DNA from: Nannocystis bainbridge
GTDB lineage: Bacteria > Myxococcota_A > Polyangia > Nannocystales > Nannocystaceae
NCBI RefSeq assembly: GCF_028368995.1
Contig: NZ_JAQNDL010000003.1
Coordinates: 832,001 to 896,000 of the forward strand
Direction: 5' to 3'
DNA: 64,000 nt
Part shown: piece after piece, positions 1 through 64,000 of the stretch
Layout of the letters: each line of letters starts with the position of its first letter
How positions within the stretch are numbered: the stretch's first letter is position 1
Notes under the pieces: generated by a model
The model's input: only the letters and a program-made list of their open reading frames with translations
Databases searched by the model: none
Told to the model about the DNA's origin: nothing
Position numbers and translations under genes: made by a program

Positions 1-332
1 AACCGGCGGATCGATGTCAGCGTGGCGAACGAGATTGTGCTCGGCGGGGTACGCCGGAAGCACGCGTGTCAGTGAGTTCCGCGCCGGGAATCGAGTCGTG
101 CTCTCTGATGAGCTGCCTGTCTCGCCCGCGAGATCGAGGGGACGAAAGATCTGTCCGCGGTCGCTTCACGCACCACCGGATGGTCCTCGAGCCGGTGACG
201 GTGGCGCTGGCCGAGGTGGACTCGGTGGACGAACCATCGTCGCCCGCGTGCCGTCCTTGTTGAGCGTGAGGCCGGCGGGGTCGACGACGGCCTAGCTGGC
301 GATCGACCGGAGCGCGCCGCGAGCCTGACCAG

Positions 333-390
333 GCATGATCAAGCATGATCAACCATAACCATGCTTGATCATGCTTGATCATGCTTGATC
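333..390. repeat. 10-bp-periodic inverted repeat (GATCAAGCAT / ATGCTTGATC units)
   Basis: 333-352 gcatgatcaagcatgatcaa is the exact reverse complement of 365-384; ATGCTTGATC occurs three times in tandem at 361-390. Confidence 0.85.
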
Positions 391-548
391 CGGAGGACCA
401 GCCGGAGACGGCGACTCGGATCGACGAAGAAGCCACGTCGATCCTGAAGTGACGAAAAATCTGGCAGACCGCGAACGGTTGATATATAGTAGCCTCAACG
501 TTGTGGTCCCCGGCCTGTCGCCGGGTGCGCGACGTCATGGGAGTTACA

Positions 549-734
549 ATGATCATGCGTTGTCTCGTCATTTCCACGCTCTTTGCCATCACCCTGACCG
601 CCTGCGAGGACGATCTCACCGAGGAGGAACTCGATATCATTGCCGAGGAGGCTGAGCAGGCCGAAGTGGAGTTCGAGCCTCCCGCCATGATGCCCGAGCC
701 CATGCCCGAGCCCGACCCCGAGCCTGTGACCTGA
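549..734 (+). CDS. small acidic (Glu-rich) lipoprotein
   Basis: MIMRCLVISTLFAITLTAC signal with lipobox, followed by EDDLTEEELDIIAEEAEQAEVEFE and PE repeats; AT-rich promoter-like tract at ~445-500. Confidence 0.7.
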   Translation: MIMRCLVISTLFAITLTACEDDLTEEELDIIAEEAEQAEVEFEPPAMMPEPMPEPDPEPVT

Positions 735-1077
735 GGCGTTGGCTGCGCGCGCCACGTCGACGACGGGGCCGTTGTCGTCGACGGGCGCAGCGGACGAGGC
801 CTGGCGCGAGCGCCTTTGCACGCCCCGCCGCAGCGCGGCTCTGCGCGTGCTTCAGTGGGAGGTCGACCGCGGCTTGCGACGCGCGCCGATGCTTCATCAC
901 GACGTCCATGAATGTCCACGCGCCTCTCCCCAGCGATGAATCGATAGCGTCGAGCGATGTGTCTCGACCGCGTGCCCCGCACATTCTCGTCGCCATGGGG
1001 ACAAATGTTGCCCGTGCCGGACGGGCCTCGTCTCGCTCCTCGACAGTGCGCAATAAACTTGGCAAATAGGGACTCTC

Positions 1078-1629
1078 ATGACCTACACTTTGCCGCGGCT
1101 CCGCGACCGGCTCTGCGTCGCCGGCTTCATCGCGTTTTGGCTCGTGCCACTGGTGTGGCATGGGTTCGTCTCGCCGGCCCGGCTCCCTGGCGAGCCGGCG
1201 ATTTTCCACCGCTGGCACAGCATCAGCTGCCTGTTCACCGACAGGCCGAATCAGCGCAACACCTACTACGTCCAGGTGCGCTATTTCGGTCAGTCCGAGT
1301 GGGAGACCCTCGACCTCGCCGGCTACTTCGAGATGGAGCCCTTCGGCTACCGCACCCGTATGCACCGATATCTCGTGCGATGGCGGGGCAAGAAGTCGCG
1401 CGGGCGCGAGGAGTTGGCCGCCTGGCTGTATCGTCGCCACGCCGAGCTGCACCCGGACCGCGAGCTGCCGAGCGAGCTGCGCTTCGTCCACGCCTGGACG
1501 ATCCCCAGCGTCGACGAGCCGCCGACCGGCGACGCTCGCCCGCCCCCGCTGTCGGAGTTCCCCGAGGAGCGCACCCAAATCATGTCGCTACACGCGCCGC
1601 CGCCGGAGCTCGCAGATGCGCATCACTGA
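1078..1629 (+). CDS. membrane-anchored partner of HTTM protein (SdpA/DUF5819-like)
   Basis: N-terminal TM segment, WHSISCLFTDRP motif, typical codon usage; overlaps the start of the HTTM gene. Confidence 0.6.
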   Translation: MTYTLPRLRDRLCVAGFIAFWLVPLVWHGFVSPARLPGEPAIFHRWHSISCLFTDRPNQRNTYYVQVRYFGQSEWETLDLAGYFEMEPFGYRTRMHRYLVRWRGKKSRGREELAAWLYRRHAELHPDRELPSELRFVHAWTIPSVDEPPTGDARPPPLSEFPEERTQIMSLHAPPPELADAHH

Positions 1630-2455
1630 CGGCTGGAACCGCTACTGGTACGGCCCAGTGCCGGCCGTCCGCCTGGCCGCGTTCCGCCAGGCGATCCTGT
1701 TCATGCTGGCGATCTATATGCTCGCCCGCTGGATGTACGCCGCCGAATGGTTGACCGAGGCTGGCTTTCACCCCTCGCGCGTCGCCGACCGCGTCAACAC
1801 CCCGAAGCTGCCTCTGCTGCCTCCTGCCCTGCTGCAGGTGTTCGGCCTCGGCCTCCTCGCCAGCATCGTTTTCGCCCTCGTCGGCTGGCTGCGCCGCCCG
1901 GCCACGATCGTCGCGCTGTTGCTGGTCGTCTACGTCACGTTCGTCGACCCGGTCTCGGCCTTCACCCTCAATCATCTGTTCATCCTGTCGCTGTTGGTCC
2001 TGGCCCTCGCACCGGCACCGTCGAGTGACGGTACGATGCCCGCCTGGCTGGTGCGCGTGCTGCAGCTGACCCTCCTCGTGCATTATGCCAGCTCGGGCAT
2101 ATGCAAGTCCCTGCGCGGCGACTGGCTCATCAGCCATGACGTGTTGTGGGCCCAGCTGCAGAACGTCTACATGACCGATGCGGCGGCCCTGTTCGTGCGC
2201 CTGACGCCGACCTGGGCGATGACCCTGCTGCAGCACGCCGCCCTCGGCTTCGAGCTGCTCGCGCCGCTGCTGATCGGCGTCCGCCGGCTGCGGCCCTTCG
2301 GCCTGGCCATCGGCGTCGCCATGCACGTCATGATCGCCGTGACCATGCATTTGCTGTTCTATTTCAGCGCGCAGATGCTGTGCTTCTATCTGCTGTTCCT
2401 GGACGCCGAGTCCCTGCGGCGCTGGCACGTCCGCCTGGGCCTCCGGCATATGTAG
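1616..2455 (+). CDS. HTTM-domain membrane protein (SdpB / vitamin K-dependent carboxylase-like)
   Basis: ATG 1616 MRITDGWNRYWYGPVPAVRLAAFR; multiple TM helices; motifs LQLTLLVHYASSGICK and FELLAPLLI..RRLRPFGLAIGVAMH typical of HTTM proteins. Confidence 0.75.
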   Translation: MRITDGWNRYWYGPVPAVRLAAFRQAILFMLAIYMLARWMYAAEWLTEAGFHPSRVADRVNTPKLPLLPPALLQVFGLGLLASIVFALVGWLRRPATIVALLLVVYVTFVDPVSAFTLNHLFILSLLVLALAPAPSSDGTMPAWLVRVLQLTLLVHYASSGICKSLRGDWLISHDVLWAQLQNVYMTDAAALFVRLTPTWAMTLLQHAALGFELLAPLLIGVRRLRPFGLAIGVAMHVMIAVTMHLLFYFSAQMLCFYLLFLDAESLRRWHVRLGLRHM

Positions 2456-2499
2456 CGACATGAGCCGGCCGCGCGTGTGCGGCGTACGAACTCGGGATA

Positions 2500-3206
2500 C
2501 ATGACCTCGCCCTGCTGGGCCCCGCCTTCGAGCGTGTCGACGCGAGCAGCAGGTCGCCCGAGGCAACGAAGCGCTGGGCGCGCACGCTCGAGCAGGAGCT
2601 CTTCGCGCAGCTCCTCGCGCTTGGGCAGGCGCCGGATCTAAAGTCCGGCGCAGAGCCCCAGAAGTTGCCAGCGCCGACGTTCCATGCGTTCGCACGCGAG
2701 TTCCTCGAACTGTGCGAGACCGACCGCCTCGGAATCAACACGCGCATGAACTACGACGTCCACCTGCCCCTCTACCTACTCCCGGCACTCGGCCGGCGGC
2801 GGCTCGACGAGATCACGCCGCAGGATATCACCAAGCTCAAGAAATCGCTGGCGAAGAAGTCGCATAACACCAGCTGCGAGGTCCTGAAGACTCTGCGCCG
2901 GGTACTCAACGGCGCAATCGCGGAAAGAAAGATCGAGTGCGCGCCGGTGGAGTTCGACATCCCGCGTCGGGGTCCATCGACTTCCAATCGCGTACGATGA
3001 TCACGAACAGGAGGCCCTCCTGGCCCGGTCTGCCCTGGCGCGGCACCCGTGTCCTCCGCAAGACCTGCGGCACCCGGATCGCCGATGGTGGTGGCGGCGT
3101 AGCGGCCGTCGCCACCCACCTCCGGCACAAGGACCTCGGGACCGCGAGCCGGTACATCGACCGCCGCGGCGCTACCTCGCGTGCGCTTAAGGCGCTGGAG
3201 AGCTAG
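2500..3206 (+). pseudogene. internally deleted tyrosine recombinase/phage integrase
   Basis: N-terminal binding-domain-like segment (TFHAFAREFL...LLPALGRRRLDEITPQDI) stops at 3000; C-terminal catalytic remnant RVLRKTCGT...HLRHKDLGTASRY is in another frame; the middle of the catalytic domain is missing. Confidence 0.75.
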
Positions 3207-3305
3207 TGGAGGCGCAATATCGCTCTCCGCTAAATCGTAGAAATGAACTAATAATTCTAGATAAACTTCACTGCTTCGAGCAATGACCCGAGCCAGGCCC
3301 TCGCG

Positions 3306-5261
3306 ATGACCGCCGCCTCCCCCGACCGTCTGCTCGGCACCGTCCTCGAGGGCCGCTACGAGCTCCTCAGCGTGCTCGGGCGCGGCGGCATGGGCAGCGT
3401 CTACATCGCCGAGGACGTCCATCTGCGCCGGCGCTGCGCCCTCAAGGTCCTGCACCCGCATTTTGCCGAGGAGCGGGCCCACGTCGAGCGCTTCCTGCGG
3501 GAGGCGCAGATGATCGCCCGGCTCGAGCACCCCAACATCGTCGACATCTACTCGTTCGGCGAAGACCCCTCGGGCCTGGTCTTCTTCGCCATGGAGCTGC
3601 TGCAGGGCGAAGATCTCTACACGCGGCTCAAGGCCAGGGACACCCGGCCCTACGACATCCACGAGGCCTGCCTGTGGGCGCTCCAGCTCGCCCGCGCCGT
3701 CGGCTGCGTGCACGACGGCGGCCTCATTCACCGCGACCTCAAGACCCCCAACATCTTCCTCGCCCGCAAGCGCGACGGCGAGGAAGTCGTCAAGCTGCTC
3801 GATTTCGGCATCGCCCGGCCCGAGGAGGGCTCCGAGCTGACCCGCACCGGCGTGCTGCTCGGCACGCCGACGTACATGTCGCCCGAGCAGATCCAGAACG
3901 CCGCGCTCGATCGCCGGACCGACATCTACTCGTTCGGGGTCCTGCTGTTCCGGCTCGTCACCGGCCGCTTCCCGTTCACCGGCGAGATGGTCCACATCGC
4001 CATGGCCCACTGCCAGCAGCCGCCGCCGCGACCCACGGAGCTCGCCCCCGACGCCGGCATCTCGCCCGCGCTCGAGGCCATCATCCTGCGCGCGCTCGCC
4101 AAGCAGCCCGCCGACCGCTTCCAATCGATGCCCGACATCGAGGCCGCGCTGACGGACCTGCTGCGCGACGAGGCGCCGGAGCTGCTCCCTGTCTCTCGGG
4201 CCACGCGGAGCTCGGCCGGAACCTCGATCCGCGCCGCGACCTCGCTCTCGGCCCCGATCGCGAATGCCGCCGCCTCCTCGCTCTCGGCCCCGGTCGCCCA
4301 CGCCGCCGCCTCCTCGCTCTCGGCCCCGCTCGCTTCCCCGCTCTCGACCCCCGAATCACTCGCGGCCGCGTCCTCGAAGTCGGCCGCGGTCTCGCCCTCA
4401 TTCTCCGCCGCCGCCTCGATGTCGGGCGCTGCGGCTGCGGCCCCGGCCGCCTCGGCGAGCGCGGCTCCGGTCTCGCTCTCCGCCGCCTCCTCGGCCGCCG
4501 CGGCGCCCGAGGCCTCGATCGCTAGCGGCGCTGCGCCTTTCTCGGCCCCGGCCTCGCTCGCGCCCTCGCTCTCCGCCGCAGCGCCCTCCGCCTCGATCTC
4601 GAGCGGCGCTGCGCCTTCGACCTCGGCCGCGCTCTCGCTCGCCGATGCCGCCTCGCGCGCCGGCGATCCCGACGACGCGACCGACCCGACGCGCATCTTC
4701 ATCGCGGGCGCTCCCGCGGCGACCGGACCTGCCGCCAGTCGCTGGCCGCTGCGCGCCGCCCTCGGCGGCGGCCTCGTCGTCCTGGTCATCGTCGCCGTCA
4801 GCCTGCTGCGCGGCCCGCCTGCGCCTCCCGCAGCGCCGCCCCCGACCGCCGCTGCGAACCTCGTCCCTGACCCGCCCGCGCCCGTCGAGCGAGCGGTCGT
4901 CGAGCCCGCAGCAGTCATCCCCGCCGCGCCCGTCGCCGAGCCCGCGCCCGACCCGTCGGTCGAGCCGGCCGCGTCCGACCCGTCGCCGAAGCTCGAGCCC
5001 GCCGCGTCCGTCCCGAAGGCCAAGGCCAGCGCCCCGCTCGACCCGCTCAAGCAGATCGAGCGCAAGGCCCTCGCCTGCCGGCGCAAGCACAAGGCTGTCG
5101 GCGGCCCGGCCGTCACCATCGACTATGCCATCGGCGCCGACGGCACGGTCACGAGATCGATCCCCTCGAGCGGCGGCCACCTCGGCGACTGCCTCGCCGA
5201 CGCCGTGAAGAAGACCCGGTTCGAGCCCAAGCTGGTGTTCGGCCGCAAGCTGCAGCTCTGA
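3306..5261 (+). CDS. Ser/Thr protein kinase with Ala/Ser-rich linker, TM helix and C-terminal TonB_C-like domain
   Basis: GRGGMG, ALKV, HRDLKTPN, DFG, GTPTYMSPEQ motifs; TM GGGLVVLVIVAVSLL. Confidence 0.95.
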   Translation: MTAASPDRLLGTVLEGRYELLSVLGRGGMGSVYIAEDVHLRRRCALKVLHPHFAEERAHVERFLREAQMIARLEHPNIVDIYSFGEDPSGLVFFAMELLQGEDLYTRLKARDTRPYDIHEACLWALQLARAVGCVHDGGLIHRDLKTPNIFLARKRDGEEVVKLLDFGIARPEEGSELTRTGVLLGTPTYMSPEQIQNAALDRRTDIYSFGVLLFRLVTGRFPFTGEMVHIAMAHCQQPPPRPTELAPDAGISPALEAIILRALAKQPADRFQSMPDIEAALTDLLRDEAPELLPVSRATRSSAGTSIRAATSLSAPIANAAASSLSAPVAHAAASSLSAPLASPLSTPESLAAASSKSAAVSPSFSAAASMSGAAAAAPAASASAAPVSLSAASSAAAAPEASIASGAAPFSAPASLAPSLSAAAPSASISSGAAPSTSAALSLADAASRAGDPDDATDPTRIFIAGAPAATGPAASRWPLRAALGGGLVVLVIVAVSLLRGPPAPPAAPPPTAAANLVPDPPAPVERAVVEPAAVIPAAPVAEPAPDPSVEPAASDPSPKLEPAASVPKAKASAPLDPLKQIERKALACRRKHKAVGGPAVTIDYAIGADGTVTRSIPSSGGHLGDCLADAVKKTRFEPKLVFGRKLQL

Positions 5262-5407
5262 TCCGCGGCCGCCGGCAAGGCTCCAAGAAATTTGGTTCAA
5301 GCCCAAGCTGGTGTTCGGCCGCAAGCTGCAGCTCTGATCCGCGGCCGCCGCAGAGCTCCAGGAAGACCCGGTTCGAGCCCAAGCTGCAGCTCTGATCCCG
5401 GCCGCCG
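5208..5407 (+). repeat. three tandem copies of the kinase 3' end
   Basis: aagaagacccggttcgagcccaagctg...cagctctgatccgcggccgccg at ~5208, ~5285 and ~5360 (third copy has an internal deletion). Confidence 0.85.
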
Positions 5408-5420
5408 ACAAACATCTCGA

Positions 5421-5487
5421 AGGACATGTCGCCAGGGACATGTCACTGAGAGCATGCCGCAAAGGACATGTCCTCGTGGACATGTCC
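5421..5487. repeat. GGACATGTCC palindrome array, 14-bp period (5 units)
   Basis: CATG cores at 5425, 5439, 5453, 5467, 5481. Confidence 0.9.
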
Positions 5488-5527
5488 ACACGGCTCCTCG
5501 AGTTTCACCGCGGAGCGCCGGCCCGCC

Positions 5528-6268
5528 TCACCCTGGCCCCTGAAAGCCCCCGGCGCGGAACGTCAGCACCAGGGTGTCGCGGTGCCCGCCCGCCTCGTCC
5601 AGCGGCTGGATCGGCGTCGCCTCGTGGATCACCCGCGCGTCGTCCAGCAGCAGCAGCGTCCACGGCTCGCGCATCATGAAGCGCAGGCCGTGCGGGCCCT
5701 CGGCCTGGAACACGCGCGTCTCGCCGCCCTTGATCGCCCGGCGCGCCACCAGCACCACCACCACGAAATCGACCCCGTCGCGGTGCGCCCCCTCGGGGGT
5801 CGGGCGGCCGATCCCGTCCGAAGTGTCGATGCGGAACTGATGCGCCTCGACGAACCAGCGCGGCACAGCTGGCGCCAGCGCGCTGCACGTCGCACCCAGC
5901 CGCCGCAGCAGCGCCGCCCACACCGGCTGCGCCGTCACCTCCGGCAGCATCGGCTCGAACCACCGCTCCAGGCCGCCGTGCAGCGCGTTGTACTCGAGCG
6001 GCTGCCAGTGCGCCCGGTGCGGCGTGAGCTCGACCTGCAGCCCCTCGACGACGAAGCACGAGTGCCGGCGCCGGCGATAACGACCGCCGTCGCGCAAGTA
6101 CGTGTCGGGCGGCAGATCGTCCCACGACGGCTGCAGCGCCTGCAGGTCGCCGAGCCCCTGAGGCAACCAGGACGCCAGGCCCCGGGCAGACACGAGCGCG
6201 TAACCGTCGCGGCGCACGGCCGCCTCGACGTCGGCGGGATCGGTGAAAGGAGGGATCGGCCGGGTCAT
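5528..6268 (-). CDS. 2OG-Fe(II) dioxygenase family protein (BsmA-like)
   Basis: YRRRRHS, EAHQFRI, PTPEGAHRDGVDFV (HxD) and HEATPI...RDTLVLTF motifs. Confidence 0.85.
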   Translation of the reverse strand: MTRPIPPFTDPADVEAAVRRDGYALVSARGLASWLPQGLGDLQALQPSWDDLPPDTYLRDGGRYRRRRHSCFVVEGLQVELTPHRAHWQPLEYNALHGGLERWFEPMLPEVTAQPVWAALLRRLGATCSALAPAVPRWFVEAHQFRIDTSDGIGRPTPEGAHRDGVDFVVVVLVARRAIKGGETRVFQAEGPHGLRFMMREPWTLLLLDDARVIHEATPIQPLDEAGGHRDTLVLTFRAGGFQGPG

Positions 6269-6376
6269 CGCGGACAGGGAGCTCGCTCGGCGGCGAATGT
6301 ACCACCCCCCGGGCCCGCTCGCGGCTCGCCGCAGCCGTGGCCCGGGCCCGATCTCCTCGCTCGGTCGGCGTCCTGC

Positions 6377-7126
6377 TCAGCCCGAGTGCAGCGCCGCGAT
6401 CGCGTCGAGATCGAAGCCGCCGCCGACGCCGCCGCACCAGGTGCTGTCGCCGTAGAACGCGACGCCGACGTCGACCAGGCGGACGTAGCGCGCGGACGAC
6501 AGTCCGACGTCCGCGAGATCGAAGGCGTCACCACCCGCGGCCCCGGGGTCGGTCGGATCGATGCCGTTGTCCGGGCTGCTGAGCACCGGCGTCACCCCGG
6601 CGCAGCCGCGCGGCAGCTCCGCGGAGAGATCGCAGGGGAACACCTTCCAGGTCACCCCGTCCTCGCTGACCAGCACCTGCGCCGGCTCGACGAAGGTGAT
6701 CGATCCGGCGACGAACGGGTTCTCGAACACGATGAAGTCCGGGCCCGGCCCGTCGACCAGCCCCGGATCGTCGAAGAAGACCGTGATCGTCCCGTCGCAG
6801 CCGAGCGACACCACGTCCACGCTCCCGTTCTCCACGCCGCGCCCGACAGGAGGCCCGAGGACGACCTCGGGCAGCAGGTCGTGCCCGAACGTCGCGCCGA
6901 ACGGCGCGAACGATTCGACGCAGTCGATGAACGCATCGCTCGGCGCGTCGCCGGCTTCACACACGAACTCGACCGGGGACATGTCGAGCTCGACGGGCTC
7001 CGTGGTCCCGCCGGTCGTGGGTTCGCCGCCGGTGGACGTGCTGTCTCCGTCGGTCTCGTTGCCGCTGGGGTCGCCGCACGCGCAGAGCAGCGCGGCGGCC
7101 AGGCTGAGGGTCGTGGCGCGCGACAT
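6377..7126 (-). CDS. cell-surface lipoprotein, candidate cobalamin-binding (BtuH-like motif pattern)
   Basis: LLCAC lipobox; VVSLG..GTITVFFD..DGPGPDFIVFENPF, EPAQVLVSEDG, GGDAFDL, GFDLDAI motifs; alternative GTG start at 7141 overlaps the upstream stop. Confidence 0.75.
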   Translation of the reverse strand: MSRATTLSLAAALLCACGDPSGNETDGDSTSTGGEPTTGGTTEPVELDMSPVEFVCEAGDAPSDAFIDCVESFAPFGATFGHDLLPEVVLGPPVGRGVENGSVDVVSLGCDGTITVFFDDPGLVDGPGPDFIVFENPFVAGSITFVEPAQVLVSEDGVTWKVFPCDLSAELPRGCAGVTPVLSSPDNGIDPTDPGAAGGDAFDLADVGLSSARYVRLVDVGVAFYGDSTWCGGVGGGFDLDAIAALHSG

Positions 7127-7137
7127 GGCTCGGGCCG

Positions 7138-7557
7138 TCACGGGGTCAGCGAGGTCCACGGGAAGCCGCTGCATCCCGTCATGAGGTCGGTCGGATCGGC
7201 GGCGGTCGCCGCCTCCGCTGCGGCCTCGTCGGCGGCGTCGAAGGCCGACTGGCAATAATAGACATCGTCCCCGTCGACGTGCCAATCGAAGCGCGAGAAC
7301 AGATCGGGGTTGAAGGCGTTGTCCGCGTCGTTCTGGGCGACCAAACGATCGCGCTCGTTGTCGAAGCTGAGCACGTGAAAGACATCGGTGCCCATCGTCC
7401 AGGCGTCCGCGTCGATGGTGTGCTTGCCGCCGTACTGGTCGGTGTACTCGCCCTCGATCTCGGGCACCTCCGGCGCGTCGCCGGCGTCGTCACAGGCCGC
7501 CAGAGCCAGGCAGAAGGACAGCAGGAGGGTGTTTCGGGGCTGATTCAGCGTCATCAT
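7138..7557 (-). CDS. lipoprotein of unknown function downstream of the cobalamin riboswitch
   Basis: MMTLNQPRNTLLLSFCLALAAC lipobox; YYCQ...GCSGFPWT Cys pair; high-GC codon usage. Confidence 0.8.
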   Translation of the reverse strand: MMTLNQPRNTLLLSFCLALAACDDAGDAPEVPEIEGEYTDQYGGKHTIDADAWTMGTDVFHVLSFDNERDRLVAQNDADNAFNPDLFSRFDWHVDGDDVYYCQSAFDAADEAAAEAATAADPTDLMTGCSGFPWTSLTP

Positions 7558-7929
7558 GATTCGTCTCGATCGTCGTCGTCGTCGTCCTGAGCTCGCGTGA
7601 TGTCGTGATGGCGCGCCGGCACCCGCGGCGCGCGTACGGCCGGCGACGCGACCGCGAGCCCGGCGCGCGCGCGCTGCAGGCTCGTGTTCGTCGTCGTCTC
7701 GCTGTTGGTCTCGCCCTGCATCGCCGTTCCTCGCGTGAAGCCGCGGGGCGGGTGCCGGAGCAGAGGGTTCGACCTGCGAACGCCTTGCGCCGACCCTTCG
7801 CCCCCACGGGCGACCGGACACGACGCAGACGGAATCAGAGCAGGCGAACACGCTCGCGCGTGTGACTTGCACCTTGCCTCCCGCGAGGCGACCAGGTCGA
7901 ACAGAGACGGATTTCTCCCGGCTCCGGGC

Positions 7930-8063
7930 GGTGGCAGGTATTCGGGCTCACGAGCGCTCCTCCGGGCGAACCAGGCGGATTCTCGCGTACCGTTGCGGGG
8001 CAGCCCCGGACTCGAACCGGGTTCCCTGTGAAACCATCCTCGGAGGAGGACGGCACCAGCGCC
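7930..8063 (-). ncRNA. cobalamin (B12) riboswitch
   Basis: minus strand reads ggtgcc...acagggaacccggttcgagtccggggctgccccgcaacggt...gagcccgaatacctgcc, matching the B12-element consensus (AGGGAAxxxGG, CTGCCCCGCAACxGT, AGCCxGAAxACCTGCC). Confidence 0.92.
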
Positions 8064-8276
8064 AACCCCAAGATATAGGGGTCGACTTCGCCCGTCAATC
8101 ACAATCTGTGGTGATCACCCTGCACACGAGGACGCCGAGAATCTCTACCTGCGGAGAGCCACGCGGAAGGATCGCGGGATCGATCGCCGCGACGACGTCC
8201 GTCGCGCAGTCAGCGTGACGAGCCGAGGTCGCACCGCGCCGGAGCATCGAACAGCCACATGTCCCCGAGGACAGGT

Positions 8277-8378
8277 TCATCCCTGCGGTCGCACGAACAG
8301 CATGAAGATGGCGACCCCGGCGCCCACGAAGAGCGCGAGCAGCAGGAGCGCCTGACGAGCCTCGGCGGAGGAGTCCAT
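8277..8378 (-). CDS. putative 33-aa membrane protein
   Basis: MDSSAEARQALLLLALFVGAGVAIFMLFVRPQG, one TM helix, GC-rich third codon positions; below the ORF-track length cut-off. Confidence 0.5.
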   Translation of the reverse strand: MDSSAEARQALLLLALFVGAGVAIFMLFVRPQG

Positions 8379-8587
8379 CTTCACGACGCTAGCAGAGCGA
8401 AGCCGGAAGCGGACCGGCGCGGCATCGCGTCGCACCGCCGACGAGTCGTGCGACACCGCGTCGCGGCGCGAACGACTGCTCGACGCTGCTGCCGACGCGC
8501 GAGATCCTGCCCGGCGCGTCCGACGTCAGGCGGCCCGTGGTGGGCCCATCCTTCGCAGGTTTGTGCCCTGGCCGTCGGACGCATTCT

Positions 8588-9709
8588 TCACAGCCACGGA
8601 TCGGCGAGCCGCGGGTCGTTCAAGAACGCGTCGTCGGTGAGGCTGTCGAGGAAGGCCAGCACGTCGGCGCGCTCGTCGTCCGTCAGCTCGAAGCCGCGGA
8701 TGAAGCTGCTCTTGAACGGGTTGGCGCTGCCGACCCCGGCGTTTGGACCGCCCGTGATGGTACGTCCGCCGGCGGCGTAATGGTCGAGCACCTCGGACAG
8801 CGTCGCCACGCTGCCGTCGTGCATGTAGGGCGCCGTCACGGCGATGTTGCGCAGCGTCGGCACGCGGAAGCGGCCCATGTCGGCCGCCACGCCGGTGAAC
8901 TCGTGAAGCCCCGTGTTGCCGGCGGGGTACCTGCCCTCGCCGTCGAGGTTGTAGAGGCCGGTATTATGAAAGATGCCGTTGCGCGGCGGCCTGCCCTCGT
9001 AGGCGATGCTGTCCTGAAAGTTGAAGCCGGCGTGACAATGGAAGCACTCGAGCCTCTCCGAGTTGAAGAGCGCCACGCCGCGCCGCGCCGACTCGGAGAT
9101 GGCACCCCTGTCGCCGCCGAGGTAACGATCGAACGGCGAGTCGCCCGACAGCAAGCTGCGCTCGAAGCTGGCCAGCGCGCGCGTCACGTTCGTCAACGTG
9201 AAAGGGTCGTCGTCGTCCGGGTACGCCTCGGCGAACAGCGCCGCGTAGCGCGGCTCGCCGCGCAGCCGCTCGATCAGCACGTCCTCCATGCCGCGCAGCC
9301 CGAGCTCGACCGGGTCGAAGCCGAACAGCGGCGTCATCATCTGCATCTCGAGGTCGAGCAGCAGCGGATTGGCCCAGGTGTAGGTGGTCGAGTACGCGAT
9401 GTTGACGAGGCTCATCGAGTTGCGAGCCGTAAGCTCGCCGGTCGAGCCGAGCGAGAGCACCTCGCCGTCGCTGAACGCGAGCTCCTGGCGGTGACAGCTG
9501 GCGCACGACTGGCTCTCGTTGCCGGACAGGCGCGCGTCGTAGAAGAGATGGCGCCCGAGCTCCACCTTCTCCGCGCTCATCGGGTTGTCCTCGGGCACGA
9601 GCGGCACAGGCAGGCCGACGCCGAGCGGCCACATGTAGCCGCGGTCCGGCTCGTCGTCGTCACAGGCGACGAGCGCCAGGCAGGCCGTCAGCGCGAGCGC
9701 GGCACGCAT
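8588..9709 (-). CDS. mbnH: MbnH-family di-heme enzyme (cytochrome c peroxidase/MauG superfamily), lipoprotein
   Basis: CASCH and CFHCH heme motifs, [31 protein letters not shown]; translationally coupled to the mbnP-like gene. Confidence 0.88.
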
Positions 9710-10611
9710 CACTGCACGCGGAAGATCGCCTGGTCGGCGGTGCTGTCGCCGCTGGTCCAGTCGAGGCCCAGCGGGCGGAACATCGACGAGCACAGCGCCT
9801 CGGGCCCGAAGGAGTGACAGGCGCAGGTCGTCTTGCCGTCCTTGTCCTCGCACTCGGCCGCCGGGGTCGCCAGCGTGAGGCCGCTGAACACCGCGCCCCA
9901 GTCGACGGCGACCTTGCCAGTCGCGGCGTCGAAGCCGTCGAGCACGATCTCGGGCCGGTTCGAGTTGGCGCAGGCCACGATCTCGCCGGCCATCGCGTCG
10001 CCCTCGCAGCCGATGCTTCCGACGTGCAGGCCGACCGTGGACGGCGCGTCGGCCTCGACGACGCCCCACGCCGTGAAGAAGATGTGCCCGTAGTTCCAGC
10101 TCCACGACATGGTGGTGTCGTTGAGCGGCGCCGGGGCCTGCGTGAGATCGGTGTGGTTCTGCTCCTGCGGCACGCCGATCTTGAAGCGCAGCCCGACGAA
10201 TTCGTGCCCGCCGCCGTGCGCGCCGCCGTGCCGCGGCTGCGCTGCGACGACGCCCTTGAGGGTGGTGTGCAGCTCCGGCGTACCGTTGGCGCACGCGCCC
10301 GAGCCGTCCTCGAAGTCGATCAAAGCGACGCCGCCACCCTGGTGCACGCCGTCGTCCTCGATCGTGACCGGGTGCTCGTCGCCGTCGGCGGTGACGAGCC
10401 GGACATCGTGCACGTAGAAGCGGAAGTCCTGCGGCGTCGCGCTCGCGCCGTCCTTGCCGAGCCCGTCGTAGGTCTCGCCGCAGGCGAACGGCGCACCGCC
10501 GACGCGCCCCTCGAACACGATCTCGACGGGCTCGTCGGTGAGGCCCGGTTCGTGCGAATCGCAGGCGGGGACGAGCAGCGGGAGAAGGACGACGAGGCGG
10601 GGCAGTTTCAT
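9709..10611 (-). CDS. mbnP: MbnP-family copper-binding lipoprotein
   Basis: PAC lipobox; [28 protein letters not shown] (WxW motif), HVGSIGC, CANSNRP, CHS. Confidence 0.85.
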
Positions 10612-10861
10612 GGTTCGATGTGCCTGGGCAGCGGCACCGACCCTACGGAGGATCGAGCGCGCTGTCTCTGCGACGTGATGTCGCGGCACTTCTGTGGCGC
10701 GCGACGAGTCGGTCATTCGTGCGGAGCTTCTGCCAGGGGCCCTCGCACAGGGATGCATCGCCGGCGGCGGCCTCGCACTGCGTCCTGCGACCGTCGAGCT
10801 CGCCCGCCGAGAACGCCTCCGCAGCGGCGTCACACGGCGCCTCGGCCTCGCGCCGCTGGCG

Positions 10862-11030
10862 GACGTGCGACAGGCGGTCGCAGCGGCGCCAAAACTACAT
10901 GTCCCTTGGGACATATCATTCTCCGGCTCATCCTCGCCTGCGTCGACGACATGCGACAGGCGGTCGCAGCGACACCCTCTCTACGTGTCTCTTGGGACAT
11001 CTACAACTCCGGCTCACTCACGCCTGCGCC
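10862..11030. repeat. 86-bp direct repeat (2 copies), each carrying a 14-bp-spaced CATG palindrome pair
   Basis: gcgacaggcggtcgcagcg units start 86 bp apart (10862, 10948); ctccggctca at 10921 and 11007; cores at 10898/10912 and 10984/10998. Confidence 0.8.
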
Positions 11031-11162
11031 GAAGTCGATGCGCTCACCCGACGAGCCAGTCACGCGTCGAAGCTGAGCATGGCGTCGGGGTCGGCGCCGG
11101 TCGGGGTGGTGTCGGCGATGATAAAATTAGGGTCAGAGGGATCGGCGATCAAGATCGTGGGC

Positions 11163-12484
11163 ATGGCAAGCTCCTGGCCGAATTCGAGGAGGACGACGGC
11201 CCGCTCAGCTTCGACGGCGCCGCGCCGACGCTCGCCGACCGCAGCACCCGCGAGCGCTGGCTGCAGAGCGCGCTCAAGGCCCTGGTCGCCCCCACCCTCA
11301 CCGTCGACGGCCTAGTCGGTCCGCGCACCTTCCGGGCCGTGCAGCTGTTCCAGCGCCGCTCGCCGGCCCTCGGCGGCGGCCCGCTGACGGTCGACGGCCT
11401 GGTCGGACCACGCACCATCGCCGCGCTCGAGCGGCTGACTCGCAGCACCGCCCCGACCGCCGCGGCCGCACAACCTCCTTCGCCTCCCGCGACCGCGGCG
11501 ACGCCGACCGCCGGCGCGCTGCAGGTGAGCGAGCGCCAGGTCGACGGCGTCACCGAGTACGCGATCCGCAGCGGCGACGACGAGGTGCGGTTCTCCTACT
11601 GGACCTCGAACTACCGCAATTACAAGCCCCACAACGTCAGCCGTCATTCGGGCGCGCGCAAGGGCCTGCTGGCGGACGCGCAGATCCTCGAGATCGGCTA
11701 TTCGCGCAGCGAGCTCAAGATCTTGCAAGCCAACGCCCTGAAGGAGTCGGGCGGCGCGTTCGGGGCGATCAACACCTGGGACGACCAGCTCGTGTCGTGG
11801 GGCATGGCCCAATTCGCGGGCCAGGCGGGCACGCTGGCGGCGCTGCTGGCCGAGCTCAAGGAGAGCCCGCGCACCCGCGCCAGCTTCTCGCGGTGGTTCG
11901 TCGCCAACGGGCTCGACGTCGCCCGCGGCGAGTACCCGTGGAGGAACGGCCAGACCAAGGTCGGCTGGCACGTGGTGATCTCGACCCGCGACGGCCGGAC
12001 CCTGCGCGGCAACGACGGCTGGAAGCACGCGCGCAGCGAGCCGCGGCTGCTCGGCGCGTTCATGCTGGCCGGCAACGATCCGGCGATCCAGCTCGGCCAG
12101 ATCGAGTTCTGGCGCCGCGCCTTTTTGGCGCGCGCGATCGTCAAGCACGTCGGCAAGCGCGCCGACGGCTCGGGCGGCGGCGCCGTCCGCCGCTTCATCA
12201 CCTCCGAGCGCGGCCTCGCGGTGCTGGTGCGCCTCCACAACTGGATGCCCGGCCACGTCGCGACCTGGTCGAATCGCTTCATCGCCGAGCTGCAGGCGAA
12301 AAACCCGAAGCTCGACCTCGCGGACCCCTTCCATTGGAGCCAGCAGCTCGAGGACGCGTTTGTCACCCGGGTCTGCGACGAGCGCAAGCGGGTCAAGTCC
12401 GGCAGCTACGACACCCTACTGCCCTCGACCTCTCGCGCACCCGCGGCAGCTTCGTGCTCACGGCCCCTACGAGGACGCCAGTAG
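11163..12484 (+). CDS. peptidoglycan-binding protein with putative lysozyme-like catalytic domain; probably frameshifted at both ends
   Basis: two LTVDGLVGPRT PG-binding motifs; ESGGAFGAINTWDD..SWGMAQF; ATG 11163 is out of frame, and the likely C-terminus ALDLSRTRGSFV lies in another frame after ~12415. Confidence 0.65.
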
Positions 12485-12580
12485 CCCATGATGCACGCGT
12501 ATGCCGAACATCGAAGTCAACACCCACGCGATTGGCGGAAGCCCCGCTGCTCACCCGCGACCTGCAGCACGAGGACCGGC

Positions 12581-14722
12581 TCAGCCGGCGTGTACCGGCG
12601 ATGAGGCGCGGAGGGCGTCGATGCGCCACTCGAACTCCTGGCGGAGGTAGCGGCTGATGCCCAGGCCGCCGAAGCGCCGCCGGCCCTCGCGGTCGAGGAA
12701 CCAGGTGGTGGGATAGGCCTGGACCCCGGCGCGGTCGGCGTAGCCGTCGTCCATCAGCACGGGGAACGGGAGCTGGCGCTCGCGCACCCACTGAGCGACG
12801 TCGCCGAGGCTGCCGCCGTAGTGGAGGCTGACCACGGCGACGTCGGGATCGTCGGCGTGAGCGGCGGCGAACGCCGAGAACTCGGGCAATTCCACCAAGC
12901 AGCCGCCGCAGGTCTTGAACCAGAAATGCAGCACGACGAGCTTGCCGCGCAGCGACGCGAGGGTGATCTCGCGGCCGTCGATGCTGCGCAGCGAGAAGTC
13001 GGGCGGGGTCGCGGCGGACTCGTCGTACTCGGCGAGGATCTTCCGCTTGCGGCGCTCGGCCGAGCGCGCCTCGACTTCCTCGAAGTACTGCGACAGGCCG
13101 CGGGCGCTGCCGGTGCGCGCGCGGTGGAGGTCGGCGAGGGCGTCGCGGCAGCGCTCGCCGCCCTCACCCGCCAGACCGAGGCCGGCGACGAGGTGGAGCT
13201 CGGCGGCGTCGAAGTCGCCGCGGCGGCGCGCGACCTCGGCGAGCCCGAGCTGGAGCTCGGCGAACGGTCCGAGGCCGTGGATCTCGGCGCGGCGGAAGGC
13301 GGTCTGGGCGTCGTCGAGGCGACCTGCCTTCAGGGCCAGGCCGCCAAGGGTCGTGTTGCCGTCCGATACGAGGGATCGGCGGATCAGGTCGATGTGCTCC
13401 GATCCGGCCTCGCGCCAGGCGCGGGCGTAGGCCTCGGTGGCCTCGACGCCGGCGCGCGCGAGCTCGCCGGCGCGCTCGTGATAGGGCGTGCGAGCGAACA
13501 GCGCGCGGGCGCCGTTGAGCTTCGGGTGCGGCTCCTCGGGGTCGTGGGCGACCATGTCCTCGACGGCTGCGAGGATCGCCTCGGGGGTGGCCGCGGGGTC
13601 GGCGAGGCGGGCCTCGAAGCGCCAGCGAGCGACGTCGGCGAGCTTGCTCGGGTCGTGGTGATGCGGGCGCGCGAGGAAGGCCGCGAGCATGGTGTCGCGC
13701 AGCAGCGCGGCCTCGGCGTCGGCGGGCGTGCTACCGGCGGCGCGGAGGTCGAGGCGGCGGTGCAGCACCGACTCGGCCTCGGGGCTGTCGGGGTGCTCGG
13801 CGAGGAGCCGCTGCTCGAGCGGCGCCGCGTGGCCGGCCCGCCCGAGACCACGCGCGCCCTCGACGGCGGCGAGCAGGATGTCGGGCCGGTCGGGGTGCCC
13901 GGCGACGGCCCCGTCGATGTCCGCGAGCACAGCTTCGACACCGCCGCCGGCGCCCGGCTGGAGCTGCGCCAGGTGCCAGCGCAGCCCCAGCAGCGCCGGC
14001 GCGTCGGGGGCGCGCCGGAGCCCGGCCTCGGCCCACGCGAGCGCCTCGACCGGCCGCCCGTGCTGCGCCAGCATCGACGCGGCCGCCTCGGCGACGGCGA
14101 TGAACTCGGGGTCGTCTGGCGCGACGCCGCCGGCGAGCGACAGCGCCTCGGGCAGGCGCGTGGGGTCGCTGCGCGCCGCGTCGGAGAGGGCGAACACCCG
14201 CGCCGAGGCCGGCACGCCTGGTTCGGCGGCGGCGAGCGCGAGGAGCTGCGCGGGGCGTCGCATGTGTTTGAGCAGCCAGGCGCGCGCGACGACGGCGTCG
14301 GCGTGCTCGGGGAGGCTGTGGAGCAGCGCCTCGGAGCGGGCGAACAGCGTCGGCTCGATGTTGCCGCCGCCGAGGCCCGCGAGCACGGCCGCCAGCTCGG
14401 CCCACGGGTCACCTGGCTTTTCGGACAGCATGGCCGCGGCCAGCGTCGCGGCCTCGTCCAGGCGCCCGGCCGCCGCGACGCAGCCGATCCACCACGCGCG
14501 CAGGCGGCCGCTGGCGAGGTGCTGCCGCACGAGGGGCTCGCCGTCGCGGGCGCAACCAAAGCTGTCGAGGGCGGTGAGGCGGTCGCGCAGGACGTCGGCG
14601 GCGATGTCGGCGGGATCGAGGACGACCGGGGCCGGCCGCTCGGGCGCGGCGCGTGCACATCCGACGAGCGTCAGCGCGAGGGCGAGGGCGATGGTCGTTC
14701 GAACAGCAAGGGTGTCAGGCAT
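12581..14722 (-). CDS. TPR-rich lipoprotein with C-terminal TlpA-like thioredoxin domain
   Basis: LVGC lipobox; helical repeats; LHFWFKTCGGCLVELP (CxxC) and AYPTTWFLDREG. Confidence 0.85.
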   Translation of the reverse strand: MPDTLAVRTTIALALALTLVGCARAAPERPAPVVLDPADIAADVLRDRLTALDSFGCARDGEPLVRQHLASGRLRAWWIGCVAAAGRLDEAATLAAAMLSEKPGDPWAELAAVLAGLGGGNIEPTLFARSEALLHSLPEHADAVVARAWLLKHMRRPAQLLALAAAEPGVPASARVFALSDAARSDPTRLPEALSLAGGVAPDDPEFIAVAEAAASMLAQHGRPVEALAWAEAGLRRAPDAPALLGLRWHLAQLQPGAGGGVEAVLADIDGAVAGHPDRPDILLAAVEGARGLGRAGHAAPLEQRLLAEHPDSPEAESVLHRRLDLRAAGSTPADAEAALLRDTMLAAFLARPHHHDPSKLADVARWRFEARLADPAATPEAILAAVEDMVAHDPEEPHPKLNGARALFARTPYHERAGELARAGVEATEAYARAWREAGSEHIDLIRRSLVSDGNTTLGGLALKAGRLDDAQTAFRRAEIHGLGPFAELQLGLAEVARRRGDFDAAELHLVAGLGLAGEGGERCRDALADLHRARTGSARGLSQYFEEVEARSAERRKRKILAEYDESAATPPDFSLRSIDGREITLASLRGKLVVLHFWFKTCGGCLVELPEFSAFAAAHADDPDVAVVSLHYGGSLGDVAQWVRERQLPFPVLMDDGYADRAGVQAYPTTWFLDREGRRRFGGLGISRYLRQEFEWRIDALRASSPVHAG

Positions 14723-14826
14723 CGTCGGCTCGTACGCGCGGCGGGAAGCGGCGATCTCTCGCCATTGTATATCAGGCGGATCGAAGCGCGTAGAGAGGCC
14801 GCGCTGCGAACCGGTCGCTGGCGGAA

Positions 14827-15672
14827 TCATTGGAACGCGAGCGTCGCGCGGCCGTGGATCAGCTTGACCGGCGAACCGCCCTCCCAGCCCACGATCGTCA
14901 GGGTCGCGTCGCAGCCGATCGTGAGCTGGTACAGCATGGCCCCGAGACCATGAAACGGCCCGCCGGCGGCGACGCGAATGTCGGCGCACGCGGGTACCCC
15001 GGACGGTCCGAGGCCGCACAGAAATGCGGTGTGGATCTTGTCGCCGCCGGGCGGTCCGACCTGGGCGATCGCGGTGACCTCCGCGCCGCCGTCGCCGAGT
15101 CGGTCCGCCGCGACCACCTGCGTGACGTGGGCCAGCTGCGCCTCGTCCTCGCGGCGGTGCGGCCAGCGCGTGCGGGCCAGCGTGTGCGCCCACCAGCCCT
15201 GGGCGGTGCGCACCAGCAAGACGTGCTCGGGCAGGTTGTCCGGCCCGGGCGGCCGCCTCCCGTCGCCCGTCATGCAATGGACGATCTCCGCGAACGGCTC
15301 CGCTGTCATGTTCGCGCGGTCGGTGCAATCCGGCTGGAGCTCTTCGCGGGTCGCGAACGGCCCGCGCATCGGCTGACTCGGCCACACGCCGAGGTCGTGG
15401 CCCGGCGTGGCCGCGGCGTCGTCGATGAAATTATCGTGGTAGGGCGGCGGCACGATGAACGGCGCGGTGCAGGTCGAGGGCAGCGCGACCACCGGCGCCG
15501 CCACCACCGGCGCCGCCACCACCGGCGCCGCCACCACCGGCGCTGCGCTCGGCGGGGCCGGCGTCGACGGTGCGAATGTCGAAGCAGGACCCGGCGGCGG
15601 ATCGGCGGTTTGGCCACCCGAACCACCGCAGGACAAGACGAGCGACAGGGCGGTGGTCTGGGCGCGGCGCAC
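14827..15672 (-). CDS. hypothetical lipoprotein with AAPVV repeats
   Basis: LSLVLSC lipobox, 15-bp tandem repeat at ~15487-15545, paired Cys residues; start codon uncertain. Confidence 0.6.
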   Translation of the reverse strand: MRRAQTTALSLVLSCGGSGGQTADPPPGPASTFAPSTPAPPSAAPVVAAPVVAAPVVAAPVVALPSTCTAPFIVPPPYHDNFIDDAAATPGHDLGVWPSQPMRGPFATREELQPDCTDRANMTAEPFAEIVHCMTGDGRRPPGPDNLPEHVLLVRTAQGWWAHTLARTRWPHRREDEAQLAHVTQVVAADRLGDGGAEVTAIAQVGPPGGDKIHTAFLCGLGPSGVPACADIRVAAGGPFHGLGAMLYQLTIGCDATLTIVGWEGGSPVKLIHGRATLAFQ

Positions 15673-15758
15673 TGCGCATGTCTTACGCCCAAACCAGGTG
15701 CGAGGGTACACCGCGCCGGCTTCGAGCCGTGACGCCTGTGGCCGGCGCACCACTGCGA

Positions 15759-15977
15759 TCAGGGCCGAGCGGTCGGGCTCGTCGATGACGCCGCGGCGCT
15801 GCGCCGGCGCTCTCGCACGCGCATCCCCGCCGCACCGACGATCACCAGCGCAAGGGCGATCGGCGGCTCCGGCACGGGGATGCTCGCCGAGTACCAGCCG
15901 GTCCCGCGGTGAACGGCCGCGTCGGCCGGCGGCACGTCCGCGACCACGAGGAGGTTGACGAGCGCGAGGCTGAGCAT
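15759..15977 (-). CDS. small protein ending in a PEP-CTERM-like sorting signal
   Basis: MLSLALVNLLVVAD...VPEPPIALALVIVGAAGMRVRERRR. Confidence 0.45.
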   Translation of the reverse strand: MLSLALVNLLVVADVPPADAAVHRGTGWYSASIPVPEPPIALALVIVGAAGMRVRERRRSAAASSTSPTARP

Positions 15978-16280
15978 GTCGCCCAGCGTACTACGCCACG
16001 CGCCGGCGAGCGAAGCCGTCGGTCGGGTGTGGCCGTCGCGCCGCAGGGCGAGCTCATCCTGGTGACTCGGAGCGAGGCCTCTCGCTCCGGCGCACGCCGC
16101 GACCCGTGGCCGGAAGAGCGCGGCCGAGCCGTCGCTCAGGGCGTCGGCCGCGTGGTGCGGAGGAACATCGGTCGCCGGCGCTCGAGACCTGCGACGCCAT
16201 GGACGCGCTGCCGGTCGCAAATCTCGACGGGCAATTCGCCGGTGAACCGCGGATCAGCGCGGTAGTATAGACCATATTCC

Positions 16281-16760
16281 ATGCCGGTCATCGAGCTCGT
16301 CACGCCGATCCACGCCCCGATCGAGCGCTGCTTCGACCTCGCCCGCAGCGTCGAAGTCCACCTCGCCGGCGCGGGCGAGACCGGCGAGCGCGCGGTCGCG
16401 GGCGTCGTGCGCGGCCTCCTCGGCCCGGGCGACGAGGTCACCTGGCGCGCCCGTCACTTCGGCGTGTGGCAACTGCTGACCAGCAGGATCACCGTGTTCG
16501 AGCGCCCGCGTCGCTTCCGCGACTCGATGACGCGCGGCGCGTTCGCTCGCTTCGACCACGACCACCTGTTCGAGGCTGACGCCGATCGCACGATCATGCG
16601 CGACCGCTTCGACTTCACGTCGCCGCTCGGCCCGCTCGGTCGACTCGCCGACGCCCTGGTCCTCACTCGCTACATGCGCGGCTTCCTGGTCGAGCGCAAC
16701 CGAATGCTGCGGGAGATCGCCGAATCGGACCGATGGAGCGAGCTCCTCGCAAATCGATGA
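16281..16760 (+). CDS. SRPBCC (START-like) family protein
   Basis: IHAPIERCFDLARSVEVH, VTWRARHFG, GAFARFDHDHLFE, MRDRFDFTSPLG. Confidence 0.88.
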   Translation: MPVIELVTPIHAPIERCFDLARSVEVHLAGAGETGERAVAGVVRGLLGPGDEVTWRARHFGVWQLLTSRITVFERPRRFRDSMTRGAFARFDHDHLFEADADRTIMRDRFDFTSPLGPLGRLADALVLTRYMRGFLVERNRMLREIAESDRWSELLANR

Positions 16761-16831
16761 ATACGAATTCCCGCCGCTCGTGGCCATACCTTGTCCGCGC
16801 GCCCACGCAAGCGCGCCTCGCCGGCCGCGAT

Positions 16832-18079
16832 CTACTCGAAGAGCGACAGGGGCACGGCGTCGGCCATCGCCTGGTAGCCGGCGTCGTTGGGATGCAGGTG
16901 ATCGCCGCTATCGAACGCGGCGAGGATCCGGGTGGGGTGTTTTGGGTCGCGCACGGCCGCCTCGAAATCGATCATCCCATCGAACGCGTCGTTGTCGCGG
17001 ATCCACGTATTGACGGTCTGCCGAATCTCCTCCCCCTCGAGTGAATAGTACGGCGGAAATGCGGCCTCGAACGGCATGATCGTGCCGACCAAGGCCGTGA
17101 CCCCCTTCGCTCTCGCCTCATCGGCCAGCGACTCGAGTCCGTCGATCAGCTCGTCCGCCGTCACGCTCTCGGAGGGCCCGACGAACCCCGGCATGCCGAT
17201 GTCGTTGATCCCGATCAGGATGATGGCATGACTCACTCCCGGCGTGCCGAGGACTTCACGCTCGAAGCGCGACAGCCCGCTCGGTCCGAGCGAGTCCCGC
17301 AGCAGCCGGTTTCCGCCGAGCCCGTGGTTGACGACCGCGACCGATCGGGTCTGCTCGTCCTCCTGCAAGCGCGCGAAGAGGCGATCCGGATAGCTTCTGG
17401 GCGCGTCGACGGTCGAGGAGGTCCCATCCGTGATCGAGTCGCCGAAAGTGACGACCACCCTGTCGGTCTCCGCCGACTCGACCTCGACGCCAGCGAGCCA
17501 GAAGGTCGACGACAGCGGGCCCGAATCGCTCAGGCGCTCGCTCGCCGCCTGGTTGCCGCTTGCGACCGCGTGCGTCCTCGACGAGAACGGGTGCCACGTC
17601 GCGAGTTCAGTCGGCTGCGAGACGTACACGCTGACGATCAGGCGGTCGCCCGGGCGGACCTCGAGGTCCACGTCGTCGCTCGTCACCTCGGCGGCCGCCG
17701 CGATCGTCACGCCCTGCCCGCCGCCGAATTGGACCGGCCGATCGCTCCCGGGCGCCGTGACGAGCGCCTCGAGCTCCTTCGCCACCCGGACCTCGGCGAG
17801 CTCGAGCGGCCGGCTCCCGAAGCGATTGGATAGCCGGAGCCGGACCCGATCGCCCGAGGCGGTGACGGTGACCGTCTGACGCAGCGTCTCGTCGCTGAAG
17901 CTGCGCGACTTCAGCTCGACGATCTCCGTGCCCGGCTCCATCATGCTCGTCGCCCAGCCGGCGACCCAGCGCGCGTCCGGCCCGGCGTCCGCGCCGCAGC
18001 CGGCAACGGCGAGGGCCAAAACGAACCCACCCCTCTTCGCCAGGCGGGTGAAATCAGGTCGCACGGTCCCATTCTTCAT
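16832..18079 (-). CDS. SGNH/GDSL hydrolase lipoprotein
   Basis: FGDSITDG, NHGLGGNRLL, GINDIG and DHLHPN catalytic blocks; VAGC lipobox. Confidence 0.9.
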   Translation of the reverse strand: MKNGTVRPDFTRLAKRGGFVLALAVAGCGADAGPDARWVAGWATSMMEPGTEIVELKSRSFSDETLRQTVTVTASGDRVRLRLSNRFGSRPLELAEVRVAKELEALVTAPGSDRPVQFGGGQGVTIAAAAEVTSDDVDLEVRPGDRLIVSVYVSQPTELATWHPFSSRTHAVASGNQAASERLSDSGPLSSTFWLAGVEVESAETDRVVVTFGDSITDGTSSTVDAPRSYPDRLFARLQEDEQTRSVAVVNHGLGGNRLLRDSLGPSGLSRFEREVLGTPGVSHAIILIGINDIGMPGFVGPSESVTADELIDGLESLADEARAKGVTALVGTIMPFEAAFPPYYSLEGEEIRQTVNTWIRDNDAFDGMIDFEAAVRDPKHPTRILAAFDSGDHLHPNDAGYQAMADAVPLSLFE

Positions 18080-18192
18080 GAAATTCAGCATTGTTTGTGC
18101 CCTCGGTGGGCGCGGCGCCCCGGCCCCACCTGCTCGTCGAACGAGGGCCCGCCGGATCGACACGGCGAGCCGCAGGCGGGTCGTTTTTTTTA

Positions 18193-19530
18193 GGCTCTTC
18201 AGGGTTGAGGGTGGCGTGGGTTGCGCGCGAAATCGCGCCGTGATACCGTGCGCGAATGGCAGAGACCGAACTCTATGCCCGCATTCTCGGTATCGAGGCT
18301 CCCTGGCGTGTTGCTGCGGTGAAGCTGCAGCTCGGGCAGGGGCAGATCGTCATCGAGGTCGAGCACGACTCCGATGTGCCGACGAGGTGCCCGGAGTGTG
18401 ACCAGGCTGTTCCCCGTCACGATACACGGACTCGTCGATGGCGGCACCTCGATACGTGTCAGTATCGGACGATCATCGAAGCCGGCGTACCGCGGACGTC
18501 GTGCCCGAAGCACGGTACGCTGACGATGCGCGTCTCTTGGGCGGACGGTAGCGCCCGGCTCACCGCGCTGTTCGAGGCGCTGGTGATCGACTGGCTCCGC
18601 GAGGCGTCGATCGCAGTGGTCGCGGAGCGCCTCGGCCTCTCGTGGGATCAGGTCGCCGGCGTCCAGGAGCGTGCAGTACAACGTGGACTCGAGCGCCGCG
18701 AGGTCGCGCTGCCGTCGATGCTCGCCGTCGACGAGACCTCCTTCCAGCGGCGCCACGAGTACGTCACGATCGTGCATGACCCGAAGTCCGCCAGCAAGCG
18801 GGTCATCCACGTCGCCGACGGACGCGGCAAAGGGGCCCTCAAGGGCTTCCTGAGCGGCTTTTCGCGCCCAGAGAGGGCTGCGGTCTCGGTGGTCGTCATG
18901 GACATGCACGAGCCCTACATTCAAGCTGTCCGCGAGGCCATCCCCGATGGCGACGCGAAGATCGCCTTCGACAAGTACCACGTCGCCGCGCGCCTCGGTC
19001 AAGCCGTCGACCACGTGCGACGCGAGGAACACCGCGCTCTCCACGGCCTCGGCGACGACCGGCTCAAGGGCACCAAGTACCTCTGGCTGCGCAACCCCGA
19101 ACGGATGAGCAAGGAGGTCTGGGACGACTTCGAGGCGCTGCGGACGAGCTCGCTGCGGACGGCCCGCGCGTGGGCGCTCAAGGAGGCGGCGATGGAGGTC
19201 TGGGAGCACACCTCGCCGAGCAACATGCGGGATCAATGGGCCATGTGGTACGATTGGGCCATCCGCTCTCGCCTGGAGCCGATGAAGGCCGCCGCGCGCA
19301 TGGTCAAGAATCACCTCGGCGGCATCATCCATGCAGCCACCGAACGGATCACCAACGCCTCTGCCGAGGGCCTCAACTCGGTCATCCAGAAGCTCAAGTA
19401 CGTCGCCCGCGGCTTCCGTAACCGCGAGCGCTTCCGAGATGCGATCTACTTCCACCTCGGCGGCCTCGACCTCTATCCTGCCGGGATCACGCGCTGAATC
19501 AGCGGTATCCACCACAAACCCTGAAGAGCC
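18193..19530 (+). mobile_element. ISL3-family insertion sequence, complete
   Basis: terminal inverted repeats GGCTCTTCAGGGTT (18193) and AACCCTGAAGAGCC (ends 19530); 8-bp target duplication TTTTTTTA at 18185-18192 and 19531-19538. Confidence 0.95.
18256..19497 (+). CDS. ISL3-family transposase
   Basis: CPEC...CPKHG zinc finger, AVDETS, MDMHEPY, FDKYHV, TNASAEGLNSVIQ, ARGFRN. Confidence 0.95.
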   Translation: MAETELYARILGIEAPWRVAAVKLQLGQGQIVIEVEHDSDVPTRCPECDQAVPRHDTRTRRWRHLDTCQYRTIIEAGVPRTSCPKHGTLTMRVSWADGSARLTALFEALVIDWLREASIAVVAERLGLSWDQVAGVQERAVQRGLERREVALPSMLAVDETSFQRRHEYVTIVHDPKSASKRVIHVADGRGKGALKGFLSGFSRPERAAVSVVVMDMHEPYIQAVREAIPDGDAKIAFDKYHVAARLGQAVDHVRREEHRALHGLGDDRLKGTKYLWLRNPERMSKEVWDDFEALRTSSLRTARAWALKEAAMEVWEHTSPSNMRDQWAMWYDWAIRSRLEPMKAAARMVKNHLGGIIHAATERITNASAEGLNSVIQKLKYVARGFRNRERFRDAIYFHLGGLDLYPAGITR

Positions 19531-19593
19531 TTTTTTTAAGGAGGGCGAGCGCGCCGGCGAATGGACACCCGCGCGGGCAGACTCATCGGTCAG

Positions 19594-19621
19594 ATGATTT
19601 TCGCGCCCCCGCGAAAATCAT
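19594..19621. terminator. perfect 12-bp hairpin between convergent transposase and USP genes
   Basis: atgattttcgcg-cccc-cgcgaaaatcat. Confidence 0.5.
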
Positions 19622-19724
19622 GCGCCCGTGGCGCGGCTTCGGCGGCCTCGGAGTCGTCGACGAAAGCGCACTTCGCCGAGCTCGAATCGCATTGCGTCGT
19701 GCTGGTGAATGACCCGCGCGACGC

Positions 19725-20600
19725 TCATGCGTGGCGCGAGACCAGGACGTCACCGACACTCAATCGCAGCACGTGGCGGGCGACACTCCCGAGGAAGGGC
19801 TGGGCCAGGGGAGAGGTATGGTGCCCGACGGCGGTCAGATCCGGATCGAGCTGGGGGGCGGCGCGCTCGATCGTTTGCCGGGGCTCGCCGATCCTCAGGG
19901 CCACCTTCAAGCGGTCGGCGTCGACCTCGGCGTCGCGCAGGAACTCTTCGAGCGCCTCGAGGGCCCGACTTCGCGCGAAGGCCCTGTGTTCTCGGGCCTG
20001 CACGCGCAGCCCGGCGTTGCGGAGCAAGCTGGCGAACGGCGGCTCGTAAGCGTGCAGCACCCGCGCCGTGGCCTGCGGCGCGAGCCGCAGCGCGGACCGC
20101 AACGCCTGGGCGGCGGCGGGGCCCAGGTCGACGCAGGCGAGGAGCGTCCGGTAGGGCGCGCGCGCTGGCTTGCGGACGACCAGCACGTCCCCCGCGAGCT
20201 CCTGCTCGATCAGCCGCTCTGCCGTCGTGCCGAGCATCTGGTCGCGGAAGCGGAGGACGCCGCGCGCCCCGACCACCACGAGATTGGCCTTCAACCGGCG
20301 CGCCGTCGCGGCCAGCGCCGTCACGGGGGTGCCCGTCACGACGTGACCACGCACGTCGGCGCCGTGCCTGCGTGCGCTCGCCACCACGTCCTCGAGCCGC
20401 TCACGCGCGACCTCGGTCCCCGCCGCGACCTCGGGTTCGCGGCGCAGCCACGCCAGCAGCGAGCGGCGGCGCGGGCGGGCGACGTGTACGACCTCCAGCG
20501 TGGCGCCGGCCTCCGCCGCGAGGCGTGCGGCGCGAGCGACGGCGTTGTGAGCGGCGCTGGAGAAGTCGGTGGCGACGAGGATACGTTGCAGCATGGTCAT
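19725..20600 (-). CDS. universal stress protein (tandem USP domains)
   Basis: RILVATDFS, LVVVGARG...LGTTAERL, FLGSVARHVL; AAGGAG ribosome-binding site. Confidence 0.9.
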   Translation of the reverse strand: MTMLQRILVATDFSSAAHNAVARAARLAAEAGATLEVVHVARPRRRSLLAWLRREPEVAAGTEVARERLEDVVASARRHGADVRGHVVTGTPVTALAATARRLKANLVVVGARGVLRFRDQMLGTTAERLIEQELAGDVLVVRKPARAPYRTLLACVDLGPAAAQALRSALRLAPQATARVLHAYEPPFASLLRNAGLRVQAREHRAFARSRALEALEEFLRDAEVDADRLKVALRIGEPRQTIERAAPQLDPDLTAVGHHTSPLAQPFLGSVARHVLRLSVGDVLVSRHA

Positions 20601-21179
20601 GCTCCTTCGGGTAGAGAGAAAAGCTCGATGGCGGGCACCCATCCAATCACACAAAGGATAGCAGACCCTGCGGCTTCGGGTACTCACCACCGCCAAACAG
20701 GTCCGCGCTGCCACGATCGCCGAGAGCGACGCCATTCCGCAGTATTTCGCTCGACGCCCCCCGCTCGGCTCCGGCGCTTGAACATGGCCGCCCCGCCACG
20801 TCGACGGTGGCTCCCGCCGCCGGCTGCGGTGCGCGGGAGAGGGCATGGCGTTGCCGTTACAAACGCTTCGCGGATGTCTGTCGCGCCTGAAAGCGTGACG
20901 AAGCGCTCGAGATCCTTCGTCGCTGTCAGAATCTCACGAGACCTGGACGATGCTCACAGTCCAACCTTTCAGAGTTGAGGGTATTCGAGTTTGCCAGGCG
21001 GACGCCTGTTACCAATGTCGGAGATCGATCGGCCTCGCGGAGCATCGGTGGATCCCCCTGGGACACGCGAGCAAGGGCTCGAGTCTTGCGGCCGCATTCG
21101 CAGCGCAGGCTTCGAACACGCCCTGCAGATCGAGACGCCCGCGAGCGGGCGCACGTCACCTCCACAGCCGTCGCCGCCG

Positions 21180-21275
21180 TCACGCGACCAGGTACTCGAC
21201 GCGCTCGCGGGCTCTCGGCGCACGGCATCCGGTCGAACGCATCGAAGCCAGCCTCGACGTCGCCGCCGCCGACGT
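21180..21275 (-). pseudogene. degenerate inverted fragment of an nrfA-like gene
   Basis: reads GGGDVEAGFDAFDRMPCAE/ARERVEYLVA* versus NrfA GGGDVRAGFDALNRMPYAQARERVSHPVAC at ~22680-22770. Confidence 0.7.
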
Positions 21276-21635
21276 CATGCACCGTCCAGCCAGGTCACGC
21301 AATCGTTCGGAATCCACGAACCATCCGACTCCGGGCAGGTGTCTGGGATGCCCGCACCGTCGCGGCGGTCACGGTCACGATGTCGATCGTGAAGTCCAGC
21401 CGAGCACCACCACCCTGATCCGCAGCAGCAAGAATCACGACTCCGTATCGCCGACGCGATATCTCGTTCGAGCCGCGCATTCTCCGGAACAAAGCTTCCC
21501 CGACGTCACCGATGACGCCAGCGATCGTTTGCCATCCCGGGCCCAGCGCGACCGCCGAGTGCGCGACTCGCTGCCGGTCACCAAGTGCCCGCCGCGGGCT
21601 TGCATCCCTGCCGGGGAACCAGCACCCTTGCGCGG

Positions 21636-22136
21636 GTGACCCCCGCGGACGAACAGAGCACGAGGAGGCGCACGTGGGGCGCGACGCTGCTGTTCGCGGT
21701 CGCGGCTGTGTTCGGTGCTGCCACCGGCTCGGCTGTCGGCATTGGCAGCTACGTATTCGTGTACGCCGAAGGCGCGTCCTACCTGACCGATGACCCGGGC
21801 GCGTGTGCCAACTGCCACGTCATGCGCGCGCACCTCGACGCCTGGTCGCGCTCGAGTCACCACGCCGTCGCGGTCTGTAACGATTGCCACGCCCCGCGCG
21901 GGCTGGTCGGGAAGTACGCCGTCAAGGCGATCAACGGCTGGAATCACTCGGTCGCGTTCGTCAGCGGCGAATTCGCCGAGCCGTTCCACGTCACCCCGAT
22001 GAACCGCCGGGTCACCGAGGACGCGTGCCGGGCGTGCCACGGCGAGATCGTGGCGGCGATCGATCACCCCGGCGGCGACGCGGAGAGGCTCTCGTGTGTT
22101 CGTTGCCACCCCCGCGTCGGCCACGACGTGCAGTAA
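21636..22136 (+). CDS. nrfH: tetraheme cytochrome c nitrite reductase small subunit NrfH
   Basis: N-terminal TM; CANCH, CNDCH, CRACH, CVRCH; C-terminal VGH; GTG start at 21636. Confidence 0.92.
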   Translation: MTPADEQSTRRRTWGATLLFAVAAVFGAATGSAVGIGSYVFVYAEGASYLTDDPGACANCHVMRAHLDAWSRSSHHAVAVCNDCHAPRGLVGKYAVKAINGWNHSVAFVSGEFAEPFHVTPMNRRVTEDACRACHGEIVAAIDHPGGDAERLSCVRCHPRVGHDVQ

Positions 22137-22148
22137 GCACAGCAGCCC

Positions 22149-23558
22149 ATGAACGCCGAAACGAACCCCGAAAAACCCTCCGCGCAGCGGCCGCGACGCC
22201 GGCTGCTCATAGCGCTCGGCATCGGCGCCCTGGTCGCCGCGGTCGCCGCGGCCCTCGCGGTCGCCCTGCTGATCCGCGTCTTCGAGCACAAACAGGAGGC
22301 CAAGCACCCGTTCTTCCGCGTGGTCGAGCTCGACGAATCGAGCACCGACCCGGCCGTGTGGGCGCAGAATTTTCCCCACCATTACGATTCCTATGCCCGC
22401 ACCGTCGATCAGGTGCGCACGCGTCACGGCGGCAGCGAGGCGGTCCTCCGCACCCCGTCCGACGCCGACCCGCGCTCCGTCGTCACGCAGTCGAAGCTGG
22501 CCGAGGACCCGCGCCTGGTGACGCTGTGGCGCGGCTACGCGTTCGCTCTGGATTTTCGCGAGGAGCGCGGTCACGCCTACATGCTCGATGATCAGACCTT
22601 CACCGGCCGCCACGCGGTCGAGCAGCCGGGCGCGTGCCTGAACTGTCACGCGTCGGTCGTCGCCACCTACCTCGAGCTCGGCGGCGGCGATGTGCGCGCC
22701 GGCTTCGACGCGCTCAACCGGATGCCCTACGCCCAGGCGCGCGAGCGTGTCTCTCACCCCGTCGCGTGCATCGATTGCCACGACCCGGCGACGATGCGCC
22801 TGCGGATCACCCGGCCTGCCTTCGCTACCGGTATCGCGGCACTGAAGGCCACGCAGGGCGTCGAGGACTACGACGTCCACGCGCAGGCGACCCGCCAGGA
22901 GATGCGCAGCTACGTGTGCGCGCAGTGCCACGTCGAGTATTACTTCGCCGGGCCCGACAAGACACTGACTTATCCGTGGCGCCAGGGCGCGCGCGCGGAC
23001 GAGATCCTCGCCTACTACGACGAGATCGGCCACAAGGACTGGACGCACGCCACCACCGGCGCCGCCGCCCTGAAGGCCCAGCACCCCGAATTCGAGATGT
23101 GGCTTCAGGGCACCCACGCCCGCGCTGGCGTCGCCTGTGCCGACTGTCACATGCCGTACCAGCGCGTCGGCGCCGCGAAGGTCAGCAGCCATCACGTCCG
23201 CAGCCCGATGCTCGACATCAACGCCGCCTGTCAGACCTGCCACAAGGCGACCGAGGAGCAGCTGCGCGAGCGCGTCGAGACGATTCAGGGCCGTCACCTC
23301 GAGCTGCGCAATCTGGCGATGGACGCGGTCGTGCAGCTGATCGAGGCGATCGCGGCGGCGCAGGCGACACCGTCGCCCGACGAGCAGCGCCTCGCCGCGG
23401 CGCGCGAGTACCAGCGCAAGGCGCAATTTCTGCTCGACTTCGCGGAGGCCGAAAACTCGACCGGCTTCCACGCTCCGCAAGAAGCGGCCCGCGTGCTGGC
23501 GATGGCCATCGACCTGGCGCGACGCGGCCTCGTCGCCCTGTGGGCGCCCCCCGACTGA
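22149..23558 (+). CDS. nrfA: pentaheme ammonia-forming cytochrome c nitrite reductase NrfA (CXXCH at heme 1)
   Basis: GYAFALDFREERGH, CLNCH, CIDCH, CAQCHVEYYF, KAQHPEFE, CADCHMP, CQTCH, ENSTGFHAP. Confidence 0.95.
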   Translation: MNAETNPEKPSAQRPRRRLLIALGIGALVAAVAAALAVALLIRVFEHKQEAKHPFFRVVELDESSTDPAVWAQNFPHHYDSYARTVDQVRTRHGGSEAVLRTPSDADPRSVVTQSKLAEDPRLVTLWRGYAFALDFREERGHAYMLDDQTFTGRHAVEQPGACLNCHASVVATYLELGGGDVRAGFDALNRMPYAQARERVSHPVACIDCHDPATMRLRITRPAFATGIAALKATQGVEDYDVHAQATRQEMRSYVCAQCHVEYYFAGPDKTLTYPWRQGARADEILAYYDEIGHKDWTHATTGAAALKAQHPEFEMWLQGTHARAGVACADCHMPYQRVGAAKVSSHHVRSPMLDINAACQTCHKATEEQLRERVETIQGRHLELRNLAMDAVVQLIEAIAAAQATPSPDEQRLAAAREYQRKAQFLLDFAEAENSTGFHAPQEAARVLAMAIDLARRGLVALWAPPD

Positions 23559-23783
23559 GGCGAGCGCCCGCGAGTCCGAAGGCCGGCGGCTCGACTCGTC
23601 GTGAGCCCGCCCGAGCGATGATCGCTCTTGGCCGATGAACGGCCGCGGTCTACGCATTATCGCCATGACGATTCCTTTCAGCGGAGAGAGACGCGGTGGG
23701 GCCAAGTTTCCGGTGTCCGGAATTCTCGGGATGGAATCGCTGCGCCGCTTGACGAGCTCACGGTCGTGCAGGACCATCCCCTC

Positions 23784-24641
23784 ATGGTGCCGAAGAAGAT
23801 CTTGTTGGCCACGGACCTGAGCTGTCGCAGCGATCGGGCCCTCGATCGGGCGACGATCCTGGCGAACCATTGGAACGCCCAATTGGTGGTCGTCCACGCG
23901 CTGCAGGGCTCGATCGAAGGCGAGGACCTCCCGTCCTGGCGCCGCAAGGCCGACCCGCGGCGAGCCGCCTGGCAGCGGGTGCAGCAGGACCTGCGTGACG
24001 CGAATCAGCTCGATGTGCAGATCGTGGTCGAGGACGCGGAGCCGTCCGCCCTGGTGCTCTCCACCGCCGAGCGCCTGGGCTGCGAGCTCATCATCACCGG
24101 CGTCGCCCGCGACGAGACGCTCGGCCGCATCATCCTCGGCACGACCGTCGAGCGCCTCCTCCACAAGTCGGCTGTGCCGCTGCTGGTGGTCAAGCGACGG
24201 CCGCGCGCGCTGTACCGCGAGGTGATGGTCGCCAGCGATCTCTCCGAGGGGTCGCGGCGCGCGTTGGAGGTCGCGCTGGCCCTGCTGCCAGCGGCTCACG
24301 TCAACCTGTTCCACAGCTTCGACGTGCCGTTCCGCGGGCTGATGAGCAACCCCGCAGCGGTCCGCGAGGCCAAGCGGGACGACGCGCTCATGGAATGCCG
24401 GGCGTTCCTCGCGGCGACGCCGGGATTGGCCCAATCGGGCCGGTCTGTCGGCATGCAGTGCGAGAGCGGATCGGTCGAGTCGCTCCTGCTCGAGCTGCTC
24501 CAGACGCGAGACATCGACCTGGTGGCGATGGGCACGCAGGGCCGCGGCTACCTCTCCGGTCGGCTGCTCGGCAGCGTCGCATTGAACCTGCTCAACAGCC
24601 TCCCGGTCGACATGCTGGTGACGCGCAGCCCGCGAACCTGA
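23784..24641 (+). CDS. universal stress protein (tandem USP domains)
   Basis: KKILLATDLSCRSDRAL, LGTTVERLL, LVAMGTQGRG...LLGSVA. Confidence 0.9.
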   Translation: MVPKKILLATDLSCRSDRALDRATILANHWNAQLVVVHALQGSIEGEDLPSWRRKADPRRAAWQRVQQDLRDANQLDVQIVVEDAEPSALVLSTAERLGCELIITGVARDETLGRIILGTTVERLLHKSAVPLLVVKRRPRALYREVMVASDLSEGSRRALEVALALLPAAHVNLFHSFDVPFRGLMSNPAAVREAKRDDALMECRAFLAATPGLAQSGRSVGMQCESGSVESLLLELLQTRDIDLVAMGTQGRGYLSGRLLGSVALNLLNSLPVDMLVTRSPRT

Positions 24642-25101
24642 TGGCAGCAGGACGCCGCGCATGCGTCCTGCGGCTGACCCACGACTGCGGTTCCGCGCGG
24701 CCCTGCAGTCGCGGCCGATCGGCCGCGACCCCTTGCTGTTCGCCACTCCGCCCACGGGGTAAGTCGCCGGACCGGGCAAGACCAGCAGGACCGCGACATC
24801 GACGATCTGCGGCCGGCGGAGCCGGGCACCGAGGTGCGACGCGCAGTGAGCGACGGACACGAGCAGAGCGGTCGGCGCGGCGTCGTCGACGAGCGTCTGT
24901 GGCGGTCCGCGAGCGCGAGGCGGATGTCGACTGCGACGCCACATATCGTGGCGGAGTGGCCTGACAGACCACTGCCCTTCGGCGAACGCGGTCAAGGGTC
25001 CGCGTATTGCCGAGCGGTGTCGTTGGTACGCGTTCTGCAATCCAGGTGGCGTCGCGGTTGACGCCGCGGCGTTCATCTCACCCTGGAAAGACAGATCGCT
25101 C

Positions 25102-25740
25102 ATGTTCAACACCAATGTTCGTAGTTTCGTCGCGCTGACCACCCTGCTCGCCGGACTGCTCGCCGTGCCCGGCTGCGACGCGGGAGATCCGGCCGCCGCG
25201 AGCCTCGTCGCTTACACCCCCAACCTTGAGGATGCCGAGGATGCGGTCGCCGGCATGTCGCTGAAGCTCGCCGGTTCGGCCGCGATCGAGCTCGCCGACG
25301 GCGAGGTCGTCGAGCTCGCGCTCAGCGACGAGCAGCGCGCCACCCTCGAGTGCGACGGCGACGCGCGCGTCTCCCAGCTCCTCATCGATCCGCTACAGCT
25401 CGGGGACCGCGTCTTCGTGGCACCGGTGCTCGAGGCGACCTGTGACGGCGAGAGCCCGACGGCGCACATCAACCTGCGCGAGGCCGGCGAGTCGTGCGAT
25501 GGCGAGGACTGCATCGCTTTCATCCCGGCGCTCGGCGGCGCCGGCGACCTGCCCTTGAGCGCGCCGCAGGGCCTGCCCGCGTCGGTTTGCCTGGCGCCGG
25601 GCAGCCACACCTGCATCGGCTGCGGCTTCGGTCGGGTGCGCACGAGGACCCTGACGTCGAGCACGTACGATCCGTCGACGGGCACCTGCTCCTACGGGTA
25701 CACGTACGGCACATGCGACCACGACATGTGCACGATGTGA
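25102..25740 (+). CDS. hypothetical lipoprotein with Cys-rich C-terminal segment
   Basis: LLAVPGC lipobox; acidic body; six Cys in the last ~50 residues. Confidence 0.75.
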   Translation: MFNTNVRSFVALTTLLAGLLAVPGCDAGDPAAASLVAYTPNLEDAEDAVAGMSLKLAGSAAIELADGEVVELALSDEQRATLECDGDARVSQLLIDPLQLGDRVFVAPVLEATCDGESPTAHINLREAGESCDGEDCIAFIPALGGAGDLPLSAPQGLPASVCLAPGSHTCIGCGFGRVRTRTLTSSTYDPSTGTCSYGYTYGTCDHDMCTM

Positions 25741-25944
25741 GCGCGGGGGTCGCGGGCCGGGGCTCGTGCTCGCGGCAGGCCTGTGGCGAGCTCCCGCTGC
25801 CCCGCGTGTGTACGAAGATCGCCGGGGCGTGGGCCGAAGTCGTCGGCCTTCGCCGCCATGACGACCCGAAGTTCGCCGCAGAGCTCGCGCCGCTCGGTCT
25901 CGCCGGCTCGCTGTACGGCCTCGTCACGCACGCCGACGAGAGGC

Positions 25945-26832
25945 CAGTGGTGGCAGGAAGAGACGGGTCAGAGCCCGGCCCCGCGAGGAACGCTGACGAC
26001 GGATGAGCGGGCCGAGCTCGTCCGGTTACGCAAGGAATTGAAGCGGGTGGAGATGGAGCGCGACGTTTTAAAAAAAGCGGCGGCCTTCTTCGCCAGGGAG
26101 ACGTGACCGTGTTCCAGGTGATCGCGGCGGAGGAGGCCAGTTTCCCGGTCAGCATGATGTGCGAGACCCTCGACGTCTCGCGGAGCGGCTACTATGCATG
26201 GAAGACACGTGAACCTTCGGTGAGATCGCGGGAGAACGCGGCCCTCGCCCAGGAAGTCCCGGAGATCCATGCCGCGAGCAGGCGGACCTACGGGAGCCCG
26301 CGAGTCCGCAGCGAACTACGAGGACGTGGCCGCAAGGTCAGCCGCAAGCGAGTAGCCCGGATTATGCGCGAGAAGGGAATCCAGGGCCGTCGGAGACCCA
26401 AATTCGCGAGGACGACCGACTCGAACCACAGACTCCCCGTGGCCGACAACGTCCTGGGGCGCAACTTCACCGCCAGCAAGCCCGACAAGGCGTGGGTCGC
26501 TGACATCACGTACGTGTGGACCCTCGAGGGCTGGCTCTACCTCGCGGTGATCATCGACCTGTTCTCGCGCCGCGTGGTCGGCTGGTCGATGGCCGACCAC
26601 ATGCGCACCGAACTGGTCCTCGGCGCGCTGAGGGCCGCGCTGGGGCACCTCCTCACCCGGGATGGTGCGAGGACGGCCATCTCGGAGTGGATCGAAGTAT
26701 TCTACAATCGCCAGCGTCGCCACTCGTCGATCGGGTACTCGACCCCGATCGCCTACGAGGAGAGCTTCTACGCCGAGCAGGCGCAGACTCAAGCGGCATA
26801 AACAAAGTGTCCACTTTTTCGGGGCAATCCCA
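25945..26832 (+). mobile_element. IS3-family remnant (5'-truncated orfA, internally deleted orfB)
   Basis: ELVRLRKELKRVEMERDVLKKAAAFF with A7G slippery site at 26070-26077; orfB YGSPR, WVADITY, LAVIIDLFSRRVVGW then jumps to FYNRQRRHSSIGY with the HSDxGSQY region absent; right end gtgtccactttttcggggcaatccCA. Confidence 0.88.
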
Positions 26833-27069
26833 AAGGCAAGCTGTGGAGGACCGAGGACGATCCGCGCTCGCCGAGGCCCGAGCCCTGGTAGCGACGCTCG
26901 ACGACCTCATCAAACGCATCGGCGGCTCTTGGGACGCCGTCACCCTCACTCGGGCTCATTGAGACGAATTGCCGCCGGGCGGAGCGCGACGACGCGCACC
27001 GGGAGAGGAAGCTGGTCCGTCGCTCGCCCACGCCGCTCTGGCTCGCGTACACTCGCGCTGAGGTCGCCT

Positions 27070-30000
27070 GTGCCGCCCTGCCCATTCTGCGCCATCCCCG
27101 ACAGCCAGATCGTGTGGTCGGACGAGCTCGTGATCGCGGTGCGGGATCTCCATCCGGTCTCGCGCGGCCACACGCTCGTCATTCCCCGGCGCCACGTCGG
27201 CACCTGGTTCGACGCCAGCGCAGCCGAGCGGGAGGCCATTTGGCGAGCGGTCGACGCGATCAAGCACATGCTCGATGCCGGCGACAAGCCAGACGGGTAC
27301 AACGTCGGTTTCAACGCGGGGGCCGCCGCAGGCCAGACGGTCATGCATCTCCACGTGCATGTCATCCCGCGTTACGTCGGCGACATGGACGATCCGCGCG
27401 GGGGGGTCCGCCACGTCATCCCCAGCCGCGGCAACTACCTCCGCGACACTCCGCCGCTCGCTTCGGGCGGCGAGGACGACCCGTTCGCCGCGCACGTCCT
27501 GCCGCTCCTGGCGCGCGCCGAAAAAGTCGACATCGTGTCAGCGTTCGTGCAGGCAAGCGGCCTTGAGCGGATTGAGCATCCCCTCGAGACCGCTCTGCGC
27601 GAGGGCGCTGTCATCCGGATCATCACTGGCGATTACCTTGAGATCACGCAGGTCGAGGCGCTCGAGCTCCTCCTCGACTGGCAGGCGACCCGGGGAGAGC
27701 GGGGGACGCTCGAGGCCAAGGTCGTCGAGGTTGCCGGGCTGCCCGGCCGTACGCGCTCGTTTCATCCCAAGGCCTGGCATCTTGAAGGCCCTGACTTCGG
27801 CGTCGCGTTTGTCGGCAGCTCGAACCTCTCGCGCTCGGCGCTCGACACCGGTATCGAATGGAACCTCAGGGTCGAACGCGATGCCGACGCTCGCGCGTGG
27901 GGCCGCATCCGTGACGCGTTCGCGGCGCTCTGGTCGAGAGCCAAGCCGCTCGACGCGACCTGGATCGCGGCCTATGCCGCCAGGGTACGCGCCCGTCCCG
28001 CCTCGGTGCCGCCGGGCGAGATCGAGGTCGATCCGCCCGTGCGGCTTGCCACGCCCCACGACGTGCAGAAGGAGGCGCTCGCGTGCCTGCGTGCGACTCG
28101 CGAACAGGGCCGACGCCGCGCCCTGGTCGTGCTCGCTACCGGCCTCGGCAAGACCTGGCTAGCGGCCTTCGACTTCGTCCAGCTGTGGGACGAGCTCGGC
28201 CGTGTACCGCGCCTCCTCTTTCTCGCCCATCGCCGTGAACTCCTGCGTCAGGCGGCCGGCACTTACCGGGCGCAGCTGCGCAGTCGCAACGTCAGCGCCC
28301 GCGTCGGCTGGTGCCTCGAAGATCTCGCGGACATCGGCGCCGATCTCGTGTTCGCCTCGATCGCCAAAGCCTCGCGCGCGCCGTGGATCGACCAGCTCGC
28401 CGCCGAGCGGTTCGACTATGTCGTCATTGACGAAGTGCACCACGCGGCTGCGGAGTCGTATCGCAAGATCCTCGCGCGTCTCGATCCGACGTTCCTGCTC
28501 GGTCTCACCGCCACCCCCGATCGTGCCGATGCTGCCGACATCCTCGGCTTGTTCGACGACCACGTCGCCTACCGCGCCGACCTCGCACGCGGGGTCCAGA
28601 TCGGCCGCCTGGTTCCGTTTCGTTACTTCGGTGTCCGCGACGACATCGACTACAAAAACATCCCCTGGCGCCACCATCACTTCGATGCGGAACAGCTCGC
28701 CGCTGCGGCGCAGACCGAGCGCCGTATGCAAACGCTGTGGGTGTCCTGGCAGGCCCATCCAGGCACGCGCACGCTCGTGTTCTGCTGCAGCGTGGCGCAC
28801 GCGGACTACGCCGCCGCCTGGCTGGCGGCGCGGGGCGTGCGAGTTGCCAAGGTTTACGCGGCCCCGGGCTCGGATGACCGCGACCTCGCATTGACACGCT
28901 TGCAGCGCGGCGAGCTCGACGCGATCTGTGCGATCGATATCTTCAATGAAGGCGTCGACGTCCCCGCGCTCGACCGCGTCGTCATGCTACGTCCGACTGA
29001 ATCGAGCGTCGTCTTCCTGCAGCAGCTCGGGCGCGGGCTCCGGGCTGCTCCCGGCAAGCAGGCGGTGACGGTCCTCGACTTCGTCGGTAATCACAAGATC
29101 TTCCTTGAGCGTCTGCGAGCCCTGCTCTCGCTCGGAGATCGTGCCGCGGCGCTCGCCACACTGGTCGCCACCGGCCGCACCGAACTCCCGCACGGCTGCA
29201 CCGTCGAGCTCGAGCTCGAGGCCAAGCGGATCCTCGAGAGCCTGTACCGCCTCGGTGGGGCCGAGCGCGTTGAACAAGCCTACCGGGAGCTGCGCGACAC
29301 TCGCGACCATCGCCCGACCGCGGGCGAGTTGCAGCGTCTCGGATATGCGCCCGCCACCCTGCGCGCTCGCCACGGCAGCTGGTTCGCCTTCGTCGCTGCG
29401 GAAGGTGACCTCACGCCCGAACAGCTGCGCGTGCTCGACAGCGGCTTTCTGGACGACCTCGAAACCACCGAGATGACGAAGAGCTTCAAGATGGTGACGC
29501 TCGACGTGCTCCTCGACGCCGGCGCGCTGTTTTCCGGTCTGTCGGTCCGAGACCTCGCCCTCGGCGCCTGGAGTCGTCTGCGGCGCTCGCCTGAACTTCT
29601 GGCCGATGTGCTCGAGCACGATCGCTTGCCCGCAAATCCCGACGAGTCCGCCGCCCGCCGCTGGGTCGCCTACTGGCGAGACAATCCCATCGCGGCATGG
29701 ACGGCCACCAAGAAGAAGAAACGGACGTGGTTCGTGGTCGACGAGGACGACCGCTTCCGTCTCGCGCTCCCACCCGATCCCGCGCTTCCCGGGCTCGTGC
29801 ACGAGCTCGTCGACTACCGTCTCGCGCGCTACCGCGTGCCGATCAGCGACGACAGCTTTGTTTGCCGGGTAATCTGGAATAAACGCGACCCGATCATCAA
29901 GCTACCCCAGCGGGCGACCGAAAACGTCTCCGGGCAAGAACTCCCCGTTCGTCTGCCCGATGGCTCCGTCTGGCTGTTTCGCTTCGTCACGGGATTCTGC

Positions 30001-31680
30001 AACGTCGCGCGGCCCGTCGGGTCGGCTCGCAACCAGTTGCCAGATCTGCTGCGAAGGTGGTTCGGACCCGCCGCGGGTCAACCCGGCACCGCGTTTGACG
30101 TCCGCTTCGTCGCCAGCCCCGACGGGTTGTGGTGCGAGCCGGTGCAGAGCAACCTGCTCCCGTTCACCCGACGCGCCGTCGTCGCTTATCCGGACCTGCG
30201 CGCTGCGGCTGGTCCCGCGCTCGGGGAAGCCGAGCCGCCCGATTCCGAGCTCGTGCTGTTGCCGGTCGAGGGGGAAGCATCGGATCGGTTCGCGGTGCGT
30301 GTCTCCGGAACATCGATGGACGGCGGTTCGCATCCACTTCGCGACGGTGACTGGGCCATCCTCCGCTACTGCCGCAACTTGCCGGCGAGCGCGCTCACCA
30401 ACTGCATCGCACTCATCCAGCTTCCCGAAGGCAGCTCGTGGCAGCTCAAGCGCATTGTCCAAAGCGAAGGCCGCTGGCGCCTGCTTTCCGACAACCCTGC
30501 GGGTCCGTCGTACGAAGCTACGGAGGACATGCGGGCGATTGCCCGCCTCGAGGGGTCGGTGCGGCCCGAAGATATCGCGCCACCCGTCGGTACGACCATC
30601 ACGGATCTTGAAACCACCTTCGGCATCGCCCGGCCTGCCACCGGCCGATGGGGCGGCCATTTGTTTGTGTTCATCGACAGTCCCGGCCAGCTCGTCGCTC
30701 CCGACAGAGTGCGAGGGTCCGTCGCGCGCCGGCCAGCCGAGACCGCTTTCGTCCTCGCGCAGACCGACGGCGGATTTCAATACCTGGGTGTCGGGCGCTG
30801 GCAAGACGACGGATGGAAAATCCCCGACGTCGACTACCGGACGTGGCAGCGCTGGGGCGACGGACGCACCGTGTCCAGGGTCCTTCCAGATGGCAGCCTT
30901 GCCCGCGCGCAGCGAGTTGTCGACGTGCTCCTCGCCATGCCGAACGCGATGCTTGTCCAGGGGGGGCGGCGTGCCCGCGTTCTCGGTCCGTCGCAGCGCG
31001 GTGGGCTGCGTATCGACGGCGGCGAGGAAGGCTTTGCCGAGCGCTCAATCTCGCTGACCGATCTCGCATGGGTCGCTGTCGCAAGCGACGACGTGCAAGC
31101 CCATGGCGGCGTGCTCGACGAGGCGCGGGTCAACCGCGCGCGCTACCTCGACGGCACGCCCAAGGGCTCGACCCGGTGGATCGACACCGGCTGGGCGCTC
31201 GTTGCCTGGAAGCTGACCGAGCCTCGTCTGGGCTCGTTCGGGCCTCATCGTCCGGTTCGCGCTGACGGCTCGACGATCGACGCGACCTTTCGCCTGGAAG
31301 AGGTCGACGGCCGGCCGAGCATCGTGCTTGAGGCGCGCGGCGGAACCCGCGGTTCGGCCGACGCACGCAATACCGAGTATGCTGTGGGCCTCGAGTTCAT
31401 CCTCGAGCGACTCGCCCAGGCCGAATTGACGCTCGCTGATGCGGCGATCGACACACGCGAGACGGCGCACCTCCCCATCGCAGCTCGACGCCTCGAGCTC
31501 GGGGGGTATCCGGTAAAAATCTTCGACGCAGCCGAACTTCGGCGTCGCCTGAGTACCGCTCAAGCGAAGGTCGGCAAGGCACCTGGCGCCCGGGCGGGCA
31601 ACCCGACACGGCGGCTGCGCCTGTGGCCCGGCGGCGCTGAGCTCGACCTGCCGGCACTGGCGGCGCTCCTGGGGGTGTGA
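27070..31680 (+). CDS. HIT hydrolase + PLD nuclease + SF2 helicase + S24 peptidase multidomain protein, putative defence/restriction enzyme
   Basis: GTG 27070 after GAGG; CPFC...HLHVH (HIT); FHPKAW...VGSSNLS (PLD); ATGLGKT, DEVHH, TATP, QQLGRGLR (SF2); AAAG...VSGTSM...LKR...LSDNP (LexA/S24-like). Confidence 0.88.
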   Translation: MPPCPFCAIPDSQIVWSDELVIAVRDLHPVSRGHTLVIPRRHVGTWFDASAAEREAIWRAVDAIKHMLDAGDKPDGYNVGFNAGAAAGQTVMHLHVHVIPRYVGDMDDPRGGVRHVIPSRGNYLRDTPPLASGGEDDPFAAHVLPLLARAEKVDIVSAFVQASGLERIEHPLETALREGAVIRIITGDYLEITQVEALELLLDWQATRGERGTLEAKVVEVAGLPGRTRSFHPKAWHLEGPDFGVAFVGSSNLSRSALDTGIEWNLRVERDADARAWGRIRDAFAALWSRAKPLDATWIAAYAARVRARPASVPPGEIEVDPPVRLATPHDVQKEALACLRATREQGRRRALVVLATGLGKTWLAAFDFVQLWDELGRVPRLLFLAHRRELLRQAAGTYRAQLRSRNVSARVGWCLEDLADIGADLVFASIAKASRAPWIDQLAAERFDYVVIDEVHHAAAESYRKILARLDPTFLLGLTATPDRADAADILGLFDDHVAYRADLARGVQIGRLVPFRYFGVRDDIDYKNIPWRHHHFDAEQLAAAAQTERRMQTLWVSWQAHPGTRTLVFCCSVAHADYAAAWLAARGVRVAKVYAAPGSDDRDLALTRLQRGELDAICAIDIFNEGVDVPALDRVVMLRPTESSVVFLQQLGRGLRAAPGKQAVTVLDFVGNHKIFLERLRALLSLGDRAAALATLVATGRTELPHGCTVELELEAKRILESLYRLGGAERVEQAYRELRDTRDHRPTAGELQRLGYAPATLRARHGSWFAFVAAEGDLTPEQLRVLDSGFLDDLETTEMTKSFKMVTLDVLLDAGALFSGLSVRDLALGAWSRLRRSPELLADVLEHDRLPANPDESAARRWVAYWRDNPIAAWTATKKKKRTWFVVDEDDRFRLALPPDPALPGLVHELVDYRLARYRVPISDDSFVCRVIWNKRDPIIKLPQRATENVSGQELPVRLPDGSVWLFRFVTGFCNVARPVGSARNQLPDLLRRWFGPAAGQPGTAFDVRFVASPDGLWCEPVQSNLLPFTRRAVVAYPDLRAAAGPALGEAEPPDSELVLLPVEGEASDRFAVRVSGTSMDGGSHPLRDGDWAILRYCRNLPASALTNCIALIQLPEGSSWQLKRIVQSEGRWRLLSDNPAGPSYEATEDMRAIARLEGSVRPEDIAPPVGTTITDLETTFGIARPATGRWGGHLFVFIDSPGQLVAPDRVRGSVARRPAETAFVLAQTDGGFQYLGVGRWQDDGWKIPDVDYRTWQRWGDGRTVSRVLPDGSLARAQRVVDVLLAMPNAMLVQGGRRARVLGPSQRGGLRIDGGEEGFAERSISLTDLAWVAVASDDVQAHGGVLDEARVNRARYLDGTPKGSTRWIDTGWALVAWKLTEPRLGSFGPHRPVRADGSTIDATFRLEEVDGRPSIVLEARGGTRGSADARNTEYAVGLEFILERLAQAELTLADAAIDTRETAHLPIAARRLELGGYPVKIFDAAELRRRLSTAQAKVGKAPGARAGNPTRRLRLWPGGAELDLPALAALLGV

Positions 31681-31768
31681 GAGGTCGGAAACCGTCTCGC
31701 TCGTCGCTTCGCCGGCCGAGTCCGCGAACCGCCGCAACTGGGTAGTGCCCATTCATTCAAAATTCCCG

Positions 31769-32482
31769 TCAACTCCCTCTGGACCGGCTGTAGCGATCAT
31801 CCCGCCACGGATGCGCCGAACTCGAATACCCGTTCATCTCCCAGAACCCCAGCTTCTCGCGCGTCAGCAGCTGGATGCGGCTGATCCACTTCGACCCTTT
31901 CCACGCATACAGCTGCGGCGTGATCATGCGGACTGGCCCGCCGTGTTCCACGGCCAGCTCGCGGCCGTCGACCGTGTGGGCCAGCAGCACATCGGGTTTG
32001 AGCGCCTCCTCGAGCGCCACGTTCGTCGTGTAGCCGTCGTAGCCGTGGCACATCACGTGGACCGCCGTCGCTGTCGGGTGCACGCGCGCCATCAGGTCGG
32101 CGAAGCGCACGCCGACCCATTGCATGTCCATCTTCGACCACGACGTCACGCAATGGAAATCGCTGGTGTCGGTCGTCTGCGGCAGCGCCATGAAGGCCGC
32201 CCAGTCGAGCGTCAGCGGCTGCTCGACCGCTCCGTCGACCACCAGCTGCCACCTGTCCTTCGGCACGACCGGCTTGCGGCCGAGGTCGAGCACTGGCCAC
32301 TTTCGCGTCTCCGTCTGGCCGACCGGCAGCTTCGGCATCCCGTGGCGATTCGGCGGCCCCGAGCCTTGCGGGCGCGCGTCGGACAGCGCCGGCGAGTCGC
32401 GCATCCGCTGCTCCCAGCGCTCCATCAGCTTGTGCCGCGCCTCGACGATCCGCCGCTCCTTCTCGTCCGCGTCCTCGCTCAT
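31769..32482 (-). CDS. sulfite oxidase-like molybdopterin oxidoreductase
   Basis: DFHCVTSWS, GYTTNV, EHGGPVR, YAWKGSKW, GFWEMNGY. Confidence 0.88.
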   Translation of the reverse strand: MSEDADEKERRIVEARHKLMERWEQRMRDSPALSDARPQGSGPPNRHGMPKLPVGQTETRKWPVLDLGRKPVVPKDRWQLVVDGAVEQPLTLDWAAFMALPQTTDTSDFHCVTSWSKMDMQWVGVRFADLMARVHPTATAVHVMCHGYDGYTTNVALEEALKPDVLLAHTVDGRELAVEHGGPVRMITPQLYAWKGSKWISRIQLLTREKLGFWEMNGYSSSAHPWRDDRYSRSRGS

Positions 32483-32727
32483 CGCCGCCGATTGTACTCG
32501 AGCCCGCCCGCGCCGCCGAGCGACCTCCCAGGCGCCGGCGCGACGCTCGTCCTGCGGCCCATGACCGCCCACGGACGCGGCGCGGCGGTGACCACGTCCT
32601 CGCCCTGGGCCCGCCGCGTCCGCGACCTCGGCGAGGCTTCGTTGACGCGTGGTCCGCCGCGGCCGCGACCGTGCTCCACGGCTGCCGCCGGTCTTCGCCC
32701 GCTCCGGCCCGGACAGCGCGCCCTCCT

Positions 32728-32795
32728 TCCACATGCCCTCCCGGACATGCCCTTATAGACCTGTCGCAAGGGACATGCATCTTCAGACATGTCCA
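32728..32795. repeat. GGACATGTCC-type palindrome array, 14-bp period (5 units)
   Basis: cores at 32732, 32746, 32760 (CCTG), 32774, 32788, just past the ligA stop. Confidence 0.85.
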
Positions 32796-32809
32796 TCACA
32801 CCACCCCGC

Positions 32810-34861
32810 TCACTCGAGCGAGCCGACCATCGCCAGGAATTCCTCCTCGCTGAGGATCTTCAGCGGCGCCCCGGCGGCGATCAGCTCTTCGGCCTTCTTC
32901 TGCTTGCTCGACTTGGCCCCGCGGCCGGCGCCGACCACCAGGAACGACAGCGCCTTCGTCACCCCGGACGGGTTCTCGCCGCCGAGGGCTTGCACGCGGG
33001 CTTGCGCGACCTCGCGGGTGAACGCCTCGAGCGTACCGGTGAACACGAAGCTCTTGCCGGACAGCGCCGCGCCCTCGACCGGGGCTGGCGCCGCCTCGCC
33101 GGGCAGCACCGTCACGAACTCGAGCAGCCCGTCGATCAGCTCCTTGCGGGCCGCGAGGCCGTGCACGATCGCATCGGCGATCGCGTCCTTGATCCCGCGG
33201 ACCGCCGTGAGGTCCGCCTGCGTCAGCTCGCGGATCCGCTCGAGCGTGCGGAACTCGCCCGCCAGCAGCAGCGCGTTCTGCCGGCCCAGGTGCTCGATCC
33301 CCAGCGCTTGCAGGAACACCGCCAGCGGCAGCTCCTTGTGCCCCTCGATCTGCTCGATCAGGTTCTGCGCGCTCTTCTCGCCCAGCCGCTCGAGCCCCTG
33401 CAGATCGACCGCGCGCAGGCGGTAGTAGTCCGCCGGCGTGCTCAGGAGCTCGGCGTCGACCGCTGCGCCGATCACCTTCGGCCCGAAGCCTTGCAGGTCG
33501 ACCACCTTCGCGAAGTGCTCGAGCTCGCCGAGGCGGGCCTGCACGCATTTCTTCGGCTCGGCGCACCACAGGTTCTCGCCGTCGCGCTTCTTGCGGCGCT
33601 CGATCGGCCCGCCGCAGGCCGGGCACTGCGTCGGCAGCTCGAACGGGCGCGACGCCGGGCCCGACTCGACCACGCGCTCGACGTTGGGGATCACCCCGCC
33701 GCGGCGGGTCACCTCGACGCGGCAGTTGTGAGTCAGCCCGAGCGCCTCGAAGATGTTGAGGTTGTGCAGGCTGGCGCGGCCGATCCGCGCCCCGCTGAGC
33801 TCCACCGGCTCGAGCATGGCCACCGGCGTGATCACCCCGGTGCGGCTGACCGACCAGAGCACGTCGAGCAGGTCGGTCACGCCCGAGTCGCCCTGGAACT
33901 TGTAGGCGATCGCGTAGCGCGGGTGATGCCCGGTGAGGCCGAGGCGGCGCTGCTCCTTGACCGACGCCGTGCGGTACACGACCCCGTCGATCTCGTAGTC
34001 GAGCTCGGGCCGGTTGCGGGCCCAGCGATCGTAGCTGGCCTGCAGCCCCTCGCGGTCGACGAACTCGTGGTCGATGCCGCCGAGCCCGAGCTTCTTCAGC
34101 AGCTCGAACTTGTCGCGCTCGCTGTCGAATTCGGGGCCGATGATGTCGTAGGCGAAGAAGCTCAGGTGCGCGTTGCGGGTGTTCTTGCGCTCCTTCTGCT
34201 TGATCGACCCGGCGGTCAGGTTGCGCGGGTTGGCGAAGTCGCCCTTGAACTTGGCGAAGTCGCTGAGCTTCATGTAGAGCTCGCCGCGGACCTCGAGCTC
34301 GACCCCGCCGGAGTCGACCGTGCGCGGGATGTCCTTCACCTCGAGCGCGTTCATCGTGATGTCCTCGCCCTCGGTGCCCGAGCCGCGGGTGGCCGCCATC
34401 ACCAGCTTGCCCTTCTTGTCGTAGCGCAGGCTGCAGGCCACGCCGTCCATCTTCGGCATCACCAGGATCTCGCTGCTGAACTTGCCGGCCCAGCTCTGCA
34501 GGTCGGTCTCGCTGTAGCACTTCTCGAGCGACAGCATCGGCCGCAGGTGGCGGACCGCCGCGCCGAACCGCTGCTCCGGCGCCAGCTGCAGCGCCTCGTC
34601 GGCGTCCATCGCCGGCGCCTCGGCCGCCTGCGGACCCATCTCGTCGAGCACCGCCGCGTCGGGCCGGACCCGCTTGAGCCGCTCGACCAGTTGGTCGTAC
34701 AGCGTGTCCGGCAGCGTCGCCGCGTGGTCGTCCCAGTACTCCTTGTTGGCCCGCCGCACCAGCGCCTCGAGCTCGTCGGCCGTGAACGAGGGCAGCCTGG
34801 CGTTCACCGCGGCGGCGTCGAGGGTCAGCAGGTCGGAGGCGGGGGTCGTCGAGGCGCTCAT
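32810..34861 (-). CDS. ligA: NAD-dependent DNA ligase
   Basis: PMLSL, KMDG adenylation motif, ATRG.G..GEDIT, EVRGE, FANPRN, AIAYKF, RASLHN, CPAC zinc finger, HhH and BRCT. Confidence 0.97.
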   Translation of the reverse strand: MSASTTPASDLLTLDAAAVNARLPSFTADELEALVRRANKEYWDDHAATLPDTLYDQLVERLKRVRPDAAVLDEMGPQAAEAPAMDADEALQLAPEQRFGAAVRHLRPMLSLEKCYSETDLQSWAGKFSSEILVMPKMDGVACSLRYDKKGKLVMAATRGSGTEGEDITMNALEVKDIPRTVDSGGVELEVRGELYMKLSDFAKFKGDFANPRNLTAGSIKQKERKNTRNAHLSFFAYDIIGPEFDSERDKFELLKKLGLGGIDHEFVDREGLQASYDRWARNRPELDYEIDGVVYRTASVKEQRRLGLTGHHPRYAIAYKFQGDSGVTDLLDVLWSVSRTGVITPVAMLEPVELSGARIGRASLHNLNIFEALGLTHNCRVEVTRRGGVIPNVERVVESGPASRPFELPTQCPACGGPIERRKKRDGENLWCAEPKKCVQARLGELEHFAKVVDLQGFGPKVIGAAVDAELLSTPADYYRLRAVDLQGLERLGEKSAQNLIEQIEGHKELPLAVFLQALGIEHLGRQNALLLAGEFRTLERIRELTQADLTAVRGIKDAIADAIVHGLAARKELIDGLLEFVTVLPGEAAPAPVEGAALSGKSFVFTGTLEAFTREVAQARVQALGGENPSGVTKALSFLVVGAGRGAKSSKQKKAEELIAAGAPLKILSEEEFLAMVGSLE

Positions 34862-35424
34862 GAGGGGCCGCGATGTTAACAAAACCGCGCCCGCACGTCC
34901 CCGGCTCGCTTTCGCGCGCACATGCGCGCGACGGGCCCTGCGAGGCCGCAGCGACCTGCGGGCGCGACGTGCGAACCCACGCCGCGAGGTCGATCCCTCG
35001 TGACCTCCGCGCCCGCGACCTGCCGCGGCGGCACGGCGACCGCTCGCGCCCCGGCCGACCCCGCCTCACCTCTCCCGTAGCGATGCGACCGGTACCGCGG
35101 CGATCCGTGAATCCTGGAACAGCCTTCCTTGTGATGCCGCGTACGATCCTCGTCGATGGCGTGCGCGTCACTCGGCGCCGCGACCTCGCACCTCCGTCAC
35201 ACGGGGTCGCGTTCATTGTCGCCAGCTCGAATGCCAATGTCTTGACTCCGCGTGACGGCGACGACAGCCAACGTGCGACCGCGGGTGCTCGCTCGGTCCA
35301 CGCGGTCGGCGGATCATGACAGCCGTGTCGTGCGGCCGCGCGCCGTCGCCCGCCGCGGCGCCGTGAAACCGCCCCGCAGCCCGTTTGGAGCCGTGGCACG
35401 CCTCTTGAAGAGCTCGGGGAACCT

Positions 35425-36759
35425 ATGACTTTCGCCGCCTGTCGTCCCCTTCGTCTCGCGCTTCTCACCCTTCCGCTCATGACCCTGGCTGTCGGCTGCG
35501 GCGATGATGCTCCGAGCGACGAAGGCAGCAGTGCCACGAATGCGTCCTCGCCCGTCGGCACTGAAGGCGGGAGCGGCGGCGAAGAGCCCGGGGACGGTTG
35601 GGGCACCGACGCGCCGGGCGACTCGGGCGGCGCCAGCACTTCCGGCGGCGATCCGGGCGGCGGCGGCACCGACAGCGGGCCCGACTCGGGCGGCGGTAGT
35701 GACACCGACACCGGCGGCGAGGAGCCGATCGATCCGGGCCAGTTGACGGCCGGCGAATGGCGGGACCTCGATCACTGGGACTTCTGGATCGGTCTGCTCG
35801 GCAATGACATGTGGTCGCCGATGCAAAACCTGTGGAAGCTCTACACCAGCCAGCGCTTCGCCGTGGTCGCGCTCTCCGAGCAGGCCCCGGTGGTCGACGC
35901 CGAGGTCGTCCTGCTCGGCGGCGATCAGAAGCCGCTGTGGAGCGCGCGCACCGACGTCCGCGGCCGCGCCGAGCTGTTCAACGGCCTCGTCGGCGCCGCG
36001 GGCGAGGGCCCGTTCACGATCGAGGTCAGCTCCGGCGAATCGTCCGTCACCCTCGCCGACGTCCAGCCGTTCGCCGGCGACCCCGCGATCGCCAACCTCG
36101 ACGCCGCCGAGGCGCCGGCCAAGGTGCTCGATCTGCTGTTCATGATCGACACCACCGGCTCGATGGGCGACGAGCTCGAGTACCTGCAGGTCGAGCTCGC
36201 CGACGTGATCTCGGAGATCCGCGACAACATCGGCCAGTCGTTCAAGCTCCGCCTCAGCGTCAACTTCTACCGCGACCACGACGACGAGTACGTGGTGCGC
36301 GAGTTCCCGTTCACCGAGGACATCGACGCCGCCCTGGCCGACCTCGCCGCGCAGAACTACGACGGCGGCGGCGACTTCCCCGAGGCCGTCAGCGAGGCGC
36401 TCGACGCGACGATCCACAACGCGCAGTGGAGCGCCTCGGCGGTGTCGCGCCTGGCCTTCCTGGTCCTCGACGCCCCGCCCCACGAGGGCGCGCAGGACCT
36501 GGCGCGGATCCAGGAGAGCGTCGTCGACGCGGCCGCCGCGGGCGTGCGCATCATCCCGGTCGCCAGCTCGGGCATCGACAAGAACACCGAGTTCTTCCTC
36601 CGCTTCATCGACATCGCCACCGGCGGCACCTACGTGTTCCTCACCGGCCACAGCGGCATCGGCGGCGAGCACATCGAGCCGACCATCGGTGAGTACCAGG
36701 TCGAGCTGCTCAACAGGCTGCTGGTCCGCCTCATCACCCAGTCGGTCCAGGTCGACTGA
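35425..36759 (+). CDS. vWA-domain lipoprotein
   Basis: LAVGC lipobox; LTAGEW; DLLFMIDTTGSMGDE MIDAS motif; GGGDFPEAV; DAPPH. Confidence 0.88.
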   Translation: MTFAACRPLRLALLTLPLMTLAVGCGDDAPSDEGSSATNASSPVGTEGGSGGEEPGDGWGTDAPGDSGGASTSGGDPGGGGTDSGPDSGGGSDTDTGGEEPIDPGQLTAGEWRDLDHWDFWIGLLGNDMWSPMQNLWKLYTSQRFAVVALSEQAPVVDAEVVLLGGDQKPLWSARTDVRGRAELFNGLVGAAGEGPFTIEVSSGESSVTLADVQPFAGDPAIANLDAAEAPAKVLDLLFMIDTTGSMGDELEYLQVELADVISEIRDNIGQSFKLRLSVNFYRDHDDEYVVREFPFTEDIDAALADLAAQNYDGGGDFPEAVSEALDATIHNAQWSASAVSRLAFLVLDAPPHEGAQDLARIQESVVDAAAAGVRIIPVASSGIDKNTEFFLRFIDIATGGTYVFLTGHSGIGGEHIEPTIGEYQVELLNRLLVRLITQSVQVD

Positions 36760-36916
36760 TCTGCCGCCTTTGCCCACGAGCACGCGCCATTTCGGCGCGT
36801 GCTCGCGTGCTCTTGCGATCCGCCGATCCTCGCCGAACGACGTACGCTCGCATCTTCGCCGCTTCGCCACGACGCGACCTCGTGCGGAAGTGCGGCCTGT
36901 GCCATCCTGGCGCTCG

Positions 36917-39900
36917 ATGCCGTCCTCGCCCCGCCTCGCCGCGCTCGCGGTCCTCTCGGCCGCCCTCGTCGGCTCGGCCTGCGACCGCGCCGGTGATTCT
37001 GCGCCCCGCGACGGCGCGCCCGCCGAGGCCCCGGCGACGGACCCGTGGACGCTGACGGCCCTCGAGTCGCTCGGCGAGCGCGCCGCCCTCGTCGCCGTGA
37101 TCCGGCAAGACACATGGCCGGCGACCGCCGCTCGCCTGGCCCCGCTCCTGCCGCGCAGCGACGCCCAGAGGCCCGCGCGCGCCGCCCTGCTGCTGGCCGG
37201 CCAGCCATCTGTCTTTTTGCACATGCTCTTCGGGACAGCCTCGTCCGCCGCGCCGCCGCTGCCCGGCCTCGACCCGGCGCGCCCGCTGGTGCTCGCGCTC
37301 GACGAGCCGGCCCTCGCCGCGCCGGCCGGCCTGCTCGCCGCCGAGCTGGCGCGGCGACCCGGCGCGCTGCCCGGGTTGCGGCACGAGCTCGTGCTCCCGG
37401 CCCTCGATCCCGCCGGCCTCGCCGACGCGCTCGCGCAGTGGTTCGACGGCCGCGGGCGGCAAGATCCGGCCCTGGCCGCCGGGACCGCGGGCGCGCGAGC
37501 GTGGGTGCTCGGCTCCGGCGATCTCGCGGCCGTCGTGCCCACCGCCGACGCCGTGCGCATCGTCGCGCTGCAGCACGCGCTCGCGCCGGCGGGCACGCCG
37601 ATCGAGGCCGTCCCGTCCGCGCTGCGCGGCGAGCTGCTGCGGGCGAGTCCATCCCCCGCGGCGCGCACCGCTGGCCTCGCGCAGGCAGCCGCCAGCGGCG
37701 AGCCGCTGGCCGTGCTGCTGCGCCCGCGCGTGCTGCCAGCGCTGCTGCAGTGGCAGCGCGCCCGCGCCGACGTCGACGCGCTCGCGCAGGTCAGCCACGT
37801 CGAGGCTGGCCAGCGGCGCCGCGCCGCCCTGGCCGGCCTGCTGAGCTGCGAGCGAGCGCTCGGCGACGGCGCCGTCGACCTCGAGGACTGGCTGTTCACC
37901 GCGACCGCCGATCCGCACGGCCTGCGCCTGCGCGCCTCGGCCGATCTCACCGCCACCGGCGCGCAGGCCCTCGCCGAGCCGCCGGTGGCCCGCGAACCAC
38001 TGGCAATGCGCGGCCCCGCGGTCGCCAGCGTCGCGGTGCGGCTGACCCTCGCCGATCCGCCCGACCCGATCGCCGGGCGACCGATCGACGCCGCGACCGC
38101 GCTGCTCGATTGCCAGGATGTCCTTCCGTACATGGTCTTCGGGACACCTCTCTCGGCGCTGCAGGGCCCGCGCATCCACATCCCCGCGGCGTTCACCGCC
38201 CAGCTCGCGCTCGCCGGCGCCGCCGACGACCTGCGCGGCGCGATCGCCCTCGACCTCGCCGCCGCCGCCGACACCTCGCTGCTGCAGGAATTCGGCCGCC
38301 CCGCCATCACCAACCTCGGCCACGAATTCACGCTGCAGGCCGAGCTCGCCGGCGATCGTCAGCGCGTGTTCGTCGGCGTCGGCGCCGACCCGCGCGTCGT
38401 GTTCGCCGACACCACCGAACCGTCGGGCCTCGTCGCCGCGCGCCTCGATCTGTCCGTGCTCGCGCCCCTGCTCCGCCCCTTCGTCCCCGAGGCGTTGCTG
38501 GGCCATCGCCGCGCCGCCTTCGACCTCGCGCGCGACGGCTCGCGGTTGCGCGGCGAGCTCGTGTTCGACGACGGCGAGGCGATCGCCGCGACCCGACCCG
38601 AGCCCGCGACTCGCGGCGAACCGACCCCTGCTCCCGCGCCGCCCTCGCCCGGCCTCGTCTGCGCCCGTGCCTTCACGTCTCAGGCGATCGACGCCCTCGA
38701 CAAGGCTCGACTGCCCGCCGCCGTGCCCACCGGCCAATCGCTCGACCTCCTGCTCGCCGCCGGCGAATCATCGCTGACCTGCGTCGCGGCCGATCCCACC
38801 ACCGCCGCGCACGCCCCCGCCCTGCGGCGCATGCTGCCGCTCGCCCTCGCCGACCTGCTCGCCGACGCCCTGCGCCCGTCCGAGGCCGCGCGCGTGCTCG
38901 CGGGCCCGTGCGAGGCCGGCGATCCGCTCGCGTGCAGCCGCCGCGCCGAGCTCGCCCAGCTGCCCGACGTCACCTTGCCCGGGCTGCACTCCAACTGCCC
39001 CGATCACCACGCACGCCACGCCTACCGCCTCGTGCTCGCCGGCGATCGCATGGCCCTCGACGACCGCATCGTCGATCTCGCCGCCTTGCAACAACAGCTC
39101 GCCGCCCTGGCCGACGAGCGCGACCCCAGCCTCGAACTGGCGATCGACGCCACCACCCCGTTCGCGGCCGTGCGCCCGCTGCTGGCCGCGCTGGCGCAGC
39201 GCCCCGAGATCCGCCTCGGCATCGTCGCCAGCCACGACCGCGAGACCGCTCCGCTCTACCGCATCCCGACCGTCACCCCGCAGATCGCCGCCAGCTCGCC
39301 GACCGCCTCGCAGCTGTCGCGCATGCCCGCCCACCAGCGCGTCGGCGCCCTCGTGCTCGCTGCCGACGGCGCCACGCTGCGCATGCGCACCGGCACGACC
39401 GCGCTCGGCAGCTACCCCTATTTGCACGCGACCACCATCGAGGCCGACGCGCGCGAGCGGCCCGACAACGGCTTGCCGCCCATGGTCGTCGCCACCGACA
39501 CCACCCCGTGGTCGACCGTCGCCGTGGCCCTCGCCGGCACCTGCAGGCCGCACGTGCTCGTCGACGCCGCCGACATGCAAGCCCAGCTCGGCCCGCCCGA
39601 TCGCACCGTCTCGATCCTTTGGGACCCGCACGGGCCCAAGCCGCTGTCGGTCGTGCCCAAATCGCGCGGCCCCAACAACATCAATTCCGGCCTATTCAGC
39701 GCCAAGCCCCGCGTCGAATACTGCTACGCCCGCGCCCTCGCCGACCGGCCCGAGCTCGCCGGCGCGGTCGTCGTCGACCTCGCGGTCTCGGCCGCGGGCG
39801 CGCTCGATTCGGTCAAGATCGTCTCCTCACGGCTGGCCCACCCGGAGGTCGAGCGCTGCATCATCGACGCGCTGGTCCGCCACACCTCATGGTCCGGGGC

Positions 39901-39946
39901 CGACGCGGACGTGGTGATCCGCTGGCAGTTCGCGTTCGGCCGGTGA
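36917..39946 (+). CDS. large lipoprotein with ExbD-like segment and C-terminal AgmX/PglI (TonB_C-like) domain
   Basis: VGSAC lipobox; LAIDATTPFAAVRPLLAAL (ExbD-like); CYARALADRPELAG...VERCI (AgmX/PglI-type). Confidence 0.7.
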   Translation: MPSSPRLAALAVLSAALVGSACDRAGDSAPRDGAPAEAPATDPWTLTALESLGERAALVAVIRQDTWPATAARLAPLLPRSDAQRPARAALLLAGQPSVFLHMLFGTASSAAPPLPGLDPARPLVLALDEPALAAPAGLLAAELARRPGALPGLRHELVLPALDPAGLADALAQWFDGRGRQDPALAAGTAGARAWVLGSGDLAAVVPTADAVRIVALQHALAPAGTPIEAVPSALRGELLRASPSPAARTAGLAQAAASGEPLAVLLRPRVLPALLQWQRARADVDALAQVSHVEAGQRRRAALAGLLSCERALGDGAVDLEDWLFTATADPHGLRLRASADLTATGAQALAEPPVAREPLAMRGPAVASVAVRLTLADPPDPIAGRPIDAATALLDCQDVLPYMVFGTPLSALQGPRIHIPAAFTAQLALAGAADDLRGAIALDLAAAADTSLLQEFGRPAITNLGHEFTLQAELAGDRQRVFVGVGADPRVVFADTTEPSGLVAARLDLSVLAPLLRPFVPEALLGHRRAAFDLARDGSRLRGELVFDDGEAIAATRPEPATRGEPTPAPAPPSPGLVCARAFTSQAIDALDKARLPAAVPTGQSLDLLLAAGESSLTCVAADPTTAAHAPALRRMLPLALADLLADALRPSEAARVLAGPCEAGDPLACSRRAELAQLPDVTLPGLHSNCPDHHARHAYRLVLAGDRMALDDRIVDLAALQQQLAALADERDPSLELAIDATTPFAAVRPLLAALAQRPEIRLGIVASHDRETAPLYRIPTVTPQIAASSPTASQLSRMPAHQRVGALVLAADGATLRMRTGTTALGSYPYLHATTIEADARERPDNGLPPMVVATDTTPWSTVAVALAGTCRPHVLVDAADMQAQLGPPDRTVSILWDPHGPKPLSVVPKSRGPNNINSGLFSAKPRVEYCYARALADRPELAGAVVVDLAVSAAGALDSVKIVSSRLAHPEVERCIIDALVRHTSWSGADADVVIRWQFAFGR

Positions 39947-39967
39947 CATGACCCGAAGGACATGTCT
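39944..39967. repeat. two-unit 14-bp CATG palindrome element overlapping a stop codon
   Basis: tgacatgacccgaaggacatgtct, cores at 39947 and 39961. Confidence 0.75.
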
Positions 39968-39997
39968 GGCGACTCTCGCCCTGGCCCGGCGCCGGCG

Positions 39998-41002
39998 CTA
40001 CCCCGAAGCAGGCAGGCGCTCCGGGTCGCACGCAGCGATCGCCGCCGACCAGGCGCGCAGCAGCGCGGCCTCGGAGAAGCGCCAGCCCCTGGGCTCGCTC
40101 TCGCGGCCCATCACGACGCCGATCGCACGAGCCTCGGCGAGCGGCATGCGCGAGAGCTCGTAGACGTCGAAGCCCGTCGGATAGGTGGTCGAGGCCGGGC
40201 TCTCGACGAGCTCGACGTCCTTGCCCCGCCGCAACAGCCCCCAGGACGAAATCACCCGGTTCTCGCGCTGCGACAACAGCAGGTCGTAGCGGAGGGCGAG
40301 CCCCTCGTTGCCCACGGGGAGCCGCTCGAGGGCGATGGCTCGCAGCAGATCGATGGCAGCGAGGGGCAGCGCGATCGCGTGCCCGTCGACCACCGCATGC
40401 AGCGCCACGCCCTCGTCCCCGGCGGTCAGGTGGAGCTCGAGGTGCTCGACCTCGCGGCGCGTCGGGACCTCGCTCGCCGTCCACTCCCAGGAGGTGTCCA
40501 TCGAGACCGGTGGGCCCGCGAAGCGGACGCCGGACCAGCGATCGAGGCTGCGGCGCACGCGATCGTCGGCGAGCTCGCCGACGCCGACCTCGTCGTCACC
40601 GCCGACCCGCCACAGCGCGCCGAGGCGCACCTCCACGTCGAAGACGCACTCGTCGACCACCACGCCCACCGGGGCACCGCAACGGCAGTGGAGGTTGGCG
40701 CTCCCGTCCTCGGAGTAGACGCCGCAGCACCCGCCGCCGCTGGTCTCCACCTGGGGGGCGACGAGATCGTGGGGATGGATCGAGACGGGGAACGGGTCCG
40801 TCGGTACGCCCTGCGACAGCTCCCCCGGCTCCGCCCGGCGCCAGAAGCCCTGGGTCGCCTGGATCCCCTGACGACGGATCGCAGGCGGCGGGGCGAACAG
40901 CCGCGGATCGGGGACTGCGCGCAGCGGCGTCGTCAACGACGCCTCACACGCGGGGCAGACCAGGACAGCGCGCCCCGATGGTTCATCTCTGGTCGTGCCC
41001 AT
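39998..41002 (-). CDS. hypothetical protein with putative Zn-binding N-terminal domain
   Basis: CPAC, GCCG, CRCG...DEC motifs. Confidence 0.65.
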   Translation of the reverse strand: MGTTRDEPSGRAVLVCPACEASLTTPLRAVPDPRLFAPPPAIRRQGIQATQGFWRRAEPGELSQGVPTDPFPVSIHPHDLVAPQVETSGGGCCGVYSEDGSANLHCRCGAPVGVVVDECVFDVEVRLGALWRVGGDDEVGVGELADDRVRRSLDRWSGVRFAGPPVSMDTSWEWTASEVPTRREVEHLELHLTAGDEGVALHAVVDGHAIALPLAAIDLLRAIALERLPVGNEGLALRYDLLLSQRENRVISSWGLLRRGKDVELVESPASTTYPTGFDVYELSRMPLAEARAIGVVMGRESEPRGWRFSEAALLRAWSAAIAACDPERLPASG

Positions 41003-41071
41003 TCGTGGGCGCCGAGTGTAGAGCAGCCCGGTCGGCGAAGCGACCGCGCGCGCGACGATTCACGGCCTGCT

Positions 41072-41788
41072 TCAATCCGCGCACAGGCCCGCGACCGTGC
41101 GCGCGTGCGGCGAATCCGGGAATGTTCGCACCAGCTCGGCCGCCGTCGCCCGGGCCGCGTCGCGCTGACCGAGCTCGCACTGGGCCTGCGCGCGCAGCAG
41201 CATGCGCTCCTCGACCAGGTGGCCCGAGGGGAACCCGCGCGCGTGCTGCTCCAACGCCGTGAGCGCCGCGGCCGGGTCCTTGCGCCCGAGCGCCGCGCGA
41301 GCGGTCCGCAGCAGCGCCAGCTCGGCGTCCAGCGCCGGCATGTCCTTCGGGACATCCGCCGCGCGCGGGCTCGCCGGCCGCGGTCGAGACTCCGGCGCCG
41401 GCTCGAGCGCCGCCGGCTCCGTCACGGTCGCCGGCGCTTCGTCGCCCCTCGGCCGCGGCTCGCCCTGCACGTTCGTCGCCTCCGCGCCGGTGCCCGTGGC
41501 CGCCGCGTCGTGAGCCGCCTGGCTGTGCGGATCGCCGGCGGCCCGCTGCGCCAGGCGCTCGCGCGCCCCGACGATCAAGATCAGCACCGCGGCCGCGACC
41601 AGCACGGCGCCCCACACCAGGTCGCGCCGCCGCCCCGACGGCGCCGCCTGCGGGGCCACTTCCTCGTCGGCGATCGCCGCCTGCAAACGGACCCACGCGT
41701 CGGCGCGGGCGCCCGTGGGCATGCGCTCGCGCCGGTAAGCAGCGACGAGGTCGCGGCACTTCTCCTCATCAAGATTCTGCGGATCCAT
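41072..41788 (-). CDS. putative anti-sigma factor (TM + TPR-like C-terminus)
   Basis: overlaps the ECF sigma stop; single TM; ELALLRTARAAL...FPSGHLVEER...FPDSP. Confidence 0.75.
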   Translation of the reverse strand: MDPQNLDEEKCRDLVAAYRRERMPTGARADAWVRLQAAIADEEVAPQAAPSGRRRDLVWGAVLVAAAVLILIVGARERLAQRAAGDPHSQAAHDAAATGTGAEATNVQGEPRPRGDEAPATVTEPAALEPAPESRPRPASPRAADVPKDMPALDAELALLRTARAALGRKDPAAALTALEQHARGFPSGHLVEERMLLRAQAQCELGQRDAARATAAELVRTFPDSPHARTVAGLCAD

Positions 41789-42320
41789 CGCGACCTCCGG
41801 CGACGAAGCTGGCGAATCGCCGGCGCGCGCTGTTGAGACGGGAATAGAGGGTGTTGAGGTTGACGCCGAGCTGTTCGGCGATCTCGGGCACTCGCAGGCC
41901 CTCGAGCTCGGCGAGCATGAACACCAGGCGGTGCTCCTCGGGCAAGGTGGCGAGGAAGCGATCGATGAGCGCCCGCGCCTCCTGGACCGCGATCACGTCG
42001 TCGGGCGTCGGCCCGCCGCTGGGCTCGGGCGCGACGGTCAGCCGGCGCAGGTGGCGGGCGTGGCTGCGCCGGTGGTGCAGCACCACGTTGCGGGTGATCC
42101 CGAACAGCCACGACGGCAGGCTCGCGCGCCCGTCGTAGTCGCCGAGCCGGCGGTGCACGACCAGGAAGACCTCATGGAACGCGTCGTCGCGGCCGGCCCC
42201 CTCGACCCCGAAGTTACGGAGCAGCCGCCACACGAAGTCCGCGTGGTCGCGATAGACCTGCTCGAGCGTCGGCGTCGCGCTCGGTCGGGGGCTCGTGTCG
42301 TGGGCGCCGGTCTGCTTCAC
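41769..42320 (-). CDS. ECF RNA polymerase sigma factor
   Basis: YRDHADFVWRLL, DDAFHEVF, WLFGI, LPEEHR, NTLYSRL. Confidence 0.92.
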   Translation of the reverse strand: MKQTGAHDTSPRPSATPTLEQVYRDHADFVWRLLRNFGVEGAGRDDAFHEVFLVVHRRLGDYDGRASLPSWLFGITRNVVLHHRRSHARHLRRLTVAPEPSGGPTPDDVIAVQEARALIDRFLATLPEEHRLVFMLAELEGLRVPEIAEQLGVNLNTLYSRLNSARRRFASFVAGGRDGSAES

Positions 42321-42365
42321 GTCGGACCTGCTGATGATTTCCCGGCTCGCCGCAGATCCGTGAGC

Positions 42366-43514
42366 TCAGCGCCCGAACCGGAATTCGAGCCCCAGGGCCG
42401 CCCGCAGCGACACCGGCGCGATCGTGAACATGGGCCCGAGCCCGACCGCGCCGAAGGTCCCGCCGAGCAGCGGCACGCCGAGGTCGACGCCGAACCACAG
42501 CGCCAGCCACGGCCGCGGCGCCCACGCGACCGCGGGCCCGAACACCACCGCGAGCCACGCGATCCGGTCGGTCCGCCCGCCCGGGAACCCGACCCCGGCG
42601 CCGATCGCCTGCCCGGCCTCGAGCCCGCCGCACAGCGGAAACTCGACCCGCCCGGCCCGCGGCACCCCGCAGCCGCGCGCGCCGACGGTCCACAGCCGCA
42701 CCTTCGCCCCGGCCTGCGGATCGACCTGCGTGTACTCGGTCGTCGGCGCGCGGTAGAGGCCGGTGATCTCGACCCGCCAGCGCCGCCCCAAAAGCCCGCC
42801 CGCGAGCCCGAACGTCGGCCCCAAGCGCGGCATGCCCAGCGCCTCGAGCCCGCCCGCGACCCGCACGAACCCGCGCGGACGGGCGCTCGGATGAGCTGGC
42901 CTCCCGGACCTGTCCGCACGGACATCCTCCGCGGCCGGCTCCTCCGCGGCTGTCCCCGGGGACAGCTCACTCGCGCCCGGCGTCGTCGATGTCGCCGCGG
43001 ACACCTCACCCGCCGCGGCGTCGCCCGCATAGGTCCCCGAGGACATGTCACTCGCGCCCGGCGCAGCCTCGCCCGCGTCTGCCCCGGAGGACATGTCCAT
43101 CGGCGCAGGTCCGGAAGAACCTGTCCCCGAGGGCATGTCCACATCGCCAGCCTCCGTCACCGGCGCGGCCGGCACGATCGCCCCGTCGGCCGGGCGCGAC
43201 AGCACGCCCGGGTCGACCACCACCGCGGTCACGAACGCCGCCGCGTCGCCGATCTCCGCGCACGAGCGCCCGCGCAGGGTCCGCTTGCTGCGGCCCTCCG
43301 CCGCCTCGAGCTCGAGCGTGGCCGACCAGCGGCCCTCGCCCTCGCGGCGCACGTCGACGGTCACGCGGACCGGCCGCGACTCGGCGGCGCCGGCCAGGTA
43401 GCGCGCCAGGCTGTCCTGAAAGCCAGCTTGCGGACAGCGCGGATCGCCGCGCCAGGTCAGCTCGGCCGCTTGCGCAGGCAGCGCGGCGACGAGCGCGAGG
43501 ACGAGGGCTGTCAC
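42366..43514 (-). CDS. hypothetical exported/outer-membrane protein of the ECF cluster
   Basis: signal peptide AQA; CP...RSC N-domain; low-complexity linker; beta-strand C-terminus ending LGLEFRFGR. Confidence 0.7.
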   Translation of the reverse strand: MTALVLALVAALPAQAAELTWRGDPRCPQAGFQDSLARYLAGAAESRPVRVTVDVRREGEGRWSATLELEAAEGRSKRTLRGRSCAEIGDAAAFVTAVVVDPGVLSRPADGAIVPAAPVTEAGDVDMPSGTGSSGPAPMDMSSGADAGEAAPGASDMSSGTYAGDAAAGEVSAATSTTPGASELSPGTAAEEPAAEDVRADRSGRPAHPSARPRGFVRVAGGLEALGMPRLGPTFGLAGGLLGRRWRVEITGLYRAPTTEYTQVDPQAGAKVRLWTVGARGCGVPRAGRVEFPLCGGLEAGQAIGAGVGFPGGRTDRIAWLAVVFGPAVAWAPRPWLALWFGVDLGVPLLGGTFGAVGLGPMFTIAPVSLRAALGLEFRFGR

Positions 43515-43850
43515 GCCCGGGAGACTAGCGCGGCCCTGGCCCCGGCCCGCCGACAAATTTCGCGGAGCCCCTCACGGAAGTGGTCGGGTGCCGGGAAATC
43601 ACCCGCGCATGTCCCTCCTGGCCGCTCCCTCGCGCGATCATCCCGGCCTCCTGGCCGCGGCCGTCCCGCGGACCGCGACTCCGCGCCCCGGCGTGGGCCC
43701 TCCGTCGCGCACGCTCACCATGAGGACGCCGCTCCCGTCGCGCTGAATTCGAAACGACCCGCGGCGATCGAGCGACGCCATGCGCCGCGCCGAATTTCAT
43801 CCTTACATCGATTGATACCAACCCTAAGACCCCCACGGAATAACACTACC

Positions 43851-44771
43851 ATGCAGACCCTCCATCGCATCCTCGTCACCCTGCCCGCCCTGCTCGCATT
43901 CGGCTGCCTCCCGCCCAAGGGAGATCTCGGGCAATACACCGCCACCGACGGCGAAGAGACCGGTGACGCGACCACCGGCGACGACACCACCACCGCCGAC
44001 GCCGGCACCACCGTCGAGACCGGCAACCCTGACGACACCGGGCCGGTCGCCACCGCGACCTCGAGCGACGACACCGGGCCGATCGGCACCGCGACCTCGA
44101 GCGGCGACAGCGACACCGGCCCCGACGAGCCGCCGGCCTGCGACGGCCCGGGCGAGCCGACCTGGGAGTCGGCGACCTTCAGCTTCGAGCCCGCGCTGGT
44201 CGGCGAGGGCTTCGCCGCCGACTGCGAGGTCAGCGACATCGAGACCCACCCGCACGGGGCCGACGTGGCGCTCGCGTGCGGCGAGCAGCTCGTGCAGCTC
44301 CGCCTCGAGCTCGACGGCCCGCTGACCGAGTTCGCGGTCGGCGACGCGCTCGCCTTCGACTACCGCATGGTGCAGTCGTTCGGCCAGAGCGAATGGTTCA
44401 CCGTGCGCCGGCCGGCCCCCGACGGCACCCTCCTGCTCGGCGGCGTGCTCGGCGAGACGCTCACGCCGCCCAACGCCGAGCAGTTCTTCGCCCCGCTGAG
44501 CATGACCCGCCAGGAGGGCGTGTGCCCGACGGTGATCGACTGCGACAACATGAGCGAGACGATCGGCGTCGAGTTCACCCACGGCGACGAAACGGCCCTG
44601 GTGCTGGCCCTCCACAGCCTGGTGATCGGCGAGTCCGCGCCGTACCGCGTCGGCGCCAGCATCGCCCGCAAGCACTACGACGAGGCCCAGGACGGCCAGG
44701 GCGGGTTCTGCCAGTCGTTCGACATCCCCGAATATTACTACGGCCTGATGATCCACCACCTCGGCGAGTGA
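43851..44771 (+). CDS. hypothetical lipoprotein
   Basis: LLAFGC lipobox; DDTGP..TATSS repeats; Cys-paired domain. Confidence 0.8.
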   Translation: MQTLHRILVTLPALLAFGCLPPKGDLGQYTATDGEETGDATTGDDTTTADAGTTVETGNPDDTGPVATATSSDDTGPIGTATSSGDSDTGPDEPPACDGPGEPTWESATFSFEPALVGEGFAADCEVSDIETHPHGADVALACGEQLVQLRLELDGPLTEFAVGDALAFDYRMVQSFGQSEWFTVRRPAPDGTLLLGGVLGETLTPPNAEQFFAPLSMTRQEGVCPTVIDCDNMSETIGVEFTHGDETALVLALHSLVIGESAPYRVGASIARKHYDEAQDGQGGFCQSFDIPEYYYGLMIHHLGE

Positions 44772-44932
44772 GCCGCGGGAGCGTCCGCCGCTCCGCATCG
44801 CGGGGCGACGAGCGCTGCGAGCTCGTCACTCACGCGCCGTCACGGCGTGCGAGACGAGCTCCGCGCATGCTGTTGCGCCCGGCGAGTGAGCCGCACCATC
44901 GGCCCTGTGCGCTTTGCATCAAGCAGCGGCTG

Positions 44933-47900
44933 TCAGCGGCCGTCGCGGCCGGCGAGCTCGCAGATCGCCGTCACCAGGTCGAGCGGCTCGCACGGCTTGC
45001 CGAGGTGCTTCTGATAGCCCGCCAGCAGCGCCCGCGTGCGGTCCTCGAGCCGCGCGTAGGCGGTCAGCGCCAGCGCCGGCGTGCGCCCGCCGTCGTCGCT
45101 CGGTCGCTGACGCAGGCGGCGCATCCAGTCGTAGCCGTCCTCACCGGGCATGGCGATGTCGGACACGATCACGTCGGGTCGCTCGCGGCCGACCAGCGTC
45201 AGCGCTTGCTCGCCGTTCTCGGCCGTCAGCACCACCGCGCCGGTCGGCTGCAGGAACGCCGCGACCAGCTCGCGCGCGTCGCGTTCGTCGTCGACGATGA
45301 GGATCTTCAGCCCGCGCAGATCGGCGTCGCGCGGCCCGGCGGGGCCCAGCGGCGGGCCCTGGACGGCGCCCGGGGCCACCGCGCTGACGCTGCCCGGCGC
45401 GCTCGCGCGGGTCGGCAGGCGGACCACGAACTCCGCCCCCTGGCCGACCCCCTCGCTGTGGGCCTGGATCGTGCCCCCGTGGCCCTCGACCAGGTGACGC
45501 ACGATCGCCAGCCCGAGCCCGAGCCCGCCGTGCTGGCGCGTCGTGCCCGAGTCCTCCTGGCGGAACTTGTCGAAGATGTGCGGCAGGAACTCGGCACCGA
45601 TCCCGCGGCCGGTGTCGCGGACGGTGATCACCACCTGATTGCGCCCGCTCTGGATCACCGTCAGGTCGACCTTGCCGCCGCGCTCGGTGAACTTGACCGC
45701 GTTGCTCAGCAGGTTCCACAGGATCTGCTGCACGCGCTCCGCGTCGCACAGCACCGGCAGCACCGGCGGCTCGGGCCAGAACGCCAGGCGCACGCCCTTC
45801 GCCTCGGCGGCCGGGCGGACGATGTCGAGCGCGGCCTCGGCGATCTGAACCAGCTCGGCCGGGCCGACCCGCAGCTGCAGCTTGCCGGTGATGATGCGGG
45901 TGGTGTCGAGCAGGTCCTTGATGAGGCCCGCCTGCGCCGACGCGTTGCGATCGATGGCGTCGATCGCCTTTTGTCGCTGCTCCTCGCTCAGCCCCGTGCG
46001 CCGCAGCACCCGCGACCAGCCGAGGATCGCCTGCAGCGGGGTGCGCAGCTCGTGCGACACGACCGCGAGGAATTCGTCCTTGGCCCGGTTGGCCGCGTCG
46101 ACGCGGGCGCGCTCGCGGCGGGACAGCTCGAGCAGCCGCGCGTTGTCGAGGGCCAGGGCGATGCGGCGCCCGAGCTCCTCGGCCAGCGCCAGGTCGTGGC
46201 TGTCGTAGAGCCGCCCCGAGCCCTTCCACGTGCCGACCGACAGCGTGCCGAGGATCGCCCCCTGGACCGGCAACGGCACCACCGCCGCCGAGCGCACCGC
46301 CAGCGCCGTCAGGGCCGCCATGTGCTCGGCGTCGCGGGCGATCTCCGGCACCAGCGCGTCGGCGTCGGGCAAGAACAGCGAGCGCCCGCTCGCCATCACC
46401 CGCGCGTAGGTGTGCTCGCCGTTGCGGTCGTACGGCAACCGGCCCTGCGCGGCCACGTAGGCGCGCAGGCGGGCCTGCATCGCCGGGTCGATGTGGGCCG
46501 CCGCCGGGACCGCCAGCGAGCCGTCGTCGCGGCGCAGGTGGATCACACACCAGTCGCCGAAGCTCGGCACCACCAGGTCGACCACCCGCGCCAGCGTCGC
46601 GTCGCCGTCGAGCGACTCGGCCAGCACGCGCCCCGCCTCGGCCAGCAGCGCCATCGCCTCCTCGGCCCGCTTGCGCTCGGTGATGTCGAGCACCGTCTCG
46701 ACGATGCCCTCGATGTTGCCCTCGAGCACCCACGGGTAAAAGCTGACGAGGAAGTGGCCCGGCAGCCCGTGGCGCTGCGGCAGCATCACCGACACCTCGA
46801 TGTCGGTGATCGTCTCGCCGCGGTCGCGGACCCGCTCGAGCATCGGCTCGATCACCGGCGCCACCCACGGGACCACGTCGGCCAGCTTGTGCCCGTGGTG
46901 GATCTCGACCGGCAGGTCGTTGATCGCCGCCAGCGCCCGGTTGATGCGGCGGTAGCGGAGCCCGCGGTCGAACACCGCGAAGCCGATCTGGGCCCCGTCG
47001 AGGATCGCCGTCAGCTCGGTCTCGGCGCGCCGGTGCTCGCTGACGTCGAACATCGAGGCGACCATGCGCGTCGGCCGGCCGTTCGGGTCGCGGGCGATCC
47101 AGCCGCGGTCGAGCACGCGGACGAAGCTGCCGTCGCTGCGGGCGAACCGGTACTCCTCGGCCCAGCGCTCGGCGCCGTCCTTGATCGCGCGCTCGACCCC
47201 GGCGGCGACCCGCTCGCGGTCGTCGCCGTGGATCCGCGCCAGCCACCAATTCATGTCGTCCTCGACCTCGTCGGCGCGGTAGCCGAAGCGGGTCTTGATC
47301 GCCGCGTTCCAGCGGGTCTCGCCGGTCTTCACGTCCCAGTCGCGCAGCGCCTCGTTGGTGGCGCGGTTGACCAGCTCGTAGCCCTCCTCGGCCCGCACGC
47401 GCTCGGTCAGCTCGAACACCGTCGCGGCCACCCCGGTCACCACGCCGCGGGTGCGCACCGGCTGGAAGCACACGTACCACATGCGCTCGCCGTACAGCGT
47501 GAAGCGGTCGATCGTGTACGGCGCCCCGGTCCGCAGCACCTCTTCCATCATCGGCATCGCCCCCGCCAGGTTCGGCGAGATCTCGGCCGGCGTGCGGCCC
47601 AGGTGCGACTCCGGCGACAGCCCGTTCAGCTCCGCCAGCGCCCGGTTGACCCGCACGTACTTCAGCTCGCGGTCCAGCAGCGCCAGCCCGACCGACGCCC
47701 CCTCGAACAGGGCGTCGAGCTGGGCCCGCACCTGGTCGCCGCCCTGGAACGCCATCAGCGCCGACGCCAGCTCGCGGCTCTGGCCCACGCGCTCGCGGGT
47801 CGCGTGGATGTCGGTGGCGGTGCCGACCCACCGCTCGACGGGCCCGGATGGCGGGCTGACCGGCTCGACGCGGGCGCGGTGCCACCGGAGGTCGCCGTCG

Positions 47901-48139
47901 CGGCGCCGGGCCCGGATCTCGCACTCGTAGGGCTCCCCCTTGCCGAGCGCCTCGGCGTGGCGAGCGGCCAGCGCCTGCAGGTCGTCAGGGTGGATCACCC
48001 GGGCCATCACCTCCACGGGGGCGAGCCGGTCCGGCACCCCGGCGTAGCGAAACCAGGCCGCATTGACGAATTCCAGGTCCCCTAGGCCGCCGAAGGTCCA
48101 CAGCAGGTGCGGCACGGCGTCGGCGAAGCCTCGCAGCAT
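44933..48139 (-). CDS. hybrid sensor histidine kinase (multiple PAS, GAF, HisKA, HATPase, receiver)
   Basis: FLAVVSHELRTPL, NLLSNAVKFT, DTGRGI, GLGLGL, LIVDDE...SDIAMP; start uncertain (48139-48220). Confidence 0.95.
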   Translation of the reverse strand: MLRGFADAVPHLLWTFGGLGDLEFVNAAWFRYAGVPDRLAPVEVMARVIHPDDLQALAARHAEALGKGEPYECEIRARRRDGDLRWHRARVEPVSPPSGPVERWVGTATDIHATRERVGQSRELASALMAFQGGDQVRAQLDALFEGASVGLALLDRELKYVRVNRALAELNGLSPESHLGRTPAEISPNLAGAMPMMEEVLRTGAPYTIDRFTLYGERMWYVCFQPVRTRGVVTGVAATVFELTERVRAEEGYELVNRATNEALRDWDVKTGETRWNAAIKTRFGYRADEVEDDMNWWLARIHGDDRERVAAGVERAIKDGAERWAEEYRFARSDGSFVRVLDRGWIARDPNGRPTRMVASMFDVSEHRRAETELTAILDGAQIGFAVFDRGLRYRRINRALAAINDLPVEIHHGHKLADVVPWVAPVIEPMLERVRDRGETITDIEVSVMLPQRHGLPGHFLVSFYPWVLEGNIEGIVETVLDITERKRAEEAMALLAEAGRVLAESLDGDATLARVVDLVVPSFGDWCVIHLRRDDGSLAVPAAAHIDPAMQARLRAYVAAQGRLPYDRNGEHTYARVMASGRSLFLPDADALVPEIARDAEHMAALTALAVRSAAVVPLPVQGAILGTLSVGTWKGSGRLYDSHDLALAEELGRRIALALDNARLLELSRRERARVDAANRAKDEFLAVVSHELRTPLQAILGWSRVLRRTGLSEEQRQKAIDAIDRNASAQAGLIKDLLDTTRIITGKLQLRVGPAELVQIAEAALDIVRPAAEAKGVRLAFWPEPPVLPVLCDAERVQQILWNLLSNAVKFTERGGKVDLTVIQSGRNQVVITVRDTGRGIGAEFLPHIFDKFRQEDSGTTRQHGGLGLGLAIVRHLVEGHGGTIQAHSEGVGQGAEFVVRLPTRASAPGSVSAVAPGAVQGPPLGPAGPRDADLRGLKILIVDDERDARELVAAFLQPTGAVVLTAENGEQALTLVGRERPDVIVSDIAMPGEDGYDWMRRLRQRPSDDGGRTPALALTAYARLEDRTRALLAGYQKHLGKPCEPLDLVTAICELAGRDGR

Positions 48140-48360
48140 ACCTGTATTTTGAGCCAGATTCGTCGCCGATGGGGGTCCAGCGGCCCCCGCTCGCGGCGGA
48201 TCTGCCTCATCGCGCTGCATTCGCCAAAGTTAGCACGAACGCCCCGCCGCCCGGCCCCGGCGGCGCCGGCCCCGGCGGTCGCAATCATATGGGGTCTGGG
48301 GCCGCCAGGGGACTCGCGGCGCCGCGAGCGTCCGTGTAACGTTGGCGCGGGAGCCGAAGC

Positions 48361-49254
48361 ATGCCCTCGCAGTTGACCGACGCCGAATGGAGCCAGCTTC
48401 TGTCGCGGATCGAGCGAGGCGAATGCACGCCCTTCCTCGGACCGGGCGTCGCGCTCGGTCGGCTGCCGCTGCCGGGCGACCTGGCGATGCGGTGGGCCGA
48501 TGCCTATCAGTACCCGCTCGAGGACCGCTGGAACCTGCCGCGCGTGGCCCAGTACCTCGAGCTCGAGAAGGGCCCCCGCTGGCTGCGCGAGGAGCTGGCC
48601 AAGGCGCTGGCCGACGCCGACGCCGTCGAGCCCGACGACGTGCTGCAGCTGCTCGCCGACCTGCCGTTCTCGACGTACATCACCACCGGCTACGACGATC
48701 TGCTCGCGCAAGCCCTGCGCGGCGCGCAGCTCCGCCGCGACGAGCGGCGCACCGCGCGGAAGCCCCGCCTCGATTTCTGCCGCTGGCAAGAGACCCTGCG
48801 CTCGGCCGCCCTGCCGACCCCGTTCGAGGCTGACCCCTATTACCAGCCCTCGGCCGACGAGCCGTTCGTGTTCCACCTGCTGGGTCAGGCCGCCTTCCCG
48901 CAGTCGCTGGTGCTGACCGAGACCGACCACTACGACCTGTTCGTCGCCACCGCGCGCCACCCCGGCCTGCTGCCGCCGCCGGTCCAGCGGGCGCTCCGCG
49001 GCGGGCCGCTGCTGTTCATCGGTCAGCCGCTGACCGACGCCAACTTCCGCGCCCTCGCCCGCAGCCTCGGCGGCGCCGACTACCGCGGCCTGCAGGACGG
49101 CACGCTGTCGGTCCACGTCCGTCCCGAGGGCAACGACGCCGCGATCCACTACCTCGAGCGTCACTTCGGCGCGCAGCACATCAAGCTGTACTGGGGGACA
49201 CCTCGCGACTTCCTGCAGGAGCTGCGCGAGCGCTGGCTCCGCGACCACGACTGA
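48361..49254 (+). CDS. SIR2-like (SIR2_2) protein with non-canonical catalytic motifs
   Basis: CTPFLGPG, YITTGYDDLL, VFHLLG, SLVLTETDH, LLFIGQPLTDANFR. Confidence 0.8.
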   Translation: MPSQLTDAEWSQLLSRIERGECTPFLGPGVALGRLPLPGDLAMRWADAYQYPLEDRWNLPRVAQYLELEKGPRWLREELAKALADADAVEPDDVLQLLADLPFSTYITTGYDDLLAQALRGAQLRRDERRTARKPRLDFCRWQETLRSAALPTPFEADPYYQPSADEPFVFHLLGQAAFPQSLVLTETDHYDLFVATARHPGLLPPPVQRALRGGPLLFIGQPLTDANFRALARSLGGADYRGLQDGTLSVHVRPEGNDAAIHYLERHFGAQHIKLYWGTPRDFLQELRERWLRDHD

Positions 49255-49267
49255 GCCCCGGAGGTCC

Positions 49268-51544
49268 ATGTCCGCACCCAAATCAGGCCCGCAGAGCCCC
49301 TTCCCCGGACCCCGCCCCTACGAGGCCGGCGAGCGCGACCGCTTTTACGGCCGCGCCGGCGAGCGCCGCGACCTCGCGGCCCTGGTGATCGCCAACCGCC
49401 TCACGGTGCTCTACGGCCCGACCGGCGCCGGCAAGACCTCGCTGCTGGCGGCCGGCCTGGTGCCCGAGCTCGAGCGCGCCGGCTTCATGGTCATGCCGAT
49501 CGCGCGCCCCGGCGGGCTGCTGCCGCCCGGCACCAACCCGGTCCACCTGCGCAACATCTACAGCGCCAACGTGCTGATGCACTGGCACCACGGCGACCTC
49601 GACGGCGTCGCCAAGCACACCATCACCTCGTACCTCGAGGCGATGGAGGACCCGCGGCCCGAGCGGCCGCTGGCCCTCGTCATCGACCAGTTCGAAGATC
49701 TCTTCAACACCCACACCACCCAGTGGGAGCAGCGCGAGGCGTTCCTGCGCGAGCTGGTCGACTGCCTCGCCAAGCCCGAGCGCGGGATCGAGGAGCGGCC
49801 GGTGCGGGTCTGTCTGGCGATCCGCGACGAGGAGCTGGCCGAGCTCGAGCGCTACGCCGCGCTGCTGCCCGACCTCCTGCGGATCCGCTTCCGCCTCGAC
49901 CCGCTGCGCCGCCCGGCCGCGATCGAGGTCATGACCCACGCCGCCGGCGGCATGTTCGCCCGGCCCGACGCCGAGAAGCTGGCGACCGACCTGGCCCACC
50001 GGCGCGTGCGCACCTTCGGCAAGATCGCCCTGGTCCCGAGCGAGTTCGTCGAGCCGATCCAGCTGCAGCTCGCGTGCGACGAGAAGTGGCGCCGCGGCGG
50101 CAAGAGCGGCGCGATGGCCAAGCCGCGCGACCCCGACGAGGCGCTGGTCCGCTACGTCGACGCCGGCATCGCCCGCGCCCGCGCCGGCTGGCGCTCCGAG
50201 GCCAAGATCCGCCGCTTCATCGGCGACAAGCTGCTGACCCCCGAGGGCGGCCGCAGCGCCGTCGTCCGCGGCAAGCGCCACACCGCCGGCCTCCTCAACA
50301 AGCTGGTCGACCGCCTCGAGCAGGAGCGGATCGTGCGCGCCGAGGAGCGGCTCGGGACCCGCTGGTACGAGCTCGCGCACGACCGCATGGTCGAGCCGAT
50401 GCGGATCTCCAACGCCGCATGGTTCGAGGCCCAGCGCCGCCGCCGTCGCGCCCGCCGCGTCGCCCTGCTGCTGCTCCTGCTGGCCGGCCTCGGCGTCGCC
50501 GCCTGGTTCGGCGTGCAGTGGGCGCTGGCCACCTACCAGGGCCTCGAGGGCCAGAAGACCGGCGTCGAGGCCGAGCTCGCGGCCGCCAGCCAGACCCGCG
50601 AGGACCTCGAGCAGTCGCTCGCCCGGGCCGAGGGCAACTATGCGGTCGAGCGCCTGCGGGCTCAGGCGCGCGGCCTCGACGTCGAGCTCGTCGGCCTCGC
50701 CGACGACATCCAGGCCGCCCGCGGCGTGATCGCCGACATGGCGCGCTTCAGCCCGCGCGGCCGCGACAACGAGCCCGCCGACCTCACCAACTTCGTCGCC
50801 GTCGCCGCCGAGCTGCCCGGCCTCGGCGCCCGCCTCACCGGCGTGGGCCAGCGCCACGCCGAGCTGACCGCCGAGCTGACCGCCGCCGCCCAGGCCCGCC
50901 CGCTCGTCGAGGCTGACCTCAAGGCCCTGGCCAAAGAGACAGCCTCGCGCGGCCCCGAGCTCGAGCGCCTGCGCGCCGACCTCGACGCCGCCACCGCCGA
51001 GCAGACCCGCCAGCGCGCCCGCGTGCTGGCCGAGGTGGCCGGCTTCGAGGCCCCGCAGCGCGGCACCAGCGGCGACGCCCGGGCGCGCGAGATGGCCCGT
51101 CAGCTGTGGCGCGACGCCTTCGTCATGCTGCAGCGCGGCAGCACCGAGGACGCGCGCGGCCGGTTCGAGCGGGCCCACCTGCGCGACACCACCCACGCCC
51201 CCGCCTGGGACATGATCGGCCGGATCGCCCAGACCGGCGGCGACCTCAAGCTGGCCGAGCAGTCGTACCGCAAGGCGCTGACCTACGCGCCCGACTACGG
51301 CCCGAGCCTCGCCAGCATGGCCTCGCTCTACCTCACCAAGGAGTGGTTCCTCGACGCCGAGCGCTGCGCCCGCGAGGCCCTGGCCGCCCAGCCCAGCCTG
51401 CTGAGCGCCCGCGTCGTCCTGCGCGCGGTCCAGCAGCGGCGCCAGAGCGAGACCGAGAGCGACGAGGAGGGCCTGAGCCCGAAGAACCCCTGCAGCCGCC
51501 CCGCCGCCGCCGCTGCGCCGCCCGCAGCCGTACCGGCGGAGTAG
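49268..51544 (+). CDS. STAND (nSTAND1-type) NTPase with TM helix, coiled coil and C-terminal TPRs
   Basis: PFPGPRPY...FYGR, GPTGAGKTS (Walker A), LVIDQFEDLF (Walker B), YELAHD; TM VALLLLLLAGLGVAAW; TPR AEQSYRKALTYAPDY. Confidence 0.85.
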   Translation: MSAPKSGPQSPFPGPRPYEAGERDRFYGRAGERRDLAALVIANRLTVLYGPTGAGKTSLLAAGLVPELERAGFMVMPIARPGGLLPPGTNPVHLRNIYSANVLMHWHHGDLDGVAKHTITSYLEAMEDPRPERPLALVIDQFEDLFNTHTTQWEQREAFLRELVDCLAKPERGIEERPVRVCLAIRDEELAELERYAALLPDLLRIRFRLDPLRRPAAIEVMTHAAGGMFARPDAEKLATDLAHRRVRTFGKIALVPSEFVEPIQLQLACDEKWRRGGKSGAMAKPRDPDEALVRYVDAGIARARAGWRSEAKIRRFIGDKLLTPEGGRSAVVRGKRHTAGLLNKLVDRLEQERIVRAEERLGTRWYELAHDRMVEPMRISNAAWFEAQRRRRRARRVALLLLLLAGLGVAAWFGVQWALATYQGLEGQKTGVEAELAAASQTREDLEQSLARAEGNYAVERLRAQARGLDVELVGLADDIQAARGVIADMARFSPRGRDNEPADLTNFVAVAAELPGLGARLTGVGQRHAELTAELTAAAQARPLVEADLKALAKETASRGPELERLRADLDAATAEQTRQRARVLAEVAGFEAPQRGTSGDARAREMARQLWRDAFVMLQRGSTEDARGRFERAHLRDTTHAPAWDMIGRIAQTGGDLKLAEQSYRKALTYAPDYGPSLASMASLYLTKEWFLDAERCAREALAAQPSLLSARVVLRAVQQRRQSETESDEEGLSPKNPCSRPAAAAAPPAAVPAE

Positions 51545-51601
51545 CGCGCCCGCGACCGCGCGCCGCCGACGAGAGCCACGTCGCCGGCGCGCGGACCCAT
51601 T

Positions 51602-51785
51602 GCCGAGGCCCGCACGCTCGGGCCCGCCTTCGCCGACGGGCGGACCTATGGCCGAGGCCCGCACGCTCGCGCTGGCCGTCGCCAACGGGCGGACCTCAAG
51701 GCCGAGGCCCGCACGCACGCGCCGGCCGTCGCCAACGGGCGGACCTCAAGGCCGAGGCCCGCACGCCCGCGCCGGCCGTCGCCGT
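51602..51785. repeat. ~50-bp tandem repeat, 4 copies
   Basis: gccgaggcccgcacgc at 51602, 51651, 51701, 51751. Confidence 0.85.
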
Positions 51786-51794
51786 CACCGGCAC

Positions 51795-52110
51795 GCATTC
51801 GCGCCACCTGGCCGCGCTTGTCGGTCCTCGCGCTGCAACCTCTCCGCGCCTGCCGGTCCCGCGCGCTCAGCCGCGTGCACTCGTGCCACCTGGCCGCGCT
51901 TGCCGGTCCTCGGGCTCGCGCCTGACTTCGCAGCAAACCGCCACGCGCATTCGTGCCACTTCGCCGGGCGTGCCGATCTCCACGCGCTCGCACCGGCCGT
52001 CGACACCGGCACCCGCATTCGTGCCACCTCGCCGCGCGTGCCGGTCCCCACACACTCGCACCCCGTCGACACCGGCATTCGCATTCGTGCCACCTCGCCG
52101 CACGTGCGGA
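51795..52110. repeat. degenerate 66-82-bp repeat with GCATTCGTGCCACCT core, 5 copies
   Basis: cores at ~51795, 51877, 51947, 52015, 52081. Confidence 0.75.
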
Positions 52111-52744
52111 GCTCGAGCAAGCAATAGAACTCGTTCCACAGCGCCGAGCTCATCCGACCAGAGCGCCGCGATGCACGCATTCCACCGGACTCAACCGAGC
52201 CGAGCGCCACCTGCACGCATTCCATCGCACCGACCTCGACCGCTCGCTCGCTCCGAGCCCCCACGAAACAATCGAGGCACCGCGTGCTATGCAGAAGGTC
52301 CGCGCGAACGTCTACAACGCATGTTATGCGCGCGACACTTCGCGCGGCCCACGCTGCGAATCACAACACTGCCGCAGCGCCAACCTTGCGGGAGGTTGTC
52401 GCGGAGCTCGCTTCACCATGCCGAGGACCCACTCCCTTCTTTGCACGATAAGCGACGAAACAGGGCAATACGCGGTCATCCCTTTGTCCTCACGCACCAT
52501 TCGATCGCAGCATCCGCGGGCACGCTGCTTGCTCGCATGCAAGCTCTGCCTCGCGCCAGCAACATGCACGAGAAAACACGACGATACGCGGTTACCCCGA
52601 GACCCGACTTGCCGGCCCGCTGACATCGAACGGCCTCACCCGTGAGAATGCCGGGTCCGCTGGCACAATGTGCTCCGGGCGAGCCATCGCGCCGGCTCCC
52701 TCGTCCCCACGCCGCAGTGTCCACCCGGCACACCTCGCGCAACA

Positions 52745-53092
52745 GAACATCGTTCAGGTCGGCAAAGGCCGCTCGCGCCGCCGCATGGCCCGCGCGCCTC
52801 TTCGCCGCCGCGACGCCCCCCGCCGATCTGCGCCACGAAACATTGTTCATTGCGCCCATCAGCGCCGAGTAAGGCCCTCCGCCGATCGTCTGCCACGACC
52901 CGCCGGACCTCGATTTACCCAATCGAACAACGTTCCGCTGCCCGATCACCGCCAGCTCCATCACCGACCGACGAAGCCACGCGCCCCGCTCACAGAACAT
53001 TGTTCATCTACATCCCTCGCCACGAATCAGGCACCTCGAGGCCGGCCCGATGTCAATGATCGGCAGCCGCCATCTCTCGACAAACAACGTTC
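52745..53092. promoter_or_regulatory. five copies of the quasi-palindrome RAACAWYGTTC
   Basis: 52745, 52838, 52925, 52995, 53082; function unknown. Confidence 0.4.
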
Positions 53093-53326
53093 CGCCTTGT
53101 CTCGGCAGACAATGCGACCGCGGGCCGGCGCCGCAGGACCCTCTGCCTGCTGCACCGACCCGGATCGCCTCCCGAGAGATCGTGACACCGCGCGACGGGC
53201 TCATCGGCACGCCGGCCGCGACCCAATCACACCACCGCCGACAGCCACGCCCTGCGCGAGCGTCTGCCGGGCGCGCCCGCGAATCGCAAGACCGCGGAGC
53301 TCGCTCACTTTGCGGGCCGAGCCTGC

Positions 53327-54322
53327 TCACGCACCCGGTACGTACGTCACCCACTCGCCTTCCGCGAGCGAGTAATCATCGCACGCCGGCAGGTTACAGG
53401 CGACATTGGCGCCGGCGATTCGCGGGGCCTCGAGACACAGCGCACCGGAGGCCGACCACACCGCCTCGACCGCGCCCATCTCGCCGGACGACACCACCGT
53501 GCCGGCCGCGTTCTCCCAGTGCAGCGGGGTGCCGTTCTGCGTGTAGCTGTGGCCCGTACCGCAATAATCGGCCGTGATCATGCGCAGGGTCGCCTGGCGC
53601 TGGGCCAGCGAGGCCGGGTGGCCGGCGCCATCGAAGTCGGACTGCGGCCCGTAGTTCATCAGCTGTAGCTTCGCCGCCGCCGAGCCCGCACACGCCAGGG
53701 TCAGCCAGCGCGACTTGCCGGGCTGGATCGACTTCGTCTCGAGGTCGTACGTCTCGCCGCCGATGACCGTGACCGCGCTGGTCAGGACGTCGAGCAGGTC
53801 GCCGGTGCATACATTGCGCATGCCGAGGAGCGCGTTCAGGTCGGGGTAGACCAGGGTATACGTGGAGACCTGCGGCGCGCCCGCGGCCCACGAATCGATC
53901 TTCTGGTGTCCTAGCACCGTGATCGGCAGCGGCAGCAGCGAGCCCTGCTGATGGACCAGGATGATCGAGCCGATCAGCTGATTGCCGCGCAGGGTGGTCG
54001 TGCCCGAGCGCGCCACCAGGGCGCCCTTCTCGACCGCGATATCGAACTTCTGCAGGCTGAGCAGCCCGAGCGGCGGCGGCACGAAGCCGACGATCCGCAC
54101 GCCCTCGCCGTTGGCCACGCCGTCGAGGTTGAGCTCGCGGATAGCGCGCCCGTTGACCTCGGCCGAATTGAAGCCGCAGCGCCAGACCGGACAGGTCGTG
54201 GAGCCGCCGTCGCGCAGCGCGACCGCGTCATCCCCCAGATCCTCGTCCGTCAGCGGTTCGTCGCATCCGCCCGCAAATAGACACACACCTGTGATTGTAA
54301 GACAAAGCGCCCGACCCAGCAT
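53327..54322 (-). CDS. ADYC-domain lipoprotein
   Basis: AGGC lipobox; LACAGSAAAK, RMITADYCGTGHSYTQNGT, EAVWSASGALCLEAPR. Confidence 0.85.
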   Translation of the reverse strand: MLGRALCLTITGVCLFAGGCDEPLTDEDLGDDAVALRDGGSTTCPVWRCGFNSAEVNGRAIRELNLDGVANGEGVRIVGFVPPPLGLLSLQKFDIAVEKGALVARSGTTTLRGNQLIGSIILVHQQGSLLPLPITVLGHQKIDSWAAGAPQVSTYTLVYPDLNALLGMRNVCTGDLLDVLTSAVTVIGGETYDLETKSIQPGKSRWLTLACAGSAAAKLQLMNYGPQSDFDGAGHPASLAQRQATLRMITADYCGTGHSYTQNGTPLHWENAAGTVVSSGEMGAVEAVWSASGALCLEAPRIAGANVACNLPACDDYSLAEGEWVTYVPGA

Positions 54323-54470
54323 GATAGCCTCGCTACCCCCGACGTCGCGGACACTATCCACGGCGCCCTGCCGCGTCAAGCATAATATGAAGAGCAGGAG
54401 CTGTGATGAATCCACCTTCAGCTCGCGCAGCCGTGTCGCTGCCCTCGCAGCTCCGGCGACGATTCACCGC

Positions 54471-57400
54471 TCAGCGCCCGCCGGCGCGCGTGCGCAGGCG
54501 ATCGATCGCCGCCAGCCGCCACGCGAACGCGTCGCCGGCCCCGCTGAACCACTGCTCGGCCGCCGCGAGCTCGACCGTCGCGCGCGCTCTGTCGGCCGGG
54601 TCCTGGCTGAGCAGCAGCGAGGTCGCCAGCTCGACGCGGGCTCGCGCGAGCAGCCGCGGCAGCGACACGTCGCGCGCCTGCGCGGCGGCGGTGACGGTCG
54701 CCAGACCGGCCACGGCCTCCGTCAGGTGCTCGCGCGCCTCGACCTGTTCGCCCTGGGCCGCGAGGTTGAGGCCGAGGCACAGCCGCAGCTCTGCCTGCTG
54801 GACCGCGAGCCACCATTCGCCGCTCGCGGCCGTGGCCGCAAAAACTGCTCGCAACTCGGCGACCTCGTCGCCGACCGGGCCGAGGCGCAGCGCCGCGTAG
54901 CCGCGGATCAGCGCGATCTCGGGTCGCGTCAGCGCCGTGTCGTCGGCCGTCAGTTGTCGCGCCAGCACGGCGGCCTCGCGCCACGCCGCGCGGGCCGGCG
55001 CCACCGCGCCTGCCTCTTCGTGGCGCTGACCGAGGTGGGCCAGGCACATCGCCCGCTGGGCCACGCGCTCGGCGGCGAACCGCTCGAGCACCGAGCAGCC
55101 GCGCTCGAGCACCTCCGCGGCCATGCGCGGGTCGGTCAGCGACACGCTGGCGACGATGCGGATGACCGCGCTGTGCGGGTGGGCCGGGCCCAGCTCCATC
55201 TCGAAGATCTCGAGCGCCCGCAGCACCAGCGTCTCGCGCTCGGCCGTGCCGGCGACCACCAGCGCCAGGTTGCTCAGCGTGAAGCCGACATCGACGTGGC
55301 GCGGGCCGAGAGCCGCCATTCGCACCGCCAGCGCCTCGCGCAGCGTCACCTCGGCCTGATGAAGATCCCCGATCGCCAGCAGGGCCGAGCCCATGCTGTT
55401 CAGCACCAGGCCTTGCAGCCGCTCCGGCGCCTGCACGCGGGCCGTGTACTCGCGGGCCAGGGCGATGTCCTCGCGGGTCTGCTCGGCCTGCCCGATCTCC
55501 CGGCTGCGCCGGTGGATCCGCAGCGCCAGCGCCTCCAGGGCCGTCTCGTCCACCTCGGCGCCGAAGGCCGTCAAGTAGGCGCGGCTCAGCAGCGACGCGT
55601 CGGCGGCCCACGGGCTGTTCATGTGAATCGTCAGGCGGGCGCGGGCCAGCAGCGCCTCGGCCAGGCCCGGTCGTGAGCCGCGGGCCTCGGCGTCCTTCAC
55701 CACCTGTTCGGCCAGCTCGATCGCCGCGACCTCGCGACCGGCGCGGTCGAGCGCGCCGACCCGCTCGAGCTGCGCCCGCTGCTCGGCCAGCGCCGCGCGC
55801 AGCTCCGGGTCCTCGGGCAGCGGCGCCTCGCTGGCGAGCATGCGCAGGTCGGCGCAATCGTCGACCGGCTGCAGACCGCGGATGATCTCGAGCCCGCGCG
55901 CCGCGACCTCGCCGTCGGCCGCGCGCAGCACCGCGATCGTCTCGCGCAGACCGGCCTTGCGCTGGGCCAGACACAGCATTCGCTGGTCCAGCAGCGTCTC
56001 CGAATTCTCCCCCCGGCGGTGAGCCTGACATGCCTCTTTGTGGGCATCCCGCCACCCGCCCGCATAGCCGTCGAGCGCCGCGGCGATCGGCGGCCACAGC
56101 TCCGTCGAGTGGTGGGGACCGAGGCCGGCGAATCGCAGATCGATCTCCGCGCGCTGGCTCGCGCCCCAGATCGCCGCGATCTCCTGGCCCGAACCATTGC
56201 AGGTCTCGTCGACCGGCGCCGGCCTGGCCGCCAGGTAGCCGCCGGCGCCGGCCAGCAGCGCCGCCACGCTCGCGGCGATCACGATCGGGCGCGCGCGCGT
56301 CCGGCTGCGATCGAGCGCCCGCAGCAGCTCTTCCATCGAGGGCCAGCGGGCCGAGGGCTCGACCCGCAAGCCGCGGGCGACCACCGCGAGCAGCCAGGCC
56401 GGCACGTTGGCGCCGGCGGGCGGCGCCCGCAATTCACCGTACCCGACCGACAGCGCGATGCTCTGCGTCGTCTCGCCGGCGAACGGGCGCTGGCCGTAGA
56501 GCGCCTCGTAGAGCGCCACGCAAAAGCTGAATTGATCGGAGGCCGCGTCGACGCCCTCGGCGCGGAACTGTTCCGGCGACATGTACGCCGGAGTGCCGAC
56601 GAACGGGCCGACGACCAGCGGCAGCTCGGAGCCCGAGGCCGAGCGCGCCGGTGTGTCGATGCGAGCCGCCGTGCTGGCACACAGGCCGAAGTCGAGCACG
56701 CGCACGCGGCCGTCTTCGCCGAGGATCGCGTTGGCCGGCTTGAAGTCGCGGTGCACCAGCCCGACCGTGTGCGCGGCGGCCAGCCCGGTGCCGGCCTGCC
56801 GGTACACTGCCACCACCTCTTGCCAGCTGCGCCCGCGCTCCTCGGACCAGCTCTGCAGCGTCTTGCCGCGGATGAACTCCATGGCGACGAACACGTCCTG
56901 GCGGTGCATCCCGACGTCGTGGACCACGACCACGTTCGGGTGTGACAGTCGGGCCATCGCCTGGGCCTCGCGCAGCAGACGGGCGTTGCCGCGGGCCGAG
57001 CTGTCCTGATTACGGGTGTGCAATACTTTGAGCGCGATCTTGCGGTCGAGCTCGGGATCGTAGGCCGAATAGACCACCCCCATCGCGCCACTGCCGAGCC
57101 GATCGAGCACGGTGAAGCGGCCGATCGTCTCACCGGGCTGGAAGGCGACGATTCGCGTCGACACCCGCACGGTCTGGCCCGACTGGGTGCTGATCGTACT
57201 GTGGACCGGGCCGTCGCGCGGCACCTGGACCAGCCCCGCGCCCTCGATCAGCAGCGCCCGCGTCGCCTCGGCCCGCCGCTTCAGCGCCGCCGCGTCCTGG
57301 TCGACCTCGGCGGCGTCGAGCCATACCTCTTTATCTCGCTCGACCGCCAGCGTCCGCGCCAGCGCGTCGAGCAGGTCGCTCCAGCCGTCGATGTCGGACA

Positions 57401-57848
57401 CCGACCCACGAGCCGGCCCCGCCTGCAGCCCGCGGCGCAGCGCGCGACGAATGCGGCGCAGCGTGGTGATCCCGACCCGCTGCCACGGCACGTGGCGCAG
57501 CCACCCGCGCACCAGCGCGACGTCGTCGGGATCGTCGAGCGCCTCGAGCAGGCGCGCCGCGAGGTCGCGCAGCACCGCGTCGCGCGACGCCTGCAGCGAG
57601 CCCGACGTGGTCGCGCTGATACGGACGAGCACGGCGATCGCCGCGAGCACGCTGGCGTCGTCGGTCCCGCGCGCCATCTCCGAGCCGGCCTGGACCAATA
57701 GGTCGGTCGGGTCGCACGGCGCGGTCTTGCGCGCGAGGATCCGCGCCGCCAAGTCGAGGCGGTGCAGGTCCAGCTCGGAAAAGTGCTCCCAGGCGCCGGG
57801 GATCGGTCGGTGAGGTGATTCCACGGCGACTTCGTCCGGCCGGTTCAT
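54471..57848 (-). CDS. Ser/Thr kinase with TM and TPR region, plus N-terminal ECF-sigma-like extension
   Basis: GSGAMG, IALK, HRDFKPAN, DFG, GTPAYMSPEQ; TPRs (LGPRHVDV, LGPAHPHS); N-terminal ~200 aa with DPTDLLVQA. Confidence 0.92.
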   Translation of the reverse strand: MNRPDEVAVESPHRPIPGAWEHFSELDLHRLDLAARILARKTAPCDPTDLLVQAGSEMARGTDDASVLAAIAVLVRISATTSGSLQASRDAVLRDLAARLLEALDDPDDVALVRGWLRHVPWQRVGITTLRRIRRALRRGLQAGPARGSVSDIDGWSDLLDALARTLAVERDKEVWLDAAEVDQDAAALKRRAEATRALLIEGAGLVQVPRDGPVHSTISTQSGQTVRVSTRIVAFQPGETIGRFTVLDRLGSGAMGVVYSAYDPELDRKIALKVLHTRNQDSSARGNARLLREAQAMARLSHPNVVVVHDVGMHRQDVFVAMEFIRGKTLQSWSEERGRSWQEVVAVYRQAGTGLAAAHTVGLVHRDFKPANAILGEDGRVRVLDFGLCASTAARIDTPARSASGSELPLVVGPFVGTPAYMSPEQFRAEGVDAASDQFSFCVALYEALYGQRPFAGETTQSIALSVGYGELRAPPAGANVPAWLLAVVARGLRVEPSARWPSMEELLRALDRSRTRARPIVIAASVAALLAGAGGYLAARPAPVDETCNGSGQEIAAIWGASQRAEIDLRFAGLGPHHSTELWPPIAAALDGYAGGWRDAHKEACQAHRRGENSETLLDQRMLCLAQRKAGLRETIAVLRAADGEVAARGLEIIRGLQPVDDCADLRMLASEAPLPEDPELRAALAEQRAQLERVGALDRAGREVAAIELAEQVVKDAEARGSRPGLAEALLARARLTIHMNSPWAADASLLSRAYLTAFGAEVDETALEALALRIHRRSREIGQAEQTREDIALAREYTARVQAPERLQGLVLNSMGSALLAIGDLHQAEVTLREALAVRMAALGPRHVDVGFTLSNLALVVAGTAERETLVLRALEIFEMELGPAHPHSAVIRIVASVSLTDPRMAAEVLERGCSVLERFAAERVAQRAMCLAHLGQRHEEAGAVAPARAAWREAAVLARQLTADDTALTRPEIALIRGYAALRLGPVGDEVAELRAVFAATAASGEWWLAVQQAELRLCLGLNLAAQGEQVEAREHLTEAVAGLATVTAAAQARDVSLPRLLARARVELATSLLLSQDPADRARATVELAAAEQWFSGAGDAFAWRLAAIDRLRTRAGGR

Positions 57849-58675
57849 GGAGTCTTACAAGAGGCGCTCCGACGGATCAAGCAAGTCGCGGCGGGCCCCC
57901 GGGAATCTCCACATTAACTCGCGTGCACGTGGGCCCGGCCGCCGCCGCCACCGGACCGCGCCGGCGCGGTCGGCCTCTCGCACCATTCAGAACATTGTTA
58001 TTTCAATGCGCGATCGCCTTCGCCGAACTCCGATTCGCCCTCGCCGCGACGTCCATGGGTGTCGGCGCATCTGTGCGTGTCCGACAATTCAACACCGCAG
58101 CCGAGTCGGCTCGGCTGCCAGCATTGCCAGCAACGCCCTCGCCGCCGCGCACTCGCGCGCGATCGCCCGTCTCCCCGCGGCCGGCGGGCGAGCCGCGCTA
58201 TCATCATTGCGAGCGCGCTTATCGGGACCGTCACCGGCCGGGTCGGTCGATTGAAGACTCCGCGAATTACGGTTGAGCCCGCCGCTTACATGGCAGTAGG
58301 TTGCACCTGGCTCCTGAGCGCATATTGATAACAGTGTTATCGAGAAACAATGCCAGTGGGCGTTCGGAGCCGAGATACGCCGGACTCTACTGTTAGACCC
58401 ACATGCTGAGCGATAGCCCCGGGTCTCCGCGTCTTGCGCCCTCGTGGCGACCCTGGGCATCTCCGCCCGAACAGCGCTCGCCGGCCGATCGCCTCGATCT
58501 GGCGCGAGTCGGCCCTGCTCGGGTGTTTTTGGGGCGCCACACAGTCTGCGGACAGGTGACCTCGAACTCCCGAGATTGGCGCTTGACCGAGGATCAGTGC
58601 CATGAGAGGGTCGCCATCCAGAAATGGTAGGTCGCGCCTCTCGAAGCTGCGCGCGACTCATGGGAGGAAACGGAT

Positions 58676-59575
58676 ATGTACACGCGAATGAATGGATTAC
58701 ACGTCTGCGCTTTGGCGGCTTCGCTCGTGTTCGGCGGGTATGCCTGCAACAGCGACCAATTGCTCGACACCGATACGGCCGGCACGGACGGAGCGTCCGC
58801 CTCGGCCTCGGAGTCGGCCACCGATCCTGCTAGCGCCAGCGAGACTGCTTCCAACAGCAACTCCAACTCCAACTCCAACTCCAACTCCAACAGCCAGAGC
58901 GGCTCCGAGTCGGACTCCGACTCGCAAGGCACCGCGCCCACCGAGGGGCAGGTTTCCGCGACCGAAGCCACCGCGACCGACGGCACCGACTCCATCGGCA
59001 CCGTCTCCGTCGGCACCGACTCTGTCGGCACTGACTCCGTCGGCACTGACTCCGTCGGCACTGACTCCGTCGGCACCGACTCCGTCGGCACTGACTCCGT
59101 CGGCACTGACTCCGTCGGCACCGACTCCGTCGGCACTGACTCCGTCGGCACCGACTCCAACGGCACCGTCGGCACCGACTCCATGGGCACCGACTCCAAC
59201 GGCACCGTCGGCACCGACTCCATGGGCACCGACTCCAACGGCACCGACTCCATGGGCACCGTCAGCGACAGCAACGGCACCATGGGCTCCGGTGACACCA
59301 ACGAGCAGCTGTGTCAGCTCGAGCCGGGCGACGGCGCCTGCGACGAGTGCCTCAAGGAGAACTGCTGCGACGCGTGGGTCGAGTGCAACGAGGACGTCGC
59401 TTGCCTGTGCCTGCTCGGCTGCGCCGAGTCGGGCAACAACGCGCTCTTCTGCGGGCTCCAGTGCCAGGTGTCGCTGCCGACCCTGGTCAACACGCTCAAC
59501 AACGTGCTCGGCGAGTGCGGCCTGATCGGCGAGTGCGGCCTCGCCATCTGCCCGGTCTTCGGGTTCGTGCTGTAG
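58676..59575 (+). CDS. lipoprotein with (NS)n and (GTDSV)n repeats and Cys-rich C-terminus
   Basis: GYAC lipobox; GGAGG ribosome-binding site; 15-bp tandem repeat at ~58982-59260; CDECLKENCC domain. Confidence 0.88.
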   Translation: MYTRMNGLHVCALAASLVFGGYACNSDQLLDTDTAGTDGASASASESATDPASASETASNSNSNSNSNSNSNSQSGSESDSDSQGTAPTEGQVSATEATATDGTDSIGTVSVGTDSVGTDSVGTDSVGTDSVGTDSVGTDSVGTDSVGTDSVGTDSVGTDSNGTVGTDSMGTDSNGTVGTDSMGTDSNGTDSMGTVSDSNGTMGSGDTNEQLCQLEPGDGACDECLKENCCDAWVECNEDVACLCLLGCAESGNNALFCGLQCQVSLPTLVNTLNNVLGECGLIGECGLAICPVFGFVL

Positions 59576-59602
59576 TCGTCCGCGACCGCGGATGAAATCG
59601 AG

Positions 59603-59656
59603 CGGACTCGGCCGCCGCGACCCTCGCGGCGGCCGAGTCCGGCGGTCCCCCTTTTT
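59603..59656 (+). terminator. perfect 18-bp hairpin with downstream T tract
   Basis: cggactcggccgccgcga-ccc-tcgcggcggccgagtccg followed by ccccctttttg. Confidence 0.6.
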
Positions 59657-59682
59657 GTCCGAACATTCGAAGGAGAACGGCA

Positions 59683-61053
59683 TTGAAGACATCACGCTGC
59701 TTTACGCTCATCGCGGCTCTCGGGCTGGCGGGATCGCTGGCGACCGAGGCCAGCGCGGCCGAGCCCCGCAAGGCCAAGGAAGAGTCGCGCATGCGGCGGT
59801 TTCGCCCCGAGCGCAACACCGGTGAGATCGGCATCTTCCTCGGTACGGCGGTATTCGCCAAGTACCACGATTTCTACGACCCCGCGACCGCGCCGCAGGA
59901 GCGGATCCGTCGGCCGTCCTTCGAGGGCGGCGTGCGGGCGGCTTACTTCCCGCTGAGCTTCCTCGGGCTCGAGCTCGAGTTCGGAGCACTGCCGGTCCGC
60001 TATGACCCGGGGGGAGACGCGTTCATGTACGCCTTCCGCGGCCACGGCATCCTCCAGCTGCCGTTCTTCCGCATCGTGCCGTTCATCCTCGGCGGTTACG
60101 GGCTCATGGGCATCCGCTCGCCGCAGTCGGTCGCCGGCAAGGACATCGACCCCGTCGGCCACTACGGCGTCGGCGTCAAGTTCCACGTCACGCGAATGTT
60201 CACCCTCCGCCTCGACGCGCGCCATTTGGTCGCCGCCCAGGCCGCGCAGCAGACCGACGGCACCAGCCACCTCGAGGTCCTCGCCGGCGCCTCGCTGACT
60301 CTCGGGCGCAAGAAGCAGCAGCCGGCCAAGGTCGACACCGACCGCGACCGCGACGGCGTCGTCAACGACAAGGACCGCTGCCCCGACGAGGCCGGCGACA
60401 TGCCTGACGGCTGTCCCGACCGCGACTCCGACGGCGACAGCTTCTTCGACTCCAAGGACCGCTGCCCCGACGTCCCCGGCGTCGCGCCCGATGGCTGTCC
60501 GCCCGCCGACCGCGACCGCGACAGCTTCCTCGACGACGACGACAAGTGTCCCGAGGAGCCCGGCGTCGCCCCCGATGGTTGCCCGATCCGCGACAGCGAC
60601 GGCGACCGCATCCTCGACCCCGACGACAAGTGCCCCAACGAGCCGGAGAACCGCAACGGCTACGAGGACACCGACGGCTGCCCCGACGAGATGCCGGCCG
60701 CGATCACCAAGTTCACCGGCGTCATCAAGGGCATCTTCTTCGACCTCGGCAAGGCCACCATCAAGCCGACCTCGAAGAAGACGATGGACGGGACCGTGCA
60801 GGTGCTCAAGGACTTCCCCAGCATCCGCGTCGAGATCGTCGGTCACACCGACAACACCGGCTCGCGCGACGTGAACCTCGACCTGTCGCGCCAGCGCGCC
60901 GAGTCCGTGCGCGAGTACCTGGTCGCCCAGGGCATCGCCGCCGACCGCATTCAGACCCGCGGCGCCGGCCCCGACGAGCCGATCGCCGACAACAAGACGG
61001 CCAAGGGCCGCGCCGTCAACCGCCGCATCGAGTACAAGGTCATCACCGAGTAA
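59683..61053 (+). CDS. OmpA-family protein (beta-barrel, TSP3-like Asp/Cys repeats, OmpA_C)
   Basis: AAGGAG then TTG start; DRDRDGV..DRCPD repeats; GHTDNTG, LSRQRAESV, NRRIE. Confidence 0.92.
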   Translation: MKTSRCFTLIAALGLAGSLATEASAAEPRKAKEESRMRRFRPERNTGEIGIFLGTAVFAKYHDFYDPATAPQERIRRPSFEGGVRAAYFPLSFLGLELEFGALPVRYDPGGDAFMYAFRGHGILQLPFFRIVPFILGGYGLMGIRSPQSVAGKDIDPVGHYGVGVKFHVTRMFTLRLDARHLVAAQAAQQTDGTSHLEVLAGASLTLGRKKQQPAKVDTDRDRDGVVNDKDRCPDEAGDMPDGCPDRDSDGDSFFDSKDRCPDVPGVAPDGCPPADRDRDSFLDDDDKCPEEPGVAPDGCPIRDSDGDRILDPDDKCPNEPENRNGYEDTDGCPDEMPAAITKFTGVIKGIFFDLGKATIKPTSKKTMDGTVQVLKDFPSIRVEIVGHTDNTGSRDVNLDLSRQRAESVREYLVAQGIAADRIQTRGAGPDEPIADNKTAKGRAVNRRIEYKVITE

Positions 61054-61071
61054 TCACTCGCGGCACCACGA

Positions 61072-61118
61072 CGCCGCGCGGACGACCTTCGGGTCCGCCG
61101 CGCGGCGATCTTGTTTTG
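61072..61118 (+). terminator. probable intrinsic terminator
   Basis: cgccgcgcgg..acc-ttcg-ggt..ccgcgcggcg then tcttgtttt. Confidence 0.5.
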
Positions 61119-61225
61119 CGTTCACAAGTTGGCCTCGGACGCCCGAATCGCCCCGCCCGGCAGCGCCCCCGGTCGATGCGAGCGCGAGCCGCCCGCACAG
61201 CCCCGAGCTCATCCGGCCAGGGCGA

Positions 61226-61305
61226 TCCCATGTCCCTCAGGGCATGTCCATGAAAACATGCCCCGGTCGCCATGCCCGTACGGACATGCCCGATCGGACA
61301 TGTCC
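61226..61305. repeat. GGACATGTCC-type palindrome array, 14-bp period (6 units)
   Basis: CATG at 61229, 61243, 61257, 61271, 61285, 61299. Confidence 0.9.
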
Positions 61306-61315
61306 GTGGCAAGGA

Positions 61316-62563
61316 TCACTTCGCCTGGTCTTCGAGCCAGGTCTTCGCCACCGTCAGGGCCGAGTCGGCCTCGCTCGGCACCGCGTCCAGCGGGTCGAGC
61401 GGCGCGTCGGCGGCGACCGCCACCGGCAGGTGCGGCTTGACCCCGCGGCCGGCCAGCGGCTCCCCGCCGGCGCCGACGAAGCGGCCCGTGCTGAGCTTGA
61501 TCGCCCAGCCGTTGCCGAGCTCGTGGATGCTCTCGACCGTGCCCTTGCCGAACGTCGGCGCCCCGATCAGCGTCGCCCGCTTGTGGGTCGCCAGCGCGTC
61601 GGCCAGGATCTCCGCCCCCGAGGCCGTCTCGGGCCCGATCAGCACTGCCAGCGGCAGCGCGTGCCAGCGGCCGTCGCCCTTCGCCACGGCCGCCTTGACC
61701 GGCTCGTCGCGCATCGTCGTCGTCACGATCGCCTGGCCGTCGCGCAGCAGCGAGCCCGAGATGGCGATCGCCGCGTCGAGCAGCCCGCCCGGGCACGCCC
61801 GCAGGTCGAGCACCAGCGCCTCGGCGCCCTCCTTCTGCAGCGCCTCCAGGGCCGCGTCGAACTCGGCCGGCGTCGTCTCGGCGAACCCGCGCAGCCGCAG
61901 ATAGCCGAGCTTGTCGCCGAGCGGCTTCGCCTCGACGTTCTGGATCGCCACCGTCTGCCGCACCAGCTTCTCGTGCCACTCCTCGGTGTCGCGCTGGACG
62001 AACAGGTCGATGCTGGTGCCGGCCGCGCCGCGGATCTTGTCGACGATCTCGACCATCGGCTTGCCCTGCACGCGGACCCCGTCGATCTCGAGGATCCGGT
62101 CGCCGCGCTGCAGCCCCGCCGCGCCCGCCGGCCCGCCGGCGATCACCTCGCGGATCACCAGGATCCCCGCCACTTGCTCGATCATCACCCCGACGCCGAC
62201 GATCGTGCCACCGGTGTCGTGCAGCAGCTCGGCCAGCTCGCGCGGCGCCAGCAGCTCGTTGATCGGGTGCGCCGCCGGCTGCCCGAGCCGCGCCAGCATG
62301 CCCTCGACCGCGCCGGTGTAGAGCGCCCCCGGGTCGACCGCCGCGTCGACGTAGTGCTCGGCGATCAGCTTGCGCGCGGCGGCGAACGCCTTCTCCGCGT
62401 CGGGCATCGCCTCGGCGTGCGATCGGGTCGGCGCCTTGGCGGGCGCCGGCGCCTCGGCCAGCACCGGCGCCGCGACGTCGGTCGCCTCGGGCGCGGCGGC
62501 GTCCTCGGGCGCCGGGTCACAGGCGAACAGGGCCAGGGTCAACAGCGAGAGCGGTCTGCGCAT
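61316..62563 (-). CDS. S41 (CtpA-like) carboxy-terminal protease lipoprotein with PDZ domain
   Basis: LFAC lipobox; GVGV..GPA..AGL..GD (PDZ); GYLRL, LDLR..PGG, TASGAEI, TFGKGTV. Confidence 0.92.
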   Translation of the reverse strand: MRRPLSLLTLALFACDPAPEDAAAPEATDVAAPVLAEAPAPAKAPTRSHAEAMPDAEKAFAAARKLIAEHYVDAAVDPGALYTGAVEGMLARLGQPAAHPINELLAPRELAELLHDTGGTIVGVGVMIEQVAGILVIREVIAGGPAGAAGLQRGDRILEIDGVRVQGKPMVEIVDKIRGAAGTSIDLFVQRDTEEWHEKLVRQTVAIQNVEAKPLGDKLGYLRLRGFAETTPAEFDAALEALQKEGAEALVLDLRACPGGLLDAAIAISGSLLRDGQAIVTTTMRDEPVKAAVAKGDGRWHALPLAVLIGPETASGAEILADALATHKRATLIGAPTFGKGTVESIHELGNGWAIKLSTGRFVGAGGEPLAGRGVKPHLPVAVAADAPLDPLDAVPSEADSALTVAKTWLEDQAK

Positions 62564-62617
62564 TTTACATGTCTCCAGAGTCAGGTGTGAACATCGAGCT
62601 CGAGAACGAGAGAATCA

Positions 62618-63043
62618 TCAGAGCACCGGCCGCTGGATGCGCGGCGGGGCGGCCGCGTCGTAGCCGCGGACCCGGGGCGACGTCACCGCGCCCGCGGCCT
62701 CCTCACCGGCCGAAGTCCGCGCCAGCCACAGCGCCGCCGGGATCGCCAGCGCCGCCACCACCGCGTAGGCCGGCACCGGGCGGCGCACCAGCGCCAGCCC
62801 GCGCCGCCACCAGCTCGGACGGAACGCGCGCTCGACCTCGGCCCGCAAGCGCTGGCGCACCGCCGGCGGCGGCGCCTCGTGGGCGGCCTGCAGCGCCCCG
62901 TCGAGGTCGGCGCGCAGCCGGCAATAGGCCACCGCACAACCTGCACATTCGGCCAGGTGACGCGTCACCGCGCGGCGCGGCTCGGCGGCCAACTCGTCGT
63001 AGGCGTGATCGATCAGCGAAGCCTCGCACTCTTCACAATTCAT
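62618..63043 (-). CDS. zf-HC2 anti-sigma factor
   Basis: C....HLAECAGC motif; single TM. Confidence 0.85.
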   Translation of the reverse strand: MNCEECEASLIDHAYDELAAEPRRAVTRHLAECAGCAVAYCRLRADLDGALQAAHEAPPPAVRQRLRAEVERAFRPSWWRRGLALVRRPVPAYAVVAALAIPAALWLARTSAGEEAAGAVTSPRVRGYDAAAPPRIQRPVL

Positions 63044-63139
63044 CGCCGGAGCCTCCCTCCGTCCGCAGGCCGGACCTCGCGGTCTTCACGTCGCATCGCC
63101 CTCGCGTCGCGGGTCGCAGGCCGCGGGGCCTCGCAAGCT

Positions 63140-63694
63140 TCACAGTGCATCGCCGGAGCCTCCCTCGGTCAGCAGGCGGCGGAACGCCTGGGTGGCCGCG
63201 TGCAGTCGCGATTTGATGGTGCCCTCGGCGACGCCCATGAGGCCGGCGATCTCGCGATAGCTCAGCTCGCCGAGCTGCTTGAGCAGGATGAGCTGGCGCT
63301 GCGCCTCGGGCAGCGCGGCCATGGCCGCCTGCACCCGCGCGGCCTCGCCGAGGCGGGCGTCGGGCAGCGCTTGCGCCCCCGGCCGCAGCTGCGCCTCGGC
63401 CCGCTCGCGCAGCGACGCCTGGCTGCGTTCGCTGCGCTGGGCCATCAGGCACGCGTTGCGGGCCACCGCGAACAGCCACGGCGCGAACCGCCCGCGCGCC
63501 GGGTCATAGCTGCGATCGCGGAGCACCTTCAAAAAGACGTCCTGGAACAGGTCGTCGGCGACCGCGGACTCGCCGACGATCCGGCGGATGTAGCCGTAGA
63601 GGCGCCGCTCGTAGCGCGCGTAGAGCCGGTCGAAGGCCGCCAGCTCCCCGCCGCGCAGCGCGACCACGAGCTCCTCGTCGGCGACCTCGGGCAT
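63140..63694 (-). CDS. ECF RNA polymerase sigma factor
   Basis: AFDRLYARY, ADDLFQDVF, WLFAVARN, LSYREIA..GTIKSRL. Confidence 0.93.
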   Translation of the reverse strand: MPEVADEELVVALRGGELAAFDRLYARYERRLYGYIRRIVGESAVADDLFQDVFLKVLRDRSYDPARGRFAPWLFAVARNACLMAQRSERSQASLRERAEAQLRPGAQALPDARLGEAARVQAAMAALPEAQRQLILLKQLGELSYREIAGLMGVAEGTIKSRLHAATQAFRRLLTEGGSGDAL

Positions 63695-63828
63695 CCTCGT
63701 CGCCTGGTATGCCCGAGCCGGTGGTTTCGTTCGCCGGTTCGCGCCGGCACCCGCCGCGGGCAGGTGCGCGATCGCACGGGTCGCGCGCCCGCGCCCCCGC
63801 CGCGGCGGTCCTGTTACTGTCTCCCGCG

Positions 63829-64000
63829 ATGCCCGTGCCCGCGCTCGCCCGCCTGCTCGTCCGCCCCTCGCCCGTCCTGGCGCTCCTGCTGGCCTGCGGC
63901 AGCGACGGCGGCGCCACGACCACCGAGTCCGCGAGCACCACCGATTCCGGTTCGAGCACCACGCACGACGCGACCACGACCTCGCCGACGACCTCGACGA
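63829..64000 (+). CDS. lipoprotein, 5' part only (runs off the window)
   Basis: MPVPALARLLVRPSPVLALLLACGSDGGATTTES. Confidence 0.65.
   Translation, partial: MPVPALARLLVRPSPVLALLLACGSDGGATTTESASTTDSGSSTTHDATTTSPTTST

Follow-up and report, generated by a model that had tools for sequence, protein, structure and literature searches.

Restriction enzymes that attack modified DNA endanger their own host whenever the cell acquires a methyltransferase or a modified base, and the safeguards of solitary enzymes of this kind are, to our knowledge, poorly understood. A single long gene of Nannocystis bainbridge, lying in the 64,000-nucleotide stretch of DNA analysed here (the window), raises the question of what a LexA-like self-cleaving peptidase might be doing in the middle of a nuclease-helicase. 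We therefore ask what kind of enzyme the gene encodes, whether the peptidase is intact and discrete, and what its cleavage would do.

Gene structure and domain order

The open frame (26662..31680, + strand) is intact, and its coding part without the stop (27070–31677) specifies exactly 1536 aa, the size given in a preliminary description of the locus that reported a single ORF of about 1,536 aa. The first 136 codons of the open frame are Arg-rich and have a GC3 of 0.53, compared to about 0.8 in the remainder, and the GTG at 27070 is likely the start codon. The closest homologue among the matches listed, from Nannocystis sp. RBIL2, shares 94% identity across 99% of the length. Residue numbers refer to the 1536-aa protein throughout, Pfam positions having been converted to that numbering. 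The domains follow one another as HIT, PLD nuclease, SF2 motor, coupler, B3-like barrel, S24 module, SRA-like domain, a further subdomain and an EcoKMcrA-N-terminal-like (NEco-like) domain; the Pfam domains among them stand in the HIT-PLD-SF2 helicase-S24 order originally described. The features, with the evidence for each, are:

26103..26801, + strand: remnant of an IS3-type transposase, next to the gene (Pfam HTH_21, E 4e-18; partial rve)
26875..27069, + strand: upstream stretch travelling with the gene (blastn to two Nannocystis genomes)
27070..31680, + strand: whole gene, 1536 codons plus stop (GTG start, GAGG at 27060–27063)
27100..27375, + strand: HIT domain, residues 11–102 (Pfam HIT, E 3.8e-23)
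27565..27933, + strand: PLD (HKD) nuclease domain, residues 166–288 (PLDc_2, SauUSI alignment, HPK/GSSN)
28051..29046, + strand: SF2 helicase-like motor, residues 328–659 (ResIII and Helicase_C, SauUSI ATPase alignment)
29257..29841, + strand: helical coupler with a winged-helix-like part, residues 730–924 (phmmer and fold model)
29845..30156, + strand: predicted B3-like DNA-binding pseudobarrel, residues 926–1029 (VIA-align fold matches)
30163..30564, + strand: LexA/cI-type S24 module, residues 1032–1165 (Pfam, Foldseek, VIA, hhalign)
30556..30861, + strand: predicted SRA-like reader, first half of 'domain A', residues 1163–1264 (fold model)
30862..31239, + strand: second half of 'domain A', strongly conserved, residues 1265–1390 (alignment)
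31240..31677, + strand: EcoKMcrA-N-terminal-like (NEco) domain, an optional tail, residues 1391–1536 (Foldseek and VIA)

A SauUSI-like nuclease and motor

SauUSI is a type IV, ATP-dependent, 5mC/5hmC-dependent restriction enzyme of Staphylococcus aureus, and residues 113–776 of the Nannocystis protein align with its residues 17–666 (PDB 7clg; phmmer E 4.7e-74). Together with a match to the PADLOC mREase_IV profile (E 2.9e-91), this bears out the earlier proposal of a SauUSI-type PLD-helicase core. Pfam PLDc_2 matches residues 166–288 at E 2.7e-4 with 21.2 bits, under its 27-bit cut-off; the region aligns with the nuclease domain of SauUSI and carries a single HKD motif, N-terminal to the motor, with H232, K234 and G249-S250-S251-N252 as key residues (HPK and GSSN are invariant in 31/31 sequences). 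The motor consists of ResIII (328–485, E 8.5e-31) and Helicase_C (561–659, E 3.8e-13), with Walker A at G358–T362 and the DEVH box at D454–H457, and the alignment of 31 sequences shows no variation in the residues of HKD, Walker A, DEVH and motif VI. The sequence alignment runs on into the coupler, ending there at SauUSI residue 666, and the coupler model superimposes on SauUSI 619–796 with Z 7.6 and rmsd 3.2 over 98 aligned residues (VIA-align), the limits of the SauUSI coupler and reader being those given in the available text of PMC7913695.

The two proteins share the order of PLD nuclease, SF2 motor and coupler, followed here by a putative SRA-type reader, with about 660 homologous residues and a coupler and putative reader that match at fold level. 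Like SauUSI, the protein comes from one gene that has no cognate methyltransferase beside it (the ORFs scanned to about 7 kb in each direction include none). It differs from SauUSI in having an N-terminal HIT domain, a B3-like barrel and a complete S24 module that separate the coupler from the SRA-like reader, and an extra conserved subdomain and EcoKMcrA-N-like tail, and in giving no match to Pfam DUF3427. Sequence homology points to a solitary, ATP-driven enzyme of the SauUSI (type IV) kind, and both its activity and its specificity for modified bases are predicted from that relationship.

The HIT domain contains a histidine triad at H93, H95 and H97 (HLHVHV at 93–98) and aligns with HIT proteins in the PDB at E ~5e-16. 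The full triad is kept in 28/30 aligned relatives, the first His being replaced by Q in one and the region missing in another, and because of this strict conservation the domain is probably catalytic. NCBIfam matches of the domain (Ap4A phosphorylase type, HinT) all fall under their cut-offs; nucleotides, alarmones and adenylated DNA ends are the candidate substrates. We rejected a strict coupling of HIT to S24, since all four combinations of presence and absence occur among relatives.

A predicted self-cleavage module of the LexA type

Pfam Peptidase_S24 matches residues 1068–1158 (E 1.4e-5, 25.2 bits) over its 23.3-bit cut-off. Foldseek with the S24 model gives 24 matches at E<=1e-3, including lambda cI 2hnf at E 1e-4, and those listed at this threshold are lambda cI or LexA chains throughout. 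VIA-align gives Z scores of 12.4, 11.9, 11.5 and 11.0, among them lambda cI 2ho0 (12.4) and LexA 1jhc (11.0), and the part of lambda cI that is matched (chain residues 98–229) takes in its cleavage-site region. Model confidence around the cleavage-site strand is pLDDT 53–65. A phmmer search of PDB sequences with the S24 segment alone found no LexA and returned two chance-level matches (E ~1), so that the basis of the assignment is Pfam, hhalign and fold.

The Ala-Gly site and the Ser and Lys residues pointed out previously could each be located. The predicted scissile bond is A1047-G1048 (30208–30213), within YPDLRAAAG, the LRAAAG motif extending from L1043 (codon from 30196) to G1048; the Ser of GTSM is S1082 (30313–30315) and the Lys of LKR is K1127 (30448–30450). 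AAAG, S1082 and K1127 are invariant in 26/26 aligned sequences and kept in 29/30 relatives. In an hhalign comparison with the genome's own LexA the Ser and Lys fall in matching columns, and 35 residues separate the site from the Ser compared to 38 in that LexA. Judged by sequence and model, then, the LexA/S24-like peptidase recognised at the outset appears to possess all the sequence and fold hallmarks of a self-cleaving LexA-type domain.

In its fold, in the placing of the Ala-Gly site on a strand that precedes the core, in the spacing and in the Ser-Lys positions the module is like LexA, lambda cI and UmuD; the likeness holds at the level of profile and fold, since the single-sequence search finds no LexA in the PDB. 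In place of the HTH repressor domain of LexA and cI, however, the site is preceded by a 1047-residue enzyme, and in the clade of this protein the S24 core is followed by about 370 more residues. The protein would appear to resemble LexA and cI at the switch and yet to be no repressor.

Natural variants suggest that the module is a discrete unit. In five relatives (P0182, P0211, P0181, P0218, P0200) it is missing, residue ~1027 being joined directly to ~1166, while in a second clade S24 is the last domain and retains its site as FPDLQAAAG, FPNLQAAAG or FPELRVAAG. In one further relative, P0023, the cleavage site is degenerate and most of the S24 domain has been lost too.

Candidate DNA readers

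Three segments around and beyond the S24 module resemble known DNA-recognition folds. The B3-like barrel, which as a segment alone matches no Pfam family at E<=1, resembles the B3 domains of FUS3 (Z 7.6) and R.NgoAVII (Z 7.5) and ARF1 (Z 7.0) in VIA-align, so that residues 926–1029 may form a B3-like DNA-binding barrel, given matches of middling Z. NgoAVII and CglI also combine a PLD nuclease, a B3-like DNA binder and an SF2 motor, but divide them between separate R (PLD-B3) and N (helicase) proteins accompanied by a cognate methyltransferase gene, whereas here they lie in one chain with no adjoining methyltransferase; moreover the sequence homology of the Nannocystis protein is to SauUSI and not to NgoAVII/CglI, with which it shares only the B3-like fold.

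The first half of domain A (model pLDDT 92) matches the SauUSI TRD, residues 803–953, with Z 6.9 and rmsd 2.8 over 84 aligned residues (VIA-align), and fourteen further VIA matches are to SRA domains or the DNA-recognition parts of modification-dependent restriction enzymes (Z 4.4–6.2). Between this SRA-like domain and the coupler lie the B3-like barrel and the S24 module. No Pfam family of any kind matches domain A alone at E<=1, and DUF3427 is found neither there at that threshold nor in the whole protein at E<=0.1. By VIA-align's own grading the Z range of 6.9–7.6, which applies to the SRA-like and B3-like assignments, is middling, and these model-based assignments are weaker than those of the core.

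The final 146 residues share the fold of the EcoKMcrA N-terminal domain (6r64_A), with a Foldseek E of 2.2e-5 (TMt 0.70) and a VIA Z of 15.4 (rmsd 2.9, 138/145 residues aligned, 20% identity). NEco-like domains are found at the start of proteins with EVE, NOV_C, HNH_2 or kinase domains, the fusion to HNH_2 being as in McrA. In EcoKMcrA this 5mC/5hmC reader is N-terminal to an HNH nuclease, whereas here it is C-terminal on a PLD-motor enzyme and optional, occurring in 7/41 complete loci of the family. The C-terminal region of about 350 aa, at first left unassigned, thus appears to consist mostly of DNA-reader domains (SRA-like and NEco-like), leaving residues 1265–1390, whose invariant positions include N1355, R1358, Y1359 and D1372. 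These residues gave no clear structural match in Foldseek or VIA-align, and an ESM Atlas search of domain A reached at most 0.79. A separate short class was also considered for relatives of ~1265–1300 aa; their sequences stop within domain A, mostly in mid-motif, and are more likely to be truncated records.

Distribution and genomic context

The family was found in 29 of 401 sampled genomes of the phylum and in none of four genomes of the same family (Nannocystaceae). It has at least 120 members, the best 120 matches all sharing the architecture. A single-gene system had been suggested, and the neighbourhoods of 73 loci are in keeping with this, as they show no conserved partner: once ORFs within the span of the gene itself are set aside, at most 6 of the 73 share any ORF cluster. 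In blastn comparisons two other Nannocystis genomes share 93% identity from 26875 or 26976 to 31674 or 31676, with no match to the flanks of the gene, which occupies different genomic places in the three Nannocystis genomes. Its GC3 is 0.79 compared to 0.84–0.95 for the flanking genes, as expected from the weaker GC bias of its codons remarked on earlier, and the adjacent IS3 remnant, likewise reported before, is an ORF in which the rve match covers profile positions 2–61 of 102. By raw tally, 8 of 14 examined loci have defence or transposase neighbours. This patchy spread, sharing of the gene without its surroundings, low GC3, adjacent IS3 remnant and company of defence and transposase genes point to an accessory and horizontally mobile gene. 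No terminal repeats frame it in a search of 26600–32000, and tblastn of residues 926–1390 against plasmid and phage collections gave no match.

The host genome holds RecA (two copies) and ClpX, and also encodes a plain SauUSI-type paralogue with DUF3427; the C5 methyltransferase family PF00145 was not found in this genome, which is 90.5% complete. A search for RNA sequencing runs that contain the gene returned none. A myxobacterial LexA-box consensus fits the genome's own lexA promoter at 15/17 positions by eye. With up to two mismatches, this consensus has 4 matches in the window compared to 5.6 expected and none near the gene. SOS control of transcription was considered and set aside, as there is no sign of it: a LexA-box-like motif, by the same consensus, is absent upstream.

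Proposed function of the switch

We lean towards the view that the protein is a solitary modification-dependent restriction enzyme in which self-cleavage, probably RecA*-stimulated, splits the nuclease-motor from its readers, most likely as a shut-off. By homology to SauUSI, the nuclease would be assembled from two protomers, each supplying its single HKD motif, and the SF2 motor would translocate on DNA, the choice of DNA falling to the B3-like barrel and the SRA-like reader and, in the Nannocystis bainbridge copy, to an extra EcoKMcrA-N-like reader of modified cytosine. DNA damage, or breaks made by the enzyme itself, would give rise to RecA-ssDNA filaments, and these would stimulate self-cleavage at A1047-G1048. 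The predicted products are residues 1–1047, comprising HIT, PLD, motor, coupler and B3-like barrel and ending in ...RAAA, and residues 1048–1536, comprising the S24 core, SRA-like and NEco-like domains. Because S24 lies between a SauUSI-type coupler and reader, cleavage would part the nuclease-motor from two readers, which goes beyond plain 'release'.

The LexA degron resembles an ssrA tail, and by analogy with LexA the uncoupled motor may expose a C-terminal 'AAA' degron to ClpXP. In LexA, cleavage exposes ClpXP degrons beside the site, according to the available text of PMC10584840 and PMC5742171. Restriction would then be turned off, with the module serving as an internal restriction-alleviation fuse that guards the cell against self-restriction. 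That the switch works in this direction is a guess. Detachment of the readers cannot be the shared function of S24, since in the second clade S24 is the last domain. The ClpXP-dependent restriction alleviation of EcoKI HsdR, as outlined in the accessible portions of PMC4231737 and PMC12707154, offers a parallel in that a translocating restriction motor is proteolysed when there is danger to the cell's own DNA, but there the host protease recognises a stalled or translocating complex, whereas here the first cut would be made by the enzyme's own S24 domain. More tentatively, we suggest as a possibility rather than a probability the complete scheme of a single polypeptide with its own SOS fuse, in which RecA filaments induce the cut at RAAA|G, the readers come off, the Ala-rich end leads to ClpXP, and HIT supplies a nucleotide-level input or a DNA-end-processing step. 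We know of no described restriction enzyme with either of these HIT-type functions.

The same anatomy would also serve a switch in the opposite direction, with the S24-reader part restraining the nuclease-motor or limiting it to modified DNA and RecA*-stimulated cleavage, for instance on intermediates of phage replication or recombination, freeing it; the unrestrained nuclease-translocase would then attack phage DNA or, as in abortive infection, that of the host. Release of this kind was what the preliminary description proposed, and the TRD of SauUSI acts via the coupler as a gate on the ATPase (available text of PMC7913695), so that removal of the gate could activate as well as inactivate. 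However, that text also reports that target recognition stimulates the SauUSI ATPase, and loss of the reader should therefore lower activity; the removal of the N-terminal fragment by ClpXP after LexA-type cleavage and the ClpXP-based alleviation of restriction after damage, as described in the portions of the four papers cited above, both point to shut-off, and the clade with a terminal S24 has no reader to remove. We consider activation unlikely for these reasons.

An S24 domain that does not cleave at all, and acts as a LexA-like dimerisation or scaffold domain joining the two reader ends, seems to us improbable. The C-terminal S24 domains of LexA and cI do dimerise and SauUSI acts as a dimer (available text of PMC10584840 and PMC7913695, respectively), but a structural domain would have no reason to keep the Ala-Gly, Ser and Lys invariant in all 26 sequences, these are also retained in the second, distant clade, and P0023, the sole relative whose site is degenerate, lacks most of the domain as well.

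HIT enzymes include aprataxin, which mends adenylated DNA ends. An SOS-linked myxobacterial helicase-nuclease of DNA repair or recombination, with self-cleavage tuning repair and HIT cleaning adenylated DNA ends, is nevertheless the least probable of these readings: some database records call relatives 'ATP-dependent helicase YejH', the NCBIfam RadD/YejH profile (NF053632) matches at E 1.5e-24 and ligA lies 1.1 kb away in the window, but the RadD score of 86.3 bits is far under the cut-off of 720, the vicinity of ligA is not kept even in two Nannocystis genomes, the spread is patchy with the gene absent from the four same-family genomes searched, the tail domain also occurs in type IV-like proteins with EVE, NOV_C or HNH domains, and by far the closest characterised relative is a restriction enzyme, SauUSI.

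Novelty and implications

The main texts of the literature searched contain no description of an S24, LexA-like or HIT domain in a restriction enzyme; the accessible text of PMC6765204 and PMC7159879 does not mention S24 or LexA, nor does that of PMC12707154 mention LexA or autoproteolysis. The SauUSI-like core is already known, and for the HIT-PLD-SF2-S24-reader architecture, as read from the sequence, we found no published description. The idea of a self-cleaving restriction enzyme is testable, since the family is large, expression as a single gene is easy and the point mutants are obvious (S1082A, K1127A, G1048D). With up to three DNA-reader folds attached to a translocating nuclease, the protein may also provide a tool for mapping modified bases.

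If the module does cleave itself, S24 autoproteolysis would extend from repressors and UmuD to a large nuclease-motor, and restriction would be tied directly to the RecA damage signal without a transcriptional circuit. Under the complete scheme set out above, this would be the first restriction enzyme with its own SOS fuse, one polypeptide performing the damage-triggered restriction alleviation for which type I systems need the help of the host.

Domain architecture of the fusion protein

The open frame extends from 26662 to 31680 (+), with an Arg-rich initial stretch of 136 codons displaying a GC3 of 0.53 compared to ~0.8 in the remainder. The gene probably starts at GTG 27070, with GAGG ahead at 27060–27063, and encodes a 1536-aa product, P0002. 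Frame and Pfam searches bear out the preliminary description of a single ORF carrying HIT, PLD, SF2 helicase and S24 domains in that order, and the less GC-biased composition and adjoining IS3 remnant noted there are also real, the GC3 of the gene being 0.79 against 0.84–0.95 in neighbouring genes. Two pieces of P0002 were folded using family alignments, residues 730–1165 (pLDDT 85.8) and 1160–1536 (pLDDT 92.2).

Features of P0002 (residue numbers; gene on the + strand) and the adjoining element. On the scale of the comparison tool, structural Z values of about 7 count as middling.
11–102, HIT domain (Pfam)
166–288, PLDc_2 domain (Pfam, score under the cut-off)
328–485, ResIII domain (Pfam)
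561–659, Helicase_C domain (Pfam)
within 730–1165, coupler, helical and winged-helix-like (model matches SauUSI 619–796, Z 7.6, middling)
926–1029, B3-like barrel (model matches the B3 DNA-binding domains of FUS3, Z 7.6, and R.NgoAVII, Z 7.5, both middling)
1032–1165, S24 module (fold match to lambda cI and LexA)
1068–1158, Peptidase_S24 domain (Pfam, 25.2 bits against a cut-off of 23.3)
~1163–1264, SRA-like barrel (best match the SauUSI reader domain, TRD 803–953, Z 6.9, middling; rmsd 2.8, 84 residues aligned)
1265–1390, conserved subdomain (no convincing structural match for the model)
1391–1536, tail folded like the 5mC reader at the N-terminus of EcoKMcrA (Z 15.4, rmsd 2.9, 138 residues aligned; Foldseek E 2.2e-5)
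26103–26801 of the window, IS3-type transposase remnant adjoining the gene

Among solved structures the nearest relative is SauUSI, a type IV restriction enzyme (P0002 113–776 aligns with SauUSI 17–666, E 4.7e-74), and the top PADLOC model is mREase_IV (E 2.9e-91, profile positions 23–623 of 945), in agreement with the SauUSI-type PLD and helicase core proposed initially. Across 31 aligned full-length family members the HKD residues H232 and K234, GSSN 249–252, Walker A, the DEVH box and motif VI are invariant. With its catalytic motifs intact, P0002 is a PLD-motor enzyme of SauUSI-like build, and we consider it likely to be a restriction or defence-type enzyme. Of 30 relatives, 28 keep the complete HIT triad HLHVHV (in one of the others Q replaces the first His, and the other is missing this region), and on this pattern the HIT domain is probably catalytic.

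The C-terminal ~350 aa, previously left unassigned, include the SRA-like and EcoKMcrA-N-like domains now recognised by fold, leaving only residues 1265–1390 without a convincing match. Behind the SauUSI TRD, structure comparison of the SRA-like barrel returned 14 further rows at Z 4.4–6.2, comprising SUVH5, KRYPTONITE, SUVH6, SUVH9, two UHRF1/NP95-type SRA entries, two ScoMcrA entries, TagI, AspBHI, LpnPI, PvuRts1I, MspJI and AbaSI. The SRA-like call is credible because the top match is the corresponding domain of the homologue SauUSI and the list beneath it forms one functional class. P0002 carries up to three DNA-reader folds, and the LexA-type module, which has every hallmark of cleavage, sits between the B3-like barrel and the remaining readers.

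Judged against the SauUSI domain limits (nuclease 1–191, ATPase 221–617, coupler 618–805, SRA TRD 806–953; PMC7913695), P0002 differs in three ways: it opens with an additional HIT domain, has a B3-like barrel and the S24 module placed between the coupler and the reader, and continues into further C-terminal domains. Its core appears to work like that of SauUSI and its switch like those of LexA and cI, without their repressor domain; Pfam DUF3427 has no match in P0002, which is a plain member of neither family. The EcoKMcrA-N-like domain is C-terminal in P0002 but opens many otherwise unrelated proteins (P0210, P0230, P0234, P0203, P0222, P0256 and P0219), in company with EVE, NOV_C (DUF3883), HNH_2 or kinase domains, and no Pfam model recognises it there. 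Partners of this sort are typical of type IV readers (Lutz et al. 2019, PMC6765204). In the literature searched, including term searches within relevant papers, no restriction enzyme is described as carrying an S24, LexA-like or HIT domain, and the only names given to the relatives in public records are 'DEAD/DEAH box helicase family protein' and 'YejH'.

The S24 module as a candidate switch

The self-cleavage residues picked out in the preliminary description are present, with A1047–G1048 in YPDLRAAAG, S1082 in GTSM and K1127 in LKR. By fold the module matches lambda cI (Z 12.4, the region of the cleavage site included), the full lambda repressor (Z 11.9), and the LexA proteins of Thermotoga (Z 11.5) and E. 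coli (Z 11.0). A Foldseek search with the 730–1165 model, in which the predicted cleavage-site strand has a pLDDT of 53–65, gave 24 matches at E<=1e-3, those listed all being lambda cI or LexA chains. Only two S24 matches occur in the host genome, LexA and the P0002 gene, and in an hhalign comparison of the two (E 0.0016) the Ser and Lys columns coincide. The scissile site lies 35 residues from the Ser in P0002, as in E. coli LexA, and 38 in the host LexA.

The AAAG, Ser and Lys are invariant in 26 sequences from genome loci and kept in 29 of 30 full-length relatives, the exception (P0023) being without most of the S24 domain. In some natural variants (P0182, P0211, P0181, P0218, P0200) ~1027 is joined straight to ~1166, while in a second clade, which still has the B3-like barrel, the module is terminal with just 20–100 residues beyond it and the cleavage-site motif reads FPDLQAAAG, FPNLQAAAG or FPELRVAAG. 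Since natural variants skip the module and the second clade ends with it, S24 behaves as a discrete unit. A purely structural S24 domain is hard to reconcile with the conservation of AAAG, Ser and Lys, which extends to the second clade, and we think it likely that the module of P0002 self-cleaves.

Distribution and mobility

A query comprising the S24 module and C-terminus matched 29 genomes (host included) among the 401 sampled across the phylum, and none of four genomes from the same family. The 73 loci fetched derive from Nannocystis, Minicystis, Sorangium, Anaeromyxobacter, Archangium, Pyxidicoccus and Vitiosangium, and include several Planctomycetota MAGs. All segments from HIT to domain A (residues 1163–1390) are present in 41 of the 73, seven of which also have the EcoKMcrA-N-like tail, the other 32 being divergent or interrupted by contig ends. 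Four loci in Sorangium and Polyangiaceae (L060, L073, L075, L089) contain only scattered segments, for example HIT to coupler followed by the second half of domain A, and may be decayed or rearranged copies.

When all GC3-plausible ORFs of the 73 loci were clustered there was no conserved neighbour, and no cluster was common to more than six loci except the gene itself and ORFs inside its span, consistent with the single-gene system originally suggested. In Nannocystis sp. RBIL2 and N. exedens DSM 71, whose proteins are 92–94% identical, the DNA match (93%) is confined to 26875/26976–31676, that is the gene and at most 195 bases upstream, between unrelated flanks, and hence the P0002 gene has moved on its own. 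DDE_3 and IS66-type transposase genes lie upstream of the N. exedens DSM 71 homologue. A flank survey yielded 187 candidate ORFs from 24 long-flank loci, of which 87 ORFs from 14 loci were scanned; by raw tally eight loci had a transposase or defence-type neighbour (IS66 or DDE_3 transposases, HsdM and Fic, a WYL protein, JetA and an SNF2 helicase, AbiEii/AbiEi, a plain PLD-helicase-DUF3427 gene, or an AAA_5 protein with a DUF2357-PDDEXK_7 protein) and six had none.

Genomic context in the host

The host genome (90.5% complete) has no match to the C5 methyltransferase model PF00145. It encodes ClpX and two full-length RecA genes (G000:C2:671568-672356 and G000:C5:151182-151967; 466 and 417 bits), either of which could be the co-protease for both LexA and P0002. 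It also encodes a 1033-aa paralogue of plain SauUSI type (G000:C5:354361-357459, L002:1102-4200) with PLD, helicase and Pfam DUF3427 domains, without HIT or S24, which is 37% identical to P0002 across residues 132–735.

Upstream in the window, a NapC/NirT-type protein (21585–22136) and a Cytochrom_C552 protein (22149–23558) form a cytochrome c nitrite reductase pair, with tandem-Usp proteins on either side (19725–20933, − strand; 23628–24641, + strand). A LigA (NAD-dependent DNA ligase) ORF lies 1.1 kb downstream of the P0002 gene at 32810–34921 (−), a neighbourhood unconserved in relatives; its first start codon may be wrong, as ~120 residues precede the adenylation domain. Further on, a 1085-aa ORF at 36689–39946 (+), Pfam-negative at E<=0.01 and with local GC up to 0.75–0.80, overlaps a 1005-aa ORF on the opposite strand, and either may be the real one.

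Proposed mechanism

The initial interpretation is partly supported and is refined here, the underlying observation itself being confirmed. We propose that RecA-ssDNA filaments would stimulate S24 cleavage at A1047–G1048, giving fragment 1–1047, which would end ...RAAA, and fragment 1048–1536, and that cleavage would shut the enzyme off. This complete explanation, shut-off included, is on balance our preferred one. The alanine-rich new C-terminus of the 1–1047 fragment fits the idea of an exposed degron, such an end resembling the ssrA tail.

Cleavage might act in the opposite direction, releasing an unrestrained nuclease. Shut-off is favoured over such activation for three reasons: in SauUSI the ATPase is stimulated through the coupler once the reader recognises 5mC (PMC7913695); LexA-type cleavage exposes ClpXP degrons right beside the site, by which the N-terminal fragment is removed (PMC10584840, PMC5742171); and type I enzymes have proteolytic restriction alleviation set off by damage (PMC4231737, PMC12707154). 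As one clade ends with the S24 module, detachment of the readers cannot fully account for the switch. Exposing a degron, or losing a pairing mediated by S24, would serve in both clades.
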